From Nitrososphaerales archaeon (GTDB lineage Archaea; Thermoproteota; Nitrososphaeria; Nitrososphaerales; JACAEJ01): a stretch of 64,000 nt of DNA. The notes below the pieces were generated by a model. It was not told where the DNA came from. It saw nothing but the letters and a program-made list of their open reading frames with translations, and searched no databases. The translations under genes were made by a program, and so were the position numbers. The stretch lies in contig JACAEJ010000036.1 in NCBI GenBank assembly GCA_013388925.1, positions 4,600 through 68,599 of the forward strand, in the 5' to 3' direction. This document shows positions 1-64,000 of this stretch, piece after piece (the first letter of the stretch is position 1; each line of letters begins with the position of its first letter).

Positions 1-2657
1 ACCCAGGATGGGTATCAATCTCATGGGACGAGGCCTACTCTATAATAGCTTCAAAGGTTAAAGAAGCCTTGACAACTGTTCCCTATAAGCGCACAAACTC
101 AATTACTGGGAAGGATGATTACTACTACATAGGTAAGGACTCTCCAGTAGCTTGGCTTGGGTCGTCTTATTGGAACAACGAAGAGTGCTATCTGGGGAGA
201 AAAATGATGGCATTGTTGGGCTCCAACAACATAGAGCACCAAGCAAGGAAGTGCCACGCTTCGACTGTGGTTGGTCTGGCAAACACCTTTGGCTTCGGCG
301 CCATGACAAACCACATAGTCGATGCAAAGAACTCGAAATGTTTCCTTATCATGAGCAACCCAGCCGAATCACATTCGATGGAGTTCAGGTGGGTAACGAA
401 AGCAATAGAAAACAATAATGCCATAGTGATACAACTTGACCCAAGGTACAACAGAACCACTGCCAAAGCTGATATCTATGCTAGGTACAGGTCTGGCTCG
501 GAGGCAGCCATATTCCTAGGCTTGATCCGTTATCTGCTCTATGAGAAGCCAGAGCGCATAGATAGAACATTTGTTGGGAATAGGACCAACGCTCCCTACG
601 ATCTTAATGGCAATAATGTCGGCTTGGACGATCCCAACTCCATACTCAACAGGTTGAAAGTTCTCGTAGCCAACTATACGCCAGCAGAAGTCTATAGGAT
701 TTCTGGAATGCCAGAAGACAAGTTCTTGAATGTCGCTGACACCTTCACAGACCCTGACAACAGACCTGGCAACATCTACTATGCCATGGGAACTACACAG
801 CATACAAACGCTGTTCAAGCGATAAGGGCTTATGCGATCCTACAACTGTTGCTTGGAAATATGGGTGTGCCTGGAGGAGGGGTCAATGCTTTGAGAGGAA
901 TAAGCAACGTCCAAGGCTCAACGGATATGAACGAACTGATGCACATAATGATGGGATACCGTGAACCTCCGAGGACAATAAAGTGGTACACACCGACTCC
1001 AACTGGATCTATTACGAATACCTTTGAGCAGATGATAAGGAGGTATCAGAAGTGGAAGAACTTTGATCCAGTAAAGCGTGGTGGCTCCTCTGATCCAGCA
1101 GCTGTCAAGGCGAATGATGATGATCCGTCTTACAACAAGTTCGAGTATAGGTACTATAATAGGCACTTTCCAACATGGAACGCCCTTGAATATCACTGGG
1201 GCATCTATGTAGGGACATGGCCAGGTGTCGACCCTGACAACGAATCAATAGTTTGCGACTTGCCAGTAGGGTTTGGCAATCCTATAGTGAAGCTGTTCAG
1301 AAAGATACTGAACGGTGACATCAAGGTTCTAATATGTAATGGAGAAAACCCAGCGGTATCAATGCCAAATGCCGGTCTTGTAAGGCAAGCCTTGGCAAGT
1401 TCAAGTCTTTTCCTAGTTGTCAATGAGATTTTTGAGACAGAGACAGCTTGGTTTGCAGACATACTGCTACCTGGATCTTCACAAGTAGAGAGGTCTGGGA
1501 GCATTACCAACACAGGAAGGTGGATTCAATGGCGCTACAAAGCTGTAGACCCACCAGGCGAATGCAAGCCAGATTTACAATACGTTACAGAGCTATATGA
1601 GAGGATAAGGTTTGTCTTGAAGGGCTCTGGCATAAAGCTCCCATCGGAGAAGTACGGAGATGAAAATGTTGTGACTGTCAAGAGAACAATAGGTGGTGTC
1701 GATCTACCCACGAATCCCGAAGCGGCATGGCCTTCCAGATTCGGGAGGGATTCAGAGTCTGTCTACAAGGAGATAGGCGCAAAGAGCATAACAGTCGGTA
1801 GCACCACTCTATTCCAAAGTGCTGCCAATGTCCTCTACAGAAATTCTTACGATCCAGTATCAAGGCCGGACATAGGTGGTATAATGCCAAAGAGGAGAGA
1901 TATCAGGCCTGTGGATGCTCAAGATGAACAGTATGGCTACTTTAAGAACTGGGCTTGGAGCTGGATGGACAACCAGAGGGTTCTTTACAACATAAACGAA
2001 ACCAACCCAGGGGTCAAGACCTTCTTTGGCTGGTTTGCCATGAACGAAAATGTATGGCTTGGATTGGATAGAGCAGCAATATGGTCCGAGCCTCTCTACG
2101 ATTCTACTAAACCATCAACGAATCCACTCAGTCAAGGGATGCCATTGCACAACGAGCCGTTGGAGAGCCCAGATACCGAGTTAGCATCAGAGTACCCGAC
2201 CATGTGGGGAAGCTACTATGGCTACTATGAAGAAGTAGCTACAGGCACACCAGAAGATTATCCTTATGTTCTTACGACGTTTAGACTGGCAGAGCATATG
2301 CAGGCTGGCGGAATGACAAGAAATCAGCCCTGGCTCATAGAATGTCAGCCAGAGATGTTCGTAGAGATAAGCCCTGCCTTGGCCTCGATAATAGGGGTGA
2401 ATACCGGTGAGTATGTAATAGTGAAGACTGCAAGAAAACCTGAAGGTGAAAGGATGAAATGTATAGTAACAGACAGGATTCAGCCTTTGACTGTAAATGG
2501 CAATACTGTTCACGAAGTTGCAATGCCTTGGCATTGGGGCTTCAAAGGTCTTAGCACAGGAGCCAGCGCAAATGTATTATGTATAGATGCTGTCGATGTT
2601 TCGGCCCATATTCCAGAGTACAAGGTCTGCTTATGTAAGGTGGAGAAGGCATCATAG
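1..2657 (+). CDS. fdhA: Formate dehydrogenase-N-like molybdopterin oxidoreductase alpha subunit, 5'-partial at the window edge, Cys-type
   Basis: The frame of the listed ORF (69..2657) stays open back to nt 3 (PGWVSISWDEAYSIIASKVKEA...), so the TTG at 69 is not the true start. The motif HQARKCHASTVVGLANTFGFGAMTN matches the Fdh active-site region (Sec/Cys-His), with a TGC Cys codon at 252-254. Size and C-terminal domain are typical of the DMSO-reductase family. Confidence 0.8.
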   Translation, partial: PGWVSISWDEAYSIIASKVKEALTTVPYKRTNSITGKDDYYYIGKDSPVAWLGSSYWNNEECYLGRKMMALLGSNNIEHQARKCHASTVVGLANTFGFGAMTNHIVDAKNSKCFLIMSNPAESHSMEFRWVTKAIENNNAIVIQLDPRYNRTTAKADIYARYRSGSEAAIFLGLIRYLLYEKPERIDRTFVGNRTNAPYDLNGNNVGLDDPNSILNRLKVLVANYTPAEVYRISGMPEDKFLNVADTFTDPDNRPGNIYYAMGTTQHTNAVQAIRAYAILQLLLGNMGVPGGGVNALRGISNVQGSTDMNELMHIMMGYREPPRTIKWYTPTPTGSITNTFEQMIRRYQKWKNFDPVKRGGSSDPAAVKANDDDPSYNKFEYRYYNRHFPTWNALEYHWGIYVGTWPGVDPDNESIVCDLPVGFGNPIVKLFRKILNGDIKVLICNGENPAVSMPNAGLVRQALASSSLFLVVNEIFETETAWFADILLPGSSQVERSGSITNTGRWIQWRYKAVDPPGECKPDLQYVTELYERIRFVLKGSGIKLPSEKYGDENVVTVKRTIGGVDLPTNPEAAWPSRFGRDSESVYKEIGAKSITVGSTTLFQSAANVLYRNSYDPVSRPDIGGIMPKRRDIRPVDAQDEQYGYFKNWAWSWMDNQRVLYNINETNPGVKTFFGWFAMNENVWLGLDRAAIWSEPLYDSTKPSTNPLSQGMPLHNEPLESPDTELASEYPTMWGSYYGYYEEVATGTPEDYPYVLTTFRLAEHMQAGGMTRNQPWLIECQPEMFVEISPALASIIGVNTGEYVIVKTARKPEGERMKCIVTDRIQPLTVNGNTVHEVAMPWHWGFKGLSTGASANVLCIDAVDVSAHIPEYKVCLCKVEKAS

Positions 2658-2669
2658 TAGGTGTAAGAA

Positions 2670-3446
2670 ATGGCTAAAGCAATAAAATTCGATTCGACAA
2701 GATGCATAGCTTGTCATGCATGCCAAGTGGCTTGTAAAAGATGGTGGGAGCTCAAAGCTGAAGATACAACATTAAGTGCAGCAAAGGGGACTGAGTGGAC
2801 GAACCCACCAGATCTTTCTCCTAGGACATGGGTACTCGTAAAGTTCATTGGTTCAGGCGAAGGGGAGGATTTCAAGTGGAGTTTTGTCCAGGAAAGATGC
2901 ATGCACTGCTTGAACCCCACCTGCAGGAATGCATGTCCAGTGGGTGCCATAACGAAGTACGACGAAGGGCCTGTAGTGATAAATGTGGATGTATGCATAG
3001 GTTGCAAGTACTGTGTTGCTGTATGCCCATTCAAGATCCCAAGGTTCGATCCAGTAACGAACAAGGCCTACAAGTGCACGATGTGCCCAGACCGTATCAG
3101 GGAAGGTCTAGAGCCTGCCTGTGTATATGCCTGCCCAACTGATGCCTTGGAGTTCGGAGAGCGTGAAGATATGCTGACATTGGCTCAAGCCAAAGCTGAC
3201 GCTATAGGTGGCTATGTGTATGGGGACGATGAGAACGAAGGAACATCTGTCTTCATGGTTACTGATGCTCCGCCAGAACAACTGGGATACCATAAAGTGG
3301 AGAATACTCAGCCACTAAGCATGCAGATAAAGGACTTTATAGAGCCCGCAGGCGGTGTGGTTACCCTTGCCATCCTCGGTTCATTGGCAGGCATCTCGTT
3401 AATAGCGCATCGCAAAGAAAAGGTAAAGGAGGCTGAGAAGAAATGA
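2670..3446 (+). CDS. fdhB: Formate dehydrogenase beta subunit (FdnH-like 4Fe-4S ferredoxin with C-terminal TM anchor)
   Basis: It has several CxxCxxC...CP clusters (CIACHACQVAC, CMHCLNPTC, CIGCKYCVAVCP, CTMCPDR...CVYACP) and a hydrophobic C-terminal helix (VVTLAILGSLAGISLIA). It lies 12 nt after fdhA. Confidence 0.8.
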   Translation: MAKAIKFDSTRCIACHACQVACKRWWELKAEDTTLSAAKGTEWTNPPDLSPRTWVLVKFIGSGEGEDFKWSFVQERCMHCLNPTCRNACPVGAITKYDEGPVVINVDVCIGCKYCVAVCPFKIPRFDPVTNKAYKCTMCPDRIREGLEPACVYACPTDALEFGEREDMLTLAQAKADAIGGYVYGDDENEGTSVFMVTDAPPEQLGYHKVENTQPLSMQIKDFIEPAGGVVTLAILGSLAGISLIAHRKEKVKEAEKK

Positions 3447-4090
3447 ATGAAAAGATCCTTCGATGGGCTTTAGCAGAGAGGGTAGAGCATTTATTCATAA
3501 TGATACTGATTCCTACTTTCATCATCTCCGGGCTACCTTTATTCAAGATCGAGTTGTTCGGCTGGATGATAATCCCCCCTATCACCATCGACTTGTTCAG
3601 GGATATCCACAAGTTTGCGGCAGGGCTCTATGCTGGTTTGGCCATCTTTCATGTATTGTACCATACATTGGCTCTAAGGCAGACAAGAATGGGTATATCT
3701 GGCAAGGACTTCAGCGACTCCATAGCGATAATGAAGCTCTACACAGGCCTTTCCAACAAGAAACCGAAGATAGGCTTTCACAACCCAACTGAGAAGTTAC
3801 TGGTCTACTGGCTCGTGGCTGTGTTGTTCATGCTCATCATGGGAGTCTCAGGCATCATGCTCATGTTCCCATCGTACTTTCCAGCATGGATTCATGAGTG
3901 GGCACTGGTAGCGCACGATGTCTTCTTCCTCCTGATAACCTTCGTGGTAATATTCCACTTCTACATGAGTGTCGTCTACAAGGAGCACAGACCTCTCCTC
4001 GATGGTATGTTCACCGATGGTATGGTTCCGGCTGAGTACGTCAAAGAACACCACCCTCTATGGTACGAAGAAGTCAAGAAGAAAGAATGA
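3443..4090 (+). CDS. fdhC: Formate dehydrogenase gamma subunit / b-type cytochrome (FdnI-like)
   Basis: It has four predicted TM helices with conserved His residues (VEHLF, FHVLYH, AHDVFF, FHFY). Its ATGA start overlaps the fdhB stop, suggesting translational coupling. Confidence 0.7.
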   Translation: MNEKILRWALAERVEHLFIMILIPTFIISGLPLFKIELFGWMIIPPITIDLFRDIHKFAAGLYAGLAIFHVLYHTLALRQTRMGISGKDFSDSIAIMKLYTGLSNKKPKIGFHNPTEKLLVYWLVAVLFMLIMGVSGIMLMFPSYFPAWIHEWALVAHDVFFLLITFVVIFHFYMSVVYKEHRPLLDGMFTDGMVPAEYVKEHHPLWYEEVKKKE

Positions 4091-4101
4091 AGGCTATAAC
4101 G

Positions 4102-4118
4102 ATCCCCCCTCTTTTTTT
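4102..4118 (+). terminator. Candidate archaeal terminator (ATCCCCCCT followed by a T7 run)
   Basis: ATCCCCCCTCTTTTTTT starts 12 nt after the fdhC stop. The same ATCCCCCCT plus T-rich motif recurs at 35252. Confidence 0.3.
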
Positions 4119-4128
4119 ATAGTGGCCT

Positions 4129-4677
4129 TTGATGAGCAATACGCAGGATTCTAAACTACATAAGATAGCTGGGCGCATATATGGTGAGGGAGGGAGTATG
4201 CTAGGAGGAGCCAAAGTAGCATGCAATAAAAGGGAAACAGTCTCCCTCTTCGATGGTAGGTACGAATTCAAAGATCTGAAGAAAGGGGTTTACACCATTA
4301 CTGCGAGTCTGAAGGGCTTCGAGAGCCAGAGTAGAACTGTGGCCATCGAAAAAGATGAAGTAATAACTCTTGATTTTCATTTACCTGGAGCCACCGGGAC
4401 TGCAAAGATATTTGGCACTGTCTATGATGCAGAAACCAAAAGACCAATAACTTCTGGTGGGACCGTAATCCTGATCTTGCCCGCAAAGAATAAGTACGCT
4501 CCTTTGAAGAACGGTCAATACGAATTTGACCGTCTAGTGGAGGACAGCTACGATCTATTGACTTCTGTACAAGGGTACGAGGATAAGAGGGTAACGATAA
4601 CTTTAGAGGAAGGCGAGAAGAAGCTCCAAGACTTTCATTGCAAGCTCGTTCTATCCATAGAGCCCCCTTGGGGTTGA
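4129..4677 (+). CDS. Carboxypeptidase-regulatory-like (CarboxypepD_reg) tandem-domain protein
   Basis: There are two repeats of the pattern G.V.D....P..GA.V........T...G.Y.F..L..G.Y.L (GRIYGEGG...DGRYEFKDLKKGVYTITA and GTVYDAET...NGQYEFDRLVEDSYDLLT). The exact start is uncertain. Confidence 0.4.
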   Translation: MMSNTQDSKLHKIAGRIYGEGGSMLGGAKVACNKRETVSLFDGRYEFKDLKKGVYTITASLKGFESQSRTVAIEKDEVITLDFHLPGATGTAKIFGTVYDAETKRPITSGGTVILILPAKNKYAPLKNGQYEFDRLVEDSYDLLTSVQGYEDKRVTITLEEGEKKLQDFHCKLVLSIEPPWG

Positions 4678-4911
4678 TTCTAGAAACATTAATTATGTCA
4701 GTAAAAACATTGACAACTCCACTGCGATAATAAAAGTAATCCCGAATTACTGAAGCTGATATAAGATAGAAAAATCTGTTCACGACAAATTAACACTTAG
4801 TAGCCCTAATATGGGAGTTAGGAACTATCAGCAAAAAGCTAAAGAATCCAGACCCGTAAAGGACTTAAATCCCTTCTCTATTCTCACCAATCAAAGGATA
4901 ATGGTTCAGGA

Positions 4912-5736
4912 TTGAGCATGGAGCGTCAAGATGGGCCTCTAGTTTCTGTAGTAATTCCCACCTTCAACTCTTCAGGGACTATCGAACAATGCCTCAAATC
5001 CATTCTCAATCAGAGTTACAAAAATATCGAAATAATTGTATCTGACAAATTCAGTAGCGATAATACCGTCGAAATAGCCAATAGGTTCGGCGCAAGAATA
5101 GTGTTCAAGAGCAATGAGAGGTCTGCCCAGAAAAACTTTGGTGCCATTCATGCCAAAGGGAGCTTGATCTACTTCGTAGACTCGGACTTTATACTTGAGC
5201 CTGATGTGGTTGGAAGATGCATCGAATCGGTTAATGGAGTAGATGCTGTAATGACCATCAATCGTTCAAGAGGGGATAGCTTATGGGCAAGGTCCATATC
5301 CTACAAGAGGAGACTCTTATCGGACGAAGCATCGGTCATGGCTGCAAGGTTCTTAAGAAAAGAGGCCTTTTCCAAGGTTGGAGGATTTGATGAGAGCCTA
5401 GTGGCAGGGGAGGATCTCGATCTTCATAGGAGATTGATAGAGGCAGGCCTTCGAGTAAAGAGAGCAGATGCTGTAGAGTGGCATATAGGAGAACCCAGAA
5501 CATACAGAGAACTCATCTTGAAGGGCTATTATTACGGCAAGGCCCTCCCGATATACCTGAAGAGGAACAGGGAAGCTCTTACTGGCAACCTTAACCCTTT
5601 CAAGTCTGAATACTTGAGGGGCATACTGAAGGAACCATCCCTTCTTGTTCTGAGCTTGATCATAGTTCAGATGACAACATACATGACCACCATTTTGGGC
5701 TTCTTGGCAGAGTTTTCTACTCGAAAAAGGATTTAA
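4912..5736 (+). CDS. Glycosyltransferase family 2
   Basis: The N-terminus VSVVIPTFNSSGTIEQCLKSILNQSYKNIEIIVSDKFSSDNT is a classic GT2 signature, with DSD and ED acidic motifs. The real start may be the ATG at 4918. Confidence 0.75.
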   Translation: MSMERQDGPLVSVVIPTFNSSGTIEQCLKSILNQSYKNIEIIVSDKFSSDNTVEIANRFGARIVFKSNERSAQKNFGAIHAKGSLIYFVDSDFILEPDVVGRCIESVNGVDAVMTINRSRGDSLWARSISYKRRLLSDEASVMAARFLRKEAFSKVGGFDESLVAGEDLDLHRRLIEAGLRVKRADAVEWHIGEPRTYRELILKGYYYGKALPIYLKRNREALTGNLNPFKSEYLRGILKEPSLLVLSLIIVQMTTYMTTILGFLAEFSTRKRI

Positions 5737-5764
5737 GTTTGAAAGGATAGCACCCATAGGAGCA

Positions 5765-7738
5765 TTGCCAGACCCTCTCTTCATATCTTTACAACTTGTA
5801 CTCTTCATGCTTCTACTTACAGTGATAGGCAGGCCCCTATGGTTCGTCCTCTCCAAAATCTTTGGTCTATCGAGTAACAACTTCCTTCAAGAGTTACTGT
5901 TAAGTGCATGCTCCGGAGGACTGGTTCTTTACCTTTTGGCGTTGCTTCCTCTTCACCTCTTCAACCTGCCCGTGCTCTTGATCCTTGTCATTGTCTGCTT
6001 TATCTTCACCATCAGATCCATAGCATCCAAAATAAGGTCAGAGAAAATCTACCTAGTGAGTAGATCAAATCTTTTGGAACAGGTACTGGTCTTCGCCCTA
6101 TTTTTCATCGCCCTTCTCATACAGAGCGTACCTCTTTCCAATTATATCTTCGGGAGCATACACGACACATCCCTTCACTCCTTCTTCGTTCAACTGATCA
6201 TAGAGAACGGTCAAATACCTGCAACTCACGAGCCCTACCTCTCAGCTGCCATAATATACCCTCTGGGTGCTCACCCAATCTTCGCCTTTGCAAGCATCAT
6301 AACAGGATCTGTACCACCCATGGCTGTCTTCTACGTCACGAACTTATTCAATGCGATGATAGTCCTTGCATCTTACAGCTTCGGGAAGGAGTTCATAAGC
6401 AATAGATGGGGGGGTCTATCATTGGCCCTTATGGCCACCTTCGTCCCTATGTGGCCGGCCTACATAAGCTGGGGCTCGAACCCATTTGTTGTAGGTTTTG
6501 TATACTTTTTAGTCACAGCGATTCTTATCGGAAGGGCAGAAAAAGTAGAGAAGCCGAGCAGAAACCTCAGAATTCTTCTCTTGGTAGGTATAGCCCTCTT
6601 CATAGGCTATCTTGCCGCCCTTCACGTATCCTATTTTATGGTAATGGTGACTGCATGGCTTATAGAGCGGGCGATGAGGAGCAAGAGCCTTCTTGCAGCG
6701 ATAAGGGGGTTTGGTTGGATCGTTATCTCTATCCTTATGAGCATCATTATGGTCCTCCCCTTCTTCTTCAGGTTCGTGCAGTATTACTCCTTACCGGGCA
6801 ACAACATAGGCCTGCCAGAAGATATGGTCCCATTTGAAAGCAGCCCTTTACCACAGCTAGAGCTCAACCCTCGCCTTGAAGATATATTAGAATCAATCTT
6901 AAACCTATTCTACAACTATAACATTTCTCCTCATGATCTTACTAGGTTCGTCTTCATAATTATGGGTGCAGTTGCCTATTTTTATTTGGTGCTCTCGGCC
7001 TTCAGAAAGAGGAGGCTCTTCGATTCTGAATTATTGCTTATAGTTCTTATAGGTGCCTCTTACCTATCGATCCTCTTGGGCTTCTTCTCGCCGGCATTTC
7101 ACATCTTCTTCCCTCCTTTCCGCTTCCACATGATACTCCTCTTCTCACTATCACTGATATTCGGTACCATCAACCTGAGAATCTTTGAAAGATTCAGATC
7201 TTTCATAAGAATAAAGAATTCGAGTCCGAAGAGGATGAAAAGTATCGCCCTTATAATAATTGTATTCACCTCACTGTACTCTCCCTTCTTCTACTATAGA
7301 GTGGCCGAGGACCCTCGAGACATTACTTACAATTATGGCTACTTTGCTGTAACCACAAGGGATGATTACGATCTTATGGTCTGGATGAAGGACAATTTAT
7401 CAAAAGAGGCAAGTATCCTGATAAACCCATTCGAGCCAGGCCTATTCATCCCCTCCCTCTCACAAAGAAGAGCAATATATCCGTTCACAGCCTATCAGTA
7501 CAGTCTCAGCTATATAACAGTCATAAAACTCTTGAATAGCAAGGAATTAAATTCGGCTGTCTTCGACTACCTTCAAACCAACGGGATTACTCACGTGTAT
7601 GTAGGCTCCAGAAACAGCAGTGCAAGATTCCAAGGCTCCCCAGATACCAAGTGGGATCCGTATCTTTTTCTGGGGAATCCTAACTTTAACCTAACCAAGA
7701 GAGTTGGCGAAGACTACCTATTTGAGTTCTCCTTATAA
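5765..7738 (+). CDS. Large polytopic membrane protein (GT-C-like glycosyltransferase or polymerase candidate), ending at an in-frame TAA
   Basis: The 657-aa product has more than 12 hydrophobic helices and a soluble C-terminal part, and sits inside the glycan cluster. No WWDYG motif was seen, so I do not call it AglB. Confidence 0.55.
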   Translation: MPDPLFISLQLVLFMLLLTVIGRPLWFVLSKIFGLSSNNFLQELLLSACSGGLVLYLLALLPLHLFNLPVLLILVIVCFIFTIRSIASKIRSEKIYLVSRSNLLEQVLVFALFFIALLIQSVPLSNYIFGSIHDTSLHSFFVQLIIENGQIPATHEPYLSAAIIYPLGAHPIFAFASIITGSVPPMAVFYVTNLFNAMIVLASYSFGKEFISNRWGGLSLALMATFVPMWPAYISWGSNPFVVGFVYFLVTAILIGRAEKVEKPSRNLRILLLVGIALFIGYLAALHVSYFMVMVTAWLIERAMRSKSLLAAIRGFGWIVISILMSIIMVLPFFFRFVQYYSLPGNNIGLPEDMVPFESSPLPQLELNPRLEDILESILNLFYNYNISPHDLTRFVFIIMGAVAYFYLVLSAFRKRRLFDSELLLIVLIGASYLSILLGFFSPAFHIFFPPFRFHMILLFSLSLIFGTINLRIFERFRSFIRIKNSSPKRMKSIALIIIVFTSLYSPFFYYRVAEDPRDITYNYGYFAVTTRDDYDLMVWMKDNLSKEASILINPFEPGLFIPSLSQRRAIYPFTAYQYSLSYITVIKLLNSKELNSAVFDYLQTNGITHVYVGSRNSSARFQGSPDTKWDPYLFLGNPNFNLTKRVGEDYLFEFSL

Positions 7739-7954
7739 GATGAGCATAATATTCTCCAAGATAGTTTCGAGTATTATGATCTCTTTGAAGGGGGATGGAG
7801 AGTCTCCCACTCATATTATGGAAAGTTCAATTGGGATATAGTCCAAAAGTACCCATATCAGGGCAACAATAGCATTAGGATACAGGCTAGAAGTCAAGGT
7901 AGTCCTGCTTGGATCTCCATCTTCCGCAAGGTCTACATCCCAGAATCATCCAAC

Positions 7955-8248
7955 GTGAACCTCTCCGTCTACCTTAAACCAGAGAAAGGTTTCGGTCCTC
8001 AAGACTCCCTAATGTTGATCGTATCCGATGAATCTTATATTAACAATATCTATCTCTATTACATAAAAGGTGACTCTTCTTTGCTACCTCAGAAAGAGGG
8101 GTATTTTGAGTTTAATTTAAGTGAACTTTGGGAAGAGATTAATGACGAACCACTACCAAGAACGATCTTCGTACAATTGGATAACTACGACTTTGATGGC
8201 ATTGCGAATGTTGCCTACATGGATTATTTACAGATTAGGATCGAATAG
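7955..8248 (+). CDS. ORF in the same frame as 5765..7738; probable C-terminal extension separated by a single TAA (the frame is open from 7739)
   Basis: Hand translation of 7739-7954 gives 72 sense codons with no ATG, GTG or TTG start and no stop. The frame is identical to the upstream ORF (both start at positions congruent to 2 mod 3). Confidence 0.35.
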   Translation: MNLSVYLKPEKGFGPQDSLMLIVSDESYINNIYLYYIKGDSSLLPQKEGYFEFNLSELWEEINDEPLPRTIFVQLDNYDFDGIANVAYMDYLQIRIE

Positions 8249-8250
8249 AA

Positions 8251-9054
8251 ATGAGCGCTCCATCAAGGAAGAGGCTGAGAGAATTCTATGAGAGAGAAGC
8301 TCAAAAGATAGAACACCAAGATTTTATGTACAAACATGCCAAAGGGGCAGAGCTCTGGTGGCACAGGAAGAGGCTAAAGCATATAGAGTCCTACTTGCGT
8401 GACAGCTTTAACATCCCAAAGGCCACGAATTTCCTCGATGTTGGTTGCGCTGAAGGATATTATATAGGTCTCGTCTCGTCCATCAATAGTGGTGTTTATT
8501 GTGTCGGAGTAGATATTTCACCATCATGCACAAAAAAAGCGAAGTCTAGAAATCGTGACTCGGACTTCGTCGTCTGCGATGCCGAGTCTTTACCCTTTAG
8601 GGAAAACTCTTTTGGAATAGTCCTCTGCTCAGAGGTATTGGAGCATCTGTTGAACCCCGTGGAGGCCTTAAAAGGTCTGTTGAGCACTACCAGGGATTAC
8701 CTGATACTTTCTTTTCCAGGACATTCGTTATTGTACAAAATAATGACCAGTATTCCTTCTTTAAGGCGAGCGATCAATAGGTCGTTCGCACTAAGGATAG
8801 GTCATATTTCTGAGGTTACGCTTAGGTCTTTGAAAGACTTGATCTCAGTTTACAAAGAATCTGGAGGATTGGATATAAAACAGAGTGGTGCACTGCCGGT
8901 CCAAGTATATGGTATCCTCCCTTCAAACAAATTGATAGACAGATTGGATGATATTATGTGCAATTTTATGTCCAGAAGAAGAATTATCGGTTTTACTACG
9001 ATTCAAGTCGTTAGAATTTTGATGCATAAGAACAGGAACTTTAACCAGAGTTAA
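8251..9054 (+). CDS. Class I SAM-dependent methyltransferase
   Basis: Motif I is LDVGCAEGYY and post-I is VGVDIS; DAESLPFRENSFGIVLCSEVLEHL matches the Methyltransf_11 pattern. Confidence 0.7.
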   Translation: MSAPSRKRLREFYEREAQKIEHQDFMYKHAKGAELWWHRKRLKHIESYLRDSFNIPKATNFLDVGCAEGYYIGLVSSINSGVYCVGVDISPSCTKKAKSRNRDSDFVVCDAESLPFRENSFGIVLCSEVLEHLLNPVEALKGLLSTTRDYLILSFPGHSLLYKIMTSIPSLRRAINRSFALRIGHISEVTLRSLKDLISVYKESGGLDIKQSGALPVQVYGILPSNKLIDRLDDIMCNFMSRRRIIGFTTIQVVRILMHKNRNFNQS

Positions 9055-9106
9055 CGTTTACGCTATCTTTTTCAGTTCCTTAATTCTTTAGCTACTTGAC
9101 TAGTCC

Positions 9107-10234
9107 CTAACCCTTATTGGTCGCTCTTCTCAAGATCTCTAAGTCCCTTGCTGCAACACCTTCCCAGTCGAGATTATCGACATAGCTTCTTATCTTATTG
9201 GGATCAGGAGTTGGTTCGTTCATGACTTTAAGGAGCTTTTCCACCGCATCCTTGATGTCGTAAGGTCTGGCAAAGGTGACATAGGGGCATTCCTCCCAAT
9301 TCTCATAAAGCGTTACAATGCTATAACAGACGACAGGAACTCCGCAGGCCAGCGCCTCTGCGATGACAATCCCCCATCCTTCTGAAGTACTTAGGGTGAC
9401 AAATACTCTGGAACTCTTGATCACTTCGTACATCTTCTTATCGCTCAGAGTGCCTAGATAAATCACATTTCCATCCAAACCATAACTCCTGACCAGCTCC
9501 ATAACGCCCAAACTGTCCTCCCCTACTAGTGCAAGCTTTGCTTTAGGCATTCTATCGACGATCATTCTCCATGAGCTCAACAAATCCTTTACGCCTTTCC
9601 TAGGATCTAGCCTGCCCACAAAGCATGCATCATACTCTTTGCCTCTACCACTTGCGGAATCTATCTCGCCAAGCTCCACAGCATTCGAAGATAATTGGGA
9701 ATTGGGGAAGATTCGTGAAAAGGCTTTGGAGACACAAATGTTGACCTTACAACTTTTAGCAATGATTATGGCTACCTTTATGGCCAAAGCTTTTAACGAA
9801 GAGTAAAAGGGCCCATACCCAGTTTTTCTTGCCAGTCTATAAATCCCAAGAAGGTCTATAACAAGCTTCTCGCCATCTATGATATCATAGTGGTGTATGA
9901 TGATTGCACAAGGCTTTCTCATAAGCCTAGAGATGATAAGGGCTGGCAAGACATTGAATATGTCGTTGTTGCATGCCAAAACTAGATTGCAGTTAAGTAT
10001 CCTAAGTCCCATGATTGTGGAAATTGTCGTAAAGAGCATTCCACGAACCATACTTGCTGACGGTGAAGTAGCTCTTATGGGAACGGGAACATGATAGGAG
10101 TGGGGGTAAAGTCCAGGTTTGGGTTCAAGGACGTGAAACTTGACACCTTTTCTCTCCCATTCTCTTGCGATGCCCACAAACCTTCTCTCTGTACCGCCAA
10201 AGCCAAGAGTCGGGTGATAGAAGATGATCAGCAT
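9107..10234 (-). CDS. Glycosyltransferase family 1/4 (GT-B fold)
   Basis: The C-terminal signature is FVTLSTSEGWGIVIAEALACGVPVV (E-x7-E type). The N-terminus carries GGTERRF, similar to GT4 enzymes. Confidence 0.75.
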   Translation of the reverse strand: MLIIFYHPTLGFGGTERRFVGIAREWERKGVKFHVLEPKPGLYPHSYHVPVPIRATSPSASMVRGMLFTTISTIMGLRILNCNLVLACNNDIFNVLPALIISRLMRKPCAIIIHHYDIIDGEKLVIDLLGIYRLARKTGYGPFYSSLKALAIKVAIIIAKSCKVNICVSKAFSRIFPNSQLSSNAVELGEIDSASGRGKEYDACFVGRLDPRKGVKDLLSSWRMIVDRMPKAKLALVGEDSLGVMELVRSYGLDGNVIYLGTLSDKKMYEVIKSSRVFVTLSTSEGWGIVIAEALACGVPVVCYSIVTLYENWEECPYVTFARPYDIKDAVEKLLKVMNEPTPDPNKIRSYVDNLDWEGVAARDLEILRRATNKG

Positions 10235-10350
10235 GAAGGATTAATCACTCCCACTCTATAAGATGATACTTTGACAAGGATCATATAAAACATGCCCAAT
10301 GTCTTGACTTCAAAGACTTTTCGATGATAAGCGAAGTAGGTAACGAGGAC

Positions 10351-11316
10351 CTAGAAAGCATGACCTTCTTTCAGGCCTAATGCAGTATCAAGGTCGAAAT
10401 TCTTTATCTCGGGATAGTATCCTCCAAAGTATGACTTGACTAAACCCACAAAATACGTCGCTCCCACCAATATATCGACAAAGGGATAGAGTAATGTTCT
10501 AGAACGCCGACTGTTCCTATATCGCCTTAGAGAATGAAGAATTGTATTGAAAAGACCCTTAGCTCCCCCCATGGCCCTCTTCTCAAGGGATAGATGGTAG
10601 GTTCTTAAGAAATTACCCGCACCCATTCCATATAGGTAGACTTGGCGTAGCATCTCAGGGAAAGAGGGGCGAGGTATGTTATGGACGAGTATCTTTGGAT
10701 TAATATTAATCTTGTAACCTTGGTGAAGAACCCTATAGAACAACTCTATTTCATCATAGGGGCATCGCCACCTTATTCGAAAACCTCCCAACTCTTCCAA
10801 CACGTTTCGTCTAAAGGCCATGTTGCACCCGACTGGAACCCGCATCTTGCCGAAAGGATGATCTTGAAAATCCTTATCAGTCAATACGCCCCCTTGGGAG
10901 TACTTGGGGTAGATGGTGAACAATGTATTATCCATATACTCGCCCAAGAATGCTGACCCATCTATGAGGACGGAACCACCGACACAACCTACGGATTTGT
11001 CTTTGTCAAACTCCTTTACGATAAGGTCAATCCAGTCCCTTTCCGCGACACAGTCTCCATCAATAAAGGAGACGATTTCGCCTTGTGCGTTCTTTAGACC
11101 AATGTTTCTTGCTAAGTTCGGACCCACAGGGGGCGAGCGTATGACCTTGACAGAATCATACTCTGAAGCGATTTTGTCGGTGCCATCGGTGCTCGAATCT
11201 ACCACTATTACCTCGTAGTGGGGGTACTTCTGATCGTGCAAGGAAACCAACAAGCTAGAGATCGTTTTCCTACAATCTTTTGTAGGGACGATCACCGAAA
11301 CCATGTTATCTTCCAA
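10351..11316 (-). CDS. Glycosyltransferase family 2
   Basis: VSVIVPTKDCRKTISSLLVSLHDQKYPHYEVIVVDSSTDGT, plus IDGDC as the DxD motif. Confidence 0.75.
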   Translation of the reverse strand: MEDNMVSVIVPTKDCRKTISSLLVSLHDQKYPHYEVIVVDSSTDGTDKIASEYDSVKVIRSPPVGPNLARNIGLKNAQGEIVSFIDGDCVAERDWIDLIVKEFDKDKSVGCVGGSVLIDGSAFLGEYMDNTLFTIYPKYSQGGVLTDKDFQDHPFGKMRVPVGCNMAFRRNVLEELGGFRIRWRCPYDEIELFYRVLHQGYKININPKILVHNIPRPSFPEMLRQVYLYGMGAGNFLRTYHLSLEKRAMGGAKGLFNTILHSLRRYRNSRRSRTLLYPFVDILVGATYFVGLVKSYFGGYYPEIKNFDLDTALGLKEGHAF

Positions 11317-11403
11317 AAATTGTTGACGCCCCCAGCTTTATGATACAAGTATTATTTTAAATTTCTCCCTTGTCTTTTATAAAATTTACTATTCAAGGTT
11401 CTG

Positions 11404-12393
11404 TCAAGTCGTAGGTAATTTTGAAGGAGCCGTCTGCCCCAATACACCCCTTACAGTGAGCCTTACGGCTTCCTCACTGTTGTACCCTGGCCTCCATCCT
11501 CTAGATCTTAGCTTGGCCGTGTCAAGGAGCATACTCTTTACATCACCCTTCCATCCTCTACCCCCATCCAGACCGCCTGTGAAATTGAACTTCACACCCT
11601 TCAGTCCCATCTCGTCACACACGATTTTTGCTATTCTCTTTACCCCTATCTGATCCTCCGAGCCTATGTTGAAGACCTCCACTCTTCCTCCTTTAGCTTC
11701 GTAAGCTTTCAAGATCGCTTCTATGCAATCATCTATGAATACGTAAGACTTGGTCTGACTACCATCCCCAAGGATCTCTAGCTCTCTTGAATCCTTCTTC
11801 AGCTTTGTGACGAAGTCTTTGACTATGCCATGTCTGCTCCTTGGTCCCACTATATTGGCCAGCCTTAGAATTACTGCCTTCATCCCATAGGTGTGGGAAT
11901 AGGCGGTGATGAGGGCCTCACTTGCAAGCTTAGATGCACCGTAAAGCGATATGGGCTCCAGAGGGGTGTAGTCTTCCGGAGTAGGAATCTTCATTGCATC
12001 CCCATAGACTGTTGAGGTGGATGAGAAGACCATCGTGTGGGCTCTGCTCCTCCTCATCTCCTCTAGTAGAACGTAAGTTGCGAAGACGTTCTCTTTAAAG
12101 CAAGTTCTAGGATTGTTCAACTCCAATCGTACCTCCGGGTTTGCTGAGAAGTGAAAGACCACATCTACATCCGTCAAAGTCTTTTTCACGTCGGCTTTTT
12201 TAGTGCAGTCTCCTACAACCAACTTTACAGACTTCTTACCATTTAACGAAACAAGGTTGTCTCTTGACCCTGAGCTAATGTTGTCCAGGATATTCAAGTT
12301 CCAGCCTAGATTCACCAAAGCTTCTGATAGACTGGACCCGATGAAGCCCGCCCCACCAGTAATTAGAGCTTTCAATAAGTCACTCTCGCTCAT
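11404..12393 (-). CDS. NAD-dependent nucleotide-sugar epimerase/dehydratase (extended SDR)
   Basis: ITGGAGFIGSSL is a Rossmann motif and YGASKLASE is the catalytic YxxxK. Confidence 0.8.
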   Translation of the reverse strand: MSESDLLKALITGGAGFIGSSLSEALVNLGWNLNILDNISSGSRDNLVSLNGKKSVKLVVGDCTKKADVKKTLTDVDVVFHFSANPEVRLELNNPRTCFKENVFATYVLLEEMRRSRAHTMVFSSTSTVYGDAMKIPTPEDYTPLEPISLYGASKLASEALITAYSHTYGMKAVILRLANIVGPRSRHGIVKDFVTKLKKDSRELEILGDGSQTKSYVFIDDCIEAILKAYEAKGGRVEVFNIGSEDQIGVKRIAKIVCDEMGLKGVKFNFTGGLDGGRGWKGDVKSMLLDTAKLRSRGWRPGYNSEEAVRLTVRGVLGQTAPSKLPTT

Positions 12394-12727
12394 TTTCTAA
12401 AGATGCAACCAGCCTTAACATAATTTCTTTTTCCGAACTTTTTCTATAATAATATACGAAACTATAATATGCGGAACTTCTATTAATCAGATAGCCTTGT
12501 CCCTTAAGTGAATAGACTTCCATACCAAAACACAGGAACTTCGAGGTATAAAAATGAACTCTGACCGAATATTGGCTTAAATAGGGCTTTGCCACTGTCT
12601 GCAAGTCTGGGAAGATGGTACACACCTTTGGGAAGAGTTGCGACTCATTCTTGAAAGTGGAGGGATAGCAGTTCTGAGGCAATCTCTAGACTTGTTCAGA
12701 ACACTCCGTACTGGAAGACTTACTTCG

Positions 12728-13516
12728 ATGCACTACTTGTTGCTAAGGAAACTCAATCCAATGGAAACTATAATTCCTGGAAATAAAGAAAAAGGTGTTG
12801 TCTTATCTTTTGATGTGGAGTCTTGGTCAAATTTATGTGGTGGAAAATACGACTTATCTGCAAACCCAGAAGATGAATATGGGCACTTCCTTCCTCGACT
12901 TTTAGATGTACTTGACAGTTATAATGTTAAAGCACAATTCTTTATATGCGGAAAAGTCGTGGAGTTATACCCGTTTCTCTTCCGTTCTTTGGTTCAAAAG
13001 GGACATGGATTGGGAGGCCATGGTTACGAACATGAGGTGATGCCAAATCTTCGAATTAGCGAACAAATGACTGTTGTCAATAGAGTTAAAAAAACCATGA
13101 AGCAAGTCCTTGGTATAAGTCCTATTTCTTGGCGTTGTCCTGGTTTGGCTGCAAATCTTGGGACATACGTAGCTCTAAGAAATCATGGTTTCAGAATTTC
13201 AAGTAACGCAATAAGGATCGATAAACCTTTTAGTGTGAAGGGAATTGCTGATATACCGTTAGCGGAAAAAATGGATGGAGACTTCCTCGGCTTTTATTTA
13301 CCTATCACTTCTTCCGGTATTCAAATTTGGGCTGATTACATGAAAAAAGAATTCGATAGAATCAGCAAAGGCATCTTAGTGCTTGGCATGCACACATGGG
13401 TGCAAAGAAAATATGACCCAAGGCTTGAAGCAATAAGAAGCTTCCTTACTTATGTGGAACCTTTTATGGGAGAAGTGTGGATGGGTAGGTTGGACGATCT
13501 TCAATGGAAAGTATGA
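12728..13516 (+). CDS. Polysaccharide deacetylase-like protein
   Basis: VVLSFDVESW and GHGYEH motifs are NodB/deacetylase-like. The listed ORF begins at 12638, but internal ATGs at 12728 or 12761 are more plausible given the divergent promoter region. Confidence 0.5.
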   Translation: MHYLLLRKLNPMETIIPGNKEKGVVLSFDVESWSNLCGGKYDLSANPEDEYGHFLPRLLDVLDSYNVKAQFFICGKVVELYPFLFRSLVQKGHGLGGHGYEHEVMPNLRISEQMTVVNRVKKTMKQVLGISPISWRCPGLAANLGTYVALRNHGFRISSNAIRIDKPFSVKGIADIPLAEKMDGDFLGFYLPITSSGIQIWADYMKKEFDRISKGILVLGMHTWVQRKYDPRLEAIRSFLTYVEPFMGEVWMGRLDDLQWKV

Positions 13517-14130
13517 AGTGTTGGTCGCAACAAGTTGAGCGTTACTGGGTTGAACGGAAGACAGCTCAAGATACGCAAGTCCTTAACTTCTTACTGGAAA
13601 AGAGTCTCAAATCTTATCACCCTTCTAAGATTTTGGAGGTAGGGTGTGGGCCTGGGATATTCACCCCGAAGTTAAGTGAAAGAGCATGGGTTGTAGCTTT
13701 GGATATCTCAGTCAAGATGCTCAAGTTCGTCAAGGCAAGGAATGTTTGTGTGGAACTAGTTCAAGCAGACATAGAAAGTCTGCCTTTCAGAGACAAGAGC
13801 TTCGACATGATAGTTGCATATAGGGTCGTGGAATATTCTGGAGATGACAAAGAGACTCTAAGGAAATTTTCGCGCATAGCCCAGATCGTCCTTCTACAGC
13901 TTCCACGCTTAGACTCTATTCGCGGGCTACTTCTCTCCTTTCTTCGAATGATAGGAGTCCTTCTTAAGAGAACTGTAAGGTTCAGATCCTACTCTGTAAA
14001 GGCAGCCATGAAGATGGTAGATTCAGTAGGCCTTTCTCTCGTAGAGGCCGTCCTTTATAATCATGGACTTGACATTCACATGGCTCTAGTTAAGAATCTG
14101 ATGGATATTGAGGCACCCCAAAGATCGTAG
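13504..14130 (+). CDS. Class I SAM-dependent methyltransferase
   Basis: ILEVGCGPGIF is motif I; VALDIS and DIESLPFRDKSFDMIVAYRV are also present. It overlaps the upstream gene by 13 nt. Confidence 0.65.
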   Translation: MESMKCWSQQVERYWVERKTAQDTQVLNFLLEKSLKSYHPSKILEVGCGPGIFTPKLSERAWVVALDISVKMLKFVKARNVCVELVQADIESLPFRDKSFDMIVAYRVVEYSGDDKETLRKFSRIAQIVLLQLPRLDSIRGLLLSFLRMIGVLLKRTVRFRSYSVKAAMKMVDSVGLSLVEAVLYNHGLDIHMALVKNLMDIEAPQRS

Positions 14131-14200
14131 GGGAATTTAATACCCTGATTCTATCTAGATAACTAACTCGCCTAGGAAAGAATTGGAACCACTATCATGA

Positions 14201-14368
14201 TCATACGTTAAGCCAGTTCTGTCCAGCCCTTCTCTTCAGTGAAAATCTCTTTATGAACTTCTTCCTGTTGTTCATTTTAGGTATAGGAGCAGTCCTTGGT
14301 CTGGCAACCAGCTTCGGGGTCGCACTTCTAACCTTTCCTGCTTTGGTCAGCGAACCGTGTGTTGGCAT
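14201..14368 (-). CDS. rps30e: 30S ribosomal protein eS30 (S30e); 55 aa, below the ORF-track cutoff
   Basis: Hand translation of the minus strand gives MPTHGSLTKAGKVRSATPKLVARPRTAPIPKMNNRKKFIKRFSLKRRAGQNWLNV. GSLTKAGKVRSxTPK is the hallmark eS30 motif. Confidence 0.8.
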   Translation of the reverse strand: MPTHGSLTKAGKVRSATPKLVARPRTAPIPKMNNRKKFIKRFSLKRRAGQNWLNV

Positions 14369-14509
14369 TCTCTTCTCTTCACTCCATAGTTATGTTGGTA
14401 AATAATATATTCTGGTATATTTCGTTTTCTTTTCCTATGGCGATCAACTTGTTATATATATCCACTTTTATCCCTTAACGCTCGCAAAGAGACTTGATTT
14501 GTCTTAAAC

Positions 14510-15334
14510 TTAATTGGTTGATAACTTAATAATCCTCCCTGAGTGGTCTCTCCTAAAGGCGCCGAATTCGTCCTTGACTTCTTCAAGCTTCGGGGAATCG
14601 AACACGGGGCCGTCCTTGCATGCACGATACTTGCCTATGCAGCAACTCCCACATATGCCTATTCCACACTTCATTACTCTCTCCAAGCTTGCTTGAACAG
14701 GCACACCGGACTCTTGGGCAATACTAAAGACCTTCCTCATCATGAGCTCTGGGCCACATGTATAGATGATATCTGTACTCTTCTCTCTCAATATCGGCAG
14801 TATGGCATCTGTGGCCAGTCCTCTGATGCCATGGCTACCATCCTCCGTAGTTGTTACCAGCCTACTCTTGGTCTTGAATAGAGCTCTTTTTGCCCTATCT
14901 ACAAACACAAACTCGTCTATGGTCTTCCCCCCTATGATCATGTCTATCGATGCCGATCGCTCTGCCAAGATTTCTGTGAGGGGCATAAGAGGTGCTAACC
15001 CAGTCCCAGCCCCTATTATCATGACTTTGCCAATAATTGGAGTAAAGCCGTTACCATAGGGGCCCCTTATGCCGATTGTACCTCCAGCCTTGATATCGAA
15101 CAATGTCTTGGATGCCTCTCCAACCTCTCTTACAGTCAGCCCCGCAAGATCTTCTTTTATCACAGAAATGCTCATAGGAATTTCATCAACGCCAGGTATC
15201 CAAACCATAATGAACTGACCTGGCTTCGCTTTTGAGCACAAATCATCTCTGAAGGTCATGGTACGGACCGTTGAAGACTCATCTTTTACATCTACCAGTC
15301 TTACAATTCTTGGCCTGTTAGAAGTCATGGGCAA
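14510..15334 (-). CDS. pyrK: Dihydroorotate dehydrogenase B electron-transfer subunit
   Basis: It has an FAD/NAD-binding ferredoxin-reductase fold and a C-terminal 2Fe-2S motif (CGIGICGSCC). It lies directly downstream of pyrD with a 17-nt overlap. Confidence 0.85.
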   Translation of the reverse strand: MPMTSNRPRIVRLVDVKDESSTVRTMTFRDDLCSKAKPGQFIMVWIPGVDEIPMSISVIKEDLAGLTVREVGEASKTLFDIKAGGTIGIRGPYGNGFTPIIGKVMIIGAGTGLAPLMPLTEILAERSASIDMIIGGKTIDEFVFVDRAKRALFKTKSRLVTTTEDGSHGIRGLATDAILPILREKSTDIIYTCGPELMMRKVFSIAQESGVPVQASLERVMKCGIGICGSCCIGKYRACKDGPVFDSPKLEEVKDEFGAFRRDHSGRIIKLSTN

Positions 15335-16235
15335 GGCCTACTATCTCCCTTACGCTCTTCCTGCCTTTTGTAATAAGATAATTCCTTATCCCTCTTTTTA
15401 TCTCCTCGAATATGTCTGGACCTCTATAGGCTATCACTGTGCCCAATTGTACAGCCTGAGCTCCTGCCAAGAAGAACTCTATGGCATCCTGCCAATCCAC
15501 TACCCCTCCACACCCTATGATGGGGATCTTTACAGCCTTCGAAACCTCATATACACATCTGATGGCTATCGGTTTTATGGCAGGCCCTGACAACCCTCCT
15601 ACCTTATTCGCCAAAATAGGCCTGAAAGTCTCTGTGTCTATACTCATGGCCCTGATGGTGTTTATGAGCGTTAGAGCATCTGCACCAGCATCTTCAGCAA
15701 CCTTTGCTATCTTGACCATATCTGTAACGTTGGGGGATAGCTTAACAAACAATGTCTTCCCACTCTCCTCCTTCACAGCCTCTACTATCTCCCTTATTGC
15801 TCTTGAATCCTGTCCTACTTCAACTCCAAAGCCCTTTACGTGAGGACAGGAAAGATTCAGTTCGTAGGCCTTTATCTTCAACCCATCAAGCATAGATACC
15901 ATATCCTTGAATTCTGATGGCTCTGCTCCGAATAAGCTCACCACCAATGGTAGATCATCTATCTTTGACCTTGAAAGTTCCTTGCAGAACTCCTTTACTC
16001 CAGGGTTTGATAGGCCTATGGCATTCAAGTACCCTCCATGAACTTCAACTAGGGTTGGGTTATCATACCCTACTCTTGGCTCATAGCCTATGGATTTCGT
16101 CACAACTGCTCCCGCACCAGCTTCGTGTACTCGTCTCAGTGATCCAATAGATATGCCAAGCACTCCAGATGCCAGCATCAACGGATTTTTCATCCTAAAT
16201 CCCGATATCTCCACAGATAGGTTCGGCTCTTCCAT
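15318..16235 (-). CDS. pyrD: Dihydroorotate dehydrogenase (class 1B) catalytic subunit
   Basis: Motifs NPLMLASGV, LSCPH, GLSGPAIKPIA and IIGCGGV are typical of PyrD. Confidence 0.9.
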   Translation of the reverse strand: MEEPNLSVEISGFRMKNPLMLASGVLGISIGSLRRVHEAGAGAVVTKSIGYEPRVGYDNPTLVEVHGGYLNAIGLSNPGVKEFCKELSRSKIDDLPLVVSLFGAEPSEFKDMVSMLDGLKIKAYELNLSCPHVKGFGVEVGQDSRAIREIVEAVKEESGKTLFVKLSPNVTDMVKIAKVAEDAGADALTLINTIRAMSIDTETFRPILANKVGGLSGPAIKPIAIRCVYEVSKAVKIPIIGCGGVVDWQDAIEFFLAGAQAVQLGTVIAYRGPDIFEEIKRGIRNYLITKGRKSVREIVGLAHDF

Positions 16236-16324
16236 TCGACTTCCCTCGTTAGAATCTATTAGGGCTCTTAATAGGTTTGCTCAGTATTGTAAAGATTTTA
16301 AGGTCGGTCATAGCATACGAAGTT

Positions 16325-16425
16325 GCCGGGATGGCAGAGTGGACCACAGAAGTACACAATAATGCGCGGGCCTTGAGAGCCCGTGACCCTTTCGGGTCTC
16401 GTGGGTTCGAATCCCACTCCCGGCG
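16325..16425 (+). tRNA. tRNA-Ser(UGA) with an extra segment of about 13-15 nt in the D-loop (candidate non-canonical intron)
   Basis: Acceptor GCCGGGA/UCCCGGC with discriminator G. Anticodon stem CGGGC/GCCCG with loop CUUGAGA (anticodon at 16374-16376). Long variable arm GACCC-UUUC-GGGUC. T arm GUGGG-UUCGAAU-CCCAC. Between D-stem GCA and UGC there are 26 nt instead of about 11-13. Confidence 0.8.
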
Positions 16426-16562
16426 CTTTAATTGCTTAAATAACTCTAAACTACTACATAAAACCCTCGTAGACCAAGAACATTATTCCTAAACTTTGTA
16501 GTTTAACATGGATTCGCAAGTGAAATAATCTGATCAAGAGAGTCTATTTTGGAGGTGAATTT

Positions 16563-17078
16563 ATGGACAAGAAGCAAAAGAATGCTCTGCTCAGATTGAC
16601 TGCATTGTTGATGCTTGTGCCATCTATGATTATCGTCCCAGCAATGGCAACCTCTCCCAGTGATACAAGCGTTGGTGATAGGTATGCAGTTATAACCATC
16701 AAGGGCGAGGCAAAGACAAAGATTCAGGGGCAATTGATAACTGCTCCACCTTCCGTCGAGCTCCTAGTCGAAGTTAGAGAAACCTATCAGGAATGGGTAC
16801 TGTTCAAGGTGAATTGTGGGGAGATAGAGGTCGATGGAGTAACATACCAAGTGGTAAGCGGGTGGTGGAGAGGGTCATACAATAGAGCAACCCATGTAGG
16901 GATCTACGAAGGATGGGCTCGGGATGGCAATGGTAACAACGTCTACTTTATCCTTCGAACCCTTGATCTGAGGCAGACTCAAGAGGGATGCTTCATGGGT
17001 ATAGGAGGCACCTTCCGAGATCCAAATGGGAACTACTGGTCTCTAAATCTATTGACCTACAGGTTCGAGGTAGACTGA
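16563..17078 (+). CDS. Secreted hypothetical protein (N-terminal signal/TM segment)
   Basis: The N-terminus MDKKQKNALLRLTALLMLVPSMIIVPAMA is signal-like. I recognised no other motif. Confidence 0.45.
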   Translation: MDKKQKNALLRLTALLMLVPSMIIVPAMATSPSDTSVGDRYAVITIKGEAKTKIQGQLITAPPSVELLVEVRETYQEWVLFKVNCGEIEVDGVTYQVVSGWWRGSYNRATHVGIYEGWARDGNGNNVYFILRTLDLRQTQEGCFMGIGGTFRDPNGNYWSLNLLTYRFEVD

Positions 17079-17167
17079 GTAGCCTGAACTAATAGCCCAT
17101 CCATCTCGTATTTTTATCTTCAAATTAAAATACAACATCATAAAATCCTCTTACTCAGTGAGATAAA

Positions 17168-18085
17168 GTGAAGGTGCTGATAACAGGTGCGCGCGGGTTT
17201 GTTGGACGGCACGTATCGAATTATCTCAAGGGAAGGGGTTTTGGCGTTGTTAGGACCGATGCAAGATCTGCTGATATCACGGGGGATTTGTTGGACAACG
17301 ACTTCGTGTTTTCTAAGCTGAAAAGCATCGATTTTGATGCCGTTGTTCACCTTGCGGCTATTACGGACATGAAAAAGACCATCGAAGATCCTTATACATG
17401 CTACAGAGTCAACGACTTCTCTACCCTAAACATGCTGGAGCTGGCGAGCAGAAAGAACTGTGATAGGTTTGTTTATGCCAGCAGCGCTAATGTATATGGT
17501 CTGCCCTTGGAGTTGCCAGTGAAGGAGACCACACCCTTCAACCCAAGACTGCCTTACGATTACTCAAAGGTTATAGGTGAGCATCTCATCAACAGTTACA
17601 GCAAGCATAAAGGGTTGCCATCAACTATTCTCAGGAGTTGGAAGCTGTTCGGCGAGCTCGATCTGCCAACGACGGCAATACCTCGCTTCATAAAGGCCTG
17701 TCTTAACGACGAGCCAATCCCGCTTTATAACGGTGGGAGGGATACCACTGATCCATATTATGTAGGGAACTATTGCCGCGCTGTAGAACTCTGTCTAACA
17801 AAAAAGGAAGCCAAAAACGAAGCTTTCAACATTGGGACAGGAAGTGAATTATCGATAAGGGAGCTTGCAGAGAGGATAAAGAGTTTTACAGGGTCAAGAT
17901 CGGAGATTCAACTATTGCCCCCCCGGTCTCCCTTGGAAGCAGAGCCTATGAGGAGCTACCCGTCCATTGATAAGATCAGAAAGAAGTTGGGTTATGAACC
18001 CTTGATTGGCTTTGAAGAGGGGTTAAAGAGAACCGTAGACTGGATATCTGAGCAAATGAAGTCAGATTCTATGCCCCATACCTGA
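17168..18085 (+). CDS. NAD-dependent epimerase/dehydratase family protein
   Basis: VLITGARGFVGRH is the Rossmann motif and YDYSKVIGE is YxxxK. The start is GTG. Confidence 0.75.
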   Translation: MKVLITGARGFVGRHVSNYLKGRGFGVVRTDARSADITGDLLDNDFVFSKLKSIDFDAVVHLAAITDMKKTIEDPYTCYRVNDFSTLNMLELASRKNCDRFVYASSANVYGLPLELPVKETTPFNPRLPYDYSKVIGEHLINSYSKHKGLPSTILRSWKLFGELDLPTTAIPRFIKACLNDEPIPLYNGGRDTTDPYYVGNYCRAVELCLTKKEAKNEAFNIGTGSELSIRELAERIKSFTGSRSEIQLLPPRSPLEAEPMRSYPSIDKIRKKLGYEPLIGFEEGLKRTVDWISEQMKSDSMPHT

Positions 18086-19154
18086 GCCTTAGTTCGCCTA
18101 TAGCCTTGAGGTATATGTTATCAAGAACTGTGCCCCCCGCTTCTTTGATATTCATAGCATCGATAAGTTCTTTGTATCGGCCTCCTGCCAATCCATCTGC
18201 CAATAGGGCTGCTCCTTGGGCAGCCTCCTTTGCCACCTTGGCAAAGCCCTCGACCTTTCTGACCTCTCCCAGATCTGACAACCTATTTGAAAGTTCGTCA
18301 TAGATCCTTTTGACTCTGCAGAGCCTTCCAGAGAGCAGTATCTCCTTTGGCTCTCTTACAGACACGTGCATCTGAGCAACCCCTTTCTCTACTCCTTCCA
18401 TAAAGGCCTTCCAAGCCAAATTGTATCTTCCATCGTGAGCCCTTTCAGCAAATTCTTCTGGAGTGATTCTCTCATCTCCAGCTATGTAAGCTGCACCGCC
18501 TTGACGAAGGGTGCTTTTGTCAAACTTGTTCAACAGGTATGCCAGTTCACCATCCATGCCCCCGAGAGATAGGAATCCGATGCCACCTGTAGTCCCGCCT
18601 ATCCCATCGACTATTCTTCCTCCATCGATGCCTAGCACAGCATTGTAGCCATAGCCCATCTCTACGAGGATGAAAGAAGTTTCTTTATACCCTATTTTGT
18701 AATGCCTTGCCTGATCGAAAATACCTAAGATGGCACAGCAGAGCTTGTCCGCAGTTCCCATATCGATCCTATTGGCCTTTCTATGAGTTGGCACCGTTGG
18801 CATGTGTACGACCCCTGGTGTAAAGAAGACATTGAAATTCTCCTCCTTCAGCGCTTTTACAACCCTCCTTAATCCTATTATCCCTTCTCTAGCTTTATCG
18901 TCCGGTTTAGTCAGGACCATAAGAAAGAGCTTTTTATCGTCTATCTTGCTGATGTGCGTTATGGGCAATCCATAGCCTGAAGGCCCTGCTATTAGGTCCA
19001 ATGGCATCGCTGATCTAAGAAGCTCCAAGACCAATCTGGGCTCTGTCATAACTTCTTCAGATGGGATGGTGCTATCCACAAAGAGTTCTCCATCGTCCAG
19101 GCCACAGAAGTCAAAGCTCTTCGTGCCAGGGTCTACCCCCATCACTCTCACCAA
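18069..19154 (-). CDS. Actin/Hsp70/sugar-kinase (ASKHA) fold protein, DUF1464-like
   Basis: MGVDPGTKSFDF is a phosphate-1-like motif and glycine-rich GGTTGGIGFLSLGGMDGE is a phosphate-2/adenosine-like segment. The family assignment is from memory. Confidence 0.45.
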   Translation of the reverse strand: MVRVMGVDPGTKSFDFCGLDDGELFVDSTIPSEEVMTEPRLVLELLRSAMPLDLIAGPSGYGLPITHISKIDDKKLFLMVLTKPDDKAREGIIGLRRVVKALKEENFNVFFTPGVVHMPTVPTHRKANRIDMGTADKLCCAILGIFDQARHYKIGYKETSFILVEMGYGYNAVLGIDGGRIVDGIGGTTGGIGFLSLGGMDGELAYLLNKFDKSTLRQGGAAYIAGDERITPEEFAERAHDGRYNLAWKAFMEGVEKGVAQMHVSVREPKEILLSGRLCRVKRIYDELSNRLSDLGEVRKVEGFAKVAKEAAQGAALLADGLAGGRYKELIDAMNIKEAGGTVLDNIYLKAIGELRLRYGA

Positions 19155-19316
19155 GAGACCTTTGCCCCCTTTGACTCTATCCCATGATGTCGTTGGTCTT
19201 ATCCATTTCCTTTTTTAACGCTAGATGTTGCACAAACTTAAGAAGCTTCTTTGCTTGACTTGATCATGTAAAAAAGATTAAGTCATGGTGGAATCAAATA
19301 TGGGCGAGGTGATATT

Positions 19317-19634
19317 TTGGCAATATGTAAAAAGTGTGGAGCCGAGCTTCCCGAAGGAGCGAAATTCTGTCCTAACTGTGGGATTCGTTTGGGTAAGATG
19401 ATGGAGGAGGAGTTCAAGGTCTCGTCCGAGGATCTGGTAAAGAAGGTCAAAGACCTGATCAGAGAAGGAAACGTTACAAAGATCATAGTGAAGAACGAAG
19501 AAGGCAGGATTCTGCTCGAAATGCCTGTCACAGCAGGAGTGGTTGGAACTATCTTGGCACCCTGGTTGGCAGCACTAGGGGTCATAGCAGCGCTGGCTAC
19601 AAAGTGCACCATATATGTAGAGAGAAGAGAGTAA
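19317..19634 (+). CDS. Zinc-ribbon protein with a DUF4342-like C-terminal domain
   Basis: CKKCGAELPEGAKFCPNCG is a zinc ribbon. The C-terminal part ends in a hydrophobic segment. The start is TTG. Confidence 0.45.
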   Translation: MAICKKCGAELPEGAKFCPNCGIRLGKMMEEEFKVSSEDLVKKVKDLIREGNVTKIIVKNEEGRILLEMPVTAGVVGTILAPWLAALGVIAALATKCTIYVERRE

Positions 19635-19640
19635 GTAAGA

Positions 19641-20408
19641 TCATTGTTGGAGGCAGTCCATCAATTCCACTGGATCGATATCCTTGAAACCCTTTATCTT
19701 TTCTCCATGGCTAGTGAGGTTATAAAGATCGATGCTTGTCTTCGAGGCCAAAGACTCGAGCAGTTTCTTGCAGAATCTTAGTTTGAGTAGCTTTCTTTCT
19801 AGGGGGGAGATGTACTTCTTAGAATACTTGCCTATGGTCTTACCCAAATCCATGCCTGCCAGAGCTATAGCCTTGGCACCCATTGCCAAGGCAAGAAAGG
19901 CGGCCCTATCACCATCTGTGAAACCCCCAAAGTTATAGACCCTTGGTCTAGGTTCCACTTGAGTCGTTCCCAGAATATTTGTCAATTTTGGGACATACTC
20001 TAGGAGCTGAGGAATATTATCGCCATGGCTATGAACTACCATGATCGAACCCCTTCTGTTTGCTGATAGAAGGTCTTCGAACCTTCCATCTAGGTCTGTA
20101 ACTATTATTTGAGGTACTTTGCTAACTATTTCGAGAAGGGCTGATGTTGCACCATCGGCCGTGATTATGATGAACCTTTCCAGCAGTCCAACCTTCTTTA
20201 TCTTACTCACATCTTCCTCCAAAGATGGGCCTGCACCAAATATCAGTACAGGCCTATCAGCAATAGTAACCTTGACATCGGAGGGATCTATACAGCTACT
20301 CCGAATCAACTCGCTTAGAATATCTGTAGCATGTTGGTCCTCGAATTTGCTAAATCTGAAGGCCGATGCTATCTTATCGTACCAAGGTCTCCATTCTGAA
20401 ATCTCCAT
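19641..20408 (-). CDS. mptE: 6-hydroxymethyl-7,8-dihydropterin pyrophosphokinase, archaeal MptE-like (DUF115)
   Basis: Motif series IFGAGPSL, ITADGA, VTDLDG and VHSHGDN matches the DUF115/MptE pattern as I remember it. Confidence 0.6.
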   Translation of the reverse strand: MEISEWRPWYDKIASAFRFSKFEDQHATDILSELIRSSCIDPSDVKVTIADRPVLIFGAGPSLEEDVSKIKKVGLLERFIIITADGATSALLEIVSKVPQIIVTDLDGRFEDLLSANRRGSIMVVHSHGDNIPQLLEYVPKLTNILGTTQVEPRPRVYNFGGFTDGDRAAFLALAMGAKAIALAGMDLGKTIGKYSKKYISPLERKLLKLRFCKKLLESLASKTSIDLYNLTSHGEKIKGFKDIDPVELMDCLQQ

Positions 20409-20461
20409 CTTATCTCACCAAAAGATGTGAGGAGGTCGAAGTAGATTAAAGCTTTGATTCC

Positions 20462-20743
20462 TTAGCCTCCAGCAATCGCAGGGGCAAGGGTTATAATATC
20501 TCCATCCCTTACCCTTTCACTTTCAGTGGATCCCTCTACCGATCTATCATTGATCAATATGATGAGGTCCGTTCTCATCCTATTCGTCCTAGGATCAATA
20601 AGGTGATCCCTCAACCCTTCATATCCGAGTAATCTGTCTTCTATCAGCCATTTGAGCTCTGAATGGCTTTGTAGCTCTATTTCTAGCCTTTCTTTGCCAA
20701 GAGCCTCTCTCAGGTCTCCCAAAAGCTTCACATATACCTTCAT
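20462..20743 (-). CDS. MoaD/ThiS/SAMP-type beta-grasp protein with C-terminal Gly-Gly
   Basis: The 93-aa product ends in ...LAPAIAGG immediately before the stop codon. It lies directly downstream of the AOR gene. Confidence 0.65.
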   Translation of the reverse strand: MKVYVKLLGDLREALGKERLEIELQSHSELKWLIEDRLLGYEGLRDHLIDPRTNRMRTDLIILINDRSVEGSTESERVRDGDIITLAPAIAGG

Positions 20744-20755
20744 AAGGCTCTTCTC

Positions 20756-22591
20756 CTATAATTCGAGCTCTCCTATCTTATCAGCCTTAGGCCTGCCCTC
20801 TTCGTCCCATGCCCTCAACCTATAATATTCACTCAACATCAGACCTAGGTCTGGACTGCTGTGCTTTGTCCCCTCCTCTGGTGAAGGCTTATTGATCCTC
20901 TCTGGTAGCCTATCATCCTTTCTCGATACTCCTAGCCTGTTGTTGAAGAGCCTTTTGAGGTTGAAGATCCTCTCGCCCATCATTTTGAATTCGTCTATGG
21001 AAATGCTGTATCCAGTCACGTATTCGACCAATCCCAGAAGATGAGTCAAAGTATATCCACATGAAAGGGCGAACTTACAGATTATGAGCGAATCTACGAT
21101 TGCCATGAAGTTCTGCATATCTATGACCATCCTTGCCTTACCTTCGGACGTGAACCTGTCTGGCCTCTCCTTTATTCCAAGCTCTGGGAAGAGCATCCCC
21201 CTCTCGACCCAGTGGGAAGTTGCCTGAAGATAGCATGCTCCACGGTTGGAGGTAGCGTAGCCTAATGCCAGGCTCCTATAGGCTCTTGGATCATGCATGG
21301 GCATCTCCAGCCCTTTAACATGCATCGCAAATTCACTGGCATCCTTGCCAATCTTCTCTGATGCAGTCTTCACACCATCTCCTAGAACGGAGCCTATCCC
21401 TTCTCTCTGACCTATCATCTCTATCATCCTCAGCAAAGAGTCATGGTTCCCCCAGGAAAGGTCCAAACCTCTCACATCTTCCTTCGTGAGAAGGCCCTTT
21501 TCATAGCATTCATACGTAAAGGCGATGGCGCTTCCACATGAGATGGTATCTATGCCATACCTTGTGCATAGATCGTTGGCCTTGGCTACCACTTCTATAT
21601 CATCTATCAACAGCATGGTCCCAAAAGAAGCCATGGTCTCATACTCGGGACCCTTGCCCTTTACACCGGCGTAAGGGCCAGACTTTATCTCCACCTCTCT
21701 CTTGCAGGCTATGGGGCAGGCAAAGCAAGTAACAGGTCTTTTCAGAATGGTCCTAGCCATCTGTTGCCCCGACAGCTTCCTTGCACCATCAGGCCAAGAA
21801 CCAACCATCCAGTTCTTGATGGGTACATCGCCTACGGCTTCGTTGCCCTCCATACTCCCAGCCGAGCCGTAACTCTTCAGGCTCTTTGTCCTAGGATCAT
21901 TGTTCATGATCGAATGGATCTCTCCCACCAGATCATGGAATCGGGCTTCATCTTCGACCTCAACCCTTCCACTCCCTCTTACAGCTATGGCCTTCAAGTT
22001 CTTTGATCCCATGACCGTTCCAAGTCCACACCTGCCTGCAACACCTCCATCCGTGACTATGCATGCTATCTTTGCAAGCCTCTCACCAGCCTGTCCTATG
22101 ATCAAGATCCTTGATTTTGACTCCCTTAGTTCCGATCTTACTATTGCTTCAGTTTCTACAGTATCTTTTCCCCACAAGTGCTTGGCATCTTTTAACTCTA
22201 CATCTTCATCGTTTATCCACAGGTAGCAAGGTTCTTCCGCTCTTCCTTCTAATATCATTCCATCATAACCGGCAAACTTAAGCTCTGGACCCCAGTAGCC
22301 AGCAGAGCCCGCCTCCCCCCATATCCCTGTCAAAGGGGATTTAGATGCTATGACGAACCTTCCAAAGCCTGGAGCTAGAGTCCCTGTCAAAGGGCCTGTC
22401 ATGAACACGAGCTTGTTTTCTGGGCTCAATGGATCGGTCTTTGGATCGAGCTCATCATACAGGATCTTTGCAGCGAGGCCAGACCCTCCCAAGAACTTCC
22501 TTTTGTGCTCCTCCTTTGGCAGTTCTATGGACACTCTGGGCTTGGTGAGATCTACCCTGATTATCCTGTCTTTATAGCCTCCAGGCATCAA
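20756..22591 (-). CDS. aor: Tungsten-containing aldehyde:ferredoxin oxidoreductase family
   Basis: The 611-aa product starts with the N-terminal pattern RIIRVDLTK and carries typical AOR domains (EYETMASFG, the FeS Cys residues CxxC...C in TCFACPIAC, GIDTISCG). Confidence 0.85.
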   Translation of the reverse strand: MMPGGYKDRIIRVDLTKPRVSIELPKEEHKRKFLGGSGLAAKILYDELDPKTDPLSPENKLVFMTGPLTGTLAPGFGRFVIASKSPLTGIWGEAGSAGYWGPELKFAGYDGMILEGRAEEPCYLWINDEDVELKDAKHLWGKDTVETEAIVRSELRESKSRILIIGQAGERLAKIACIVTDGGVAGRCGLGTVMGSKNLKAIAVRGSGRVEVEDEARFHDLVGEIHSIMNNDPRTKSLKSYGSAGSMEGNEAVGDVPIKNWMVGSWPDGARKLSGQQMARTILKRPVTCFACPIACKREVEIKSGPYAGVKGKGPEYETMASFGTMLLIDDIEVVAKANDLCTRYGIDTISCGSAIAFTYECYEKGLLTKEDVRGLDLSWGNHDSLLRMIEMIGQREGIGSVLGDGVKTASEKIGKDASEFAMHVKGLEMPMHDPRAYRSLALGYATSNRGACYLQATSHWVERGMLFPELGIKERPDRFTSEGKARMVIDMQNFMAIVDSLIICKFALSCGYTLTHLLGLVEYVTGYSISIDEFKMMGERIFNLKRLFNNRLGVSRKDDRLPERINKPSPEEGTKHSSPDLGLMLSEYYRLRAWDEEGRPKADKIGELEL

Positions 22592-22691
22592 GTAATATTG
22601 TTCTTTGCATTACTTAAGGTTTAATTCACTCATATTGTCAAAATAATCTTCAAATCAGTTGCAGTCAGTGGAAAGAATTGAGATTTTAACC

Positions 22692-23729
22692 TCATCCCAA
22701 GCCATGTGCCTTTCCTTCGAAATCAATGCCCAATTCCCTCCTTAGATGCAAGACCTTCTCCGAGACCCTTCCAGCATCGCTTACATAATTCAGCCTCTGC
22801 CAGAAAGATAGAGAATCTACTAGGGCGTGAAGAGCTAGCATATTCGCCCCATTTCTCACATAGTAATCGGATTCTTCTTCGAAGCTCCTTCCAGCGTATT
22901 CCAACCACTCTCCACCCTTATCAGAGAGCGAACTAGCAGTGAGGGCGATCCAGAAGGGTGAGCCTTGAAGGCTATCGATGAATCTAACATCTGCATCTCT
23001 ATTCGAGATGTGTTTTATAGCCTCTCTAATGTCTCTTGTAGATGCCTTATTGGGGTGGAGGATCTTATCCTCCTTCATAATTCCTTTAATCGACACGCTT
23101 CTCTTTTTGCTCTTGATATCTTTTGGGTAGTTGATGTTGAAAAAAGAATCCAATTTTCTGTCAAATTCTCTCATGTTCTCTACGTTGACTAGATATGATC
23201 TCTTACTCGCTCTTACTATGTCGTCGGGTCTCCATCTCCCAAGGCTTAGAAGGACTGGGTAGCAGAGTAATACGTGATCTCTTTTATAGACTGCAATGAG
23301 GGTCTCAACCTTGCCATCTGGCCATAAAGGTAAGGTAGCGTCGAAGTCATCTGCCCTGTCTACCAATAGTTCAAGCACATCTTCCTTTAAATAAGGTGTA
23401 TCACATGGCAAAACCAGCATCAAATCATCTTCAATTGATCTTGCACCAGTTGCAAGGCCTACAAGGGGGCTATGCCCAAAGCCATTCATGTCTGCTACTA
23501 TAAGAAGATCGGGGTACTCCTTGGAGAAGATGTCTGAGTACGATCTTACTTTCTCTTCATCCTTCACTACTAAAACAACTTCATTAGAAACCTGATAAGC
23601 TGTGTCCATGACCCACTCTATCATTCTTTTGCCATCTACAATTTCTAAAGCCTTGTCACTTTTAGAACCATGTTTCTGAAAACGCCTACTCTCCCCACCC
23701 GAGAGGATGGCAATTCCTACGCTCATCAA
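22692..23729 (-). CDS. MobA-like molybdenum cofactor guanylyltransferase domain with a C-terminal extension of about 150 aa of unknown function
   Basis: The N-terminus GIAILSGGESRRF and LPCDTPY are MobA/NTP-transferase motifs. The remaining roughly 150 aa are unassigned. Confidence 0.55.
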   Translation of the reverse strand: MMSVGIAILSGGESRRFQKHGSKSDKALEIVDGKRMIEWVMDTAYQVSNEVVLVVKDEEKVRSYSDIFSKEYPDLLIVADMNGFGHSPLVGLATGARSIEDDLMLVLPCDTPYLKEDVLELLVDRADDFDATLPLWPDGKVETLIAVYKRDHVLLCYPVLLSLGRWRPDDIVRASKRSYLVNVENMREFDRKLDSFFNINYPKDIKSKKRSVSIKGIMKEDKILHPNKASTRDIREAIKHISNRDADVRFIDSLQGSPFWIALTASSLSDKGGEWLEYAGRSFEEESDYYVRNGANMLALHALVDSLSFWQRLNYVSDAGRVSEKVLHLRRELGIDFEGKAHGLG

Positions 23730-23855
23730 TCGTGCCTCTAAACCTATTACTACTGACTTAGATTAAAGTTAATGCTGGGTGTTTCAGACTAAAGCCTTTT
23801 GCCATCGAAATCTATCAAACTAACGTTGAACAAGTTGATGCCTTTTATCAAATCG

Positions 23856-24638
23856 TTATATGTATCTCCCTACTCCTCCTCCCACATCTATAGATGCACC
23901 GGTTATGTAGCTACTCCTCTCAGAGGCCAAAAAGACCACGAGATTGGCAACTTCTTCAGGCTCACCCCAGCGGCCCAATGGTATGTGATCTGTGAACTTC
24001 TGCATGAACTGATCAAAAGTCAATAATGCTCCCCTCTTTTTGTGAATGTTTATCCATTGGGGAGTCTTCACGAATCCAATATTGACACTATTTACAAGTA
24101 TATTATATCTGGCCAATTCATCCGACAATGCTTTTGTGAATGCAAGGCAAGAACCTCTATTCGTAGTTGTCGCCATGAACCCTGGCAAAGACTGCCTTCC
24201 TATTATGGCATTTACGTTTATTATCCTGCCCCATCTCTGCTTTTTCATATAAGGTATAGTTTCTCTAGAGCATCTGATCATGCTGAAGAGCTTCACTTTG
24301 ATATCGTTCATCCAGTCTTCATCATTCAATTCATCAAAAGTCCCAGGCTGAGCCCTCCCAGCACTGTTCACGAGTATGTCTACTTTGCCAAACCTTTCTA
24401 CAACAGATTTGAAGAACTCCTTGACATCCTCAGGCTTCGTAACGTCTGTAGCCTTCCATAGCACTTCTACCCCTGTCTTTGACTCTATCTCTTTGGCAGT
24501 TGCCTTCAACTCATCCTCTCCTCTTGCGCATATAGCAAGCTTCGCACCCTCTCCTGCCAGTCCCATTGCTATGGCCTTCCCGATCCCTTTACTCGCTCCT
24601 GTGACTACAGCTATCTTTCCTTCAAGACCTAGTTCCAT
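23856..24638 (-). CDS. Short-chain dehydrogenase/reductase fold protein (FabG-like) with a non-canonical catalytic region
   Basis: VVTGASKGIGKAIA is the cofactor motif and LVNSAG is present. By hand alignment to FabG the Ser/Tyr/Lys positions read A/T/R (NVNAIIG...ATTTNRGS). Confidence 0.7.
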   Translation of the reverse strand: MELGLEGKIAVVTGASKGIGKAIAMGLAGEGAKLAICARGEDELKATAKEIESKTGVEVLWKATDVTKPEDVKEFFKSVVERFGKVDILVNSAGRAQPGTFDELNDEDWMNDIKVKLFSMIRCSRETIPYMKKQRWGRIINVNAIIGRQSLPGFMATTTNRGSCLAFTKALSDELARYNILVNSVNIGFVKTPQWINIHKKRGALLTFDQFMQKFTDHIPLGRWGEPEEVANLVVFLASERSSYITGASIDVGGGVGRYI

Positions 24639-24700
24639 GCTTAATCATCTCTAAAGGTTTTAAATGAACTTTTCATAAGCTCTCTGATAGATGAATAGGC

Positions 24701-24823
24701 ATGAAAAAAGAGAGTTTAGAGAAGAGGCTCGTCAAGGAAGCGAAAGAGAAGGAGAAGGCAAGGAAGAGGAAGAGGGGACCTTATAGGAAGTCAGCCATTT
24801 CTAAGCCAAAGCCTAAAGAATAA
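24701..24823 (+). CDS. Possible small basic protein (40 aa, Lys/Arg/Glu-rich)
   Basis: ATG-initiated ORF MKKESLEKRLVKEAKEKEKARKRKRGPYRKSAISKPKPKE in an otherwise empty gap. There is no homology evidence. Confidence 0.2.
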   Translation: MKKESLEKRLVKEAKEKEKARKRKRGPYRKSAISKPKPKE

Positions 24824-24830
24824 GCTAGTT

Positions 24831-26255
24831 CTATCTGCTAGGGTTTTTAGGTCGATTTGCCTTTCTCTTGCCTGGCTCAGTCATCTTATAGGGACCAAGG
24901 ATCTTGTTGAGCATCTCTCTAGGAAGTAGCCTCTTCTCCAATACGACTTCTCTTACAGTCCTGCCAGATGATATGGCCTCTTGAACGACCCTTGCTGTAG
25001 CATCAAAGCCTATGTATGGGTTCAATGCTAAAGCCAGACCTGGGCTACGCTCTACCATATCTCTACATCTTTCTTCATTGGCAGTAATCCCCATTACAAG
25101 CTTCTCAGTGAACACATGAATGGAATTCTTCAGTATGTGTAAAGATAACATCAAATTATGGCTTATAACAGGCATCATTACATTGAGCTCTAGTTGCCCT
25201 GCCTGTGAAGCAAGGGATATTGTCAAATCGCTCCCTATGACCTGAAAGGCTACCATATTCATAGCTTCTGCGATGACAGGGTTTACCTTACCTGGCATTA
25301 TCGATGATCCAGGTTGTACTGCAGGCAGGTTTATCTCACCCAATCCAGTAACAGGGCCAGAGCCCATCAGTCTAAGGTCGTTTGCAATCTTTATCATATC
25401 CACTGCCAGAGTCTTGAGTGCATTCGATAGATCCAAGAAGTCGCTCATGAACTGAGTCGCAGCTATGAGATTCTTTGCGCTACGAAGGTTAAATCCAGTA
25501 TAAACCCTTAACTTCTCTACCACGACTCTCACGTACTCAGGGTCTGCATTCAATCCAGTCCCGACAGCTGTCGCTCCTATGCTCAAATTCTCCAATGAAA
25601 TGGATGCCTTTTCTACCCTCACAATATCCTCTGCTATTAAGTTGGAATAGGCCCCAAAGACTTGGCCCAAGCGGATAGGTGCTGCATCTTCAAGGTGAGT
25701 CCTTCCTGGCTTTACTATTCTGTCAAACTCTATGGCTTTACTCTTGAATGCTTCTTCGAGCACCTTTAGCTCTGGGATTAGTTTTTGAATCATGGACAGG
25801 CAAGATATGCGGATTATAGTCGGGAATACATCGTTGGTAGACTGGGACATATTTACATGGTCGTTGGGATGAACTAGGCTATAATCTCCCTTACTCCCGC
25901 CCAAAAGCTCTATGGCCCTGTTGGCAAGAACCTCGTTGGCATTCATGTTATGGGAAGTCCCGGCCCCTGCTTGGAACACGTCTACCACGAATTGATCATG
26001 AAATCTACCATCTATGACCTCATTTGAAGCCCTTATGATGGCCTTGGCAATCTTTGGTTCTAAATCCCCGACTACCATATTCGCTTCGGCAGCAGCCTTC
26101 TTTACTACAGCTGTGGCTCTTATGAACTCTGGATGAGGTCTAATCCCACTTATGGGAAAGTTCTCTATGGCTCTTAGAGTCTGAATGCCATAGTATACAT
26201 CCTCTGGAACATCCTTCTGACCAAGGGCATCCCTCTCGACCCTCTTCTTTGCCAT
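24831..26255 (-). CDS. aspA: Aspartate ammonia-lyase (class II fumarase/aspartase family)
   Basis: GSSIMPGKVNP is the family signature. YYGIQTLRAIENFPIS and VDVFQAGAGTS resemble E. coli AspA (YYGVHTLRAIENFYIS, VDVYQGGAGTS) more than FumC. Confidence 0.75.
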   Translation of the reverse strand: MAKKRVERDALGQKDVPEDVYYGIQTLRAIENFPISGIRPHPEFIRATAVVKKAAAEANMVVGDLEPKIAKAIIRASNEVIDGRFHDQFVVDVFQAGAGTSHNMNANEVLANRAIELLGGSKGDYSLVHPNDHVNMSQSTNDVFPTIIRISCLSMIQKLIPELKVLEEAFKSKAIEFDRIVKPGRTHLEDAAPIRLGQVFGAYSNLIAEDIVRVEKASISLENLSIGATAVGTGLNADPEYVRVVVEKLRVYTGFNLRSAKNLIAATQFMSDFLDLSNALKTLAVDMIKIANDLRLMGSGPVTGLGEINLPAVQPGSSIMPGKVNPVIAEAMNMVAFQVIGSDLTISLASQAGQLELNVMMPVISHNLMLSLHILKNSIHVFTEKLVMGITANEERCRDMVERSPGLALALNPYIGFDATARVVQEAISSGRTVREVVLEKRLLPREMLNKILGPYKMTEPGKRKANRPKNPSR

Positions 26256-26295
26256 GCATAAGGATCAAGATGATGTTATGTTTAACCTTTCTACT

Positions 26296-27117
26296 CTAGG
26301 CCTTTAGAACGTAGGATGAGACCTTATGGGATAGATTGAGTTCGCTCAGATTAATCTCTAACAAAGTTCCCTTTTCCGCCTTTTCGAACGCAATCCTATA
26401 CTCTGATAACATCCCATCCAGCTTGACCATCATCCCAACTGCCGATGAATCCCTGCTTGCAGGTAGGTCAAAAGCCCTGAATATGGTTGGAGCTATCAAC
26501 TTTGCCATGGAGAGCATGGCCCAGCATACATCCCGAATCTCCCACTGTGCTGTGCTATCACACCTCTGGCTAAAAATATGCCTGAACTCTCTCGGATTTG
26601 TCGTTATGGTTATGTTCGTTTTACAGGCTGAAGGTGTAATGAATCTGACATCTTCTTTATGTAGTCCCTTTTCTGAATAGGCTTTGTATGCCTGTTTACT
26701 AAGAGCCATTAAATCATCATAACCAAGCTCCATCTTATGCCCCTTCAAATCTATTATGACCTTTTCTTTCTCGTCTATGGATGGAGGCCTGGCATACCAA
26801 TCTTTCTCTCCCACCATCTTTACATACCTCTGGCTCTGCTGTGAAAAAGAAGCAATTCTATGCCTGACCAGTTGATGTGTGAGAACTCTTGATACATCCT
26901 CTAGGCTATAGGTCAGAGAGCCGTGTTCTATTATATCATAGTGCCCCAATTGAAGGGCTTTCTCCAGCATCCTCTTGACATCGGCATCGCTCAGTAGATT
27001 TCGGCTAAGATAGAGTTCTGATGACCCGTATTGGGAGTAGCATGACCTCATGGCTGAGGCGCATACTCTCTCAAGATCAGGGGTGTAAGATACAAGAACT
27101 ACTTTCGACTTTGCCAT
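26296..27117 (-). CDS. thyX: FAD-dependent thymidylate synthase
   Basis: It carries the ThyX motif RHRIASFSQQSQRY (RHRxxSxxxxSxRY). Confidence 0.85.
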   Translation of the reverse strand: MAKSKVVLVSYTPDLERVCASAMRSCYSQYGSSELYLSRNLLSDADVKRMLEKALQLGHYDIIEHGSLTYSLEDVSRVLTHQLVRHRIASFSQQSQRYVKMVGEKDWYARPPSIDEKEKVIIDLKGHKMELGYDDLMALSKQAYKAYSEKGLHKEDVRFITPSACKTNITITTNPREFRHIFSQRCDSTAQWEIRDVCWAMLSMAKLIAPTIFRAFDLPASRDSSAVGMMVKLDGMLSEYRIAFEKAEKGTLLEINLSELNLSHKVSSYVLKA

Positions 27118-27186
27118 TCCACTATCACTTTTTACATAAGAAACTTTGGACTTAAACCTTAGCCCAGATGTAGAGATTATAAAGAA

Positions 27187-28320
27187 TCATTGCGACCATG
27201 TTACAGGCTGCCTCGTGCTCGTCTGCTTGACCAGCCCCTCTATGCTTGATCTTATAGCCCTTGTGATCTCTATGAAGGCCGGGTTTGTATAATCTTCCAG
27301 CCTTCCTTGATCCGATAGAATGGAAATGTTGGAGTCCACAGGAATCTTGCCAAGGAATCTTGTCCCAATATCCTCTGCAAATTCGAATCCTCTGGACGAT
27401 CCATAGAGCTCTATCTTTTCTTTGCACTTTGGGCATTCGATATAGCTCATGTTCTCGATTAGTCCAATGATCGGGACGTTCATGCGCTTCGCCATGTTTA
27501 TGGCCTTCTTGACAACCATGGTGGCAAGGTCCTGAGGGGAGGATACAACTATCGCGCCATCTATTGGTAAAGATTGGAATACGGTAAGAGGAGCATCGCT
27601 TGTTCCAGGGGGAAGGTCTATCAGTAGGTAGTGGAGGTCCCCCCAGTAGACATCTTGATAGAGTTGCTTGATCGCGCTGGTGATAAGAGGCCCCCTCCAT
27701 ACGATGGGGCTTGTAGGATCCTCCATCGCTAGGTTTATCGATACTACCTTTATGCCCGATTTTGTCGATACAGGGTTTATCCCGAGCTCGCCCTTTGTAA
27801 GCCTCTCTCTCAAACCGAAGATCTTCGCTATACTTGAGCCAGTTATGTCAGCATCCAGTATCCCAACATGGTGTCCCTGCCTCTTCAACTCTATAGCGAG
27901 CATCCCAGTTACAAAAGACTTGCCTACTCCTCCCTTTCCTGATACTATCGCTATTATGTTTCTTATCCCCTTCTTTTCGAGCCTATCTATGCTAGGAGCT
28001 GTCCTCCTTGCCTCTTTTTGTCTAAGGCTCGCTGCAAGTGCATCCAATTCCTCCTTTGTCATGGAAGTCAATTCTACATCTGCTGCCTTTATGCCCCCTA
28101 TTCCCATTATTGCCTTCTCTACATCACTCTTTATTGTATTGGCGAGAGGGCAGTTGGGCACAGTAAGCGCAATTTTAACCTTGACCTTATCTCCATCTAT
28201 CTCTATTCTCCTTACCATATTCAAGTCTACTATGCTTATGCCTATCTCTGGGTCTATTACCCTCTTCAACTCATCGATTATTTCACTCTTGTCTATCCTG
28301 CCAATCTTCTTTCTACCCAA
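27187..28320 (-). CDS. mrp: Mrp/NBP35/ApbC-family Fe-S cluster carrier ATPase with an N-terminal DUF59 domain
   Basis: DPEIGISIVDLNMV is DUF59-like, SGKGGVGKS is a deviant Walker A motif, and CPKC is the cluster-ligand pair. Confidence 0.85.
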   Translation of the reverse strand: MGRKKIGRIDKSEIIDELKRVIDPEIGISIVDLNMVRRIEIDGDKVKVKIALTVPNCPLANTIKSDVEKAIMGIGGIKAADVELTSMTKEELDALAASLRQKEARRTAPSIDRLEKKGIRNIIAIVSGKGGVGKSFVTGMLAIELKRQGHHVGILDADITGSSIAKIFGLRERLTKGELGINPVSTKSGIKVVSINLAMEDPTSPIVWRGPLITSAIKQLYQDVYWGDLHYLLIDLPPGTSDAPLTVFQSLPIDGAIVVSSPQDLATMVVKKAINMAKRMNVPIIGLIENMSYIECPKCKEKIELYGSSRGFEFAEDIGTRFLGKIPVDSNISILSDQGRLEDYTNPAFIEITRAIRSSIEGLVKQTSTRQPVTWSQ

Positions 28321-28486
28321 TCTTTAACACCGAGCCTCCCCGACTGCTCTCCTTCTTTTTATATCCTCTGCTCATTTTAAAGTCTAGTACTCTCGCAGAC
28401 TTGTTCGATCTTGCACTCACTCTTATCTATCATAACAATTGTCATAGCCAATATTTAAGTTGCCCAGTTCTTTTTCAATTAGATTA

Positions 28487-29221
28487 TCACTCAAAGGTCG
28501 TCTTTATCACAAACATCAGAACTATGCCGAGTAAGAGGACTGTGATATGGCCTATTGCGTCTACCATCTTCTCTCCTTTGTGCAATTCAGGGAAGAGATC
28601 CGTGGTTGCTATGTAGATGAAACCTCCCGCAGCCAATGGTATCAGAAGAGTCACAAACTGTTCCATGTATTGGGCAAAGTAGTAAGTAGAAACCGCTCCA
28701 AAGATGGCAGTTACAGCAGATAAGAAATTGTAGAACAACGCCTTTGGTCTCTTAAAGCCTCCATAGACCAATACCCCGAAATCTCCTATCTCTTGTGGTA
28801 CTTCATGGGCTACTATGGCGAAGGTAGTGGCTACACCCAATTCTATGCTGGCTAGGAAGCTTGCAGCTATAATCATGCCATCTATCCAGTTGTGTATGCC
28901 ATCCCCAAAAAGGTTCAGGTATGCGAAGGCATGAGTATCACACACCCCTTTGTGGCAGTGCCTCCATCGTAAGAACCTCTCAATGATAAAGAATAGCAAT
29001 ATGCCTGAAAGAGTAGCAAAGCTCCATGTGCTTCCTGATGCAAAGGATTCTGGCAAGAGGTGCAAGAAGGCTCCGCCCAATAACGCGCCTGAGGCAAAGG
29101 CTACAAGTGTCAAGAGAAGCCTGCTCAAAATCTTTTCATTCAAGGACAAGAAAAAGACTCCGATAAAGGATACCAGACTGACAAGAAAAGTTGAGATGAG
29201 GATTAGTACAAGGTCAGACAT
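28487..29221 (-). CDS. ZIP-family divalent metal transporter (ZupT-like)
   Basis: HNWIDGM and HEVPQEIGDFGVL are ZIP signature motifs, and the protein has 8 hydrophobic helices. Confidence 0.8.
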   Translation of the reverse strand: MSDLVLILISTFLVSLVSFIGVFFLSLNEKILSRLLLTLVAFASGALLGGAFLHLLPESFASGSTWSFATLSGILLFFIIERFLRWRHCHKGVCDTHAFAYLNLFGDGIHNWIDGMIIAASFLASIELGVATTFAIVAHEVPQEIGDFGVLVYGGFKRPKALFYNFLSAVTAIFGAVSTYYFAQYMEQFVTLLIPLAAGGFIYIATTDLFPELHKGEKMVDAIGHITVLLLGIVLMFVIKTTFE

Positions 29222-29294
29222 GAACCCACCTGGCTATAAGGGTGCAGACCGAAAGTTATTAAACTTTTCTCTGAATTTAATAAAATATGAAGGA

Positions 29295-29311
29295 AATTCT
29301 TGATAAGAATT
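29295..29311. promoter_or_regulatory. Inverted repeat AATTCTT-GAT-AAGAATT in the ZIP/nikR divergent intergenic region (candidate operator)
   Basis: A perfect 7-3-7 palindrome read directly from the sequence, about 45 nt upstream of the nikR start. Confidence 0.25.
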
Positions 29312-29356
29312 ATCTATTAAACTTTATAAGTGAAATAGACAGATTTTAATAACGAA

Positions 29357-29743
29357 ATGCAGATAATAAGCCTCTCACTCCCTGAACCCCTCTTGGAAAG
29401 GCTCGATCTATGGAGGGAAGAAGCAGGCTTCGCGAGTAGGTCCGATGCAATAAGGGCAGCCCTTAGAACAAGTTTGACAGAGTACGAATCGGCAAAGAAT
29501 CTGAAGGGCAAGGCAGAAGCCACGATAACTGTGAGCTATGATGGGGAGAATGAACAAAGGATAGCAGACGCAAAACATGAATTCAATGATATCATTATAT
29601 CAACCATACATGCCCACACAAAAGATAACAGTAGGTGCATCGATGTAATGGTAGTTGATGGAAAAGTCGAAAGAGTAAAAGGTCTGGCAGATAGGCTGTC
29701 GGCAACGAAATACATAAGGATTGTAAAGACGGTCTTGTTATAA
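29357..29743 (+). CDS. nikR: NikR-like nickel-responsive ribbon-helix-helix regulator
   Basis: The N-terminal RHH is ISLSLPEPLLERLD...GFASRSDAIRAALR. The C-terminal metal-site pattern is HAHTKDNSRCIDV (HxH...C). Confidence 0.7.
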   Translation: MQIISLSLPEPLLERLDLWREEAGFASRSDAIRAALRTSLTEYESAKNLKGKAEATITVSYDGENEQRIADAKHEFNDIIISTIHAHTKDNSRCIDVMVVDGKVERVKGLADRLSATKYIRIVKTVLL

Positions 29744-29832
29744 AGGATACCAGATTACAGTTAAGAGCATCAAACATATATTAACCTATTCTTGGAACTA
29801 CTAAATTAAGTCTGAAGTAAAAGTGGACGGAC

Positions 29833-31026
29833 TTGAATGAACATAGAGTTCTCGTGTCATTCTCTGAAGATTTTGACGGTACTTCCAAAAACCGCCTTAC
29901 TCGGCATGTCTCAACCATCCTAAATGTCTCAGGGTTAGAGTCTTCTAGTAGAGAAATAAAGAAAGACTCCATCCTGATAGATGCAAAGGACCCTGTCAAG
30001 GTAGCTGAAGTTCTATCAAAGATACCAGGTGTAGATTACACCGCTGTGGTAGAAGTTGTGTCATCAAATTATGAAGACGTCGTTGAGGCCATGGCAAGAG
30101 CTGGAATAAGATTGGTCTACCCTCACGAAACTTTTTCCATAAGGGCTGACATAAGCGGTTCTTTGCCATATCGTAGTAGAGACATAGAATTCGCTACTGC
30201 CTCAAGGCTCATAGGAGAGCTTGGTGGAAAAGGTGTAAGACATTCTAAGAAGTCTGCTAAGGTGATATATGCTAAGATAGATAAAGAGATGGCCTGCACA
30301 TTCTATTACAAATACGATGGACCGGGAGGGAGACCAGTTGGTTCTCAAGGAAAAGCACTGTGCCTAATTTCAGGAGATAAAGATAGCGCTGCTGCAACTT
30401 GGATGATGGCTAGGCAAGGCATTCTTCCTAGTCTTCTCTTCTTTGATATTGGACCCTATGTTGATCATTCCTATGTTAAAAGAGCCATCACCATTGCTAC
30501 CCTTATAAGGGAGTTTCTGCCTTTTAGGAGATGCTATCTTACTGCGTTAAAGACCGACTCTGTCATAGACTCTTTAAAGCAAAGTTGCTCCAATGAAGTC
30601 TTGCCCTTTGTACTTAGGAGAATGGTCGTGCGCATCGCTTGTGCCTATGCGGATAGAATCGATGTGAGTTCTGTTGTCAGTGGAGAAAGTATGAGCAAAG
30701 ATGGCTTTCAAGATCTTTTGGATCTGCTCGAAGTATCTTCAAAATATAGAAAACAGATTCTTTTTCCTTTGGTTGGGTTGGGTGCTCAGGAGATAATGAA
30801 CTGCTCGAGGAGGATGGGAATTCCCGAATTCACATATGAGAACGAGGGATGGCTGAAGGTCTCTCCACGAGCATACGATAGAAGAGCCGTAATGGAGGCA
30901 GAGAATGGGTTAGATACGGACAGGCTTATCGAAGAAGTCTTGAGTAAAACCATAAGAATCGATCTAAAGAGCGGTTTCGATGATATACATGCCATTCTCG
31001 ACCATTACTTCTGTTCAAGAGTTTGA
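29833..31026 (+). CDS. ThiI-like protein (THUMP plus PP-loop ATPase architecture) with a degenerate PP-loop
   Basis: The length and order of domains fit ThiI, but the PP-loop position reads ISGDKDSAAA instead of SGGxDS. Confidence 0.5.
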   Translation: MNEHRVLVSFSEDFDGTSKNRLTRHVSTILNVSGLESSSREIKKDSILIDAKDPVKVAEVLSKIPGVDYTAVVEVVSSNYEDVVEAMARAGIRLVYPHETFSIRADISGSLPYRSRDIEFATASRLIGELGGKGVRHSKKSAKVIYAKIDKEMACTFYYKYDGPGGRPVGSQGKALCLISGDKDSAAATWMMARQGILPSLLFFDIGPYVDHSYVKRAITIATLIREFLPFRRCYLTALKTDSVIDSLKQSCSNEVLPFVLRRMVVRIACAYADRIDVSSVVSGESMSKDGFQDLLDLLEVSSKYRKQILFPLVGLGAQEIMNCSRRMGIPEFTYENEGWLKVSPRAYDRRAVMEAENGLDTDRLIEEVLSKTIRIDLKSGFDDIHAILDHYFCSRV

Positions 31027-31162
31027 TAAGCTTATATGTTTTGATAACTTCATCGAATAAGGCGAGCAATGAAGAGACTAGCCCTGGCGATTGATGAGCT
31101 CGATCTTGAGTTCTGAGCTCGCACAAAGGCTGGATATACTGGTAAAGATGGTGTCTTTAACT

Positions 31163-32302
31163 CTACAGAATTGCTCTCAAACGCTTTATCAGATTAAGAG
31201 ATTCTAATAACCCTTGACTTTGGGAGTCGTTCTTCAGCTTTCTCCTTATCCCTCCCATACTTCTAAGAGTCGATACTCCGCACTTACAACTCTTTTCGAC
31301 CAGATAAGATACATCCCTTGAACGAAATCTGATCAAGGGCATACCTGTCCTGCTCAGAGTGGTGAAAACCAATTCCCCTTCGTCTCCCAGTGCCAACGGC
31401 TCTTTTGATTTCACATCGACCACTTCATAGTAAAAGTCGGCTTCGTTCAGATGGAGGCCATTTTGATAGGGGCACTCTATGGCGTTAGCCATGCCAGCCT
31501 CCATAGTCCCATAATGGTCTATAGCATTGCAACCCCACGCTTTCTCAATCTCTTCCCTCATCGATTCGGTGAAGGGGTAAAAATCGCAACCTCTGCTCAA
31601 TACAATCGTTTTAACCCCTAGTTTTCTAAGGTCGTATCTCGAACTGACGGCTCTGGTCATCTTTACCAAGTACGGGTTGGAGCCCAATATCATCTTGGGT
31701 CTTGTATCGAGTATTTTCTTGACTTGTTCGTCGAAGTCTATTGCCCCTGTCGAAACAGGCTCTCCGCCTGCCCGTCTTACAGCCTCTTCAACAAGGTAGT
31801 TGCAACCCCATTCAGCCTCAAATGGGAAGACTATCTGAACGATATCATTGGCACCTACTCCCACCATCTTTAGAGCGGCAGAGATGGAATCTATGACATT
31901 CAACAGCTCATCCATTGTAAAGAAGATCCTCCTGAACCTTCCATCTGCTTCCTCTGATGTGAATCCCCTTAAGATGCCATCTTGGGTTATGCATGATATT
32001 AGGTATGGATTATCTAAAATATCCTTGGCAGTCGTAAATGGTATTCTGTGGAAGTCCTCAAAAGAATTGATTTCTTCAGGTAATATCCTCTTCTCTTCGA
32101 AGAGCTTCTTGTAGAAAAGGCTTCTATCGTATACATATCGAACCATCTCCTTGAGCCTATGCAGCTTATATCTCCCGAGATCGTTTTTGGTAATTTCATC
32201 TGAACCTTTTTTGTTTAAAAGCTCTTGGAAAGCCTTATCCCACTTGACTTTTTCTCTGATGCGCTGGTGTACCCATTCTTCAAATGGGTTCGAAGAAGGC
32301 AT
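31163..32302 (-). CDS. Phenylacetate-CoA ligase / coenzyme F390 synthetase-like adenylate-forming enzyme
   Basis: It shows the PaaK-family pattern (HRIPFTTAKDI, FTSEEADG, HYGTMEAG, short C-terminal domain). This is a family-level call only. Confidence 0.5.
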   Translation of the reverse strand: MPSSNPFEEWVHQRIREKVKWDKAFQELLNKKGSDEITKNDLGRYKLHRLKEMVRYVYDRSLFYKKLFEEKRILPEEINSFEDFHRIPFTTAKDILDNPYLISCITQDGILRGFTSEEADGRFRRIFFTMDELLNVIDSISAALKMVGVGANDIVQIVFPFEAEWGCNYLVEEAVRRAGGEPVSTGAIDFDEQVKKILDTRPKMILGSNPYLVKMTRAVSSRYDLRKLGVKTIVLSRGCDFYPFTESMREEIEKAWGCNAIDHYGTMEAGMANAIECPYQNGLHLNEADFYYEVVDVKSKEPLALGDEGELVFTTLSRTGMPLIRFRSRDVSYLVEKSCKCGVSTLRSMGGIRRKLKNDSQSQGLLESLNLIKRLRAIL

Positions 32303-32418
32303 CTCGAACCGAAAATAATATCACTGTATATTTTAATCTTTATCAAGAAACCCTCCTATATTCATCTCCCAAAGGTTGAAATACATGCGAAGAGTCAAGT
32401 CCAAGTAGATGTCCCTAT

Positions 32419-33192
32419 TTGAATTGGGAAGAAGTCTCCAGCTCTATTAGAAAATACACATGCCTGTCTTCACATCCCGTCGCCATCGGGCTATTTGGGA
32501 GAATGGAAGACATACCCAACCTCTCATCCATTAGGTACATTGGAAGAAGAACGAACGTATGCCAGATGATACCAATAGCAAGATACAGCAAGGATGCGAG
32601 TGCTGTCTATACCTTTAGAGAAAACATCGCCTGTTTATTTGGAGCGGCATGCCTTGGGCTAATAAAGACTCCTAATAGGTTTGCTGATGGATCAATCTAC
32701 ATGGATTTTGCGAAAGACAAAGTAGCTGCATTAAGACTACAACAATCGGTTGCCACTCTCGGGAGGGATGGAAGAAAGTATGAAGCTATTGTATGTGCGC
32801 CCCTCGAGGCAACCCCCATCGAACCTCAGGTAATAGTAACTTATGTGTCGCCGGCTCAGGTGCTGAGGCTGATCATAGCTTCTGCCTATCGTACAGGGGA
32901 GAGTATAGAAGCCAGAACTGTCGGTCAGGCTTCAGTGTGCTCGAGCATCGCCAAGGCTATTCTCACAAAGAAACCCAATATAGAGATACCTTGCATAGGC
33001 GACAGAGTCTTTGGGTACGTTCAAGACCATGAAATGGTCTTCTCCTTTCCGGCAGAATTTGCAGAACAACTGATCGAGGGATTGAAGGCAACGGAGCGTT
33101 CAGCATCCTATCCCTACAATCCATTCTTGGAGAGGTTCATAATAATGCCAAATATTCAATGGGAGACGAGCCGAGAAGATCTGGACCTTTAG
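32419..33192 (+). CDS. DUF169 (COG2043) family protein
   Basis: HPVAIGLF...VCQMIPIARY...ACLFGAACLGL resembles the DUF169 consensus as remembered. The start is TTG and is uncertain. Confidence 0.5.
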   Translation: MNWEEVSSSIRKYTCLSSHPVAIGLFGRMEDIPNLSSIRYIGRRTNVCQMIPIARYSKDASAVYTFRENIACLFGAACLGLIKTPNRFADGSIYMDFAKDKVAALRLQQSVATLGRDGRKYEAIVCAPLEATPIEPQVIVTYVSPAQVLRLIIASAYRTGESIEARTVGQASVCSSIAKAILTKKPNIEIPCIGDRVFGYVQDHEMVFSFPAEFAEQLIEGLKATERSASYPYNPFLERFIIMPNIQWETSREDLDL

Positions 33193-33231
33193 AGAATCAA
33201 TAAGTTTAATAGGCAAAATGCAAAAATATTT

Positions 33232-33531
33232 TTGCACTTGGAGAGAAAGCTAGAGTATATGTTCCGAAGGCTATTGGAGAGGCTAGGAGATAGGGCCTTT
33301 ACCATGATTCTCGAGAGAATCTATAATCTCGTTATAATGGAGAGGGAGCCGGCATTAAATATTGTACAGAAGTTAGACTCTAGACCAGGTAGGAAGAGTA
33401 AGGTTAAGAAGTATCTTGAATTGGGAGATACCGCTCTAACTTTGAGCCTCCTCAAAGATGACTTTCGGAATGGGTTGATAAGCAGAAGAACATATTTTAG
33501 TGCAAAGAGAAAGATAAAACAACTAACCTAG
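33232..33531 (+). CDS. Hypothetical basic protein
   Basis: ORF evidence only. It has a TTG start with an alternative ATG at 33259, and no motif was recognised. Confidence 0.3.
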   Translation: MHLERKLEYMFRRLLERLGDRAFTMILERIYNLVIMEREPALNIVQKLDSRPGRKSKVKKYLELGDTALTLSLLKDDFRNGLISRRTYFSAKRKIKQLT

Positions 33532-33594
33532 AAAATAACGGAGTTAATTCACAAGTCTTATATAAAGGAAATCGCATTGATTTGCCGACTTATC

Positions 33595-34758
33595 ATGAGC
33601 TATCAACCAACCGTTCCTTTAGACAAACTACCTTCTATGTTCGTACCACATAGCGTCGATTCCCATAAGAAATGGCACACAAGCGCTGTATTACGCTTTG
33701 CGTCTCCCTTCGTCGACGTATTCAAGGATAGGATAGACTTTGACCCCATAGTAATGGCACACGCAACCACTTTGCTTGGATATACGAATAGAGACTTCTA
33801 CGAATTTCCTGAAATAGCCGTCCAATGTGTAGCATACTTCAATGAGCTTTTCGATCTCCTACCAGTGGCCCACTTCTTCTACTCCAACGTATTCTTGGAG
33901 AAGTATGGCGTCAAGTTGCAAACGACTAATACGCTCCCATGGATAGCTGTGGGAGATAGGCCCATTAAGACCCCTGAAGATGCCGATAGGATACCGAAGT
34001 TTGAAAAGGAGGATTTGAGCCCAGACAAATGCAAGACTACAGAGTTGCACTGGAGGGCATTCGACTACGAACAGAAGAACATACCCGATATGATGCTACC
34101 TATGCACAATGTCTTCTGTCTATTCTCCATGGCAGCTGAATTGGTAGGTCCAGAGAAGTTCATCACATGGACTATGAGGCAGCCAAAGGCCTGCCACAAG
34201 GTCCTTGACTCTCTTGCCTATACCAGTGCGAACGGGGCATCGGTCACAGCAGATAAGTATGGGTTCAACATGATGGTCATAGGAAGCGTTCTTGCGAACA
34301 CTACAGTCCTCCCACCAAAGTATGTAAAGGAGTTCTCCTTCAACCACCAGAGGGACTTCGTAAGGAAGGCTCTTGCAGGTGGCGGTGGCCCTCAGCTATG
34401 GTACCACCTATGTGGAGATCACTCAAAGGACTATCCAATGTGGAGGGATGTACTGACCACGCCCTTCACAGTCATACACATAGGATACCATGGTGACAAC
34501 GAATTCCCAGGAGATCTACTGAAGAAAGAATTCGGCAACAGAATGTCCCTCCTCACCACTATAGATGGGAAGAAGATGATAGAGCCGAACTTCGCATGGG
34601 CTTACGAAGCAAGCAAGAAACAACTCCTTGGTGGAAGAGACTCTCCGAGAGGATGCATACTGGGAACTACTTGTGAGACACCACTTATTACCAACCCAGG
34701 TTGTACGCTGGCCGCGGTGAAGGCGTGTAAGGACTACGGGACATATGGGACATGGTGA
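33595..34758 (+). CDS. Uroporphyrinogen decarboxylase (URO-D)/MtaA-CmuA-like family protein
   Basis: WYHLCGDH resembles the H-x-C zinc motif of MtaA (VLHICGN), and the later GTTCETP resembles APGCGI. The ATG at 33595 lies about 30 nt downstream of a TATA-like CTTATATAAAGG; the track start was 33577. Confidence 0.45.
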   Translation: MSYQPTVPLDKLPSMFVPHSVDSHKKWHTSAVLRFASPFVDVFKDRIDFDPIVMAHATTLLGYTNRDFYEFPEIAVQCVAYFNELFDLLPVAHFFYSNVFLEKYGVKLQTTNTLPWIAVGDRPIKTPEDADRIPKFEKEDLSPDKCKTTELHWRAFDYEQKNIPDMMLPMHNVFCLFSMAAELVGPEKFITWTMRQPKACHKVLDSLAYTSANGASVTADKYGFNMMVIGSVLANTTVLPPKYVKEFSFNHQRDFVRKALAGGGGPQLWYHLCGDHSKDYPMWRDVLTTPFTVIHIGYHGDNEFPGDLLKKEFGNRMSLLTTIDGKKMIEPNFAWAYEASKKQLLGGRDSPRGCILGTTCETPLITNPGCTLAAVKACKDYGTYGTW

Positions 34759-35245
34759 GAGAAAGATGGTAATGATAGAAGTTATAGTTCCAAAAGATAT
34801 TGAGGGTGCCCTCGCCCAAAAGGGCATCTCAACAGACATGTGCAAAAGAGCAATCTTCGAAGCAGAAGACAAGAATAGGAAGTTTTTCAATAAAGCCACA
34901 GGCGAGAACATGGTGAAGAAGATCACGGACAATTTGACTGTATACGTCATATATGCCCCTGTTGCTCCTGAAAAGCCAAGTGTACTGAGTGTCAAGAAGG
35001 TATACAGCCACAAGATGCGCATGAAGAACCTAGTCTATACGATGCCAGAAGAAGTGAAGGACTGGTGGTGTGTTAAGGACAACTGCCCGACCGTTCGTGG
35101 ACAGTGGGATCTGGAGTACATGAACGTTACCAGAATGGCCCCAACTCTTACGTGCCCCCAGTGCCAAGAGAGCTATGTGGAAGAGGATATAGCTGGAAAG
35201 CCAGTCGCTGTAGCAGAGATGCTCTTCGAAAAGAAGAGAGCATAA
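34745..35245 (+). CDS. Hypothetical protein with a C-terminal CxxxxC...CxxC zinc ribbon
   Basis: It overlaps the upstream gene by 14 nt, suggesting coupling. Cys pairs are CVKDNC ... CPQC. Confidence 0.4.
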   Translation: MGHGERKMVMIEVIVPKDIEGALAQKGISTDMCKRAIFEAEDKNRKFFNKATGENMVKKITDNLTVYVIYAPVAPEKPSVLSVKKVYSHKMRMKNLVYTMPEEVKDWWCVKDNCPTVRGQWDLEYMNVTRMAPTLTCPQCQESYVEEDIAGKPVAVAEMLFEKKRA

Positions 35246-35251
35246 AAAGGC

Positions 35252-35279
35252 ATCCCCCCTTTTATTTTTTATTTTATTT
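35252..35279 (+). terminator. Candidate archaeal terminator (ATCCCCCCT followed by T-rich tracts)
   Basis: ATCCCCCCTTTTATTTTTTATTTTATTT starts 7 nt after the stop at 35245. Confidence 0.35.
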
Positions 35280-35327
35280 CTCAAGATATCTTTAAATAGA
35301 GTAGTTGATCAATAATAACGGTCTATC

Positions 35328-35705
35328 ATGAAGACTCCTCAGTTGAGGAAGTATTATGAAGAAAAAAGGAGAGATTTTGATGTTCATCGATCCTTCCATG
35401 AAACCCCTACCTGCTTCCATCAGGTAGATCCAACTGGGATGGTTTGGAAGACTGCAAAGCTTGTAAAATGCCCTGAATGTAATGCCGAGTTTAGCCTACT
35501 ATGGTCCCGGGCCGTAAGTTGCACGGGCTGTCCCGACAGTGTTCGAGGTTGTGAACTTGCCAGGTGCCCAAAGTGTGACACAGAGTGGGACCTTAGGACC
35601 TTACGCATCGTATATTCAAAGTTTGACAGAAGACGAGTAGCTATGAGGGCCAATAAAGTGATCTCGGAGTACTGTAAAGATCTGGGCGAAAGCCCATTTA
35701 AGTAA
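35328..35705 (+). CDS. Cys-rich double zinc-ribbon protein
   Basis: CPECNAEF...CTGCPDS...CELARCPKCD give several CxxC pairs. I recognised no family. Confidence 0.4.
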   Translation: MKTPQLRKYYEEKRRDFDVHRSFHETPTCFHQVDPTGMVWKTAKLVKCPECNAEFSLLWSRAVSCTGCPDSVRGCELARCPKCDTEWDLRTLRIVYSKFDRRRVAMRANKVISEYCKDLGESPFK

Positions 35706-35780
35706 TTGTAAGAAATTTTTGTGCTACTACCTCATCTTTTAAAAGTATTTAAGATCGGTTTATCGTTTTATCGGTCTGAT

Positions 35781-37154
35781 ATGATTATAGGTGAAACTGA
35801 AAGCCTCTGTCCAGTATGCTTAAGAAGGATCCCAGCTCAGAAGATCGCCGAGAATGATAATGTATTCCTTGAAAAATCCTGTCCAGACCATGGGAGTTTC
35901 AAGACCATCATATGGAGAGGATTAACTTCATACCTCGATAGTTCAAGGTTCAACGTCAAGAGGGCTAGGCCCAAGATAACTATCACAGAATCCAATATTG
36001 GTTGTCCTTTCGACTGTGGGCTCTGCCCCATTCATAAGCAACGCACTTGCGTCTCAGTTTTAGAGGTAACGAATAGATGTAACTTGAACTGTCCATACTG
36101 TTTCGCAAGTGCAAGAAGATATGACTTCGATCCAGACATTCAGACCATCAAGGGTATGTATGAGACGTTGCTAAAGAATTGCCCCAAACCTATCTGCGTT
36201 CAGATAAGTGGTGGTGAACCCACGATGAGAGACGATCTCCCAGATATAGTTGCTATGGGAAAGGAGATGGGCATCGATTACATAGAGTTGAACACCAACG
36301 CTGTGAGGCTGGGTAAGGACCTCAAGCACTTCAAGGAGTTGAAAGAGAAGGGAGTAGACGCTTTATACTTCTCTTTTGACGGCTTGACCAGAGATGTATA
36401 TGAGAAGAGGTGTGGTGTCGACCTTCTTGATATCAAGCTCAAGGCTCTCGAAAACTGTTCGAAGTTAGAGATGGGCGTAGTACTTGTACCTGTGATCGAG
36501 AGGGGGATCAACTACGATCAGATAGGCGACATAATACGCTTTGCCAAGAAGTGGGTCCCAACCGTTAATGGTGTTCATTTCCAGCCTGTAAGCTATTTTG
36601 GTAGATACTCTAGTATGCCGAACAACCAAGATAGACTGACTCTACCAGATATCCTCAAAGCTATAGAAACTCAGACTGGAGGAGAGCTGAAGGTTGAGAA
36701 CTTCACGCCTACTTCATGTCCTAATGTCCATTGTGATGCCAGAAGTTATTCTGTTGTCTTGGAGGATAGCAAACTCCTGCCTCTTACAAGCAATCTCTCC
36801 TGCCCATCTTGTAACATAGAAGACATATCGAAGAAGACTCGTGATGCGATCAAGGACCTTTGGAAGTTCCCAGAAGAATCCATCGTGGATCAGCTAGGCT
36901 TAGGGGGTGATCCATCAATGTGTGGATGTGAGGCAGGAACTTGGATGGACCTGATCGCAAGGATGTCAAAGAACTACCTGACGATTTCGACCATGGCTTT
37001 TCAAGACGTATGGAATGTAGAAATGGAGAGAGTTCAAGAGTGCTGTATACACGTTGTCACCCCGGACAAGAAACTCGTACCCTTCTGCATGTTCAATATT
37101 ACAAGCATGGATGGGAAGTCTCTTTATAGAGAGAACGCTCTCTCAAAGACCTAG
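35781..37154 (+). CDS. Radical SAM enzyme, COG1964 / MJ0619 family (tetraether lipid synthase Tes-type; also annotated as a pterin methylase)
   Basis: The N-terminal rubredoxin-like motif is CPVCLRR...SCPDHG and the radical SAM motif is CNLNCPYCF, with additional C-terminal Cys clusters. The ORF track starts at 35721; the ATG at 35781 (MIIGETESLCPVC) is more plausible. Confidence 0.65.
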   Translation: MIIGETESLCPVCLRRIPAQKIAENDNVFLEKSCPDHGSFKTIIWRGLTSYLDSSRFNVKRARPKITITESNIGCPFDCGLCPIHKQRTCVSVLEVTNRCNLNCPYCFASARRYDFDPDIQTIKGMYETLLKNCPKPICVQISGGEPTMRDDLPDIVAMGKEMGIDYIELNTNAVRLGKDLKHFKELKEKGVDALYFSFDGLTRDVYEKRCGVDLLDIKLKALENCSKLEMGVVLVPVIERGINYDQIGDIIRFAKKWVPTVNGVHFQPVSYFGRYSSMPNNQDRLTLPDILKAIETQTGGELKVENFTPTSCPNVHCDARSYSVVLEDSKLLPLTSNLSCPSCNIEDISKKTRDAIKDLWKFPEESIVDQLGLGGDPSMCGCEAGTWMDLIARMSKNYLTISTMAFQDVWNVEMERVQECCIHVVTPDKKLVPFCMFNITSMDGKSLYRENALSKT

Positions 37155-37221
37155 CAAGGAATCAACCAAAATCATCCGAGAGTTCAAATAGCCCTTCAGG
37201 GTATCTTATCACGAGGTAGAT

Positions 37222-37746
37222 GTGGTGAACAAGGTCGAGCCCATTCATGCTCATGGATTCTTTTGGGTCTCAAGAGATGGCGTAGTGAATCAGACCATCG
37301 TGTTCGATTATTACGATAAGAAGGGATACTATGCTTCTCTCCTACACAAGCCCGATGAATATAAGCAGGAGATGACAAAACTCTTTCACTCTATGCAAGG
37401 CTTTCTCTATCAAGAGAAGACGATAATAAACGGGATCAAATGCCGACCAAAATTGCTCACAGTAAGTCTCGACCATAGAGGTTCAGAAAGACTTCCGTGT
37501 GTTACATTTCCAATAACCTTCAAAAGCCATGTGAAAATTGGGAGAAATGTCTATGAGAATTTCTACGAAGAAGGTAAGGCCGAATATGATTATGAAGCCT
37601 ATTGGGTCTTCCCTAGAAGAACAAAGATTCTTGAATTCGAATCTTCGATGGAGTATGAAATCGTCGCCAAGAATATTCTTATTGTGAGGGCGAGGAGGGG
37701 AGATGAATACTCTGGTTATGAGAAGATCATATTCTGTATGAAGTAG
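37222..37746 (+). CDS. Hypothetical protein
   Basis: A 174-aa ORF directly downstream of the radical SAM gene. No motif was recognised. Confidence 0.4.
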   Translation: MVNKVEPIHAHGFFWVSRDGVVNQTIVFDYYDKKGYYASLLHKPDEYKQEMTKLFHSMQGFLYQEKTIINGIKCRPKLLTVSLDHRGSERLPCVTFPITFKSHVKIGRNVYENFYEEGKAEYDYEAYWVFPRRTKILEFESSMEYEIVAKNILIVRARRGDEYSGYEKIIFCMK

Positions 37747-37766
37747 AAGCTAGATAAGCAACATAC

Positions 37767-38129
37767 TTACTCCGCTAGACTTATTATGATATAAGAGGAT
37801 AGGACGTAAAGAGATATGCCCAGAGCAATAGCTTTGTAAAAACCTATCTTTGGCATCAAGAAGATGAAGACGAGTAGATAAAGTATCCACGCAGGGGTTA
37901 GGAAAACCAAGCCCTTTGCGTAAGAAAGAGTTGTATCTAAACCAGATTCTAAGTATATTATCAAGAAGGTGGTAAAGGTCACTGAAGGAAAGAGCGCTAT
38001 GAAAGCTGCCAAAAGACCCTTTCCTTCACTACTTATAAATACGGTAGCGCTGACCACTATTCCTCCAATGATAAAGTAAAGCAGAAAAAGGTCAACGTGC
38101 AATCTTTTGTTCCTCACAGCTCTAAACAT
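37767..38129 (-). CDS. Small integral membrane protein (4 TM)
   Basis: The 120-aa product has four hydrophobic helices. It lacks the CrcB GGxTTFSTF motif, so I do not call it CrcB. Confidence 0.5.
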   Translation of the reverse strand: MFRAVRNKRLHVDLFLLYFIIGGIVVSATVFISSEGKGLLAAFIALFPSVTFTTFLIIYLESGLDTTLSYAKGLVFLTPAWILYLLVFIFLMPKIGFYKAIALGISLYVLSSYIIISLAE

Positions 38130-38177
38130 ACATCGATAAGTATTATGGCTTTCTCTTCCTGGGAAGATCTCAAATGG

Positions 38178-38405
38178 CAGCCCAGCTCTCGGAGTGGATG
38201 TGGCTTTCCAATCTGATGGTGCATGTGGTCTTTACTCCCACACCGTCTTAGTGGTTGGCCCTCATCTAATCGCGGTGGAAAGCCTTACGGTTTCCCGTAA
38301 GCATCACATCATCGCGACCAAACGACCGTCAACCCGACGACACGCCAAGGCTTCCCCTGACATGCAAGCTTGATCGGCAGACCCACACCTTTTCCGGCTG
38401 GGCTG
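38178..38405. ncRNA. Unclassified structured RNA candidate (about 228 nt, GC-rich, closed by a 9-bp terminal helix); strand unresolved
   Basis: The 358-nt gap has no ORF. CAGCCCAGC (38178-86) pairs with GCUGGGCUG (38397-405). GCUUUCC (38203-09) pairs with GGAAAGC (38277-83). A perfect 7-bp hairpin spans 38284-38301, with loop UUUC on the plus strand and GAAA on the minus strand. Another hairpin pairs 38224-28 with 38238-42. Confidence 0.4.
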
Positions 38406-38487
38406 ATAATAAATGCTAAAGTTCGTATTTATGACTTACTGTCGAACCATAAGATTCTTGAGTCAAGTAATGTTGACTTGATGCCAA

Positions 38488-41400
38488 TCATCTTATGGCA
38501 TTTATCAGAGCGTCTGTGAGCTCCAGATTTGTTATCACAGGAACCCCAAATTCTACAGCCTTCCTTCTAATCAAGTAATCGTCATCCAACGCCTTTTGGG
38601 AAGTCATACCGTCTAGATTTAAAACGTTGATGACAAGTCTTATCCTCTGATTTATCAGATAGTCAAGTATATTGGGTTGCTTATCTTCGCTTACCTTATA
38701 CAAAACTTCACATTTTACATCATTCTTGATCAAAGATTCGGCTGTATGCTCAGTAGCATAGATTTGAAACTCTTTCTTTGAAAACTTCTTTGCTATGGAG
38801 ATGACGCTTTCTTTTTCCCCACCCACTGTTATGAGAATTGGATCTCCCCTTCTGGGGATATTAAATCCACCAGCCACAAGAGCCTTAAGAAAAGCCTCCT
38901 CAAAGGTCTCCCCAAAACAAGCCACCTCTCCAGTGGAAACCATTTCGACCCCAGTTATAGGATCTGCCCCTTCCAATCTCATAAATGAGAATTGTGGAAC
39001 CTTTACACTAAATTTGTCTGCTGATGCCTCGCCATCCTTGATTCTTTTTCCCAAGATCGCATCTGCAGCGACGTCCATCAGGTTTATGCCAGTTGTCTTT
39101 GAGACAAATGGCATGCTCCTGGATGCCCTTAAGTTACACTCGATCACATAGACCCTCCCATCTTTGACTATGTACTGAATGTTGAAGGGCCCTCCTATAT
39201 TCAGCCTTTTGGCTATTCTTCTTGTATAATCTCTTATAATATGCTTCACAGTCTCTGGGATGTTGATAGAGGGGATGGACATTGTGGCATCTCCTGAGTG
39301 AACACCTGCATTTTCTACATGCTCTATTATCGCGCCTATGAAGACACTCTCCCCATCACAGACCCCGTCAACTTCCACTTCTCTGGCATTCGCAACAAAC
39401 TTTGAGACGACTACAGGGTACTCCTTCGATACTTTTGCTGCTCTTTTCAAGTAGTCCTCCAATTGCTTCTCATCAAAGGCAACGTTCATCGCAGATCCAG
39501 ATAAGACATAAGAAGGTCTCACAAGTACTGGGTAGCCGATATCCTCTGAGAATTTCTTTGCTATTTCTATATCTTCTAGTCTACTCCATTCTGGTTGTTC
39601 TATCTTTAACTCATCTAGGATGGTACTGAACTTAAATCTATCCTCGGCCCTGTCTATATTCTCCGCCAAAGTACCCAATATTCTGACACGGTTTCCGGCA
39701 AGTTTCATAGCCAGGTTGTTAGGTATCTGCCCACCTACGCTCACAACCACCCCTTCAGGGCTCTCTTTCTCACATATATCCAACACTCTCTCGAGTGTCA
39801 ACTCTTCAAAGTACAGCTTATCTAGAACATCGTAATCAGTAGAGACAGTTTCTGGATTATAGTTTACCATTATGACCTCTTCTACACCCTTTCTCTTCAG
39901 GGCCCATGCCATATTTACACAGCACCAATCGAACTCGACGCTCGAGCCTATTCTGTAACAGCCAGAACCTAAGACGACAACTTTGCTCTTACTCGATATT
40001 CCTATGTCATCAGAATATCCATTGTAAGTGAGATATAGGTAGTTAGTGACAGAGGGCCATTCTGCTGCAAGGGTATCAATCTGCTTCACTACTGGCAATA
40101 TCTCCCAATACCGTCTCTTCTCCCTAATCTCTGCTTCATTCTTTCCTATGATATTGCCGATCTTCTTGTCCGAGAAACCGAGTTGTTTAGCCTTCTTTAG
40201 ATTCTCCTGATTTAGATCACTCTTCTTCAGTGACTCTTCAAATTCCACTATGTCCTTGATTTTATTCAGGAACCATGTATCGATCCCAGTCAAATCGAAG
40301 ATTCTTTTCACATCCATGCCAGATTGGAGCGCCTTGACAATGTAAAACAGCCTTCTGTCTGTCGGTCTCTCTAGTTCATGCTCTATAATCTCAATAGCAA
40401 ACAGACCGTCTTCTCCAACCTCCAAACCTTCAGTGTCTGTCAATTCCTTGTCTATGTCAAGCATCCTGACCGCTTTTTGCAAAGCCTCCTCAAAGACTCT
40501 ACCTATGGCCATAACCTCCCCCACAGACTTCATCTGCGTCCCAATCCTTCTATTGACACGCTTGAACTTCTGGAAATCCCATCTAGGTATTTTTACTACT
40601 ACATAGTCCAATGCGGGTTCGAAGCAGGCAGTCGTCACCCCAGTGACTTTATTTATCAATTCGGGCAGGGTATGACCAATTGAAAGCTTTGCGGCTATGT
40701 ATGCAATGGGATACCCAGTAGCTTTCGATGCAAGGGCTGAGCTTCTTGATAACCGAGAATTTACTTCAATCACTCTGAACTGTTCAGAGTTGGGATCTAT
40801 TGCAAATTGTATATTGCATTCTCCTATTATCCCCAAGGATCTGATGACTTTGAAACTGGCCAACCTCAAAATGTGATATTCTCTATTTGTTAAGGTCTGA
40901 GAAGGCGCTATGACTATGCTATCACCAGTATGAATCCCCATGGGATCAAAGTTCTCCATGTTGCAGACTATTGCGCAATTGTCTTCACAATCCCTTACAA
41001 CTTCATATTCCACTTCTTTCCATTTGCCAAGGTACTCTTCAATCAAGACTTGTTTTATTCTACTATGAATCAAACCTCTTATCGCTATATCTGCCAACTC
41101 TTCCCTGTTGTAAGCCACACCCGATCCTTGCCCTCCCAATGTGTAGGCAACCCTTACCATCACTGGATAGCCTATCTCATTAGCAGCCTGTATCGCCTCA
41201 GAGATAGAATTTGCCTTTTTACTTCTAGGAATAGGTATTTCATTATCCAACATAGTCCTCCTAAAGAAATCTCTATCATCGGCTATCCTTATTGCGTCTA
41301 TCCCAGTACCTATGACCTTTACACTGTATTTCTCCAGTACTCCCTTTTCTGCCAGTTCTACACCACAGTTCAGTGCAGTCTGTCCCCCAAACCCTAGTAG

Positions 41401-41658
41401 TATTCCATCGGGTCTTTCCTTTTCTATGATTTTTTCTGCGAATTCCACATTTATTGGAAGGAAATATACTTTATCAACAAATTTCTTATCACTCTGAATC
41501 GTCGCTATGTTGGGATTGATGAGTATGACCTCTATCCCTTCTTCCTTCAAAGCCTTTATAGCCTGTGCTCCTGAATAATCGAACTCGCCTGCTTCTCCTA
41601 TCTTTATCGCACCACTTCCTGGGATTAGGACCTTTCTTATCCAATCAAGCCTTGGCAA
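38488..41658 (-). CDS. carB: Carbamoyl-phosphate synthase large subunit
   Basis: The 1056-aa product has duplicated ATP-grasp halves and an MGS-like C-terminus, with a canonical CarB sequence throughout. Confidence 0.95.
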   Translation of the reverse strand: MPRLDWIRKVLIPGSGAIKIGEAGEFDYSGAQAIKALKEEGIEVILINPNIATIQSDKKFVDKVYFLPINVEFAEKIIEKERPDGILLGFGGQTALNCGVELAEKGVLEKYSVKVIGTGIDAIRIADDRDFFRRTMLDNEIPIPRSKKANSISEAIQAANEIGYPVMVRVAYTLGGQGSGVAYNREELADIAIRGLIHSRIKQVLIEEYLGKWKEVEYEVVRDCEDNCAIVCNMENFDPMGIHTGDSIVIAPSQTLTNREYHILRLASFKVIRSLGIIGECNIQFAIDPNSEQFRVIEVNSRLSRSSALASKATGYPIAYIAAKLSIGHTLPELINKVTGVTTACFEPALDYVVVKIPRWDFQKFKRVNRRIGTQMKSVGEVMAIGRVFEEALQKAVRMLDIDKELTDTEGLEVGEDGLFAIEIIEHELERPTDRRLFYIVKALQSGMDVKRIFDLTGIDTWFLNKIKDIVEFEESLKKSDLNQENLKKAKQLGFSDKKIGNIIGKNEAEIREKRRYWEILPVVKQIDTLAAEWPSVTNYLYLTYNGYSDDIGISSKSKVVVLGSGCYRIGSSVEFDWCCVNMAWALKRKGVEEVIMVNYNPETVSTDYDVLDKLYFEELTLERVLDICEKESPEGVVVSVGGQIPNNLAMKLAGNRVRILGTLAENIDRAEDRFKFSTILDELKIEQPEWSRLEDIEIAKKFSEDIGYPVLVRPSYVLSGSAMNVAFDEKQLEDYLKRAAKVSKEYPVVVSKFVANAREVEVDGVCDGESVFIGAIIEHVENAGVHSGDATMSIPSINIPETVKHIIRDYTRRIAKRLNIGGPFNIQYIVKDGRVYVIECNLRASRSMPFVSKTTGINLMDVAADAILGKRIKDGEASADKFSVKVPQFSFMRLEGADPITGVEMVSTGEVACFGETFEEAFLKALVAGGFNIPRRGDPILITVGGEKESVISIAKKFSKKEFQIYATEHTAESLIKNDVKCEVLYKVSEDKQPNILDYLINQRIRLVINVLNLDGMTSQKALDDDYLIRRKAVEFGVPVITNLELTDALINAIR

Positions 41659-42778
41659 GCTTCCTCACCTCTTTAATAAAATAGTCAAATAGAAATCCTG
41701 TCTCATAAGGACCAGGGGAAGCTTCCGGATGAAATTGAGTTCCAAATATGGGCTTTTTTCTGTGTCTTATTCCCTCTGCGGTCTTGTCATTCACATTCTT
41801 GAACCACACATCAAACTCCGTCCTTTTTAAACTTTCAGCATCTATGGCGTATCCATGGTTCTGGCTTGTTATGTAGCATCTATTAGTAGATAGGTCCATG
41901 CAAGGATGATTCTGACCTCTGTGCCCAAACTTCATTTTGTATGTATTTGCACCTGATGCAAGGGCAAGAATCTGAATACCTAGACATACTCCCATTATGG
42001 GCAGATCGGTCTCTAAAAGTTCTTTGACAGTCTGAATGGTCTTCTCACACTTTTGGGGGTCTCCAGGGCCGTTAGAGATGACTATTCCAGTCGGTCTTAG
42101 ATCTAAAATCTCTTCAACAGAATGGTCATAAGGCACTCTTATGATGTCTACATCCCTCTTTAGCAGGTTTCTTAATATGCCAAATTTCGTGCCACAGTCC
42201 ATCAAGACGATTCTCTGAGTTCTTTCAAAATCATACTCTATTGGCTCTTTTATGGTTACTTCCCTTACCAAGTCCCTCTTATTAGGATCCTCTATATCCC
42301 CTAATTTTGCTCTGATCTCTTGAAGGTCTATCTCCTCTGCCACTTTGAGGATTCCTAGCATGGTTCCTTTGACCCTTATCTTCTTTGTAAGATCTCTTGT
42401 ATCTATTCCTTCTATTACAGGAATTCTTTGCTCATATAACCACTCGTTCAATGCCTTTTTGCAGGCCCAGTGACTCGGATTCTGAGCTAGTGAATACACC
42501 ACATAGCCCTTGACTCGGATTCTATTCGATTCAAAATGCAAGGGAATGCCAAACTCATCCGTAATGGAATAGGGTGGTACGCCATAATTTCCAATCAAAG
42601 GATAGGTCTGAATCAATATTTGGCCAAAGTAAGAAGGGTCCGTCAATGATTCAGTGTAGCCAGTCATACCCGTACTAAAGACGACTTCGCCTGAGACCTC
42701 AAGAGGATAGCCTAAGCCATTGCCCATCAGAATCGTTCCATCTTCTAGAGCCAAGATGGCCTTAGCCATTTTCTTCAC
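41645..42778 (-). CDS. carA: Carbamoyl-phosphate synthase small (glutaminase) subunit
   Basis: It has the GATase triad region (GVCLGIQ, HRGQNHP, FHPE). It overlaps the carB start by 14 nt. Confidence 0.95.
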   Translation of the reverse strand: MKKMAKAILALEDGTILMGNGLGYPLEVSGEVVFSTGMTGYTESLTDPSYFGQILIQTYPLIGNYGVPPYSITDEFGIPLHFESNRIRVKGYVVYSLAQNPSHWACKKALNEWLYEQRIPVIEGIDTRDLTKKIRVKGTMLGILKVAEEIDLQEIRAKLGDIEDPNKRDLVREVTIKEPIEYDFERTQRIVLMDCGTKFGILRNLLKRDVDIIRVPYDHSVEEILDLRPTGIVISNGPGDPQKCEKTIQTVKELLETDLPIMGVCLGIQILALASGANTYKMKFGHRGQNHPCMDLSTNRCYITSQNHGYAIDAESLKRTEFDVWFKNVNDKTAEGIRHRKKPIFGTQFHPEASPGPYETGFLFDYFIKEVRKLAKA

Positions 42779-43051
42779 TTACCTTAGAATTCACACAAAT
42801 GAAATAAAAGGGAATCGGCTTGCAACACCCTACAGGCGAAATCTTGGCATCAGAGCCGTACCCACGCAATTCCTACTGCTACACCTTAAAAAGACCGTAA
42901 TTATCAACTAATAAAGTTTATCATCGTTTTGATGGGCTTGTCTGAGAATTCGCGACAAAGATTTTTTGTACCTTTTCGAATCTTTGGACAAAAAGGTTTT
43001 CTAACCTTTGAAGAAGTCTTTAATACGGGTTATACAACATCCTAGAGAACG

Positions 43052-43393
43052 ATGGATAAGAAATATGTTAGAGTGCATAGAATAACGAGCATAAACGACC
43101 CTGAAACGGGATTGCCAGGCAAGCAGATAGAGCTCGTAGAAGTCAGACCCAGAACGAGCGGAGTCCTCTCTGAAGCAGGGGACGAGGCTAGGCTTATAAA
43201 GGGCATACTCTCACAATTCCAGAATCTTGGCATATTTCCGCCCATAAGGGAGATAGTGCTACCCAAGATCACCATGTTCCTTACAGAAGATGAATACGAG
43301 AGACTGGGGATTAGGTTTGAAGTCAATGATACCTACGAGATTGTGTTAAAAGATGGGGCCATTTCTTTAAAGCCCTTTAAGGAAGGCATCTAA
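43052..43393 (+). CDS. Hypothetical protein
   Basis: A 113-aa ATG-initiated ORF. No motif was recognised. Confidence 0.4.
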   Translation: MDKKYVRVHRITSINDPETGLPGKQIELVEVRPRTSGVLSEAGDEARLIKGILSQFQNLGIFPPIREIVLPKITMFLTEDEYERLGIRFEVNDTYEIVLKDGAISLKPFKEGI

Positions 43394-43659
43394 TTTATAG
43401 AGGTATCATCGCAAAATATTTTCATATTGGGAATCGAGCATGGAATGAACACAATAATCTAGCGATTTTTGGCAACATGATCAGAGGCTATTACAGGAGT
43501 TTGGTTTTCCATCTATGCTTCCTGTTGTAGCCTTTCGTAGCGATGCAAGAGCGGTTCTTAGCGCTGAATAGCAGAGTTTCTACGAGCCTCTTCCTTCGAT
43601 GTGGCCCAGCTCTTTAATTGTAAAAGAATTTTAACCTCTTTTTATGATGGAAGGGTAGT

Positions 43660-43748
43660 GCGGTCGTAGTCCAGTCTGGTCTAGGACGCCAAGAAGATCG
43701 CGGAAGCCCCCCAAGCTGGTGACCCGGGTTCAAATCCCGGCGACCGCA
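43660..43748 (+). tRNA. tRNA, probably tRNA-Gly(CCC), with a 14-nt insertion in the 5' strand of the anticodon stem (candidate non-canonical intron)
   Basis: Acceptor GCGGUCG/CGACCGC with A73. D arm GUCC-AGUCUGGUCUA-GGAC. T arm CCGGG-UUCAAAU-CCCGG. Removing 43692-43705 gives anticodon stem CCAGC/GCUGG and loop CCCCCAA (anticodon at 43710-12). No alternative register gives a paired stem. Confidence 0.65.
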
Positions 43749-43869
43749 TCTTTATTGAGTCCTTTAAAAAGAGTGGGCGTCAAGGTTCATTGTGAGGGTA
43801 TCGGTAAGTCTGGTCCTGCGAAAAAGTGAACCTCACAGACCCGCTATACACAAAGATCGATTCAAGACT

Positions 43870-44259
43870 TCAAGAGTGATCGCTTTTGGCAAAGTTCTTT
43901 AAAAGATCGACCACATCTGGCCTGGCAAGGCTATAAAACTTCCATTTCCCTTCCTTCCTCTTCTTTACTATGCCTACCCTCTCCAGTATCTCTAGATGGT
44001 GAGAAACATTTGGCTGAGTCATTTCCAACGCGACCATAATTTCGCAGACACACATCTCCTTCATCGAGAGTATCCTGATCATCTTTAGTCGAGTCGAGTC
44101 TCCTAGAGCCTTGAAGAATCTCTCCATAGGACTTAGTAGGTTTTCATCGTATACACTTCTCGCCAAGCGCTTCAGCTCTGTTGCATACTTCTCTACATTC
44201 TCAGCTTTACATATCCCAGAGGAGACGAGTCGTCGTAATCTTGCGTTGGAGACACTCAT
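43870..44259 (-). CDS. arsR: ArsR/SmtB-family metalloregulator
   Basis: It has a winged HTH, and the metalloid-binding CVCE motif sits in EMCVCEIMVAL. Confidence 0.8.
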   Translation of the reverse strand: MSVSNARLRRLVSSGICKAENVEKYATELKRLARSVYDENLLSPMERFFKALGDSTRLKMIRILSMKEMCVCEIMVALEMTQPNVSHHLEILERVGIVKKRKEGKWKFYSLARPDVVDLLKNFAKSDHS

Positions 44260-44276
44260 GTCATAGATAAGTTGTT

Positions 44277-44294
44277 AACATATTTAAATATGTT
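44277..44294. promoter_or_regulatory. Perfect 18-bp palindrome AACATATTTAAATATGTT upstream of arsR (candidate ArsR operator overlapping a TATA-like element)
   Basis: Read directly from the sequence. It lies 18 nt upstream of the arsR start codon, and a near-identical copy occurs at 45757-45774. Confidence 0.45.
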
Positions 44295-44367
44295 TTAAAG
44301 TGCGGCTCCTCTACCAAATTCTGAGCCCCGCTATTTGAAAGTTTGCTCATTGATTATCCCCTCTTGC

Positions 44368-45450
44368 TTACAGTTTACTCATCAATAATCCATATGCTAG
44401 GCCAAGTACTACACTGAAAGCCCATGCTATCAGTGCATAGGTAAGGACTACCTTCCACTTGACTATCCTTGATGTAGCGATCATATTTGGAATATCATAA
44501 GGTTGGCCCATCAGCCAAGAGAGTATGGCTGCACCGGACATGCCCAGATCCATCAACCCTCTACCTAAAACAATTTCAACCAATGTTGGAGTGTAGAGTG
44601 GCCCCCCGATGACTGATGCAAGAAGGACTCCTCCAACCCCATTCAGATATGTAGCTACCAATTCTTCAGGAAGGAAGGCTACCAGATAGCTGACAACTAG
44701 AAGCCCTATGAAGAAGTATGGAAGTATCCGCCTGCCCAAGAAGCCGCCGAATTTTAGTACACCGGTCAACCTCTCGTCGAGAGGGGGTTTGACAGTTTCT
44801 GTGCTGGAAGTGGCCACTCCAAGATTTGGTCGATGCTCAGCTTCGATCCTCTTACCCCAAGGTGTCTTGGATATGATCACCCCTGCAGCGACAGCAGTAA
44901 CCAGAGAAGCAATGATTCTTACAACTGCGATCTCCCAAGATAGAATCTCACCCGTAAGCAAGATCGTAAGTATATTGGCTGCTGGAGCCATGAGGAGGAA
45001 AGAGATAGCAGGACCTATGCCCGCACCGGTGTATAGGATCCCTGCGAACAAGGGGACCATAGTACACGAACAGACGGTGAAGAAAGGCGCAAATCCCGCG
45101 GCTAAAGCATACCCTTGGACTTTCCCACTTCCCATATGCTTTGTGATCAAGGATTTTGGCATGAATTCGTAAACCAAGCCTGCAGCAACAAAAGCAAAAA
45201 GGAGGCATATCCAACCATGAGTTAAATAGTCCCAGATGTAGACAAGGGGAATCTCCCACAAGGGAAGGATTTGAAGATGAGCTGGCTGAATGGTGGGAGC
45301 AAGCGAATAGGCCATAATCCTCGAATACACAAGGGCTGCAATGACCAAGACTACGAATGTAAGCAGTAATGCAGTTCGTGGTCTCCTTGTGCCCTCCCTC
45401 ATCTTGTATACCTCTCCTAGCGGATTATCTGTCATGGATTCCTCCTCCAT
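44368..45450 (-). CDS. COG0701/ArsP-like permease
   Basis: It is a polytopic membrane protein with the vicinal cysteine pair TVCSCT that is typical of COG0701 permeases found in ars operons. Confidence 0.6.
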   Translation of the reverse strand: MEEESMTDNPLGEVYKMREGTRRPRTALLLTFVVLVIAALVYSRIMAYSLAPTIQPAHLQILPLWEIPLVYIWDYLTHGWICLLFAFVAAGLVYEFMPKSLITKHMGSGKVQGYALAAGFAPFFTVCSCTMVPLFAGILYTGAGIGPAISFLLMAPAANILTILLTGEILSWEIAVVRIIASLVTAVAAGVIISKTPWGKRIEAEHRPNLGVATSSTETVKPPLDERLTGVLKFGGFLGRRILPYFFIGLLVVSYLVAFLPEELVATYLNGVGGVLLASVIGGPLYTPTLVEIVLGRGLMDLGMSGAAILSWLMGQPYDIPNMIATSRIVKWKVVLTYALIAWAFSVVLGLAYGLLMSKL

Positions 45451-45463
45451 CTGTTCGACTGCC

Positions 45464-45727
45464 TTATCTAGGTGCCCTATCCATGAGCCACTTCTTCACT
45501 TCTTTATACTTCGGTATCTCCCCCTGAGATACGATCTCATTGTTGATGATGATCGCTGGAGTGAAAAGAATGCCAAGCTTCGCAATCTCCTTGAGATCTT
45601 TGATTTCCTGCACGTCAGCGGCAAGCTGAAGCTCAATTAGAGCATTTACCACCAGTTTTTTTGTCTCCTGGCATCTAGGGCAACCAGACCCAAGAACCTT
45701 TACAGTTCCAAGCGTCTTCACACCCAT
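45464..45727 (-). CDS. Small thioredoxin-fold protein (redox-active disulfide protein 2 type)
   Basis: The 87-aa product has the N-terminal VLGSGCPRCQ CxxC motif. Confidence 0.7.
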   Translation of the reverse strand: MGVKTLGTVKVLGSGCPRCQETKKLVVNALIELQLAADVQEIKDLKEIAKLGILFTPAIIINNEIVSQGEIPKYKEVKKWLMDRAPR

Positions 45728-45756
45728 CTTATCACCCTAAGTTCAAGGAGTAAATC

Positions 45757-45774
45757 AACATATTTAAATATATT
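45757..45774. promoter_or_regulatory. Second copy of the ars palindrome (AACATATTTAAATATATT, 17/18 match) in the divergent thioredoxin-like/ACR3 promoter region
   Basis: Read directly from the sequence. It lies between the start codons at 45727 (minus strand) and 45805 (plus strand). Confidence 0.4.
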
Positions 45775-45804
45775 TATGCAAATAAATACTATCAACCAGA
45801 GGCT

Positions 45805-46854
45805 TTGCACACCATGTGTATGAGACCAGTCAAGGTTGGGGGACTTGGATGTATTGAAAAGCTACTCGCAGTATGGATTGCACTTTGCATCGTAATAGGT
45901 CTGTTGCTTGGGAAGTATCTGCCTGAACTGAGCAAGCATCTTGAGATTGGCATCCCAATAGGATTGTTTCTGATGATATATCCTGCGATGACCAAGATAA
46001 GAATAGAAGAGCTAAAGGATGCATTCAAAAGTAAGAGGCAGGTTGGCGTCATCGTCTTCTTCAATTATATGGTGAATCCGTTTCTGCTATATGCCCTCGG
46101 GTTCATATTCTTTGAGAACATTCTTCCTTTTTTTGGTCTTATAACTCTTGAGACGGCGAGACATCTTTGGACAGGGTTGATTTTGCTTGGTGTTGCTCCT
46201 TGCATTGCCATGGTTCTAGTGTGGACAGATCTAGCAAAAGGAAACGGGCCTCTTGGAATAGTTCTTATGGCCTGGAACTCGATTATTCAAGTCTTTACCA
46301 CCCCACTTTACATAGCATTGCTTGTAGGGACATACATAGCGATAGATATTGTCTTGATCGGTGAGAGCGTCCTTCTATACCTTGGTCTACCATTGCTCTT
46401 CGGCGTGATTACTCGAAGAGAAGTGATAAAGCGAAAATCTGAGGATTGGTTGAACAATAAATTGATCCCTTACTACAATGCCATGCAGTTGCTAGCGCTT
46501 CTCTTCACAATGGTAGTCATGTTCTCCCTTAGAGGCGGGGTGATAATTGATAACCCCAATCTAATTTGGCAGATGGCTGTCCCTATAGTCTTGTTCTTCT
46601 TTCTACTCTTCAACCTTGTTTACTACACCACAAGACGCATAGGGTACAATTATGAAGACGCTGCGACGATGGGCTTTCACTGTACCGGTAGAAACTTTGA
46701 ACTGGCTATCGCGATAGCCTTAACCGCTTTCTCATTTATGCCGATGGTGGCTGTCTCAACCGTTGTAGGTCCACTTATCGAGATCCCTGTGATGTTGACG
46801 ATTGTCTGGATGGCGTTGAAAAGGAAGAATAAATCTGCAAATCCTTCGTACTAA
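45805..46854 (+). CDS. acr3: ACR3-family arsenite efflux transporter
   Basis: There are 10 hydrophobic helices, and the conserved Cys sits in LGVAPCIAMVLVW. The start may be an internal Met a few codons downstream. Confidence 0.85.
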   Translation: MHTMCMRPVKVGGLGCIEKLLAVWIALCIVIGLLLGKYLPELSKHLEIGIPIGLFLMIYPAMTKIRIEELKDAFKSKRQVGVIVFFNYMVNPFLLYALGFIFFENILPFFGLITLETARHLWTGLILLGVAPCIAMVLVWTDLAKGNGPLGIVLMAWNSIIQVFTTPLYIALLVGTYIAIDIVLIGESVLLYLGLPLLFGVITRREVIKRKSEDWLNNKLIPYYNAMQLLALLFTMVVMFSLRGGVIIDNPNLIWQMAVPIVLFFFLLFNLVYYTTRRIGYNYEDAATMGFHCTGRNFELAIAIALTAFSFMPMVAVSTVVGPLIEIPVMLTIVWMALKRKNKSANPSY

Positions 46855-46985
46855 TAGATACGATTTTCACAACCTCCTCGAACTTATAGACAAGGTCAAG
46901 TCAAGAAGACAAGTGTAGCCAATCAATGATGAGTGAGAAAACACTTTCACGATTCGAATTGGGACGCTCGAATGTTCACTCTGGT

Positions 46986-47345
46986 TTAACGTTTCCTTTT
47001 CTTGATTTCATCGGCTATTACTTCGTTGGCCCAGTTCATAGCGATGGTTGTAGTGCTTATCCCTTCTGCCGTTAGGAGCTGAATTATGGCGTGCCTGATC
47101 TCTTCTGGAGTGGCACCGTTCCGTAGAGCAAGCCTTACATGAGTCTTAAATGGGGTGTATTGAATTCTAGTGCCCCATATAGCCAGCTTTATGAGCTCTA
47201 TGTATTTGTCTTCGATAGGCCCAGCCCTGCTACATGCTTCACCCAGCTTTTTGTACATTTCCCAGATGTCAGGGTATTTTTTTATAAAATCCTGTAAAGA
47301 TCTCGGTAGCTCCTTAATGGGAACCGTTTTTCCCAATAGAATCAC
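46986..47345 (-). CDS. Carboxymuconolactone decarboxylase (AhpD-like) family protein
   Basis: Size and helical pattern (KYIELIKLAIWGT...ALRNGATPEEIRHAI) are typical of the CMD family. The call is from memory. Confidence 0.5.
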   Translation of the reverse strand: MILLGKTVPIKELPRSLQDFIKKYPDIWEMYKKLGEACSRAGPIEDKYIELIKLAIWGTRIQYTPFKTHVRLALRNGATPEEIRHAIIQLLTAEGISTTTIAMNWANEVIADEIKKRKR

Positions 47346-47411
47346 CTTCTAAGGCAAAGGCACTTCTTATAGATAAGCCTTTCTTCAAAAATTCAAATTT
47401 TGCATTAACCT

Positions 47412-48431
47412 TTATGGTCTCATTCCACATAAAATAGCTATCATCAAAGATGAGGCCGTAATGTCTGCCGTAGTACCGGGGTTCAACCTACTGCCTGAAT
47501 CTCTTAAATCCCTGTCAAATCGATTCAATGCTCTCCTTCCCGCTTCAGAAGTCATCCCTCCCAACTTCAAAACCCTCTCAGCTCTTCTGGAAACTTTCTT
47601 GGCTTCAATCAATCCTATCTTGACTGCTCTTACAATGCCTTCTGTCTGCTTCAACCCGACCTTTCTAGCGATGAATGTATCGGGATGCTTCGTCAGTATT
47701 GTCAAGAAGGTGTGAACTGTTGCTATGTTGATATCCCCCATCTTTTCATAAACATTCATAAGAGTTCTGTAACCCAAATCAAAAGAAATCTTCATACCAT
47801 TGGTTAGCTCCTTTGCTACATTGTCCCATTTAGACGAAACTTTCATCAACTGGTATAGGTTGAGACCATGTTCCATCATCCTATCCTTTAAATCATGACT
47901 CAAAAGGTCTGGCACAGTTCTTGCCTTCAATCGACCTAGGGCTGCAGTGCCAGATTCGATGATGGCATCACAAACATGTATTGCATCTTGATAAGTTGTC
48001 GCCTTCATGATCTTTAACAGCATAGAACGCCAACCATTCGGCTCTATCCTACCAAATCTTGTAAATGCCAGCCCAGCCGATGCCGCCAAAGGGACGAAGA
48101 GCATGACTATACCCAAATGAGTATTTCCTCCTTTATGCCATGATCTTACTTTATGAACAGCCTCTTTGATGTAATTGCCAATTCCTATATCTTTTATATC
48201 GATTCGATCAAGACCTGTGTTTATCCCCCTTAACGCAACCTCCATTATTGAAGGCCCAATGGCTACAGAGCCAGCCAGATAATGCTCGAAGCGTGTATCT
48301 ATGAAGTCTGCATCCCTGTGAACATTTCCTGGCTTTGGTGTGCCGCTCACCTCCAAAGCTGCTGCAAGCTGGGCTGCCACCATTATGTCGTTAGCAGTAC
48401 TTAGAAAATCTTTTTCCATGTTACCCACCAT
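47412..48431 (-). CDS. Triphosphoribosyl-dephospho-CoA synthase (CitG/MdcB)-like protein
   Basis: AAALEVSGTPKPGNVHRDADF matches the CitG N-terminal motif (E..L.PKPGLVD). Length and helical content also fit. Confidence 0.7.
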   Translation of the reverse strand: MVGNMEKDFLSTANDIMVAAQLAAALEVSGTPKPGNVHRDADFIDTRFEHYLAGSVAIGPSIMEVALRGINTGLDRIDIKDIGIGNYIKEAVHKVRSWHKGGNTHLGIVMLFVPLAASAGLAFTRFGRIEPNGWRSMLLKIMKATTYQDAIHVCDAIIESGTAALGRLKARTVPDLLSHDLKDRMMEHGLNLYQLMKVSSKWDNVAKELTNGMKISFDLGYRTLMNVYEKMGDINIATVHTFLTILTKHPDTFIARKVGLKQTEGIVRAVKIGLIEAKKVSRRAERVLKLGGMTSEAGRRALNRFDRDLRDSGSRLNPGTTADITASSLMIAILCGMRP

Positions 48432-48531
48432 GGACGATCCTCTGCGATTTATCCTTACTCATTTTGACAGGAATTTAGAACGCATTGAGGCACCCCATTC
48501 TTTAAATATTGCACCGACTGATGCAATTGCG

Positions 48532-49461
48532 ATGGTAATGCAAAAAAAGATTGGAAAGACCTTCGTCATATCTTTTGTCTTCTTAATGATCCTGCCAGCG
48601 ATATTGACATCCTATGTTGGTGCTACTGAAGCTCAAAAACCATCCCTTTCCGTAGGTAATTATTGGGCGTATGGAGTTGAATACCTCGACCCCGATTCGG
48701 GAATTGTCACAATGAACGGGACGACTACCAGAGAGATTATCGGAGAATCCAACGTTACCATCGACACAGAATTGTATGAATGCTTCGTAGTAAAGATAGA
48801 AGGTAGCTGGCAAGATGCAACAGCAACAGTCACTTGGACTTTGAATGGTATGATCTACCTAGTTAAGTCCGATCTGTGTACTGTGAAAGAGGATATGGAA
48901 ATAACGCTGATAATAGGAGAAGAGGTCACTCTTAATCAAATCTCCAATGTAACCTACCATTCTCCACTTAAGGAATGCGACTTCCCCCTAACTGAAGGGA
49001 AGAACTGGACTGTCAGTACAACAAAGACTGAGACGATAACTTATCCTGGAGAACCCCCAGATACTAAGACTACTCATGTTGCCCGAAACTACACTGTAGG
49101 CATGACTATGGATAGAGTAACGGTGGATGCAGGAACCTTCGATACTTTTGTTATTCGTTACGCAACTTCAGACTCTATCTATGAACAATACTACTCTTCA
49201 GGTGCTGGTGGTAATGTTATGGAGTTAGTATATAGAAGGGTAGATGAGCAATTGACGACAAGGATGGAATTGATGGAGACAAATTTCATAGCGCCCAGTG
49301 GACCGTTAGAGTGGTGGGTCTGGTTGGCGATAGCCATAATCATTGTCGTTGCAGTGGGTATCACTTATATCTTCATTATCAGAATGAGAAAACCATCCAC
49401 TCCGAGCGGGACGGCAAAGATGGCACTCGCTGCCAACTTTTCATCCCCCTCTATTTTTTAA
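48532..49461 (+). CDS. Secreted or cell-surface protein with an N-terminal signal anchor and a C-terminal TM helix
   Basis: The internal ATG gives MVMQKKIGKTFVISFVFLMILPAILTSYVGA. There are several N-x-S/T sequons and a C-terminal WWVWLAIAIIIVVAVGITYIFII. The track start at 48340 would overlap the CitG-like gene. Confidence 0.45.
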   Translation: MVMQKKIGKTFVISFVFLMILPAILTSYVGATEAQKPSLSVGNYWAYGVEYLDPDSGIVTMNGTTTREIIGESNVTIDTELYECFVVKIEGSWQDATATVTWTLNGMIYLVKSDLCTVKEDMEITLIIGEEVTLNQISNVTYHSPLKECDFPLTEGKNWTVSTTKTETITYPGEPPDTKTTHVARNYTVGMTMDRVTVDAGTFDTFVIRYATSDSIYEQYYSSGAGGNVMELVYRRVDEQLTTRMELMETNFIAPSGPLEWWVWLAIAIIIVVAVGITYIFIIRMRKPSTPSGTAKMALAANFSSPSIF

Positions 49462-49485
49462 ATAACTGCGTAAAGTAGATGAGTA

Positions 49486-50505
49486 GTGACAGACCATCCT
49501 AGAATGCGTGAAGGCGATTTCCTGAAGATCTATGATGGAACCATCTTCGAGGTAAAAGGATTATCTCATCCTTCAGGAAGGGTCATTGCCTTCATTAGGT
49601 ACATTCCAGATCTTAAAGGTGATAGGAAGCTCGATGGTAAATCCTATCGAAAGGTCTACTTCATGGAAGAGAGATACAGGATATTAAAGGAGAGATATCC
49701 TCAGTTCCTGATCTTCGATGACGCTTTTGGTGAATATATGCCCGAAGTCGATTTTTCGAGCATCCTCCATGTTTACAAACCACAGGATAGGTTGCGCGAG
49801 ATAAGAAAAAATGATCAACTGGATAAATTAGAGAGGCAGGCACTGCTCTTCACAGAGACATTAAAGAGAGAAGCAAAGATACCATGGAGTAATTTGGGCA
49901 TTACTGGTTCCATATTGGTGGGGCTCCATACTGATAAATCTGATATGGACATAATAATTTATGGCATAAGAAACTGCCTTCGAGTTCGTGGTGCTATGCA
50001 AGGCCTTTTGGCGTCAGAGCAGTATGTCTCACGCTATAGGATGAAAGATTTGAGAAGGCTATATCAATTCCGTGTAAAAGATACGGTTATGCCTTTCGAA
50101 GAATTTGTGAAGCATGAAATCAGAAAGAGCTTCCAAGGTGTATTCGGTGGTAGAGAGTTCTTCATAAGATACATCAAGGATTGGGATGAGGTCAAGGAGA
50201 AGTATGGTGAGGTAATATACAAGCCTGAAGGATACGCAAAGATAAGAGCCAAGATCACTGATGATTCTGAGTCCATGTTCACACCATGTGTATACAGAGT
50301 GGAAGACGTAGAAGTCATTGAAGGGCAAGAATGGCTTGAATTGAGAGAAATATCATCTTTTAGAGGGAGGTTCTGTGAACAGGCAAGGAACGATGAGACA
50401 GTCATTGCTCAGGGCAAGATCGAAAGAGTAATTACCGCTGGTGAAGATTACCACAGGATTCTATTAGGTAGCAGACCGACAGACTACATGATCACTTTAA
50501 CATAA
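49486..50505 (+). CDS. Predicted Pol-beta-superfamily nucleotidyltransferase with a C-terminal OB-like region (paralog 1)
   Basis: GITGSILVGLHTDKSDMDIIIYG fits the hG[GS]-x9-13-DxD NTase motif. It aligns over its full length with the next gene. Confidence 0.5.
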   Translation: MTDHPRMREGDFLKIYDGTIFEVKGLSHPSGRVIAFIRYIPDLKGDRKLDGKSYRKVYFMEERYRILKERYPQFLIFDDAFGEYMPEVDFSSILHVYKPQDRLREIRKNDQLDKLERQALLFTETLKREAKIPWSNLGITGSILVGLHTDKSDMDIIIYGIRNCLRVRGAMQGLLASEQYVSRYRMKDLRRLYQFRVKDTVMPFEEFVKHEIRKSFQGVFGGREFFIRYIKDWDEVKEKYGEVIYKPEGYAKIRAKITDDSESMFTPCVYRVEDVEVIEGQEWLELREISSFRGRFCEQARNDETVIAQGKIERVITAGEDYHRILLGSRPTDYMITLT

Positions 50506-50558
50506 CAGAATCAGATAGAAATATGAACAAATAAGTACCTTGATCTCTGTGATAACAT

Positions 50559-51617
50559 ATGGTCGAAAGAAGTTACAAGGACAAGGACTTCATAAAAACG
50601 GTTGAAGGTCTCTTCTTCTGTGTCGTTGGATACATTCACCCTTATGACAGAGTGATATCTTACCTTAGGTACTTTCCCAGCTCTTTTGGCAAGTGGGGCA
50701 GAGCTTCTGTAAGGTATGCCCGAGCAATGCCTTCTTACACCATCCCTTACCTGTTAAAGAACATAGAAACACTAAGAAGAGATTTTTCAGATTACATCTT
50801 TTACTCAGATGTCTTCAATACGCTGATGTCGGCAGTGCCTCGTTATAAAATATATGAGCATCATAGACCTGAGGATGGACTACATCGAATATTGAAGCTT
50901 GAGGGACCCGACTCTCTCCAAAAGAGAGCCATCGAACTCGCCAGTCTCATCTCGAATATAAGTGGCATATCTCTGAAGCATATCGGTGTGACAGGATCGA
51001 TCCTCATAGACATCCACAAACCAAAATTCTCGGATGTAGATATCGTTATTTATGGAAGGAACAACTCTCTCAAGGCCAAAGAAGCCCTCTTGTCCTATTA
51101 CAGTGAGGAGGGGAGCAAAGTTCGCAAGCTTTATGGAGACGCTTTGAACAAATGGTGTGAGGAAAAGGTTAGGGACTATCCCCTGACCTTCGAGGAAGCT
51201 AGAAAGATCTACAACAGGAAATGGAACTATGGTCTGTTCAAGGAAAGGAACTTCTCCATACATCCGGTGAGGCTCGACTCAGAAATTAGGGAGATTTATG
51301 GCGACAGGATCTACACTCCTATAGGCATGACAAAGATAAGAGCAAGAATATCTGATGCATCAGAATCTATCTTTCTTCCTCACACCTACTCTTTGCAAAG
51401 AATCATAGTTGAGGAGGGCAAGAAAAAACAGGACATTAGAGAAGTCACATCCTACGAGGGATTGTACGGTGGAATCTTCGAACATGGAGATGAAATATTG
51501 GCTAGAGGAATGTTAGAAGAAATCATAGATAAGAAGGCTGAGGAAGTCTACTATCGTGTCTTGATAGGCTCCCTTGAAGGGAAAGGTACAGAATATATGA
51601 AATCAACGGACCCTTAA
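50559..51617 (+). CDS. Predicted Pol-beta-superfamily nucleotidyltransferase with a C-terminal OB-like region (paralog 2)
   Basis: GVTGSILIDIHKPKFSDVDIVIYG is the NTase motif. IRARISDASESIFLPHTY in this protein aligns with IRAKITDDSESMFTPCVY in paralog 1. Confidence 0.5.
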   Translation: MVERSYKDKDFIKTVEGLFFCVVGYIHPYDRVISYLRYFPSSFGKWGRASVRYARAMPSYTIPYLLKNIETLRRDFSDYIFYSDVFNTLMSAVPRYKIYEHHRPEDGLHRILKLEGPDSLQKRAIELASLISNISGISLKHIGVTGSILIDIHKPKFSDVDIVIYGRNNSLKAKEALLSYYSEEGSKVRKLYGDALNKWCEEKVRDYPLTFEEARKIYNRKWNYGLFKERNFSIHPVRLDSEIREIYGDRIYTPIGMTKIRARISDASESIFLPHTYSLQRIIVEEGKKKQDIREVTSYEGLYGGIFEHGDEILARGMLEEIIDKKAEEVYYRVLIGSLEGKGTEYMKSTDP

Positions 51618-51658
51618 AGTGGCAAAATTAATAAAGGGTAGGAATCCTACCCCCCATT

Positions 51659-52042
51659 ATGAAGGCATTATTATTAACAGGAAGAAGTTTGAAGCAGGGT
51701 ATAGGTAAAGAAGTGGGCAAGGTCACCGAAAAATACAAAGAAAGCGTCGCTATGTGTGAAATTCATCCAAAAGATGTTGAAGAGCTGGGAATAAAGGATG
51801 GGGAGAATGTGAGCATTACGACAAAATTCGGTAGTGTCGTTGTTAAAAGCGTCTCTTCACAAAACATCGCTGAACCCGGAATCATCTTTATTCCCTATGG
51901 CCCCTATGCTAGCATGCTCGTAGATTATGATACTTGTAGCACTGGCATGCCCACATTAAAAGGAATAGTAGCAGAAGTCAAACCAGCCCCAAGCGAGAGA
52001 ATCTTGGATGTGAAAGAGTTGGTCAAATACTTAGGGAGGTAG
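51659..52042 (+). CDS. fwdD: Formylmethanofuran dehydrogenase subunit D
   Basis: The 127-aa product is a molybdopterin-dinucleotide-binding barrel (LLTGRSLKQG...GENVSITTKFGSVVVKSV...IFIPYGPYA), as in FwdD/FmdD. Confidence 0.8.
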   Translation: MKALLLTGRSLKQGIGKEVGKVTEKYKESVAMCEIHPKDVEELGIKDGENVSITTKFGSVVVKSVSSQNIAEPGIIFIPYGPYASMLVDYDTCSTGMPTLKGIVAEVKPAPSERILDVKELVKYLGR

Positions 52043-52048
52043 ATTGGC

Positions 52049-53347
52049 TTGGTCATAGTTCAGAACATAGTCTGCCCGATCTGTGGTTGTGCATGTGACG
52101 ATATAGAAGCTACGGTTGAAGGCAACAAGATAGTAAAGGTCAAGAATTCCTGCTCAATATCGGCTAGCAAATTCCTTAACTTTTGGAAGGAAAGAAATCT
52201 ATCCAGTTTAATCAGAAAGAACGGCGAACTAGCGCCTACAAGTCTGGAGGAGGCTGTAGAGAAGACTGCTGAGATTTTAGTGAATGCAGAGTACCCTTTG
52301 GTCTATGGCTTTGCCCTGTCGGGGTGTGAGGCCCAGGCTGTAGGTGTAGAACTTGCTGAAGAAATTGGTGGAGTCATCGATAACCAGACTGTAACTTGCC
52401 ATGGTCCTAGTGCATTAGGGTTGCACGATGTAGGAATGCCGGGATGTACCCTTGGGGAAGTCAGGCATAGGGCTGATCTTATCGTCTACTGGGGGAGCAA
52501 CTTTCAGGAGGCACATCCAAGACATTTGGCAAGATACTCCGCCCTATCGGAAGGAAGATTTAGAAAAGGGAGAAAGGACAGGAAGGTCGTAGTCATAGAC
52601 GTTAGAAAGACTCCAAGTGCTAGAGTTGCAGATCTTTTCATTCCTATTGCACCGGGTCAGGATTATGAGCTCATGTCTGCCCTGCGTATGGCTCTAAACA
52701 ATGATGAAATCGAGGAAGAGAGTGTAGCCGGACTACCTGTTGATAAGATCGAAGAGTTGGCAGAAATGCTAAGGAGTTGTCAATTCGGAATCCTATTTTA
52801 TGGATTGGGTCTGACGATGAGTCGAGGAAAGGAAAGAAACATAGATCAAGCGGTATCTCTAGTTTGTGATCTAAATAAATGGACGAAATTTGTCATAATG
52901 CCCATGAGAGGGCACTATAATGTAACTGGAATGAATGAAGTGACAGCATGGCAGACAGGTTACCCATACGCAGTGGACTTCAGTCATGGTTATCCATGGT
53001 ATAATCCTGGGGAAACGACATCGATTGATATTCTGCGCAGAGGAGAGTGTGACGCAGCACTCATAGTCGCATCTGACCCATTGGCACATTTCCCCAAAGA
53101 AGTAGGCCAAAACTTGTGCAAGATCCCCTTCGCTGTCATAGACCCTCATATGTCCATGACCGCCCTTGCTGCAGATGTCGTGATGCCTTGTGCATTCACG
53201 GGAATAGAGGCTGAGGGTTCTGCCTATAGAATGGATACTGTTCCTCTGCCCCTCAAGAAGGTTATAGAATCCCCTCCAGGAATACTTTCCGATGAAGAGT
53301 TGGTTGGCATGATACTGAAAAGGGTGAAATCAAAAAGGAGGCGATAG
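52049..53347 (+). CDS. fwdB: Formylmethanofuran dehydrogenase subunit B
   Basis: The N-terminal FeS motif is VCPICGCACDDI. The product is 432 aa and the gene sits between fwdD and fwdA. The start is TTG. Confidence 0.8.
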   Translation: MVIVQNIVCPICGCACDDIEATVEGNKIVKVKNSCSISASKFLNFWKERNLSSLIRKNGELAPTSLEEAVEKTAEILVNAEYPLVYGFALSGCEAQAVGVELAEEIGGVIDNQTVTCHGPSALGLHDVGMPGCTLGEVRHRADLIVYWGSNFQEAHPRHLARYSALSEGRFRKGRKDRKVVVIDVRKTPSARVADLFIPIAPGQDYELMSALRMALNNDEIEEESVAGLPVDKIEELAEMLRSCQFGILFYGLGLTMSRGKERNIDQAVSLVCDLNKWTKFVIMPMRGHYNVTGMNEVTAWQTGYPYAVDFSHGYPWYNPGETTSIDILRRGECDAALIVASDPLAHFPKEVGQNLCKIPFAVIDPHMSMTALAADVVMPCAFTGIEAEGSAYRMDTVPLPLKKVIESPPGILSDEELVGMILKRVKSKRRR

Positions 53348-53350
53348 AGG

Positions 53351-55072
53351 ATGGAGTTGCTGATAAAGAATGGAGTTGTTTACGATCCCAAGAATGGGAT
53401 AGATGGAGAGGTTATGGACGTAGCCATCAGGGACAAGAAAGTAGTGGACAGAGTTGATGAGTCAAAGGCATACGTCATAGATGCATCAAATAAGCTTATC
53501 ATGCCAGGTGGGGTTGATCTTCACTCACACATAGCAGGACCAAAATGCAATATTGGGAGGATGCTTCGCCCCGAAGATCACTATAAGGATGTTGAGCCTA
53601 GGACACAGGTAAAGCGCTCTGGGGTAGGGTACTCCGTCCCCTCTAGCTTCACTATTGGCTATAGATATGCCATACTTGGTTACACAACTGTATTTGAACC
53701 AGCAAACCCGCCCCTAAAGATGTTGCACTGCCACCATGAATTCAGGGATATACCTATACTCGACAAGGGCTGTTTCGTTATGTTCGGCAACAACTGGTTC
53801 GTCATGGAGTACCTGAGGGATAACAAACTCGATGAATGTGCAGCGTACGTAGCATGGACTCTAGACGCAACAAAGGGATATGCCATAAAGATAGTAGACC
53901 CAGGATGTGTTGAGGCTTGGAAGTGGGGAGATGTAGAATTCTTGGATATATTGTGGGGGAGGCCTGAAGAAATAGATGAACCAGTGCCTCGCTTTGGGGT
54001 AACATCAAGGGAGATCGTGAGAGGTCTTTGTAAGGTCAACAAGCTCCTAAATCTGCCACATCCAATACACGTCCATGCGAACGGTCTAGGCACACCAGGC
54101 AATTATCAAACTACTATCGACACTATGGACTGCGTTAAAGATCTTGCCGAAGAAGATAGGCCAGCGATACACATGACTCATGTCCAATTCAATGGGTATG
54201 CTGGTTCAGACTGGATTACTATCAGGTCTGGCGCTCACGAGATAATGAAGTATGTCAACGCCAATAAGCATGTGACCATAGATCTGGGTCAAGTCATCTT
54301 CACCGACACTACCACAATGACGGGCGACGGACCCTTCGAGTACAAGTTGCACTTGCTAACAAAGAACAAGTGGACAAATGCTGATGTGGAATCTGAGGAA
54401 GGGGCTGGCCTTGTGCCAATACACTACAAGAAGAGCAACTTCGTTCATGCGACCATGTGGACGATCGGGTTGGAGTTGGCTCTCCTCGCAAAAGACCCTT
54501 GGAGAATCTTCATGACTACTGATCATCCGAATGGCGGACCTTTTACCCACTATCCTAGGGCAATAACATGGCTCATGAGCAAGGAAGCTAGGAAGAGAAC
54601 TCTAGACAAGATTTCGAAGCGGGCAAGATCGAGGAGTGACCTAGATAACATGGACCGTGAATATTCATTCTACGAAATAGCCATTGCAACAAGGGCTGCA
54701 AATGCTAGGATTCTTGGGTTGAAAGATAAGGGGCATCTCGGGGTAGGCGCAGACGCCGATGTTGCCATATACGACATAAATCCAAGAGAGGTTGATCAAT
54801 CCAGAGACTACAAGAAAGTTCGTAAAGCCCTGAGCAAGGCAGCATTCACCATAAAAGAAGGAGAGATCGTGGTAAAAGACGGAGATATAGTCAAATCTAT
54901 TGAAGGAAGGACCTATTGGGTAAAGCCCAATCTACCAAGCGATCTTATGAATGCCATAACAAGCGATTTGACCAAGAAGTTCCGTGATTACTACACAGTA
55001 GAAATGGAGAACTTCAAGATACATGATAGATTCGTAACTAGATCCACGCCCATGCCCACTTACTACGGATAG
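53351..55072 (+). CDS. fwdA: Formylmethanofuran dehydrogenase subunit A (amidohydrolase)
   Basis: LIKNGVVYDPKNGIDGEVMDVAIRD, GGVDLHSH and the 573-aa length match FwdA/FhcA. Confidence 0.85.
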   Translation: MELLIKNGVVYDPKNGIDGEVMDVAIRDKKVVDRVDESKAYVIDASNKLIMPGGVDLHSHIAGPKCNIGRMLRPEDHYKDVEPRTQVKRSGVGYSVPSSFTIGYRYAILGYTTVFEPANPPLKMLHCHHEFRDIPILDKGCFVMFGNNWFVMEYLRDNKLDECAAYVAWTLDATKGYAIKIVDPGCVEAWKWGDVEFLDILWGRPEEIDEPVPRFGVTSREIVRGLCKVNKLLNLPHPIHVHANGLGTPGNYQTTIDTMDCVKDLAEEDRPAIHMTHVQFNGYAGSDWITIRSGAHEIMKYVNANKHVTIDLGQVIFTDTTTMTGDGPFEYKLHLLTKNKWTNADVESEEGAGLVPIHYKKSNFVHATMWTIGLELALLAKDPWRIFMTTDHPNGGPFTHYPRAITWLMSKEARKRTLDKISKRARSRSDLDNMDREYSFYEIAIATRAANARILGLKDKGHLGVGADADVAIYDINPREVDQSRDYKKVRKALSKAAFTIKEGEIVVKDGDIVKSIEGRTYWVKPNLPSDLMNAITSDLTKKFRDYYTVEMENFKIHDRFVTRSTPMPTYYG

Positions 55073-55077
55073 ACATC

Positions 55078-55803
55078 CTATAACCTCGAGAGGTCCTCCT
55101 TTCTTATCTTTAAAGTATGGAGGGCTGTGGAGACCAGTACTCCAGAGATGCCAAGATTACGAAGTGAGATTATATCGACAATGTCTCTTACTCCTCCTCC
55201 CATTATTATCGGGATGCTTATAGAGCCAACAAGCCCTCTTGCTAATTCGATATCTGCCCCCGATTCACTTCCTACCCTGAAGAGGTCTAGGATGATAAGT
55301 TCCATAACGCCCACCAATTCTAGCCTTTTTGCCAAGATTTTAGGGCTCATCCTTGCTATCTCTTTATTCTTAGAAAGGACTCTGCCCTTCTCTAGGTCAA
55401 TAGAGACTATGACTCGCTTCTCACCAGCAAATTCGAGGATGCTTTTTAGCACCCTAAGATTCGTTAGTGTCTCAGTCCCGACAACTACTTTTTCAACCCC
55501 AGCCTGAAGAAGATCTCTTACTTTTTGAACATCATTGACACCTGAATCCACCATGATCTTCATCCTGCTCAATTCGTAGATTCTTCTCAGTATACTCGTG
55601 TTATCGCCACGTCTCATAATGCTATCCAAGTCAGCAATGTACAACTCTCTGAACCCAAACTTCGTTTTCAAAGCTAGAGTTATGTCTATTGGATTGGAAG
55701 TTTCACATAAGTGGCTCTTTATGGCTTGATAATGATCTCTCTGGCCACCCTTGGCATGGACAACAACTCCCCCCATTATATCTATAACTGGGATAATCCT
55801 CAT
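55078..55803 (-). CDS. HisA/HisF-family TIM-barrel protein (the type associated with archaeal C1-cofactor gene clusters)
   Basis: MRIIPVIDIMGGVVVHAKGG..., VVVGTETL and IPIIMGGGVRD follow the HisA/HisF (beta-alpha)8 phosphate-binding pattern. Confidence 0.65.
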   Translation of the reverse strand: MRIIPVIDIMGGVVVHAKGGQRDHYQAIKSHLCETSNPIDITLALKTKFGFRELYIADLDSIMRRGDNTSILRRIYELSRMKIMVDSGVNDVQKVRDLLQAGVEKVVVGTETLTNLRVLKSILEFAGEKRVIVSIDLEKGRVLSKNKEIARMSPKILAKRLELVGVMELIILDLFRVGSESGADIELARGLVGSISIPIIMGGGVRDIVDIISLRNLGISGVLVSTALHTLKIRKEDLSRL

Positions 55804-55946
55804 ATTGTCAATTCTTGTAATTGGATGAAGATAAGACTTCTGATAATCCTCAACTTGGTTCCGTTATCATGGGTGGGTTCTCATTTGCTAGGTCAAAATC
55901 GATTTAGTAACCCTCATTTACCAGAGCTATCTAATTCTGCTACAGT

Positions 55947-57161
55947 TTGAAGGTTGCCATATTCGAGTATCTATCTGGAGGAGGCTTGTCAGGAAAGGTT
56001 TTACCATCAAGCATATTGAGTGAAGGATACGGCATGCTCCGTTCAGTTTTAACGGACTTTAAGGATGCTGGCTACAAAACCTCTACTTTGTTGGATTCGA
56101 GACTATCCATGTTTCAGCCACCATTAAAAGCAGATGATATCCTCTCAGTGGATTCTTTAGAAGAACTTAAGGTCAGATTTATGGATTTGTTAGAAGACTC
56201 TGATGCTTCTTTGTTGATAGCCCCCGAATCGGAGGGAATATTAGCTAAGTTCTTGAGCTTCAACAGAGAGTTAGGCATCGATTCTCTAAATTGCACTATT
56301 GACTCAATCGAAACTGTAAGCAACAAATCGAATCTCTATGAGAAACTAGAGGAAAGAGGACTACCCATACCAGAGACTGAATTGGTCAGAGTCGAAGAAG
56401 GTTTTGGGAAAGTTCAAAATATTATTGAGGAGATGAACTTCCCTCTTATCATCAAACCTATAAATGGCACAGGATGCCAAGGACTGAGCATTGTGAGGAA
56501 GCCTTCACAGTTGCCGCTAGCAATAAACAGGATAAAAGAAGAAGCGATGACTGGCGAGTTTCTGATACAAAAGTTTGTAGTAGGTGTGCATGCGAGTGTT
56601 AGCCTAATATCAAATGGCAAAGAGGCAGTACCACTTACCTTGAACCTCCAGATTTTGGATCTAAACACGCCCGACAAGATTTCGAGCTACATCGGTGGTT
56701 TAGTCCCTCTCGATCACAAATTAAGGAAAGAAGCTCTTCACACTGCCAAGAAGGCTGTAGAAATCTTCAGAGGGTTGGTGGGATATATCGGAGTAGACCT
56801 AGTTTTATCAAAAATTGGACCTATATTAATCGAGATAAATCCTCGCTTGACGGTATCATATATCGGTCTGAGGATGGTATCAAATTTGAACTTGGCTGAA
56901 GCAATAGTCAAAGCTTCTTTAGATGGTAAACTGCCAGAGAACTTTGATCCTTCGGGCTATTCTGCCTTCTCGAAAGAAACCCTGCCCATCTTTAGTAATG
57001 ATTCACTCAAAGGGACGTATTCAATGAAAGAAGTCGTTACTCCCCCTTTTCCTCTTAATGAAGAAAACTATGCCATCTTGGCTACGAAGGGAGATAATCC
57101 TAAGAAAGCCAAAGACGGTCTTCAAAAGGTAAAGCACCGCCTTATGAGTATGGTTGAATAA
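55947..57161 (+). CDS. mfnD: ATP-grasp ligase, MfnD (tyramine--L-glutamate ligase)-like
   Basis: ATP-grasp core (FPLIIKPINGTGCQGL, FLIQKFV, IEINPR). It is first in an operon with the mfnF-like and mfnE-like genes. Confidence 0.55.
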   Translation: MKVAIFEYLSGGGLSGKVLPSSILSEGYGMLRSVLTDFKDAGYKTSTLLDSRLSMFQPPLKADDILSVDSLEELKVRFMDLLEDSDASLLIAPESEGILAKFLSFNRELGIDSLNCTIDSIETVSNKSNLYEKLEERGLPIPETELVRVEEGFGKVQNIIEEMNFPLIIKPINGTGCQGLSIVRKPSQLPLAINRIKEEAMTGEFLIQKFVVGVHASVSLISNGKEAVPLTLNLQILDLNTPDKISSYIGGLVPLDHKLRKEALHTAKKAVEIFRGLVGYIGVDLVLSKIGPILIEINPRLTVSYIGLRMVSNLNLAEAIVKASLDGKLPENFDPSGYSAFSKETLPIFSNDSLKGTYSMKEVVTPPFPLNEENYAILATKGDNPKKAKDGLQKVKHRLMSMVE

Positions 57162-57173
57162 GAGGCAAAATAG

Positions 57174-58247
57174 ATGAAGATCATCGGTTGGGATATAGGT
57201 GCAACAAACATCAAGGCAACATTGATGGAGGTTAGGGATGTTCGAGCTTACAGGCTCAAGACAATCACACATTATTTTCCGATATGGATCGAAGGAAAAG
57301 AGAGGCTTTCCTTCATTCTGAAAGAGTTGAAGGAAGAGATGGCTGAAGGCTCTCCTATAAGTGCTATAGGCCTAACGATGACTGCCGAGCTCTCCGATGT
57401 TTATGAGACAAAGAAGGAGGGAGTGAACCATATACTAGATTGTGTCATGGAAGTCTTTCCTAAGGAGCAAATATCTGTGCTTGATTCAGATGCTCGCTTT
57501 AAGAATGTCGAAGAAGCCAGGGAAAATTATCTAAAGGTCGCTGGCGCCAATTGGGCTGGCACGGCCTGGATGGTCTCCAAATGGGTAAAAGACTGTATTC
57601 TCTTGGATGTCGGTAGCACTACAACCGATATAATCCCCATCATAAAGGGAAGGGTAATGGCAAGAGGAAAGACAGATCTGGATAGACTAGCCACAGGCGA
57701 GCTCATCTATACAGGTGCCTTAAGAACCAACGTTGCGACCATCGTTGATGCAGTCCCTGTCAGAGGTATCATGACAAGGGTATCATCAGAGCTCTTTGCT
57801 CTATCTTCTGATGTGCACCTTATCCTTGGAAATATAAGCCAAGATGAATACACGACTGAAACTGCTGATAAGAGAGGTAAGACAAAGAAAGAGGCTATGT
57901 CCAGGCTTGCAAGGATAGTGTGTGCTGATACGTACATGCTAAAGGAAGATGAGATAGTTGCCATGGCGAATTATGTCTATAGAAAACAGCTGAATAAGAT
58001 AGCAGACGGGATTATTCAAGTGTACGATGTGGTAATGGATTCTCTCAAGAATGAATTGTCTCTTGTTGTGACAGGAATAGGGAGAGAATTCTTGGGGATA
58101 AAAGCAGCAGAAAGATTAAGATTCAAAAGTATCAACAACTTGGCACAGATCATCGGCAAAGATGCATCTGTTGCCAGTCCTTCTGTGGCTGTAGCGTTGA
58201 TGTTATCTTATGAACAAGGGGCAAGAGAGATAGAATGGTCTTTGTAG
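57174..58247 (+). CDS. mfnF: Hydantoinase-A-like H4MPT/methanofuran pathway protein, MfnF-like
   Basis: The N-terminus IGWDIGATNIKA and the later LLDVGSTTTDIIP are ASKHA phosphate motifs. Size and context fit MJ0840-type MfnF. Confidence 0.6.
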   Translation: MKIIGWDIGATNIKATLMEVRDVRAYRLKTITHYFPIWIEGKERLSFILKELKEEMAEGSPISAIGLTMTAELSDVYETKKEGVNHILDCVMEVFPKEQISVLDSDARFKNVEEARENYLKVAGANWAGTAWMVSKWVKDCILLDVGSTTTDIIPIIKGRVMARGKTDLDRLATGELIYTGALRTNVATIVDAVPVRGIMTRVSSELFALSSDVHLILGNISQDEYTTETADKRGKTKKEAMSRLARIVCADTYMLKEDEIVAMANYVYRKQLNKIADGIIQVYDVVMDSLKNELSLVVTGIGREFLGIKAAERLRFKSINNLAQIIGKDASVASPSVAVALMLSYEQGAREIEWSL

Positions 58248-58900
58248 CAAAGATAGGTGGTAGCCTTGCTGAAGACCATAGCGGTCTAGTTAGGTTATGT
58301 CAGGAATTGATCGCTGTCTCCAAAAAATATGAGGTTGTAATCGTGCCTGGAGGGGCAAGATTTGCGGACACTGTAAGATATTTCTATGACAAGTTAAGCC
58401 TGTCTGACGATACCGCTCATAAAATGGCGATACTGGCAATGGATCAGTATGGATTCCTCCTAAAGGACGTTATGGGCAGCGCCATATTGACACACAGCCT
58501 CGAAGACTCTTTACAAATTGCCAAGAATAGAACTTTGCCTATCATCCTACCATCAAAGATCATGCTTTCTCTAGACCCCCTAAAGCACTCTTGGGGAGTT
58601 ACTTCCGATTCCATATCAGCCTTCATAGCCTCATCATTAAAAGCTGAAAAGTTGATCTTGGTCAAGGATGTTGATGGAATCTTCACAGAAGACCCTATCA
58701 GGAAGCGTGATACAAGGATGTTAAGGAAGATTTCTGCGAAGAGGCTATTGAAGGGTAGGACTGGTTGTGTGGATGAACTTCTGCCAACTATCCTTATCGA
58801 GAAGCAACTCAAATGCTATGTAGTGAACGGCAAGCATCCAGATAGAATCAAGAGTATACTGGAGGGCAAACCGGACATCTATACGGAGATTATTCCTTAA
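58235..58900 (+). CDS. mfnE: Amino-acid-kinase-family protein, MfnE-like
   Basis: KIGGSL, VIVPGGA and LVKDVDGIF are aspartate/glutamate/uridylate-kinase fold motifs. It overlaps the mfnF-like gene by 13 nt. Confidence 0.55.
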   Translation: MVFVAKIGGSLAEDHSGLVRLCQELIAVSKKYEVVIVPGGARFADTVRYFYDKLSLSDDTAHKMAILAMDQYGFLLKDVMGSAILTHSLEDSLQIAKNRTLPIILPSKIMLSLDPLKHSWGVTSDSISAFIASSLKAEKLILVKDVDGIFTEDPIRKRDTRMLRKISAKRLLKGRTGCVDELLPTILIEKQLKCYVVNGKHPDRIKSILEGKPDIYTEIIP

Positions 58901-59054
58901 TAAGTATCCTCATAATGCTCAAACTTTTTTAGTCGAACCATCTGGTTAATTGATCCAGAAAGGCTTAAATTTCATCATCTAGAGTTTTTCAACCAAGTCG
59001 GTTCAACTAGAATGGATCATAAATTCTCCTCACTAAAGAACCTTTCACATAGAG

Positions 59055-59930
59055 ATGATTACTATCTGTAGAGAGTATCAAATTATGAAGCATATCGCAA
59101 TACCGATTAGGACGAATTACTGGCAACCTGGGGATGACTACATAGACATCATAAGAAGCTCCATAATGGATAAGGTTGAAGATGGGGATGTAATAGTACT
59201 CTCTGAGAAGGCTATAGCTGTAGCAAAGGGGAGGCTAATCGATGAGAGCCGATTTCAGCCTAGTTTGCTGGCAAAATTCATAGCCCGTTTCTGGATGAGA
59301 TATATGTGGGGATACATACTATCAAAACTATGCCATATAAAACTTGAGAACGTCTACCGATTAAGGAATTACCCTAAAAAGGAAGGCGCCTATCATAAAC
59401 AAATGGCGCTGATGTACTCCGGATTCTTACAAGCCCTAAGGCATGGATCTGAAGGTGGGATAGATGTTAGCAATATCCCTCTAGCTTATGCATGCTTGCC
59501 TCTGGCAGATCCCTATAGCGAAACCGTAAAGATTCGAAATGAAATTCAAGATGCCACAAAGAAAAAAGTATTCGTGATGATAGTCGATACAGATATGACC
59601 TATTCTTGGTATAACTTCCACATCACTCCGCGCCCAAGACCTATGAAGGGTATACGATCTTTCGGAGGGGTCATAGCATATGTAATAGGAAGAGCCCTTA
59701 AGCTCAAGTACAGGGCAACGCCTCTTGCCATCGTCCCTCGTATGAATGTAAATGAAGCTCTGTATACAGCCCAATCAGCCCACAGAGCTCGAGGATCGGG
59801 AGCAGGAAGAACGGTCTGGGATGTAGCTGAAAGGTTTAACGTCGGTTTGACAGATGTTACCTGGGAAATGCTGGATAGGGTCGATCAATATCCGATCGTG
59901 CTGGTTCGCATGTCAAAGAAAGATGACTAG
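59055..59930 (+). CDS. CofE-like (F420-0:gamma-glutamyl ligase fold) protein
   Basis: Hand alignment to A. fulgidus CofE pairs GDD...DGDVIVLSEKAIAVAKGR with GDD...DGDVLVVCSTVISKAEGR, EGGIDVSN with NAGIDASN, and VFVMIVDTD with VGVIITDTN. The start may be the ATG at 59085. Confidence 0.5.
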   Translation: MITICREYQIMKHIAIPIRTNYWQPGDDYIDIIRSSIMDKVEDGDVIVLSEKAIAVAKGRLIDESRFQPSLLAKFIARFWMRYMWGYILSKLCHIKLENVYRLRNYPKKEGAYHKQMALMYSGFLQALRHGSEGGIDVSNIPLAYACLPLADPYSETVKIRNEIQDATKKKVFVMIVDTDMTYSWYNFHITPRPRPMKGIRSFGGVIAYVIGRALKLKYRATPLAIVPRMNVNEALYTAQSAHRARGSGAGRTVWDVAERFNVGLTDVTWEMLDRVDQYPIVLVRMSKKDD

Positions 59931-60670
59931 CATACATGATCTTGGCGGAGTTTTATTGCTTTCATGAGATCCAAAACAAGAGCTTCCTGTACTTTACCGG
60001 TACCATGTCTAAACCTTTTACAGACAGCCCTTCTCACTCCCATGATATCAGCGCCTAGTTCTTGAACCTGTGGTATATCTTCCTTGCCCAACCCTCCAGC
60101 CAGCGCAGCAATAAGGTCAAAGTCGTGCGTTTCATTAACAAAAAGTCTTATTTGAGACAGACTTAGAAAATCAAACAACTTTGACCCACCTTTATTCTTG
60201 ACATCTATCAATACGCCATATGCGCCAGATTCATACGCAATTTTGGGGAGTAACAAAGGGCTTAAACCTCCGAATTCGGCGTGGTCGGCATAGCCTGATG
60301 CTATGATCTTCACTTTAGGATCATAATCCTTGACCGATCTTACAACACTCTTCACCATGTAAAGAGCTTCGTCCAAAGACCTTGTTCCAAACAAGCCAAC
60401 TTTTACATAGTCTGCACCTGAAGATGCGGCACCTAGCGCAGCAAGAGACGCCGTGCCCGGAAGGTTTGGCATATCCCCTATCGTCGCACTTATCTTAACA
60501 CTATCGCCTAAAGTTCTTCTAACGTCGGCAATTACCCAGGGAAAGTTTGCGCCAAGAGCCCCCTCTCTGGGGTTCTTTACATCAATGATATCTGCTCCTC
60601 CTCTGAATGCACCGACCGCTTCATCAGTCTCACTTACGCTAACTAAGAGTTTGAATGTTTTATCCTTCAT
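59927..60670 (-). CDS. mfnB: (5-formylfuran-3-yl)methyl phosphate synthase
   Basis: It is collinear with MJ1099 as remembered: GGADIIDVKNPREGALGANFPWVI, IGDMP..PGTASLAALGAA.SGADYVKVGLFGT, ALAGGL and GVRRAVC. Confidence 0.9.
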   Translation of the reverse strand: MKDKTFKLLVSVSETDEAVGAFRGGADIIDVKNPREGALGANFPWVIADVRRTLGDSVKISATIGDMPNLPGTASLAALGAASSGADYVKVGLFGTRSLDEALYMVKSVVRSVKDYDPKVKIIASGYADHAEFGGLSPLLLPKIAYESGAYGVLIDVKNKGGSKLFDFLSLSQIRLFVNETHDFDLIAALAGGLGKEDIPQVQELGADIMGVRRAVCKRFRHGTGKVQEALVLDLMKAIKLRQDHVC

Positions 60671-60733
60671 CGGCTACAACCTTTCTCCAAATAGGAAATT
60701 CATACAGCTCAGCCCTTAAAAAAACATAATACT

Positions 60734-61939
60734 TTAAGTTTTTTCATTGCTGTAATAACGAGTTTTAAGTAAATATGCCCCAAAAGTGCATATCAGAACG
60801 GTAGAGATTATGACCGTGATCACTATATCTTGAAAGGGCTCAAAGCCTCCTACCCCATATCCTACTATCAATTGGAAGAGCACTGCGTTGACGAGACCGC
60901 GTGGGAGCATGACCGTTATCATGTTCTTATCTATATCTATGATGGGTGACTTAATGGTACTGAGCAAGACAGCCCCATACCTGACCAAAAGAAGGATAAA
61001 AGAAAGAAAGACGCCAATTAGAATAAGACGCAGATCATAAAAATAGAGGATTACGCCAAGGTATGTGAAGAAGAAAGTCCTAATGATAAACGAAATCTCT
61101 GACTGGAATCTTTTCATAATTCTGCTAGCCTCTATCGGGTGACTGATGTAAAGCGAATCTGAAACCTTGACCCCATTGCCAAGGACGAGTCCGAATATCA
61201 AAGCAGTTATGGCACCATTGCCTCCCGCCCCTTCGGACAATCCATAGAGCAATAGGGCTATGCAGAGAGTAAGGATATCCTCGTAAGGCTCATCGGTAAA
61301 GCTGCTCAAAACCTTAAGCCATAATACACCACTTGCGAAGCCAATTACTATGCCAATCGAAAAGCCTGATACTATTCCTCTAGCAATTATGGCGAATCCA
61401 CTTTCTCCAGGGCTTGCTGTAAAGAACTGTAAGTATGCTATGACAAAGACTATGCATAAGGCATCAGTAAAGGTTGATTCAAGGCTGAGGAGAGTAGAGA
61501 CCTTCTGGCTAACGTTGATTTTATTTGCGAGTGGAATCACTATGGCCGAGCTTGAGCCTCCTATTATCGCACCCAAGAGTAAACCCTGAAGAATGCCCCA
61601 TCCCAGTACGAAAAAGGTGAAGACGGCTGTAATTATCATCGAGAAAAAAAAGCCCAGAAAGGCGAGTATAGTGGCCCTTGGGCTCTCCCTTATGACCATG
61701 TGTAGATTAAGGTTAAGACCGCCATCAAAAAGGATGATAGCGATAGCTAAAGCTGCAAATATGGGTGCCACACCGACGAGGGATTCTCTCTCAACTAGGT
61801 TTAGTACTGGTCCGAATAGAGCTCCAAGTGAAATCAATATTAAGATATCCGGTATACCCGTCCTCTTGAAAAAGTAGCTACCCAGAAAGCCGATTATAAC
61901 TATTGTGCCAACAAGGATGAAGGCAGATGCTACGTCCAT
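60734..61939 (-). CDS. Cation:proton (Na+/H+) antiporter, CPA family
   Basis: The 401-aa product has about 11-12 TM helices, with FDGGL and a pattern typical of Na_H_Exchanger proteins. Confidence 0.6.
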   Translation of the reverse strand: MDVASAFILVGTIVIIGFLGSYFFKRTGIPDILILISLGALFGPVLNLVERESLVGVAPIFAALAIAIILFDGGLNLNLHMVIRESPRATILAFLGFFFSMIITAVFTFFVLGWGILQGLLLGAIIGGSSSAIVIPLANKINVSQKVSTLLSLESTFTDALCIVFVIAYLQFFTASPGESGFAIIARGIVSGFSIGIVIGFASGVLWLKVLSSFTDEPYEDILTLCIALLLYGLSEGAGGNGAITALIFGLVLGNGVKVSDSLYISHPIEASRIMKRFQSEISFIIRTFFFTYLGVILYFYDLRLILIGVFLSFILLLVRYGAVLLSTIKSPIIDIDKNMITVMLPRGLVNAVLFQLIVGYGVGGFEPFQDIVITVIISTVLICTFGAYLLKTRYYSNEKT

Positions 61940-62181
61940 GTGTCTTTTCTGGAGCTTAAATCCTGTACTCCGTTATTATGTTTTTCTAAAATGATGCTCT
62001 TCAATAATTCAGAAAAAATTGGCGATTTATCATCAAAAATTCCACAATAATGATATACTTATTTCCCAAAAGATCCATATATAGATCTTTATTACACAAA
62101 TTGTAATATGTTTACAAAGTGGTATAAGTTTGTAATATAAAAAGGATATATTCGACACCTTTTAGGAAGAGTCAAGACAGA

Positions 62182-63729
62182 ATGGTAATAGTTAGCGTAA
62201 CCATGGACTTGGCCCTCGGGGAGGGATATACTTACGCTGGGGGGTTAGGAGTATTAGAGGGCGATAAGTTCTACGCGGCTGGTAGAATGGGGATAGATTA
62301 TATTGTCATTACTCTCTTCTATCGAAATGGTTACGTGGAATACGTGCAACATAATGGCGAACTCGTCCCAGTAGAGCAGGAGCAACCCTTAGAGTTCTTA
62401 GACAAGCTAAAGCCCTTGGAGGGGTTCATCATAGATTTGAAGGGCGAAAAGGTTTCTGTTAGGATCTGGGAGTACACCTACAATTCAGCACGAGCCCTTT
62501 TCTTTGAAGCCACCAGCCCAGACTGGGCTAGGTCTTTAACCAGTAGAATCTACATCGAAGGTAGCCTGGAAGAGAAATTCTACAAAAACGTCTTCTTGGC
62601 TAAGGTGGCAAAGGAGTTCATTGAGAATAGAATTGGCGTAGAAAATACCGATTATGTTGATCTCCAAGAGGCGCATGCTGCCTTTCTTCCCCTTTTGTTG
62701 CCTATAAAAGACAAGTATAGATTAGTGATCCATACACCAGGTCCATGGGGGCATCTTGTACTCCCTCGAGAGCTCGTTGAGAAAGAAATCAACTATAATT
62801 TTGATTCCAGATCAGTCATCATGACAGAGTTAGGTCTGAGCCTAGTCCAAGATGCTTTCGTTGTATCCGCCAAGCAAGTTGACTTAACTAAGAAGACCTT
62901 TCCCCTCCATGCAGTCAAGATCAGACATGTTACCAATTGTATCGATTTAAAATGGTGGATGGACTCAGAGCTTAGGAGGCTTTACATCGACAAAGAATTG
63001 GATGAACGAACCTTTAGAAGGGTTCATGAGGAGCTTAGGGGAAAATTCATAAAATACTTAAAACACTTGAAGGGCTTTGAGGTCGATGACGAGCGTATCA
63101 TAATATCTTATGCTAGAAGGATTGCAAGTTATAAGCGCCCCGAGTTTATAATGCGCTTTATCGAGAAGAATGAAGACCTACCTGCTATCTATGTCTTAAG
63201 TGGAAAGACTCACCCTCAGGACTTCGATGGGCTTAAGAAGATGGGGCAGATGTACCAGATGTCAAGGAGTCATGATAACGTCTTCTTCCTTCCCAACTAT
63301 GACTTAAAACTGGCAAAGCTGATCCTGCAGTGTTCTGATCTAAACATCTTCACCCCCTTCTCAGGATGGGAGGCTTGTGGGACAAGTTACATGAAAGCTG
63401 GCGTAAATGGCATCCCATCGTTGTCTTCACGGGATGGAGGCGCTATAGAGTTGATAGAGGATGATTTCAACGGCTGGCTCTTCGGGAAGGACCTAAGAGA
63501 ACTTATAGACATCTACAAAGACCCAAAGGCTGATGCGATCAATAGAGAGGATTATGCAGAGTTTGAATCAAAACTCTCAAGAATAATTGAGAAATATCAC
63601 GGGAACAAGGAAGGTTTCTATAAAGTGGGACTAAATGCTATAAAGACCTTCGTGCCCAAGGTCGACATTAATAACTTGTTGATCAAATACTATAATGGCG
63701 TGGTCAAGTCTTTAGCTGATCAGCCATAG
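62182..63729 (+). CDS. Alpha-glucan phosphorylase (GT35, short archaeal type)
   Basis: YAGGLGVLEGDKFYAA...LFYRNGY matches the YSGGLGVLAGD...YRQGY pattern. GWEACGTSYMKAGVNG matches the PLP-lysine motif EASGTSGMKAxxNG. Confidence 0.7.
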   Translation: MVIVSVTMDLALGEGYTYAGGLGVLEGDKFYAAGRMGIDYIVITLFYRNGYVEYVQHNGELVPVEQEQPLEFLDKLKPLEGFIIDLKGEKVSVRIWEYTYNSARALFFEATSPDWARSLTSRIYIEGSLEEKFYKNVFLAKVAKEFIENRIGVENTDYVDLQEAHAAFLPLLLPIKDKYRLVIHTPGPWGHLVLPRELVEKEINYNFDSRSVIMTELGLSLVQDAFVVSAKQVDLTKKTFPLHAVKIRHVTNCIDLKWWMDSELRRLYIDKELDERTFRRVHEELRGKFIKYLKHLKGFEVDDERIIISYARRIASYKRPEFIMRFIEKNEDLPAIYVLSGKTHPQDFDGLKKMGQMYQMSRSHDNVFFLPNYDLKLAKLILQCSDLNIFTPFSGWEACGTSYMKAGVNGIPSLSSRDGGAIELIEDDFNGWLFGKDLRELIDIYKDPKADAINREDYAEFESKLSRIIEKYHGNKEGFYKVGLNAIKTFVPKVDINNLLIKYYNGVVKSLADQP

Positions 63730-63747
63730 GGTGCACCATCTTCTGGA

Positions 63748-63993
63748 TTAAACTTCTTCCATCTTTTCGATATACATTAGTGTGAATTCTATCTCTGGAA
63801 TATGCCTCATCCTTACAATCGCTCTTGTATTTCCAAACTTAGTCCTTACCTTAACATCCAAGTGTCTACCCTTAAGAGTTTCATAGTCATAAGCATGGCT
63901 CTTCTCTCCTTTTATCTCGTCAGCATTTATCTTCACTTCTACGCTCTCCCTATAGGGCTGTAGTTTCATAGTCTTGCTGATAGTTTCCTCCAA
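63748..63993 (-). CDS. Hypothetical protein (possibly 5'-incomplete at the window edge, or starting at the internal ATG MKLQPY...)
   Basis: ORF evidence only. The frame stays open to nt 64000. Confidence 0.3.
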   Translation of the reverse strand: MEETISKTMKLQPYRESVEVKINADEIKGEKSHAYDYETLKGRHLDVKVRTKFGNTRAIVRMRHIPEIEFTLMYIEKMEEV

Positions 63994-64000
63994 AGTTCTG

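Follow-up and report, generated by a model that had tools for sequence, protein, structure and literature searches.

Gene organisation of the locus

The window analysed here is a 64,000 nt stretch of a Nitrososphaerales archaeon contig (JACAEJ010000036.1, positions 4,600 to 68,599). The genes considered below run from a CitG-like gene to fwdDBA:

47412-48431, minus strand: CitG-like gene, 339 aa (Pfam CitG, PF01874)
48432-48531: intergenic interval from which the CitG-like gene and the plus-strand string diverge, read from the sequence
48502-48509: TATA-like TTTAAATA box, about 23 nt upstream of the ATG at 48532, read from the sequence
48532-49461, plus strand: lineage-specific gene between the CitG-like gene and NT1 (open reading frame and translation)
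49486-50505, plus strand: NT1, Pol-beta-type nucleotidyltransferase (NTase) of the NT1 subfamily, 339 aa
50559-51617, plus strand: NT2, Pol-beta-type NTase of the NT2 subfamily, 352 aa
51659-52042, plus strand: fwdD (NCBIfam FwdD, E = 1.6e-30)
52049-53347, plus strand: fwdB (NCBIfam formylmethanofuran dehydrogenase subunit B, E = 5.5e-170)
53351-55072, plus strand: fwdA (NCBIfam formylmethanofuran dehydrogenase subunit A, E = 5.4e-243)

The CitG-like gene and the two NTase genes are present where an earlier note on this DNA had placed them. NT2 lies just upstream of fwdD, as described there, but the distance is 41 nt (51618-51658) rather than 42 nt. NT1, NT2 and fwdDBA are co-directional, and the gaps from NT2 onwards are only 41, 6 and 3 nt, so that these genes probably share one transcription unit. 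The same order (NT1-NT2-FwdD-B-A) is also seen in three related loci (L002, L013 and L043). The box at 48502-48509 may represent a promoter element of the plus-strand string, and NT1 could start at the ATG at 49504 instead of the GTG at 49486.

The CitG-like gene is indeed about 1 kb from the NTase genes, yet the interval is not empty, since it holds the gene at 48532-49461. The translated product of this gene has a hydrophobic, signal-like segment near the N-terminus and a hydrophobic, membrane-anchor-like segment near the C-terminus, and matched no family in a Pfam search. Its conservation is limited to the closest relative, L002 (59% identity), the other 79 loci having no counterpart, and it probably lies outside the CitG/NTase module.

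Two ancient subfamilies of nucleotidyltransferase

The two adjacent NTase genes are full-length paralogs, as had been proposed, with 32% identity over 341 columns (E = 4e-52), far above chance. The claim that both carry an intact NTase motif also held: G-[ST]-G-S and S-D-x-D are 100% conserved in 51 NT1-type and 78 NT2-type sequences. G-S, D-x-D and one conserved glutamate are invariant in both subfamilies; in NT1 the invariant residues are G-S-G-S, S-D-x-D and E235. Judging from these residues, NT1 and NT2 both look catalytically active. Residues conserved specifically in NT1 are K24, R47, K56, R196, E211, R228, T266, R293, R295 and C297, and the six conserved Arg/Lys residues that NT1 adds would suit a triphosphate plus a dicarboxylate. 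NT2 has a pocket unlike that of NT1, but its catalytic centre is intact.

In a neighbour-joining tree the NT1 clade is clean, containing all 52 NT1 sequences and none of the 79 NT2 sequences; NT1 and NT2 are two old subfamilies that arose by an ancient duplication. They co-occur in 60 of 80 related loci, with the orthologs adjacent in most, and in some Bathyarchaeia loci the NTase paralogs number three or four. A Nitrososphaerales MAG encodes a hypothetical protein identical to NT2 of the window.

The NTases consist of three domains, an N-terminal beta domain, an NTase core and a C-terminal OB fold. The OB-like C-terminus noted previously was confirmed by an AlphaFold2 model of NT2 (pLDDT 95.1), residues 250-350 of which match SSB-type OB folds (Foldseek probability 0.99); a weak profile match to the OB protein CcmE agrees with this. 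Besides SSB, the domain resembles RPA and the lysyl-tRNA synthetase anticodon-binding domain. NT2 matches Pfam NTP_transf_2 (E = 1.2e-4, 22.9 bits where the cutoff is 21), and its core matches, by fold, poly(A) polymerase gamma (probability 0.96), CCA-adding enzyme and ANT(2'')-Ia. Every one of the structural matches is weak, with E no better than 4e-3 and TM of about 0.2-0.35. Searches of Pfam and NCBIfam gave no specific family for NT1 or NT2, and searches of solved structures gave no close structure for either, so the earlier statement that these NTases match no characterised enzyme still stands.

Linkage between the NTases and CitG-like genes

The product of 47412-48431 matches Pfam CitG from end to end (residues 19-331, E = 2.8e-64), bearing out its CitG-like identity. 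Its scores against the NCBIfam MdcB and CitG equivalog models (39 and 28 bits) fall far below the cutoffs of 282 and 272. From these profile scores it is classified as a member of the ATP:dephospho-CoA triphosphoribosyl transferase family, and not as an ortholog of CitG or MdcB. The nearest solved chain is 3h9p, annotated as 'putative triphosphoribosyl-dephospho-CoA synthase' (E = 2e-18).

In 35 of 80 species-level NTase loci, a CitG-like gene lies no more than 10 kb from the NTases, mostly directly next to them. By our own estimate, a single-copy gene in a genome of roughly 2 Mb would fall in such a neighbourhood by chance about 1% of the time. The loci with both come from Bathyarchaeia, Nitrososphaeria, Asgard archaea, Ignisphaera and a MAG labelled Chloroflexi. 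A reverse scan started from CitG-like genes in metagenomes; of the 38 loci that spanned 6 kb or more, 24 had an NTase. There the immediate neighbour of CitG is the NT1 type, 19-65 bp away or, in another layout, separated from it by about 930 bp that hold an ECF S-component gene. Both counts support the earlier suggestion of a functional partnership between the NTases and the CitG-like gene. A lack of co-occurrence with citG-like or fwd/mfn genes had been named beforehand as grounds for abandoning that idea; co-occurrence was found, and the idea survives.

Linkage to tetrahydromethanopterin genes

Beyond fwdA, the window carries a methanofuran-synthesis-type cluster (55078-60670) and, elsewhere, three further genes that form part of the context:

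55078-55803, minus strand: HisA/F-related gene
55947-57161: MfnD-like ATP-grasp gene
57174-58247: hydantoinase_A-like gene
58235-58900: MfnE-like gene of the amino-acid-kinase family
59055-59930: CofE-like ligase gene
59927-60670, minus strand: MfnB, 4-HFC-P synthase
35721-37154, plus strand: radical SAM protein with HMPTM zinc ribbon, methanopterin methylase type (Pfam Radical_SAM, E = 2.1e-22; Zn_ribbon_HMPTM, E = 4e-21)
18075-19154, minus strand: DUF1464 gene (tblastn with cluster representative, 56% identity)
19644-20408, minus strand: MptE-like pterin diphosphokinase gene (tblastn with cluster representative, 55% identity)

Functional links have been described for Orf17 (HisA/F family), Orf21 (MfnE) and Orf22 (MfnB) (PMC8141765). 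The genes of the 55078-60670 cluster are not kept beside the NTases in other genomes; the DUF1464 and MptE families, represented at 18075-20408, do recur beside them.

The methanopterin-synthesis neighbours, counted over the 80 loci, are MptG (RFAP synthase, 10), MptA (GTP cyclohydrolase, 9), DmrX (dihydromethanopterin reductase, 9), DUF447 (9), a dihydropteroate-synthase-like (DHPS-like) pterin-binding enzyme (8) and MptE (7), along with DUF1464. Methanopterin-dependent genes also recur nearby, namely Ftr (19 loci), Fwd, Mch, Mtd and Mer. At least one gene of either kind is present in 55 of the 80 loci, and in 16 of the 20 loci of at least 20 kb. Compact operons of this type occur in divergent lineages:

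L100: DHPS-like, MptG, MptA, DUF1464, DmrX, MptE, DUF447, CitG, NT1, NT2
L169: CitG divergent from NT1-type, DUF447, FMN_red, flavoprotein, MptG, DHPS-like
L082: NT1-type, flavoprotein, DHPS-like, NT2-type, DUF447, MptG
L168: Fwd, Mch, ATP-grasp, CitG, ECF-S-like gene, radical SAM, NT1-type, with Ftr beside them on the opposite strand

A natural fusion (P0348) of an HPPK pterin kinase (Pfam E = 3e-40) with an NT1-type domain ties NT1 to pterin chemistry. Flavoprotein and DHPS-like genes follow it, and two separate sources, one an NCBI assembly and the other a Logan run, each have a contig with the same protein. Two other contexts are uninformative, that of a Methanofastidiosia locus (L081) and that of a divergent NTase pair beside CdvA (L084).

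A possible role in side-chain synthesis

At its end methanopterin carries an alpha-ribofuranosyl-5-phosphate in ester linkage to 2-hydroxyglutarate; methanofuran has no ribosyl phosphate in its structure. The dephospho-H4MPT of methylotrophic bacteria is without that phosphate and hydroxyglutarate (PMC8141765), and a CitG-like gene (orf7) is still present in their mch-orf5-orf7 islands. CitG forms an alpha-ribosyl-5-triphosphate adduct from ATP, which CitX or MdcG then transfers with release of pyrophosphate. We give about an even chance to the interpretation that the CitG-like enzyme and NT1/NT2 make the side chain of a tetrahydromethanopterin-type C1 cofactor, and do not mature Fwd. As in CitG, ATP would be the ribosyl donor of the CitG-like enzyme; adenine would be displaced and an alpha-glycosidic bond formed to the terminal hydroxyl of the aminophenyl-ribitol part of a methanopterin precursor, giving a product with a 5''-triphosphate. 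This triphosphoribosyl compound would serve an NTase as its 'NTP', most likely NT1, since of the two paralogs it is the one that keeps its place beside CitG. An alcohol, (S)-2-hydroxyglutarate in canonical methanopterin and perhaps a similar alcohol elsewhere, would attack the alpha-phosphate and release pyrophosphate. The resulting ribose-5-phosphate/hydroxyglutarate phosphodiester would be the end of the methanopterin side chain. NT2 might form a hetero-oligomer with NT1 or carry out a second, related transfer. The logic would be that of CitG plus CitX and MdcB plus MdcG, except that the acceptor there is a carrier-protein serine and here a small molecule. Since the module recurs in methanopterin-synthesis clusters of many uncultured archaea, its enzymes are candidates for the last side-chain steps.

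Several observations count against a role in side-chain synthesis. The nearest neighbours in the window itself are fwd and methanofuran genes, and the contexts of L081 and L084 add nothing. The comparison with CitX and MdcG suggested earlier gave no detectable homology: hhalign against CitX returned a probability of 0.4, the MdcG Pfam model did not match, and the CitX structure 7dcm was absent from the best 50 fold matches. OB folds mostly bind nucleic acids, and several active paralogs are more enzymes than one phosphodiester needs. In work by White in 1996, cell extracts reportedly took the ribose phosphate from PRPP, and the hydroxyglutarate step needed ATP, a route that would not require a CitG-type triphosphate. 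No cultured methanogen is among the named NTase homologs listed in order of similarity, and there is no Pfam or NCBIfam family, so that the classical methanogens that make hydroxyglutarate-containing methanopterin may lack the NTases.

Alternative functions

The NTases could act at another ATP-dependent step of methanopterin synthesis, the CitG linkage reflecting only a shared pathway. Examples would be adenylylation of the phenolic hydroxyl of ribofuranosyl-hydroxybenzene phosphate to prepare its replacement by an aspartate nitrogen, in the phenol-to-aniline conversion reportedly proposed by White, or nucleotide activation of a phosphorylated intermediate. The pathway context fits equally well, the fold neighbour ANT(2'')-Ia adenylylates small-molecule hydroxyls, a pair of active paralogs would match two distinct ATP-dependent steps, and the HPPK fusion puts NT1 near early pterin steps. 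We nevertheless consider this unlikely: NT1 adjoins CitG far more often than MptG, and the conserved neighbour families include no recurrent gene of adenylosuccinate-lyase-like or aspartate-handling type.

An ECF S-component gene, with a weak, sub-cutoff similarity to folate-family S components (E = 3e-8), adjoins CitG or the NTases in 23 of the 80 loci and in 32 of 80 CitG-centred loci, often between CitG and NT1, and EcfA and EcfT genes lie near the module in L168 and other loci. The module might thus salvage or remodel a pterin or methanopterin fragment that an ECF transporter imports, with the CitG-like enzyme and the NTases rebuilding its ribosyl-phosphate tail. This is improbable as a separate function, being a variant of side-chain synthesis rather than an exclusive alternative, and in many loci (L100, L169, L082) the module stands beside complete de novo gene sets.

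Along the lines of the earlier note, NT1 and NT2 could, like CitX and MdcG with acyl carrier proteins, link a CitG-derived phosphoribosyl prosthetic group covalently to some Fwd/Ftr/methanofuran protein. The co-directional NT1-NT2-fwdDBA arrangement in the window and in L002, L013 and L043, the adjacency of Ftr to NT2 in 19 loci, and the textbook precedent of CitG plus a transferase, which is protein modification, are consistent with this. It is now quite improbable, as Fwd lies within 10 kb in just 12-13 of the 80 loci, many loci and one fusion tie the NTases to methanopterin synthesis where Fwd is not close by, the conserved neighbour families include no recurrent acyl-carrier-like acceptor gene, and no homology to CitX or MdcG was detected. 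To our knowledge, the solved Fwd and Ftr structures of methanogens show no such modification, though those organisms may lack the NTases.

Methanofuran itself, for example its side chain, is a very improbable product. Methanofuran-type genes (MfnB, MfnE-like, MfnD-like ATP-grasp, HisA/F-related) do lie within a few kb in the window, L082 and L083, and a CofE-like ligase recurs in 12 loci, but MfnB is near the NTases in 1 of the 80 loci and an MfnE-like kinase in none. Known methanofurans lack ribose phosphate and therefore offer no obvious place for CitG-type chemistry.

Tailing, repair or modification of RNA or tRNA via the OB fold, in a coincidental neighbourhood, would suit the SSB-, RPA- and lysyl-tRNA synthetase-like domain and the poly(A) polymerase- and CCA-adding enzyme-like core but is extremely improbable, given the weakness of all these matches, the absence of TiaS from the Pfam matches and the best 50 fold matches, the HPPK fusion, and a CitG/methanopterin linkage that spans distant lineages in both domains of life.

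The CitG-like gene and the NTase pair

The segment of the window that holds the module contains the following features:

47412–48431, minus strand: CitG-like gene, 339 aa
48432–48531: divergent spacer, 100 bp
48532–49461, plus strand: gene between the CitG-like gene and NT1, whose product has a signal-like hydrophobic stretch at its N-terminus and an anchor-like one at its C-terminus
49486–50505, plus strand: NT1, Pol-beta nucleotidyltransferase (NTase)
50559–51617, plus strand: NT2, NTase paralogous to NT1
51659–55072, plus strand: fwdDBA

Residues 19–331 of the CitG-like protein match positions 3–283 of the 284-position Pfam profile PF01874 (E = 2.8e-64). Its scores against the NCBIfam equivalogs for MdcB (39.2 bits, cutoff 282) and CitG (28.3 bits, cutoff 272) are about 240 bits too low, and its BLASTP alignment with E. 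coli CitG spans just 47 residues (E = 1e-4), so that it is a member of the CitG family but no ortholog of the characterised CitG or MdcB enzymes. The nearest solved relative is 3h9p (E = 2e-18), an uncharacterised 'putative triphosphoribosyl-dephospho-CoA synthase'. A TATA-like box in the divergent spacer lies ~23 nt upstream of the ATG at 48532 and may mark a promoter. The product of the intervening gene is without a Pfam match and, among the 80 NTase loci compared (individual loci carry L numbers), has a counterpart in just one, that of the closest relative (L002); we regard the gene as a probable lineage-specific insertion.

NT1 and NT2 share 32% identity over their full length (E = 4e-52). 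The gap between NT2 and fwdD is 41 nt, and those between fwdD and fwdB and between fwdB and fwdA are 6 and 3 nt. NT2 barely passes the cutoff of the Pfam family NTP_transf_2 (22.9 bits, cutoff 21), NT1 has no Pfam match at E up to 0.01, and neither protein has an NCBIfam match. Among 18 NTase family members tested, 17 match PF01909, the best at E = 2.1e-5. A Nitrososphaerales MAG encodes a hypothetical protein with 100% identity to NT2, and the closest relatives bear the label Candidatus Methylarchaceae.

Domain layout and subfamilies of the NTases

In the AlphaFold2 model of NT2 (pLDDT 95.1, pTM 0.91), a beta-rich N-terminal domain (residues 1 to ~100) is followed by an alpha/beta core, in which G146-S147 and D159-x-D161 lie, and then by an all-beta C-terminal domain (residues 250–350). 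Foldseek found no full-length relative of this model in the PDB; the C-terminal domain resembles SSB-type OB folds (probability 0.99). A second model, limited to residues 1–247 (pLDDT 95.4), matches Pol-beta-superfamily enzymes, namely poly(A) polymerase gamma (probability 0.96), ANT(2'')-Ia (0.82), archaeal CCA-adding enzyme (0.72) and also CD-NTases, all weakly (E of 4e-3 or worse, TM ~0.25–0.35; best match E = 4e-3, TM ~0.28). Sequence searches of the PDB with NT1 and NT2 as single proteins and with the family profile gave nothing significant, only a weak OB-fold match to CcmE. By its motifs and modelled fold, the family belongs to the Pol-beta superfamily but has no close solved or curated relative.

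The motifs G-[ST]-G-S and S-D-x-D are present in 100% of 51 NT1-type and 78 NT2-type sequences, and are likewise invariant in A1, an alignment of diverse family members. Directly after the last core strand (230–237 in the AlphaFold2 model) lies a glutamate, E242 in NT2 and E235 in NT1, with 94–95% conservation, a candidate for the third catalytic carboxylate. Both subfamilies have an invariant His-Pro and Tyr in the N-terminal domain, and an invariant Pro, Tyr, Gly and Glu in the OB domain; His27, Tyr38, Tyr277 and Glu320 are among these residues. Six conserved Arg/Lys positions are specific to NT1 (K24, R47, K56, R196, R228 and R293/R295), and NT2 has its own conserved residues (W46, Y60, W222, H235 and E300) at positions corresponding to or near these. 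The retention of the catalytic motifs in both types, together with the subfamily-specific residues, suggests two active enzymes with differing substrate pockets. Neighbour-joining separates the NT1 type cleanly, in a clade that takes in 52 of 52 NT1 sequences and 0 of 79 NT2 sequences.

Clustered at 50% identity, the family accounts for 1,688 clusters out of 1.84 billion representatives, and by its N-terminal beta domain, core and OB fold it is a new three-domain Pol-beta subfamily. Eight Bathyarchaeia loci (L009, L015, L016, L022, L028, L035, L038 and L044) carry three or four NTase-family genes each. The one or two paralogs beyond NT1 and NT2 are far more divergent (~100–130 bits to either), which suggests further functional splitting of the family.

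Distribution and linkage to CitG-like genes

When one genome per species was scanned, NTase relatives turned up in at least 520 genomes. The query was alignment A2, narrower than A1, and the locus statistics refer to the best 80 by similarity of the >520 genomes, so that they are biased towards Thermoproteota and Asgard archaea. Represented among the 80 are Bathyarchaeia, Nitrososphaeria, several Asgard lineages, Hecatellales, Ignisphaera/Desulfurococcales, Nezhaarchaeota, Methanomethylicota and one Chloroflexi-labelled MAG. Taxon labels are those of the MAG submitters, and the Aenigmatarchaeota, Deltaproteobacteria and Anaerolineae labels may be binning errors; several independent family proteins are labelled Chloroflexi (e.g., P0169 and P0189). 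No cultured methanogen is among the named matches listed, which are sorted by similarity, and the lack of a Pfam or NCBIfam model for the family suggests that it is rare in cultured organisms. The NTase-bearing lineages encode methanopterin-dependent enzymes, both in the locus data and in published work (PMC11291895).

By our own ORF calling and clustering, the 80 loci hold 155 family members. NT1-type and NT2-type genes are both present in 60 loci and adjacent in 53 of these, mostly NT1 followed by NT2 on one strand. In 35 of the 80 loci the NTases have a relative of the window's CitG-like protein encoded no more than 10 kb away, usually as the direct neighbour, and this linkage extends to Jordarchaeia, the Chloroflexi-labelled locus L070 and the Ignisphaera loci L076 and L077 (CitG-like gene followed by a single NTase). 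In the reverse direction, starting from CitG-like genes on metagenome contigs, an NTase was found in 24 of the 38 loci of at least 6 kb. The nearest NTase in the CitG-centred loci is NT1, either at 19–65 bp or at ~930 bp with an ECF S-component gene between, and where divergent lineages have a CitG-like gene and one NTase (L168, L169), the NTase belongs to the NT1 clade. As we estimate the chance of a single-copy gene lying that close to the NTases at ~1%, the partnership of the NTases with CitG, put forward in the earlier note, is well supported.

Methanopterin genes around the NTases

Genes of methanopterin synthesis or methanopterin-dependent metabolism recur near the NTases (see table). 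At least one CitG-like, methanopterin-synthesis or methanopterin-dependent gene lies within 10 kb in 55 of the 80 loci, and in 16 of the 20 loci of at least 20 kb.

Table. Gene families recurring near the NTases (number of loci out of 80). Families were obtained by our own ORF calling and BLAST clustering, and each was labelled from one representative. Mer-like and Mtd genes are recurrent too.
ECF S component, weakly folate-family-like: 23
Ftr: 19
FwdA: 13
CofE-like ligase: 12
DUF1464: 12
FwdB/D: 12
RFAP synthase MptG: 10
FwdC: 10
Dihydromethanopterin reductase DmrX (MJ0208 type): 9
GTP cyclohydrolase MptA: 9
DUF447: 9
MptN-like ATP-grasp: 9
DHPS-like pterin-binding enzyme (MJ0301 type; DUF6513 + Pterin_bind + DUF4346): 8
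Mch: 8
MptE-like kinase: 7

Compact, mostly co-directional clusters are seen in L082, one of the 80 loci, and in further loci outside that set; five gene orders are:

L100: DHPS-like, MptG, MptA, DUF1464, DmrX, MptE, DUF447, CitG, NT1, NT2
L169: CitG divergent from NT1-type, DUF447, FMN_red, flavoprotein, MptG, DHPS-like
L082: NT1-type, flavoprotein, DHPS-like, NT2-type, DUF447, MptG, with pterin and methanofuran genes before
L168: FwdB, FwdA, FwdC, Mch, ATP-grasp, CitG, ECF-S-like, radical SAM, NT1-type
L170: radical SAM, NT1-like, NT2-type, with Ftr and Fwd adjoining

The strongest single item pointing to a pterin pathway is the predicted protein P0348 (505 aa), a natural fusion of an NT1-clade domain with hydroxymethyl-dihydropterin pyrophosphokinase (HPPK, Pfam E = 3e-40). 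Two contigs of separate source, an NCBI assembly and a Logan run, encode it (L166:5626-7143 and L167:1559-3076), with flavoprotein and DHPS-like genes downstream. The surroundings look bacterial, with MacB/FtsX and GntR-aminotransferase genes. The NTases are connected to methanopterin synthesis both by linkage to known synthesis genes across distant lineages and by fusion with a pathway enzyme, and we consider a role of the module in this pathway probable. The window itself carries methanopterin-type genes elsewhere:

18075–19154: DUF1464
19644–20408: MptE-like
35721–37154: radical SAM HMPTM-type methylase

Three further gene types accompany the module. An ECF S-component gene is found beside the CitG-like gene, or between it and NT1, in 23 of the 80 NTase loci and in 32 of 80 CitG-centred loci (examples from the two sets are L012, L014, L021, L026, L027, L098, L102, L131 and L165), often with a small winged-helix regulator alongside; its similarity to folate-family S components is weak and sub-threshold, and it may take up a pterin-type precursor. 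Several unrelated lineages have a DUF447 gene that abuts or overlaps an NTase or CitG-like gene (L082:11026-11589, L169:8986-9642, L005, L007, L008, L100 and L104), so that DUF447, itself uncharacterised, is a further candidate for one of the steps of the methanopterin side chain. In L005–L008 and L104, NT2 is adjoined by an AMP-phosphorylase-like gene (glycosyl transferase family 3 with PYNP_C). Its product, ribose 1,5-bisphosphate, could be metabolically tied to the adenine set free by CitG-type enzymes, or the arrangement could reflect lineage synteny alone.

Two contexts are uninformative. One is L081; the other, L084, has a very divergent adjacent NTase pair (L084:9144-11080, ~27% identity to NT2) on a contig with a CdvA gene, and no methanopterin or CitG-like genes near the pair, whose products may be family members with another role.

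Proposed assembly of the methanopterin tail and alternatives

CitG and MdcB use ATP as ribosyl donor, displacing adenine and forming an alpha-glycosidic bond to give 2'-(5''-triphosphoribosyl)-3'-dephospho-CoA; in the next step CitX or MdcG attaches the phosphoribosyl compound to the hydroxyl of a serine, and pyrophosphate is released. In methanopterin, the side chain is an aminophenyl-ribitol whose terminal hydroxyl carries alpha-ribofuranosyl 5-phosphate, esterified to (S)-2-hydroxyglutarate. Because the CitG/CitX chemistry maps one to one onto this tail, we propose that the ribitol hydroxyl would be ribosylated by the CitG-like enzyme, and that the 5''-triphosphate so formed would serve an NTase in place of an 'NTP', with the hydroxy acid acting as nucleophile.

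The extra Arg/Lys residues of NT1 would suit a triphosphate and a dicarboxylate. Also in keeping with the proposal, the dephospho-H4MPT of methylotrophic bacteria retains the ribose and lacks the phosphate and hydroxyglutarate (PMC8141765), and a CitG-like gene, orf7, is still present in the mch-orf5-orf7 islands of methylotrophs. Against it stand the two to four apparently active paralogs, which one phosphodiester leaves unexplained, the missing homology to CitX/MdcG, the uninformative contexts L081 and L084, and the absence of cultured methanogens among the named matches listed. A further point against it is White's 1996 pathway work, in which PRPP was reportedly the ribose-phosphate donor in extracts. 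On balance, this particular order of CitG-like enzyme and then NTase could as easily be wrong as right. The main rival is another ATP-dependent step of methanopterin synthesis, to which the same pathway context and the P0348 fusion would apply.

Methanofuran synthesis, salvage, RNA and protein-tethering roles rank lower. The first is raised by the neighbours of the module within the window, where a methanofuran-type cluster (55078–60670: HisA/F-related, MfnD-like ATP-grasp, hydantoinase_A-like, amino-acid-kinase-family, CofE-like ligase and MfnB genes) lies directly downstream of fwdA. In bacteria, the HisA/F-family protein Orf17 is required for methylofuran, and Orf21 and Orf22 are MfnE and MfnB (PMC8141765). 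These neighbours are not conserved over the 80 loci, so methanofuran synthesis was dropped as the main reading: MfnB is a neighbour of the NTases in 1/80 and an MfnE-like kinase in 0/80 loci, and Fwd genes are near them in only 12–13/80. These counts do not support the Fwd/methanofuran target inferred in the earlier note, which the gene context within the window explains.

A comparison with TiaS (tRNA agmatidine synthetase), likewise an archaeal enzyme that uses ATP and has an OB fold, was suggested in the earlier note. TiaS-like tRNA modification was rejected for want of support from Pfam or fold: no TiaS-type Pfam domain (catalytic or DUF1743) was found at E up to 1, and TiaS was outside the top 50 fold matches of both NT2 models. 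In a protein-tethering variant modelled on the citrate lyase ACP, the CitG-like enzyme would make a carrier of methanopterin type, activated by a triphosphoribosyl group, and NT1/NT2 would link this carrier covalently to a serine of a C1-pathway protein, giving a tethered swinging-arm C1 carrier for Fwd/Ftr/Mch rather than a free cofactor, in the module-bearing lineages (Bathyarchaeia, non-ammonia-oxidising Nitrososphaeria, Asgard archaea and some Chloroflexi); we think this very improbable. An anti-phage defence NTase (CBASS and similar) was rejected, since none of the three proteins of the module matched a PADLOC model at E up to 0.01.

Comparison with known systems

The module shares with CitG/CitX and MdcB/MdcG the genetic coupling of a CitG-family gene to a dedicated transferase gene (35/80 NTase loci, 24/38 long CitG-centred loci) and, as proposed here, the two-step logic, in which a triphosphoribosyl adduct is first formed from ATP and its transfer then sets pyrophosphate free. 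The acceptor differs, and would be a small molecule. Genes for citrate lyase (citDEF, with its acyl carrier protein acceptor) were found neither around 47412–51617 in the window nor among the recurrent neighbour families, and the NTase loci contain no mdc (malonate decarboxylase) or carrier-protein genes. The comparison of the NTases with CitX and MdcG, also suggested in the earlier note, revealed no homology. Alignment A1 against E. coli CitX gave an hhalign probability of 0.4 (E = 0.14), no CitX Pfam match was seen at E up to 1, no MdcG Pfam match was seen in 18 members at E up to 1, and the solved CitX structure 7dcm ranks outside the top 50 fold matches for both NT2 models. The module would operate like CitG/CitX, yet to judge from these searches its NTases fall outside the CitX, MdcG and TiaS families.

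The 'archaeal-like' H4MPT/methylofuran islands of methylotrophs resemble the module in having a CitG-family gene without an assigned role, orf7, beside mch and an ATP-grasp ligase gene (mch-orf5-orf7); the order ATP-grasp then CitG also occurs in L116, L123 and L168. The two differ in that these bacteria make dephospho-H4MPT (PMC8141765) and in that the module in archaea has, in addition, between one and four NTase paralogs. The NTase is absent from the island genes named in the methylotroph literature examined, in which the published gene lists are incomplete.

With the Pol-beta superfamily (PF01909: poly(A) polymerase, class I CCA-adding enzyme, ANT(2'')-Ia and CD-NTases), NT1 and NT2 share the hG[GS] and DxD motifs and, by prediction, the fold of the core; they differ in the unique three-domain layout, the invariant N-terminal His-Pro and Tyr, and the C-terminal OB fold. 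CofC/CofD, in coenzyme F420 synthesis, join a 2-hydroxy-acid-derived unit to the cofactor via a phosphodiester after nucleotide-type activation. This analogy is functional only, as the folds are unrelated and activation there is by GTP; no CofC/CofD homologs were seen in the NTase loci, where a CofE-like ligase recurs.

Significance for methanopterin synthesis

The biochemistry of the methanopterin side chain was outlined in the 1990s and, to our knowledge, genes for its last steps (ribitol reduction, alpha-ribosyl phosphate addition and hydroxyglutarate esterification) have never been assigned. In the literature searched, no nucleotidyltransferase or CitG homolog is tied to a defined methanopterin step, and there is no mention of COG1665, of CitG and methanopterin together, or of an NTase in methanopterin synthesis; the linkage of the NTases to CitG-like genes and methanopterin synthesis is undescribed there. 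The module offers concrete candidates for the side-chain steps, a CitG-like enzyme and a new three-domain NTase family of ~1,700 sequence clusters, and makes these steps directly testable in vitro, which is of interest to the cofactor-biosynthesis field. If the proposal is true, it would give a role to the long-unexplained orf7 of methylotroph H4MPT islands, and would account for a possible need of dephospho-H4MPT producers for CitG but not for the NTase. The module may be missing from classical methanogens, and such an absence could mark a different chemistry of the cofactor tail in module-bearing lineages, which would improve metabolic reconstruction from metagenomes.

Other features of the window

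Among RNA elements in the 46–57.5 kb region, only a sub-threshold fluoride-riboswitch-like match was found (46695–46760, plus strand; 21.7 bits against a gathering score of 34, E = 0.024). It lies inside an SBF-family ORF and is most likely a chance match. Two features upstream of the module are:

43052–43393, plus strand: Arcadin_1-family gene (Pfam E = 1.2e-21)
43870–46854: arsenic-resistance-type cluster (ArsR-family regulator, ArsP-type permease, small thioredoxin-fold protein and SBF/ACR3-family transporter)

The arsenic-resistance-type cluster is unrelated to the module. The Arcadin_1 family was described from an archaeal cytoskeletal gene set.
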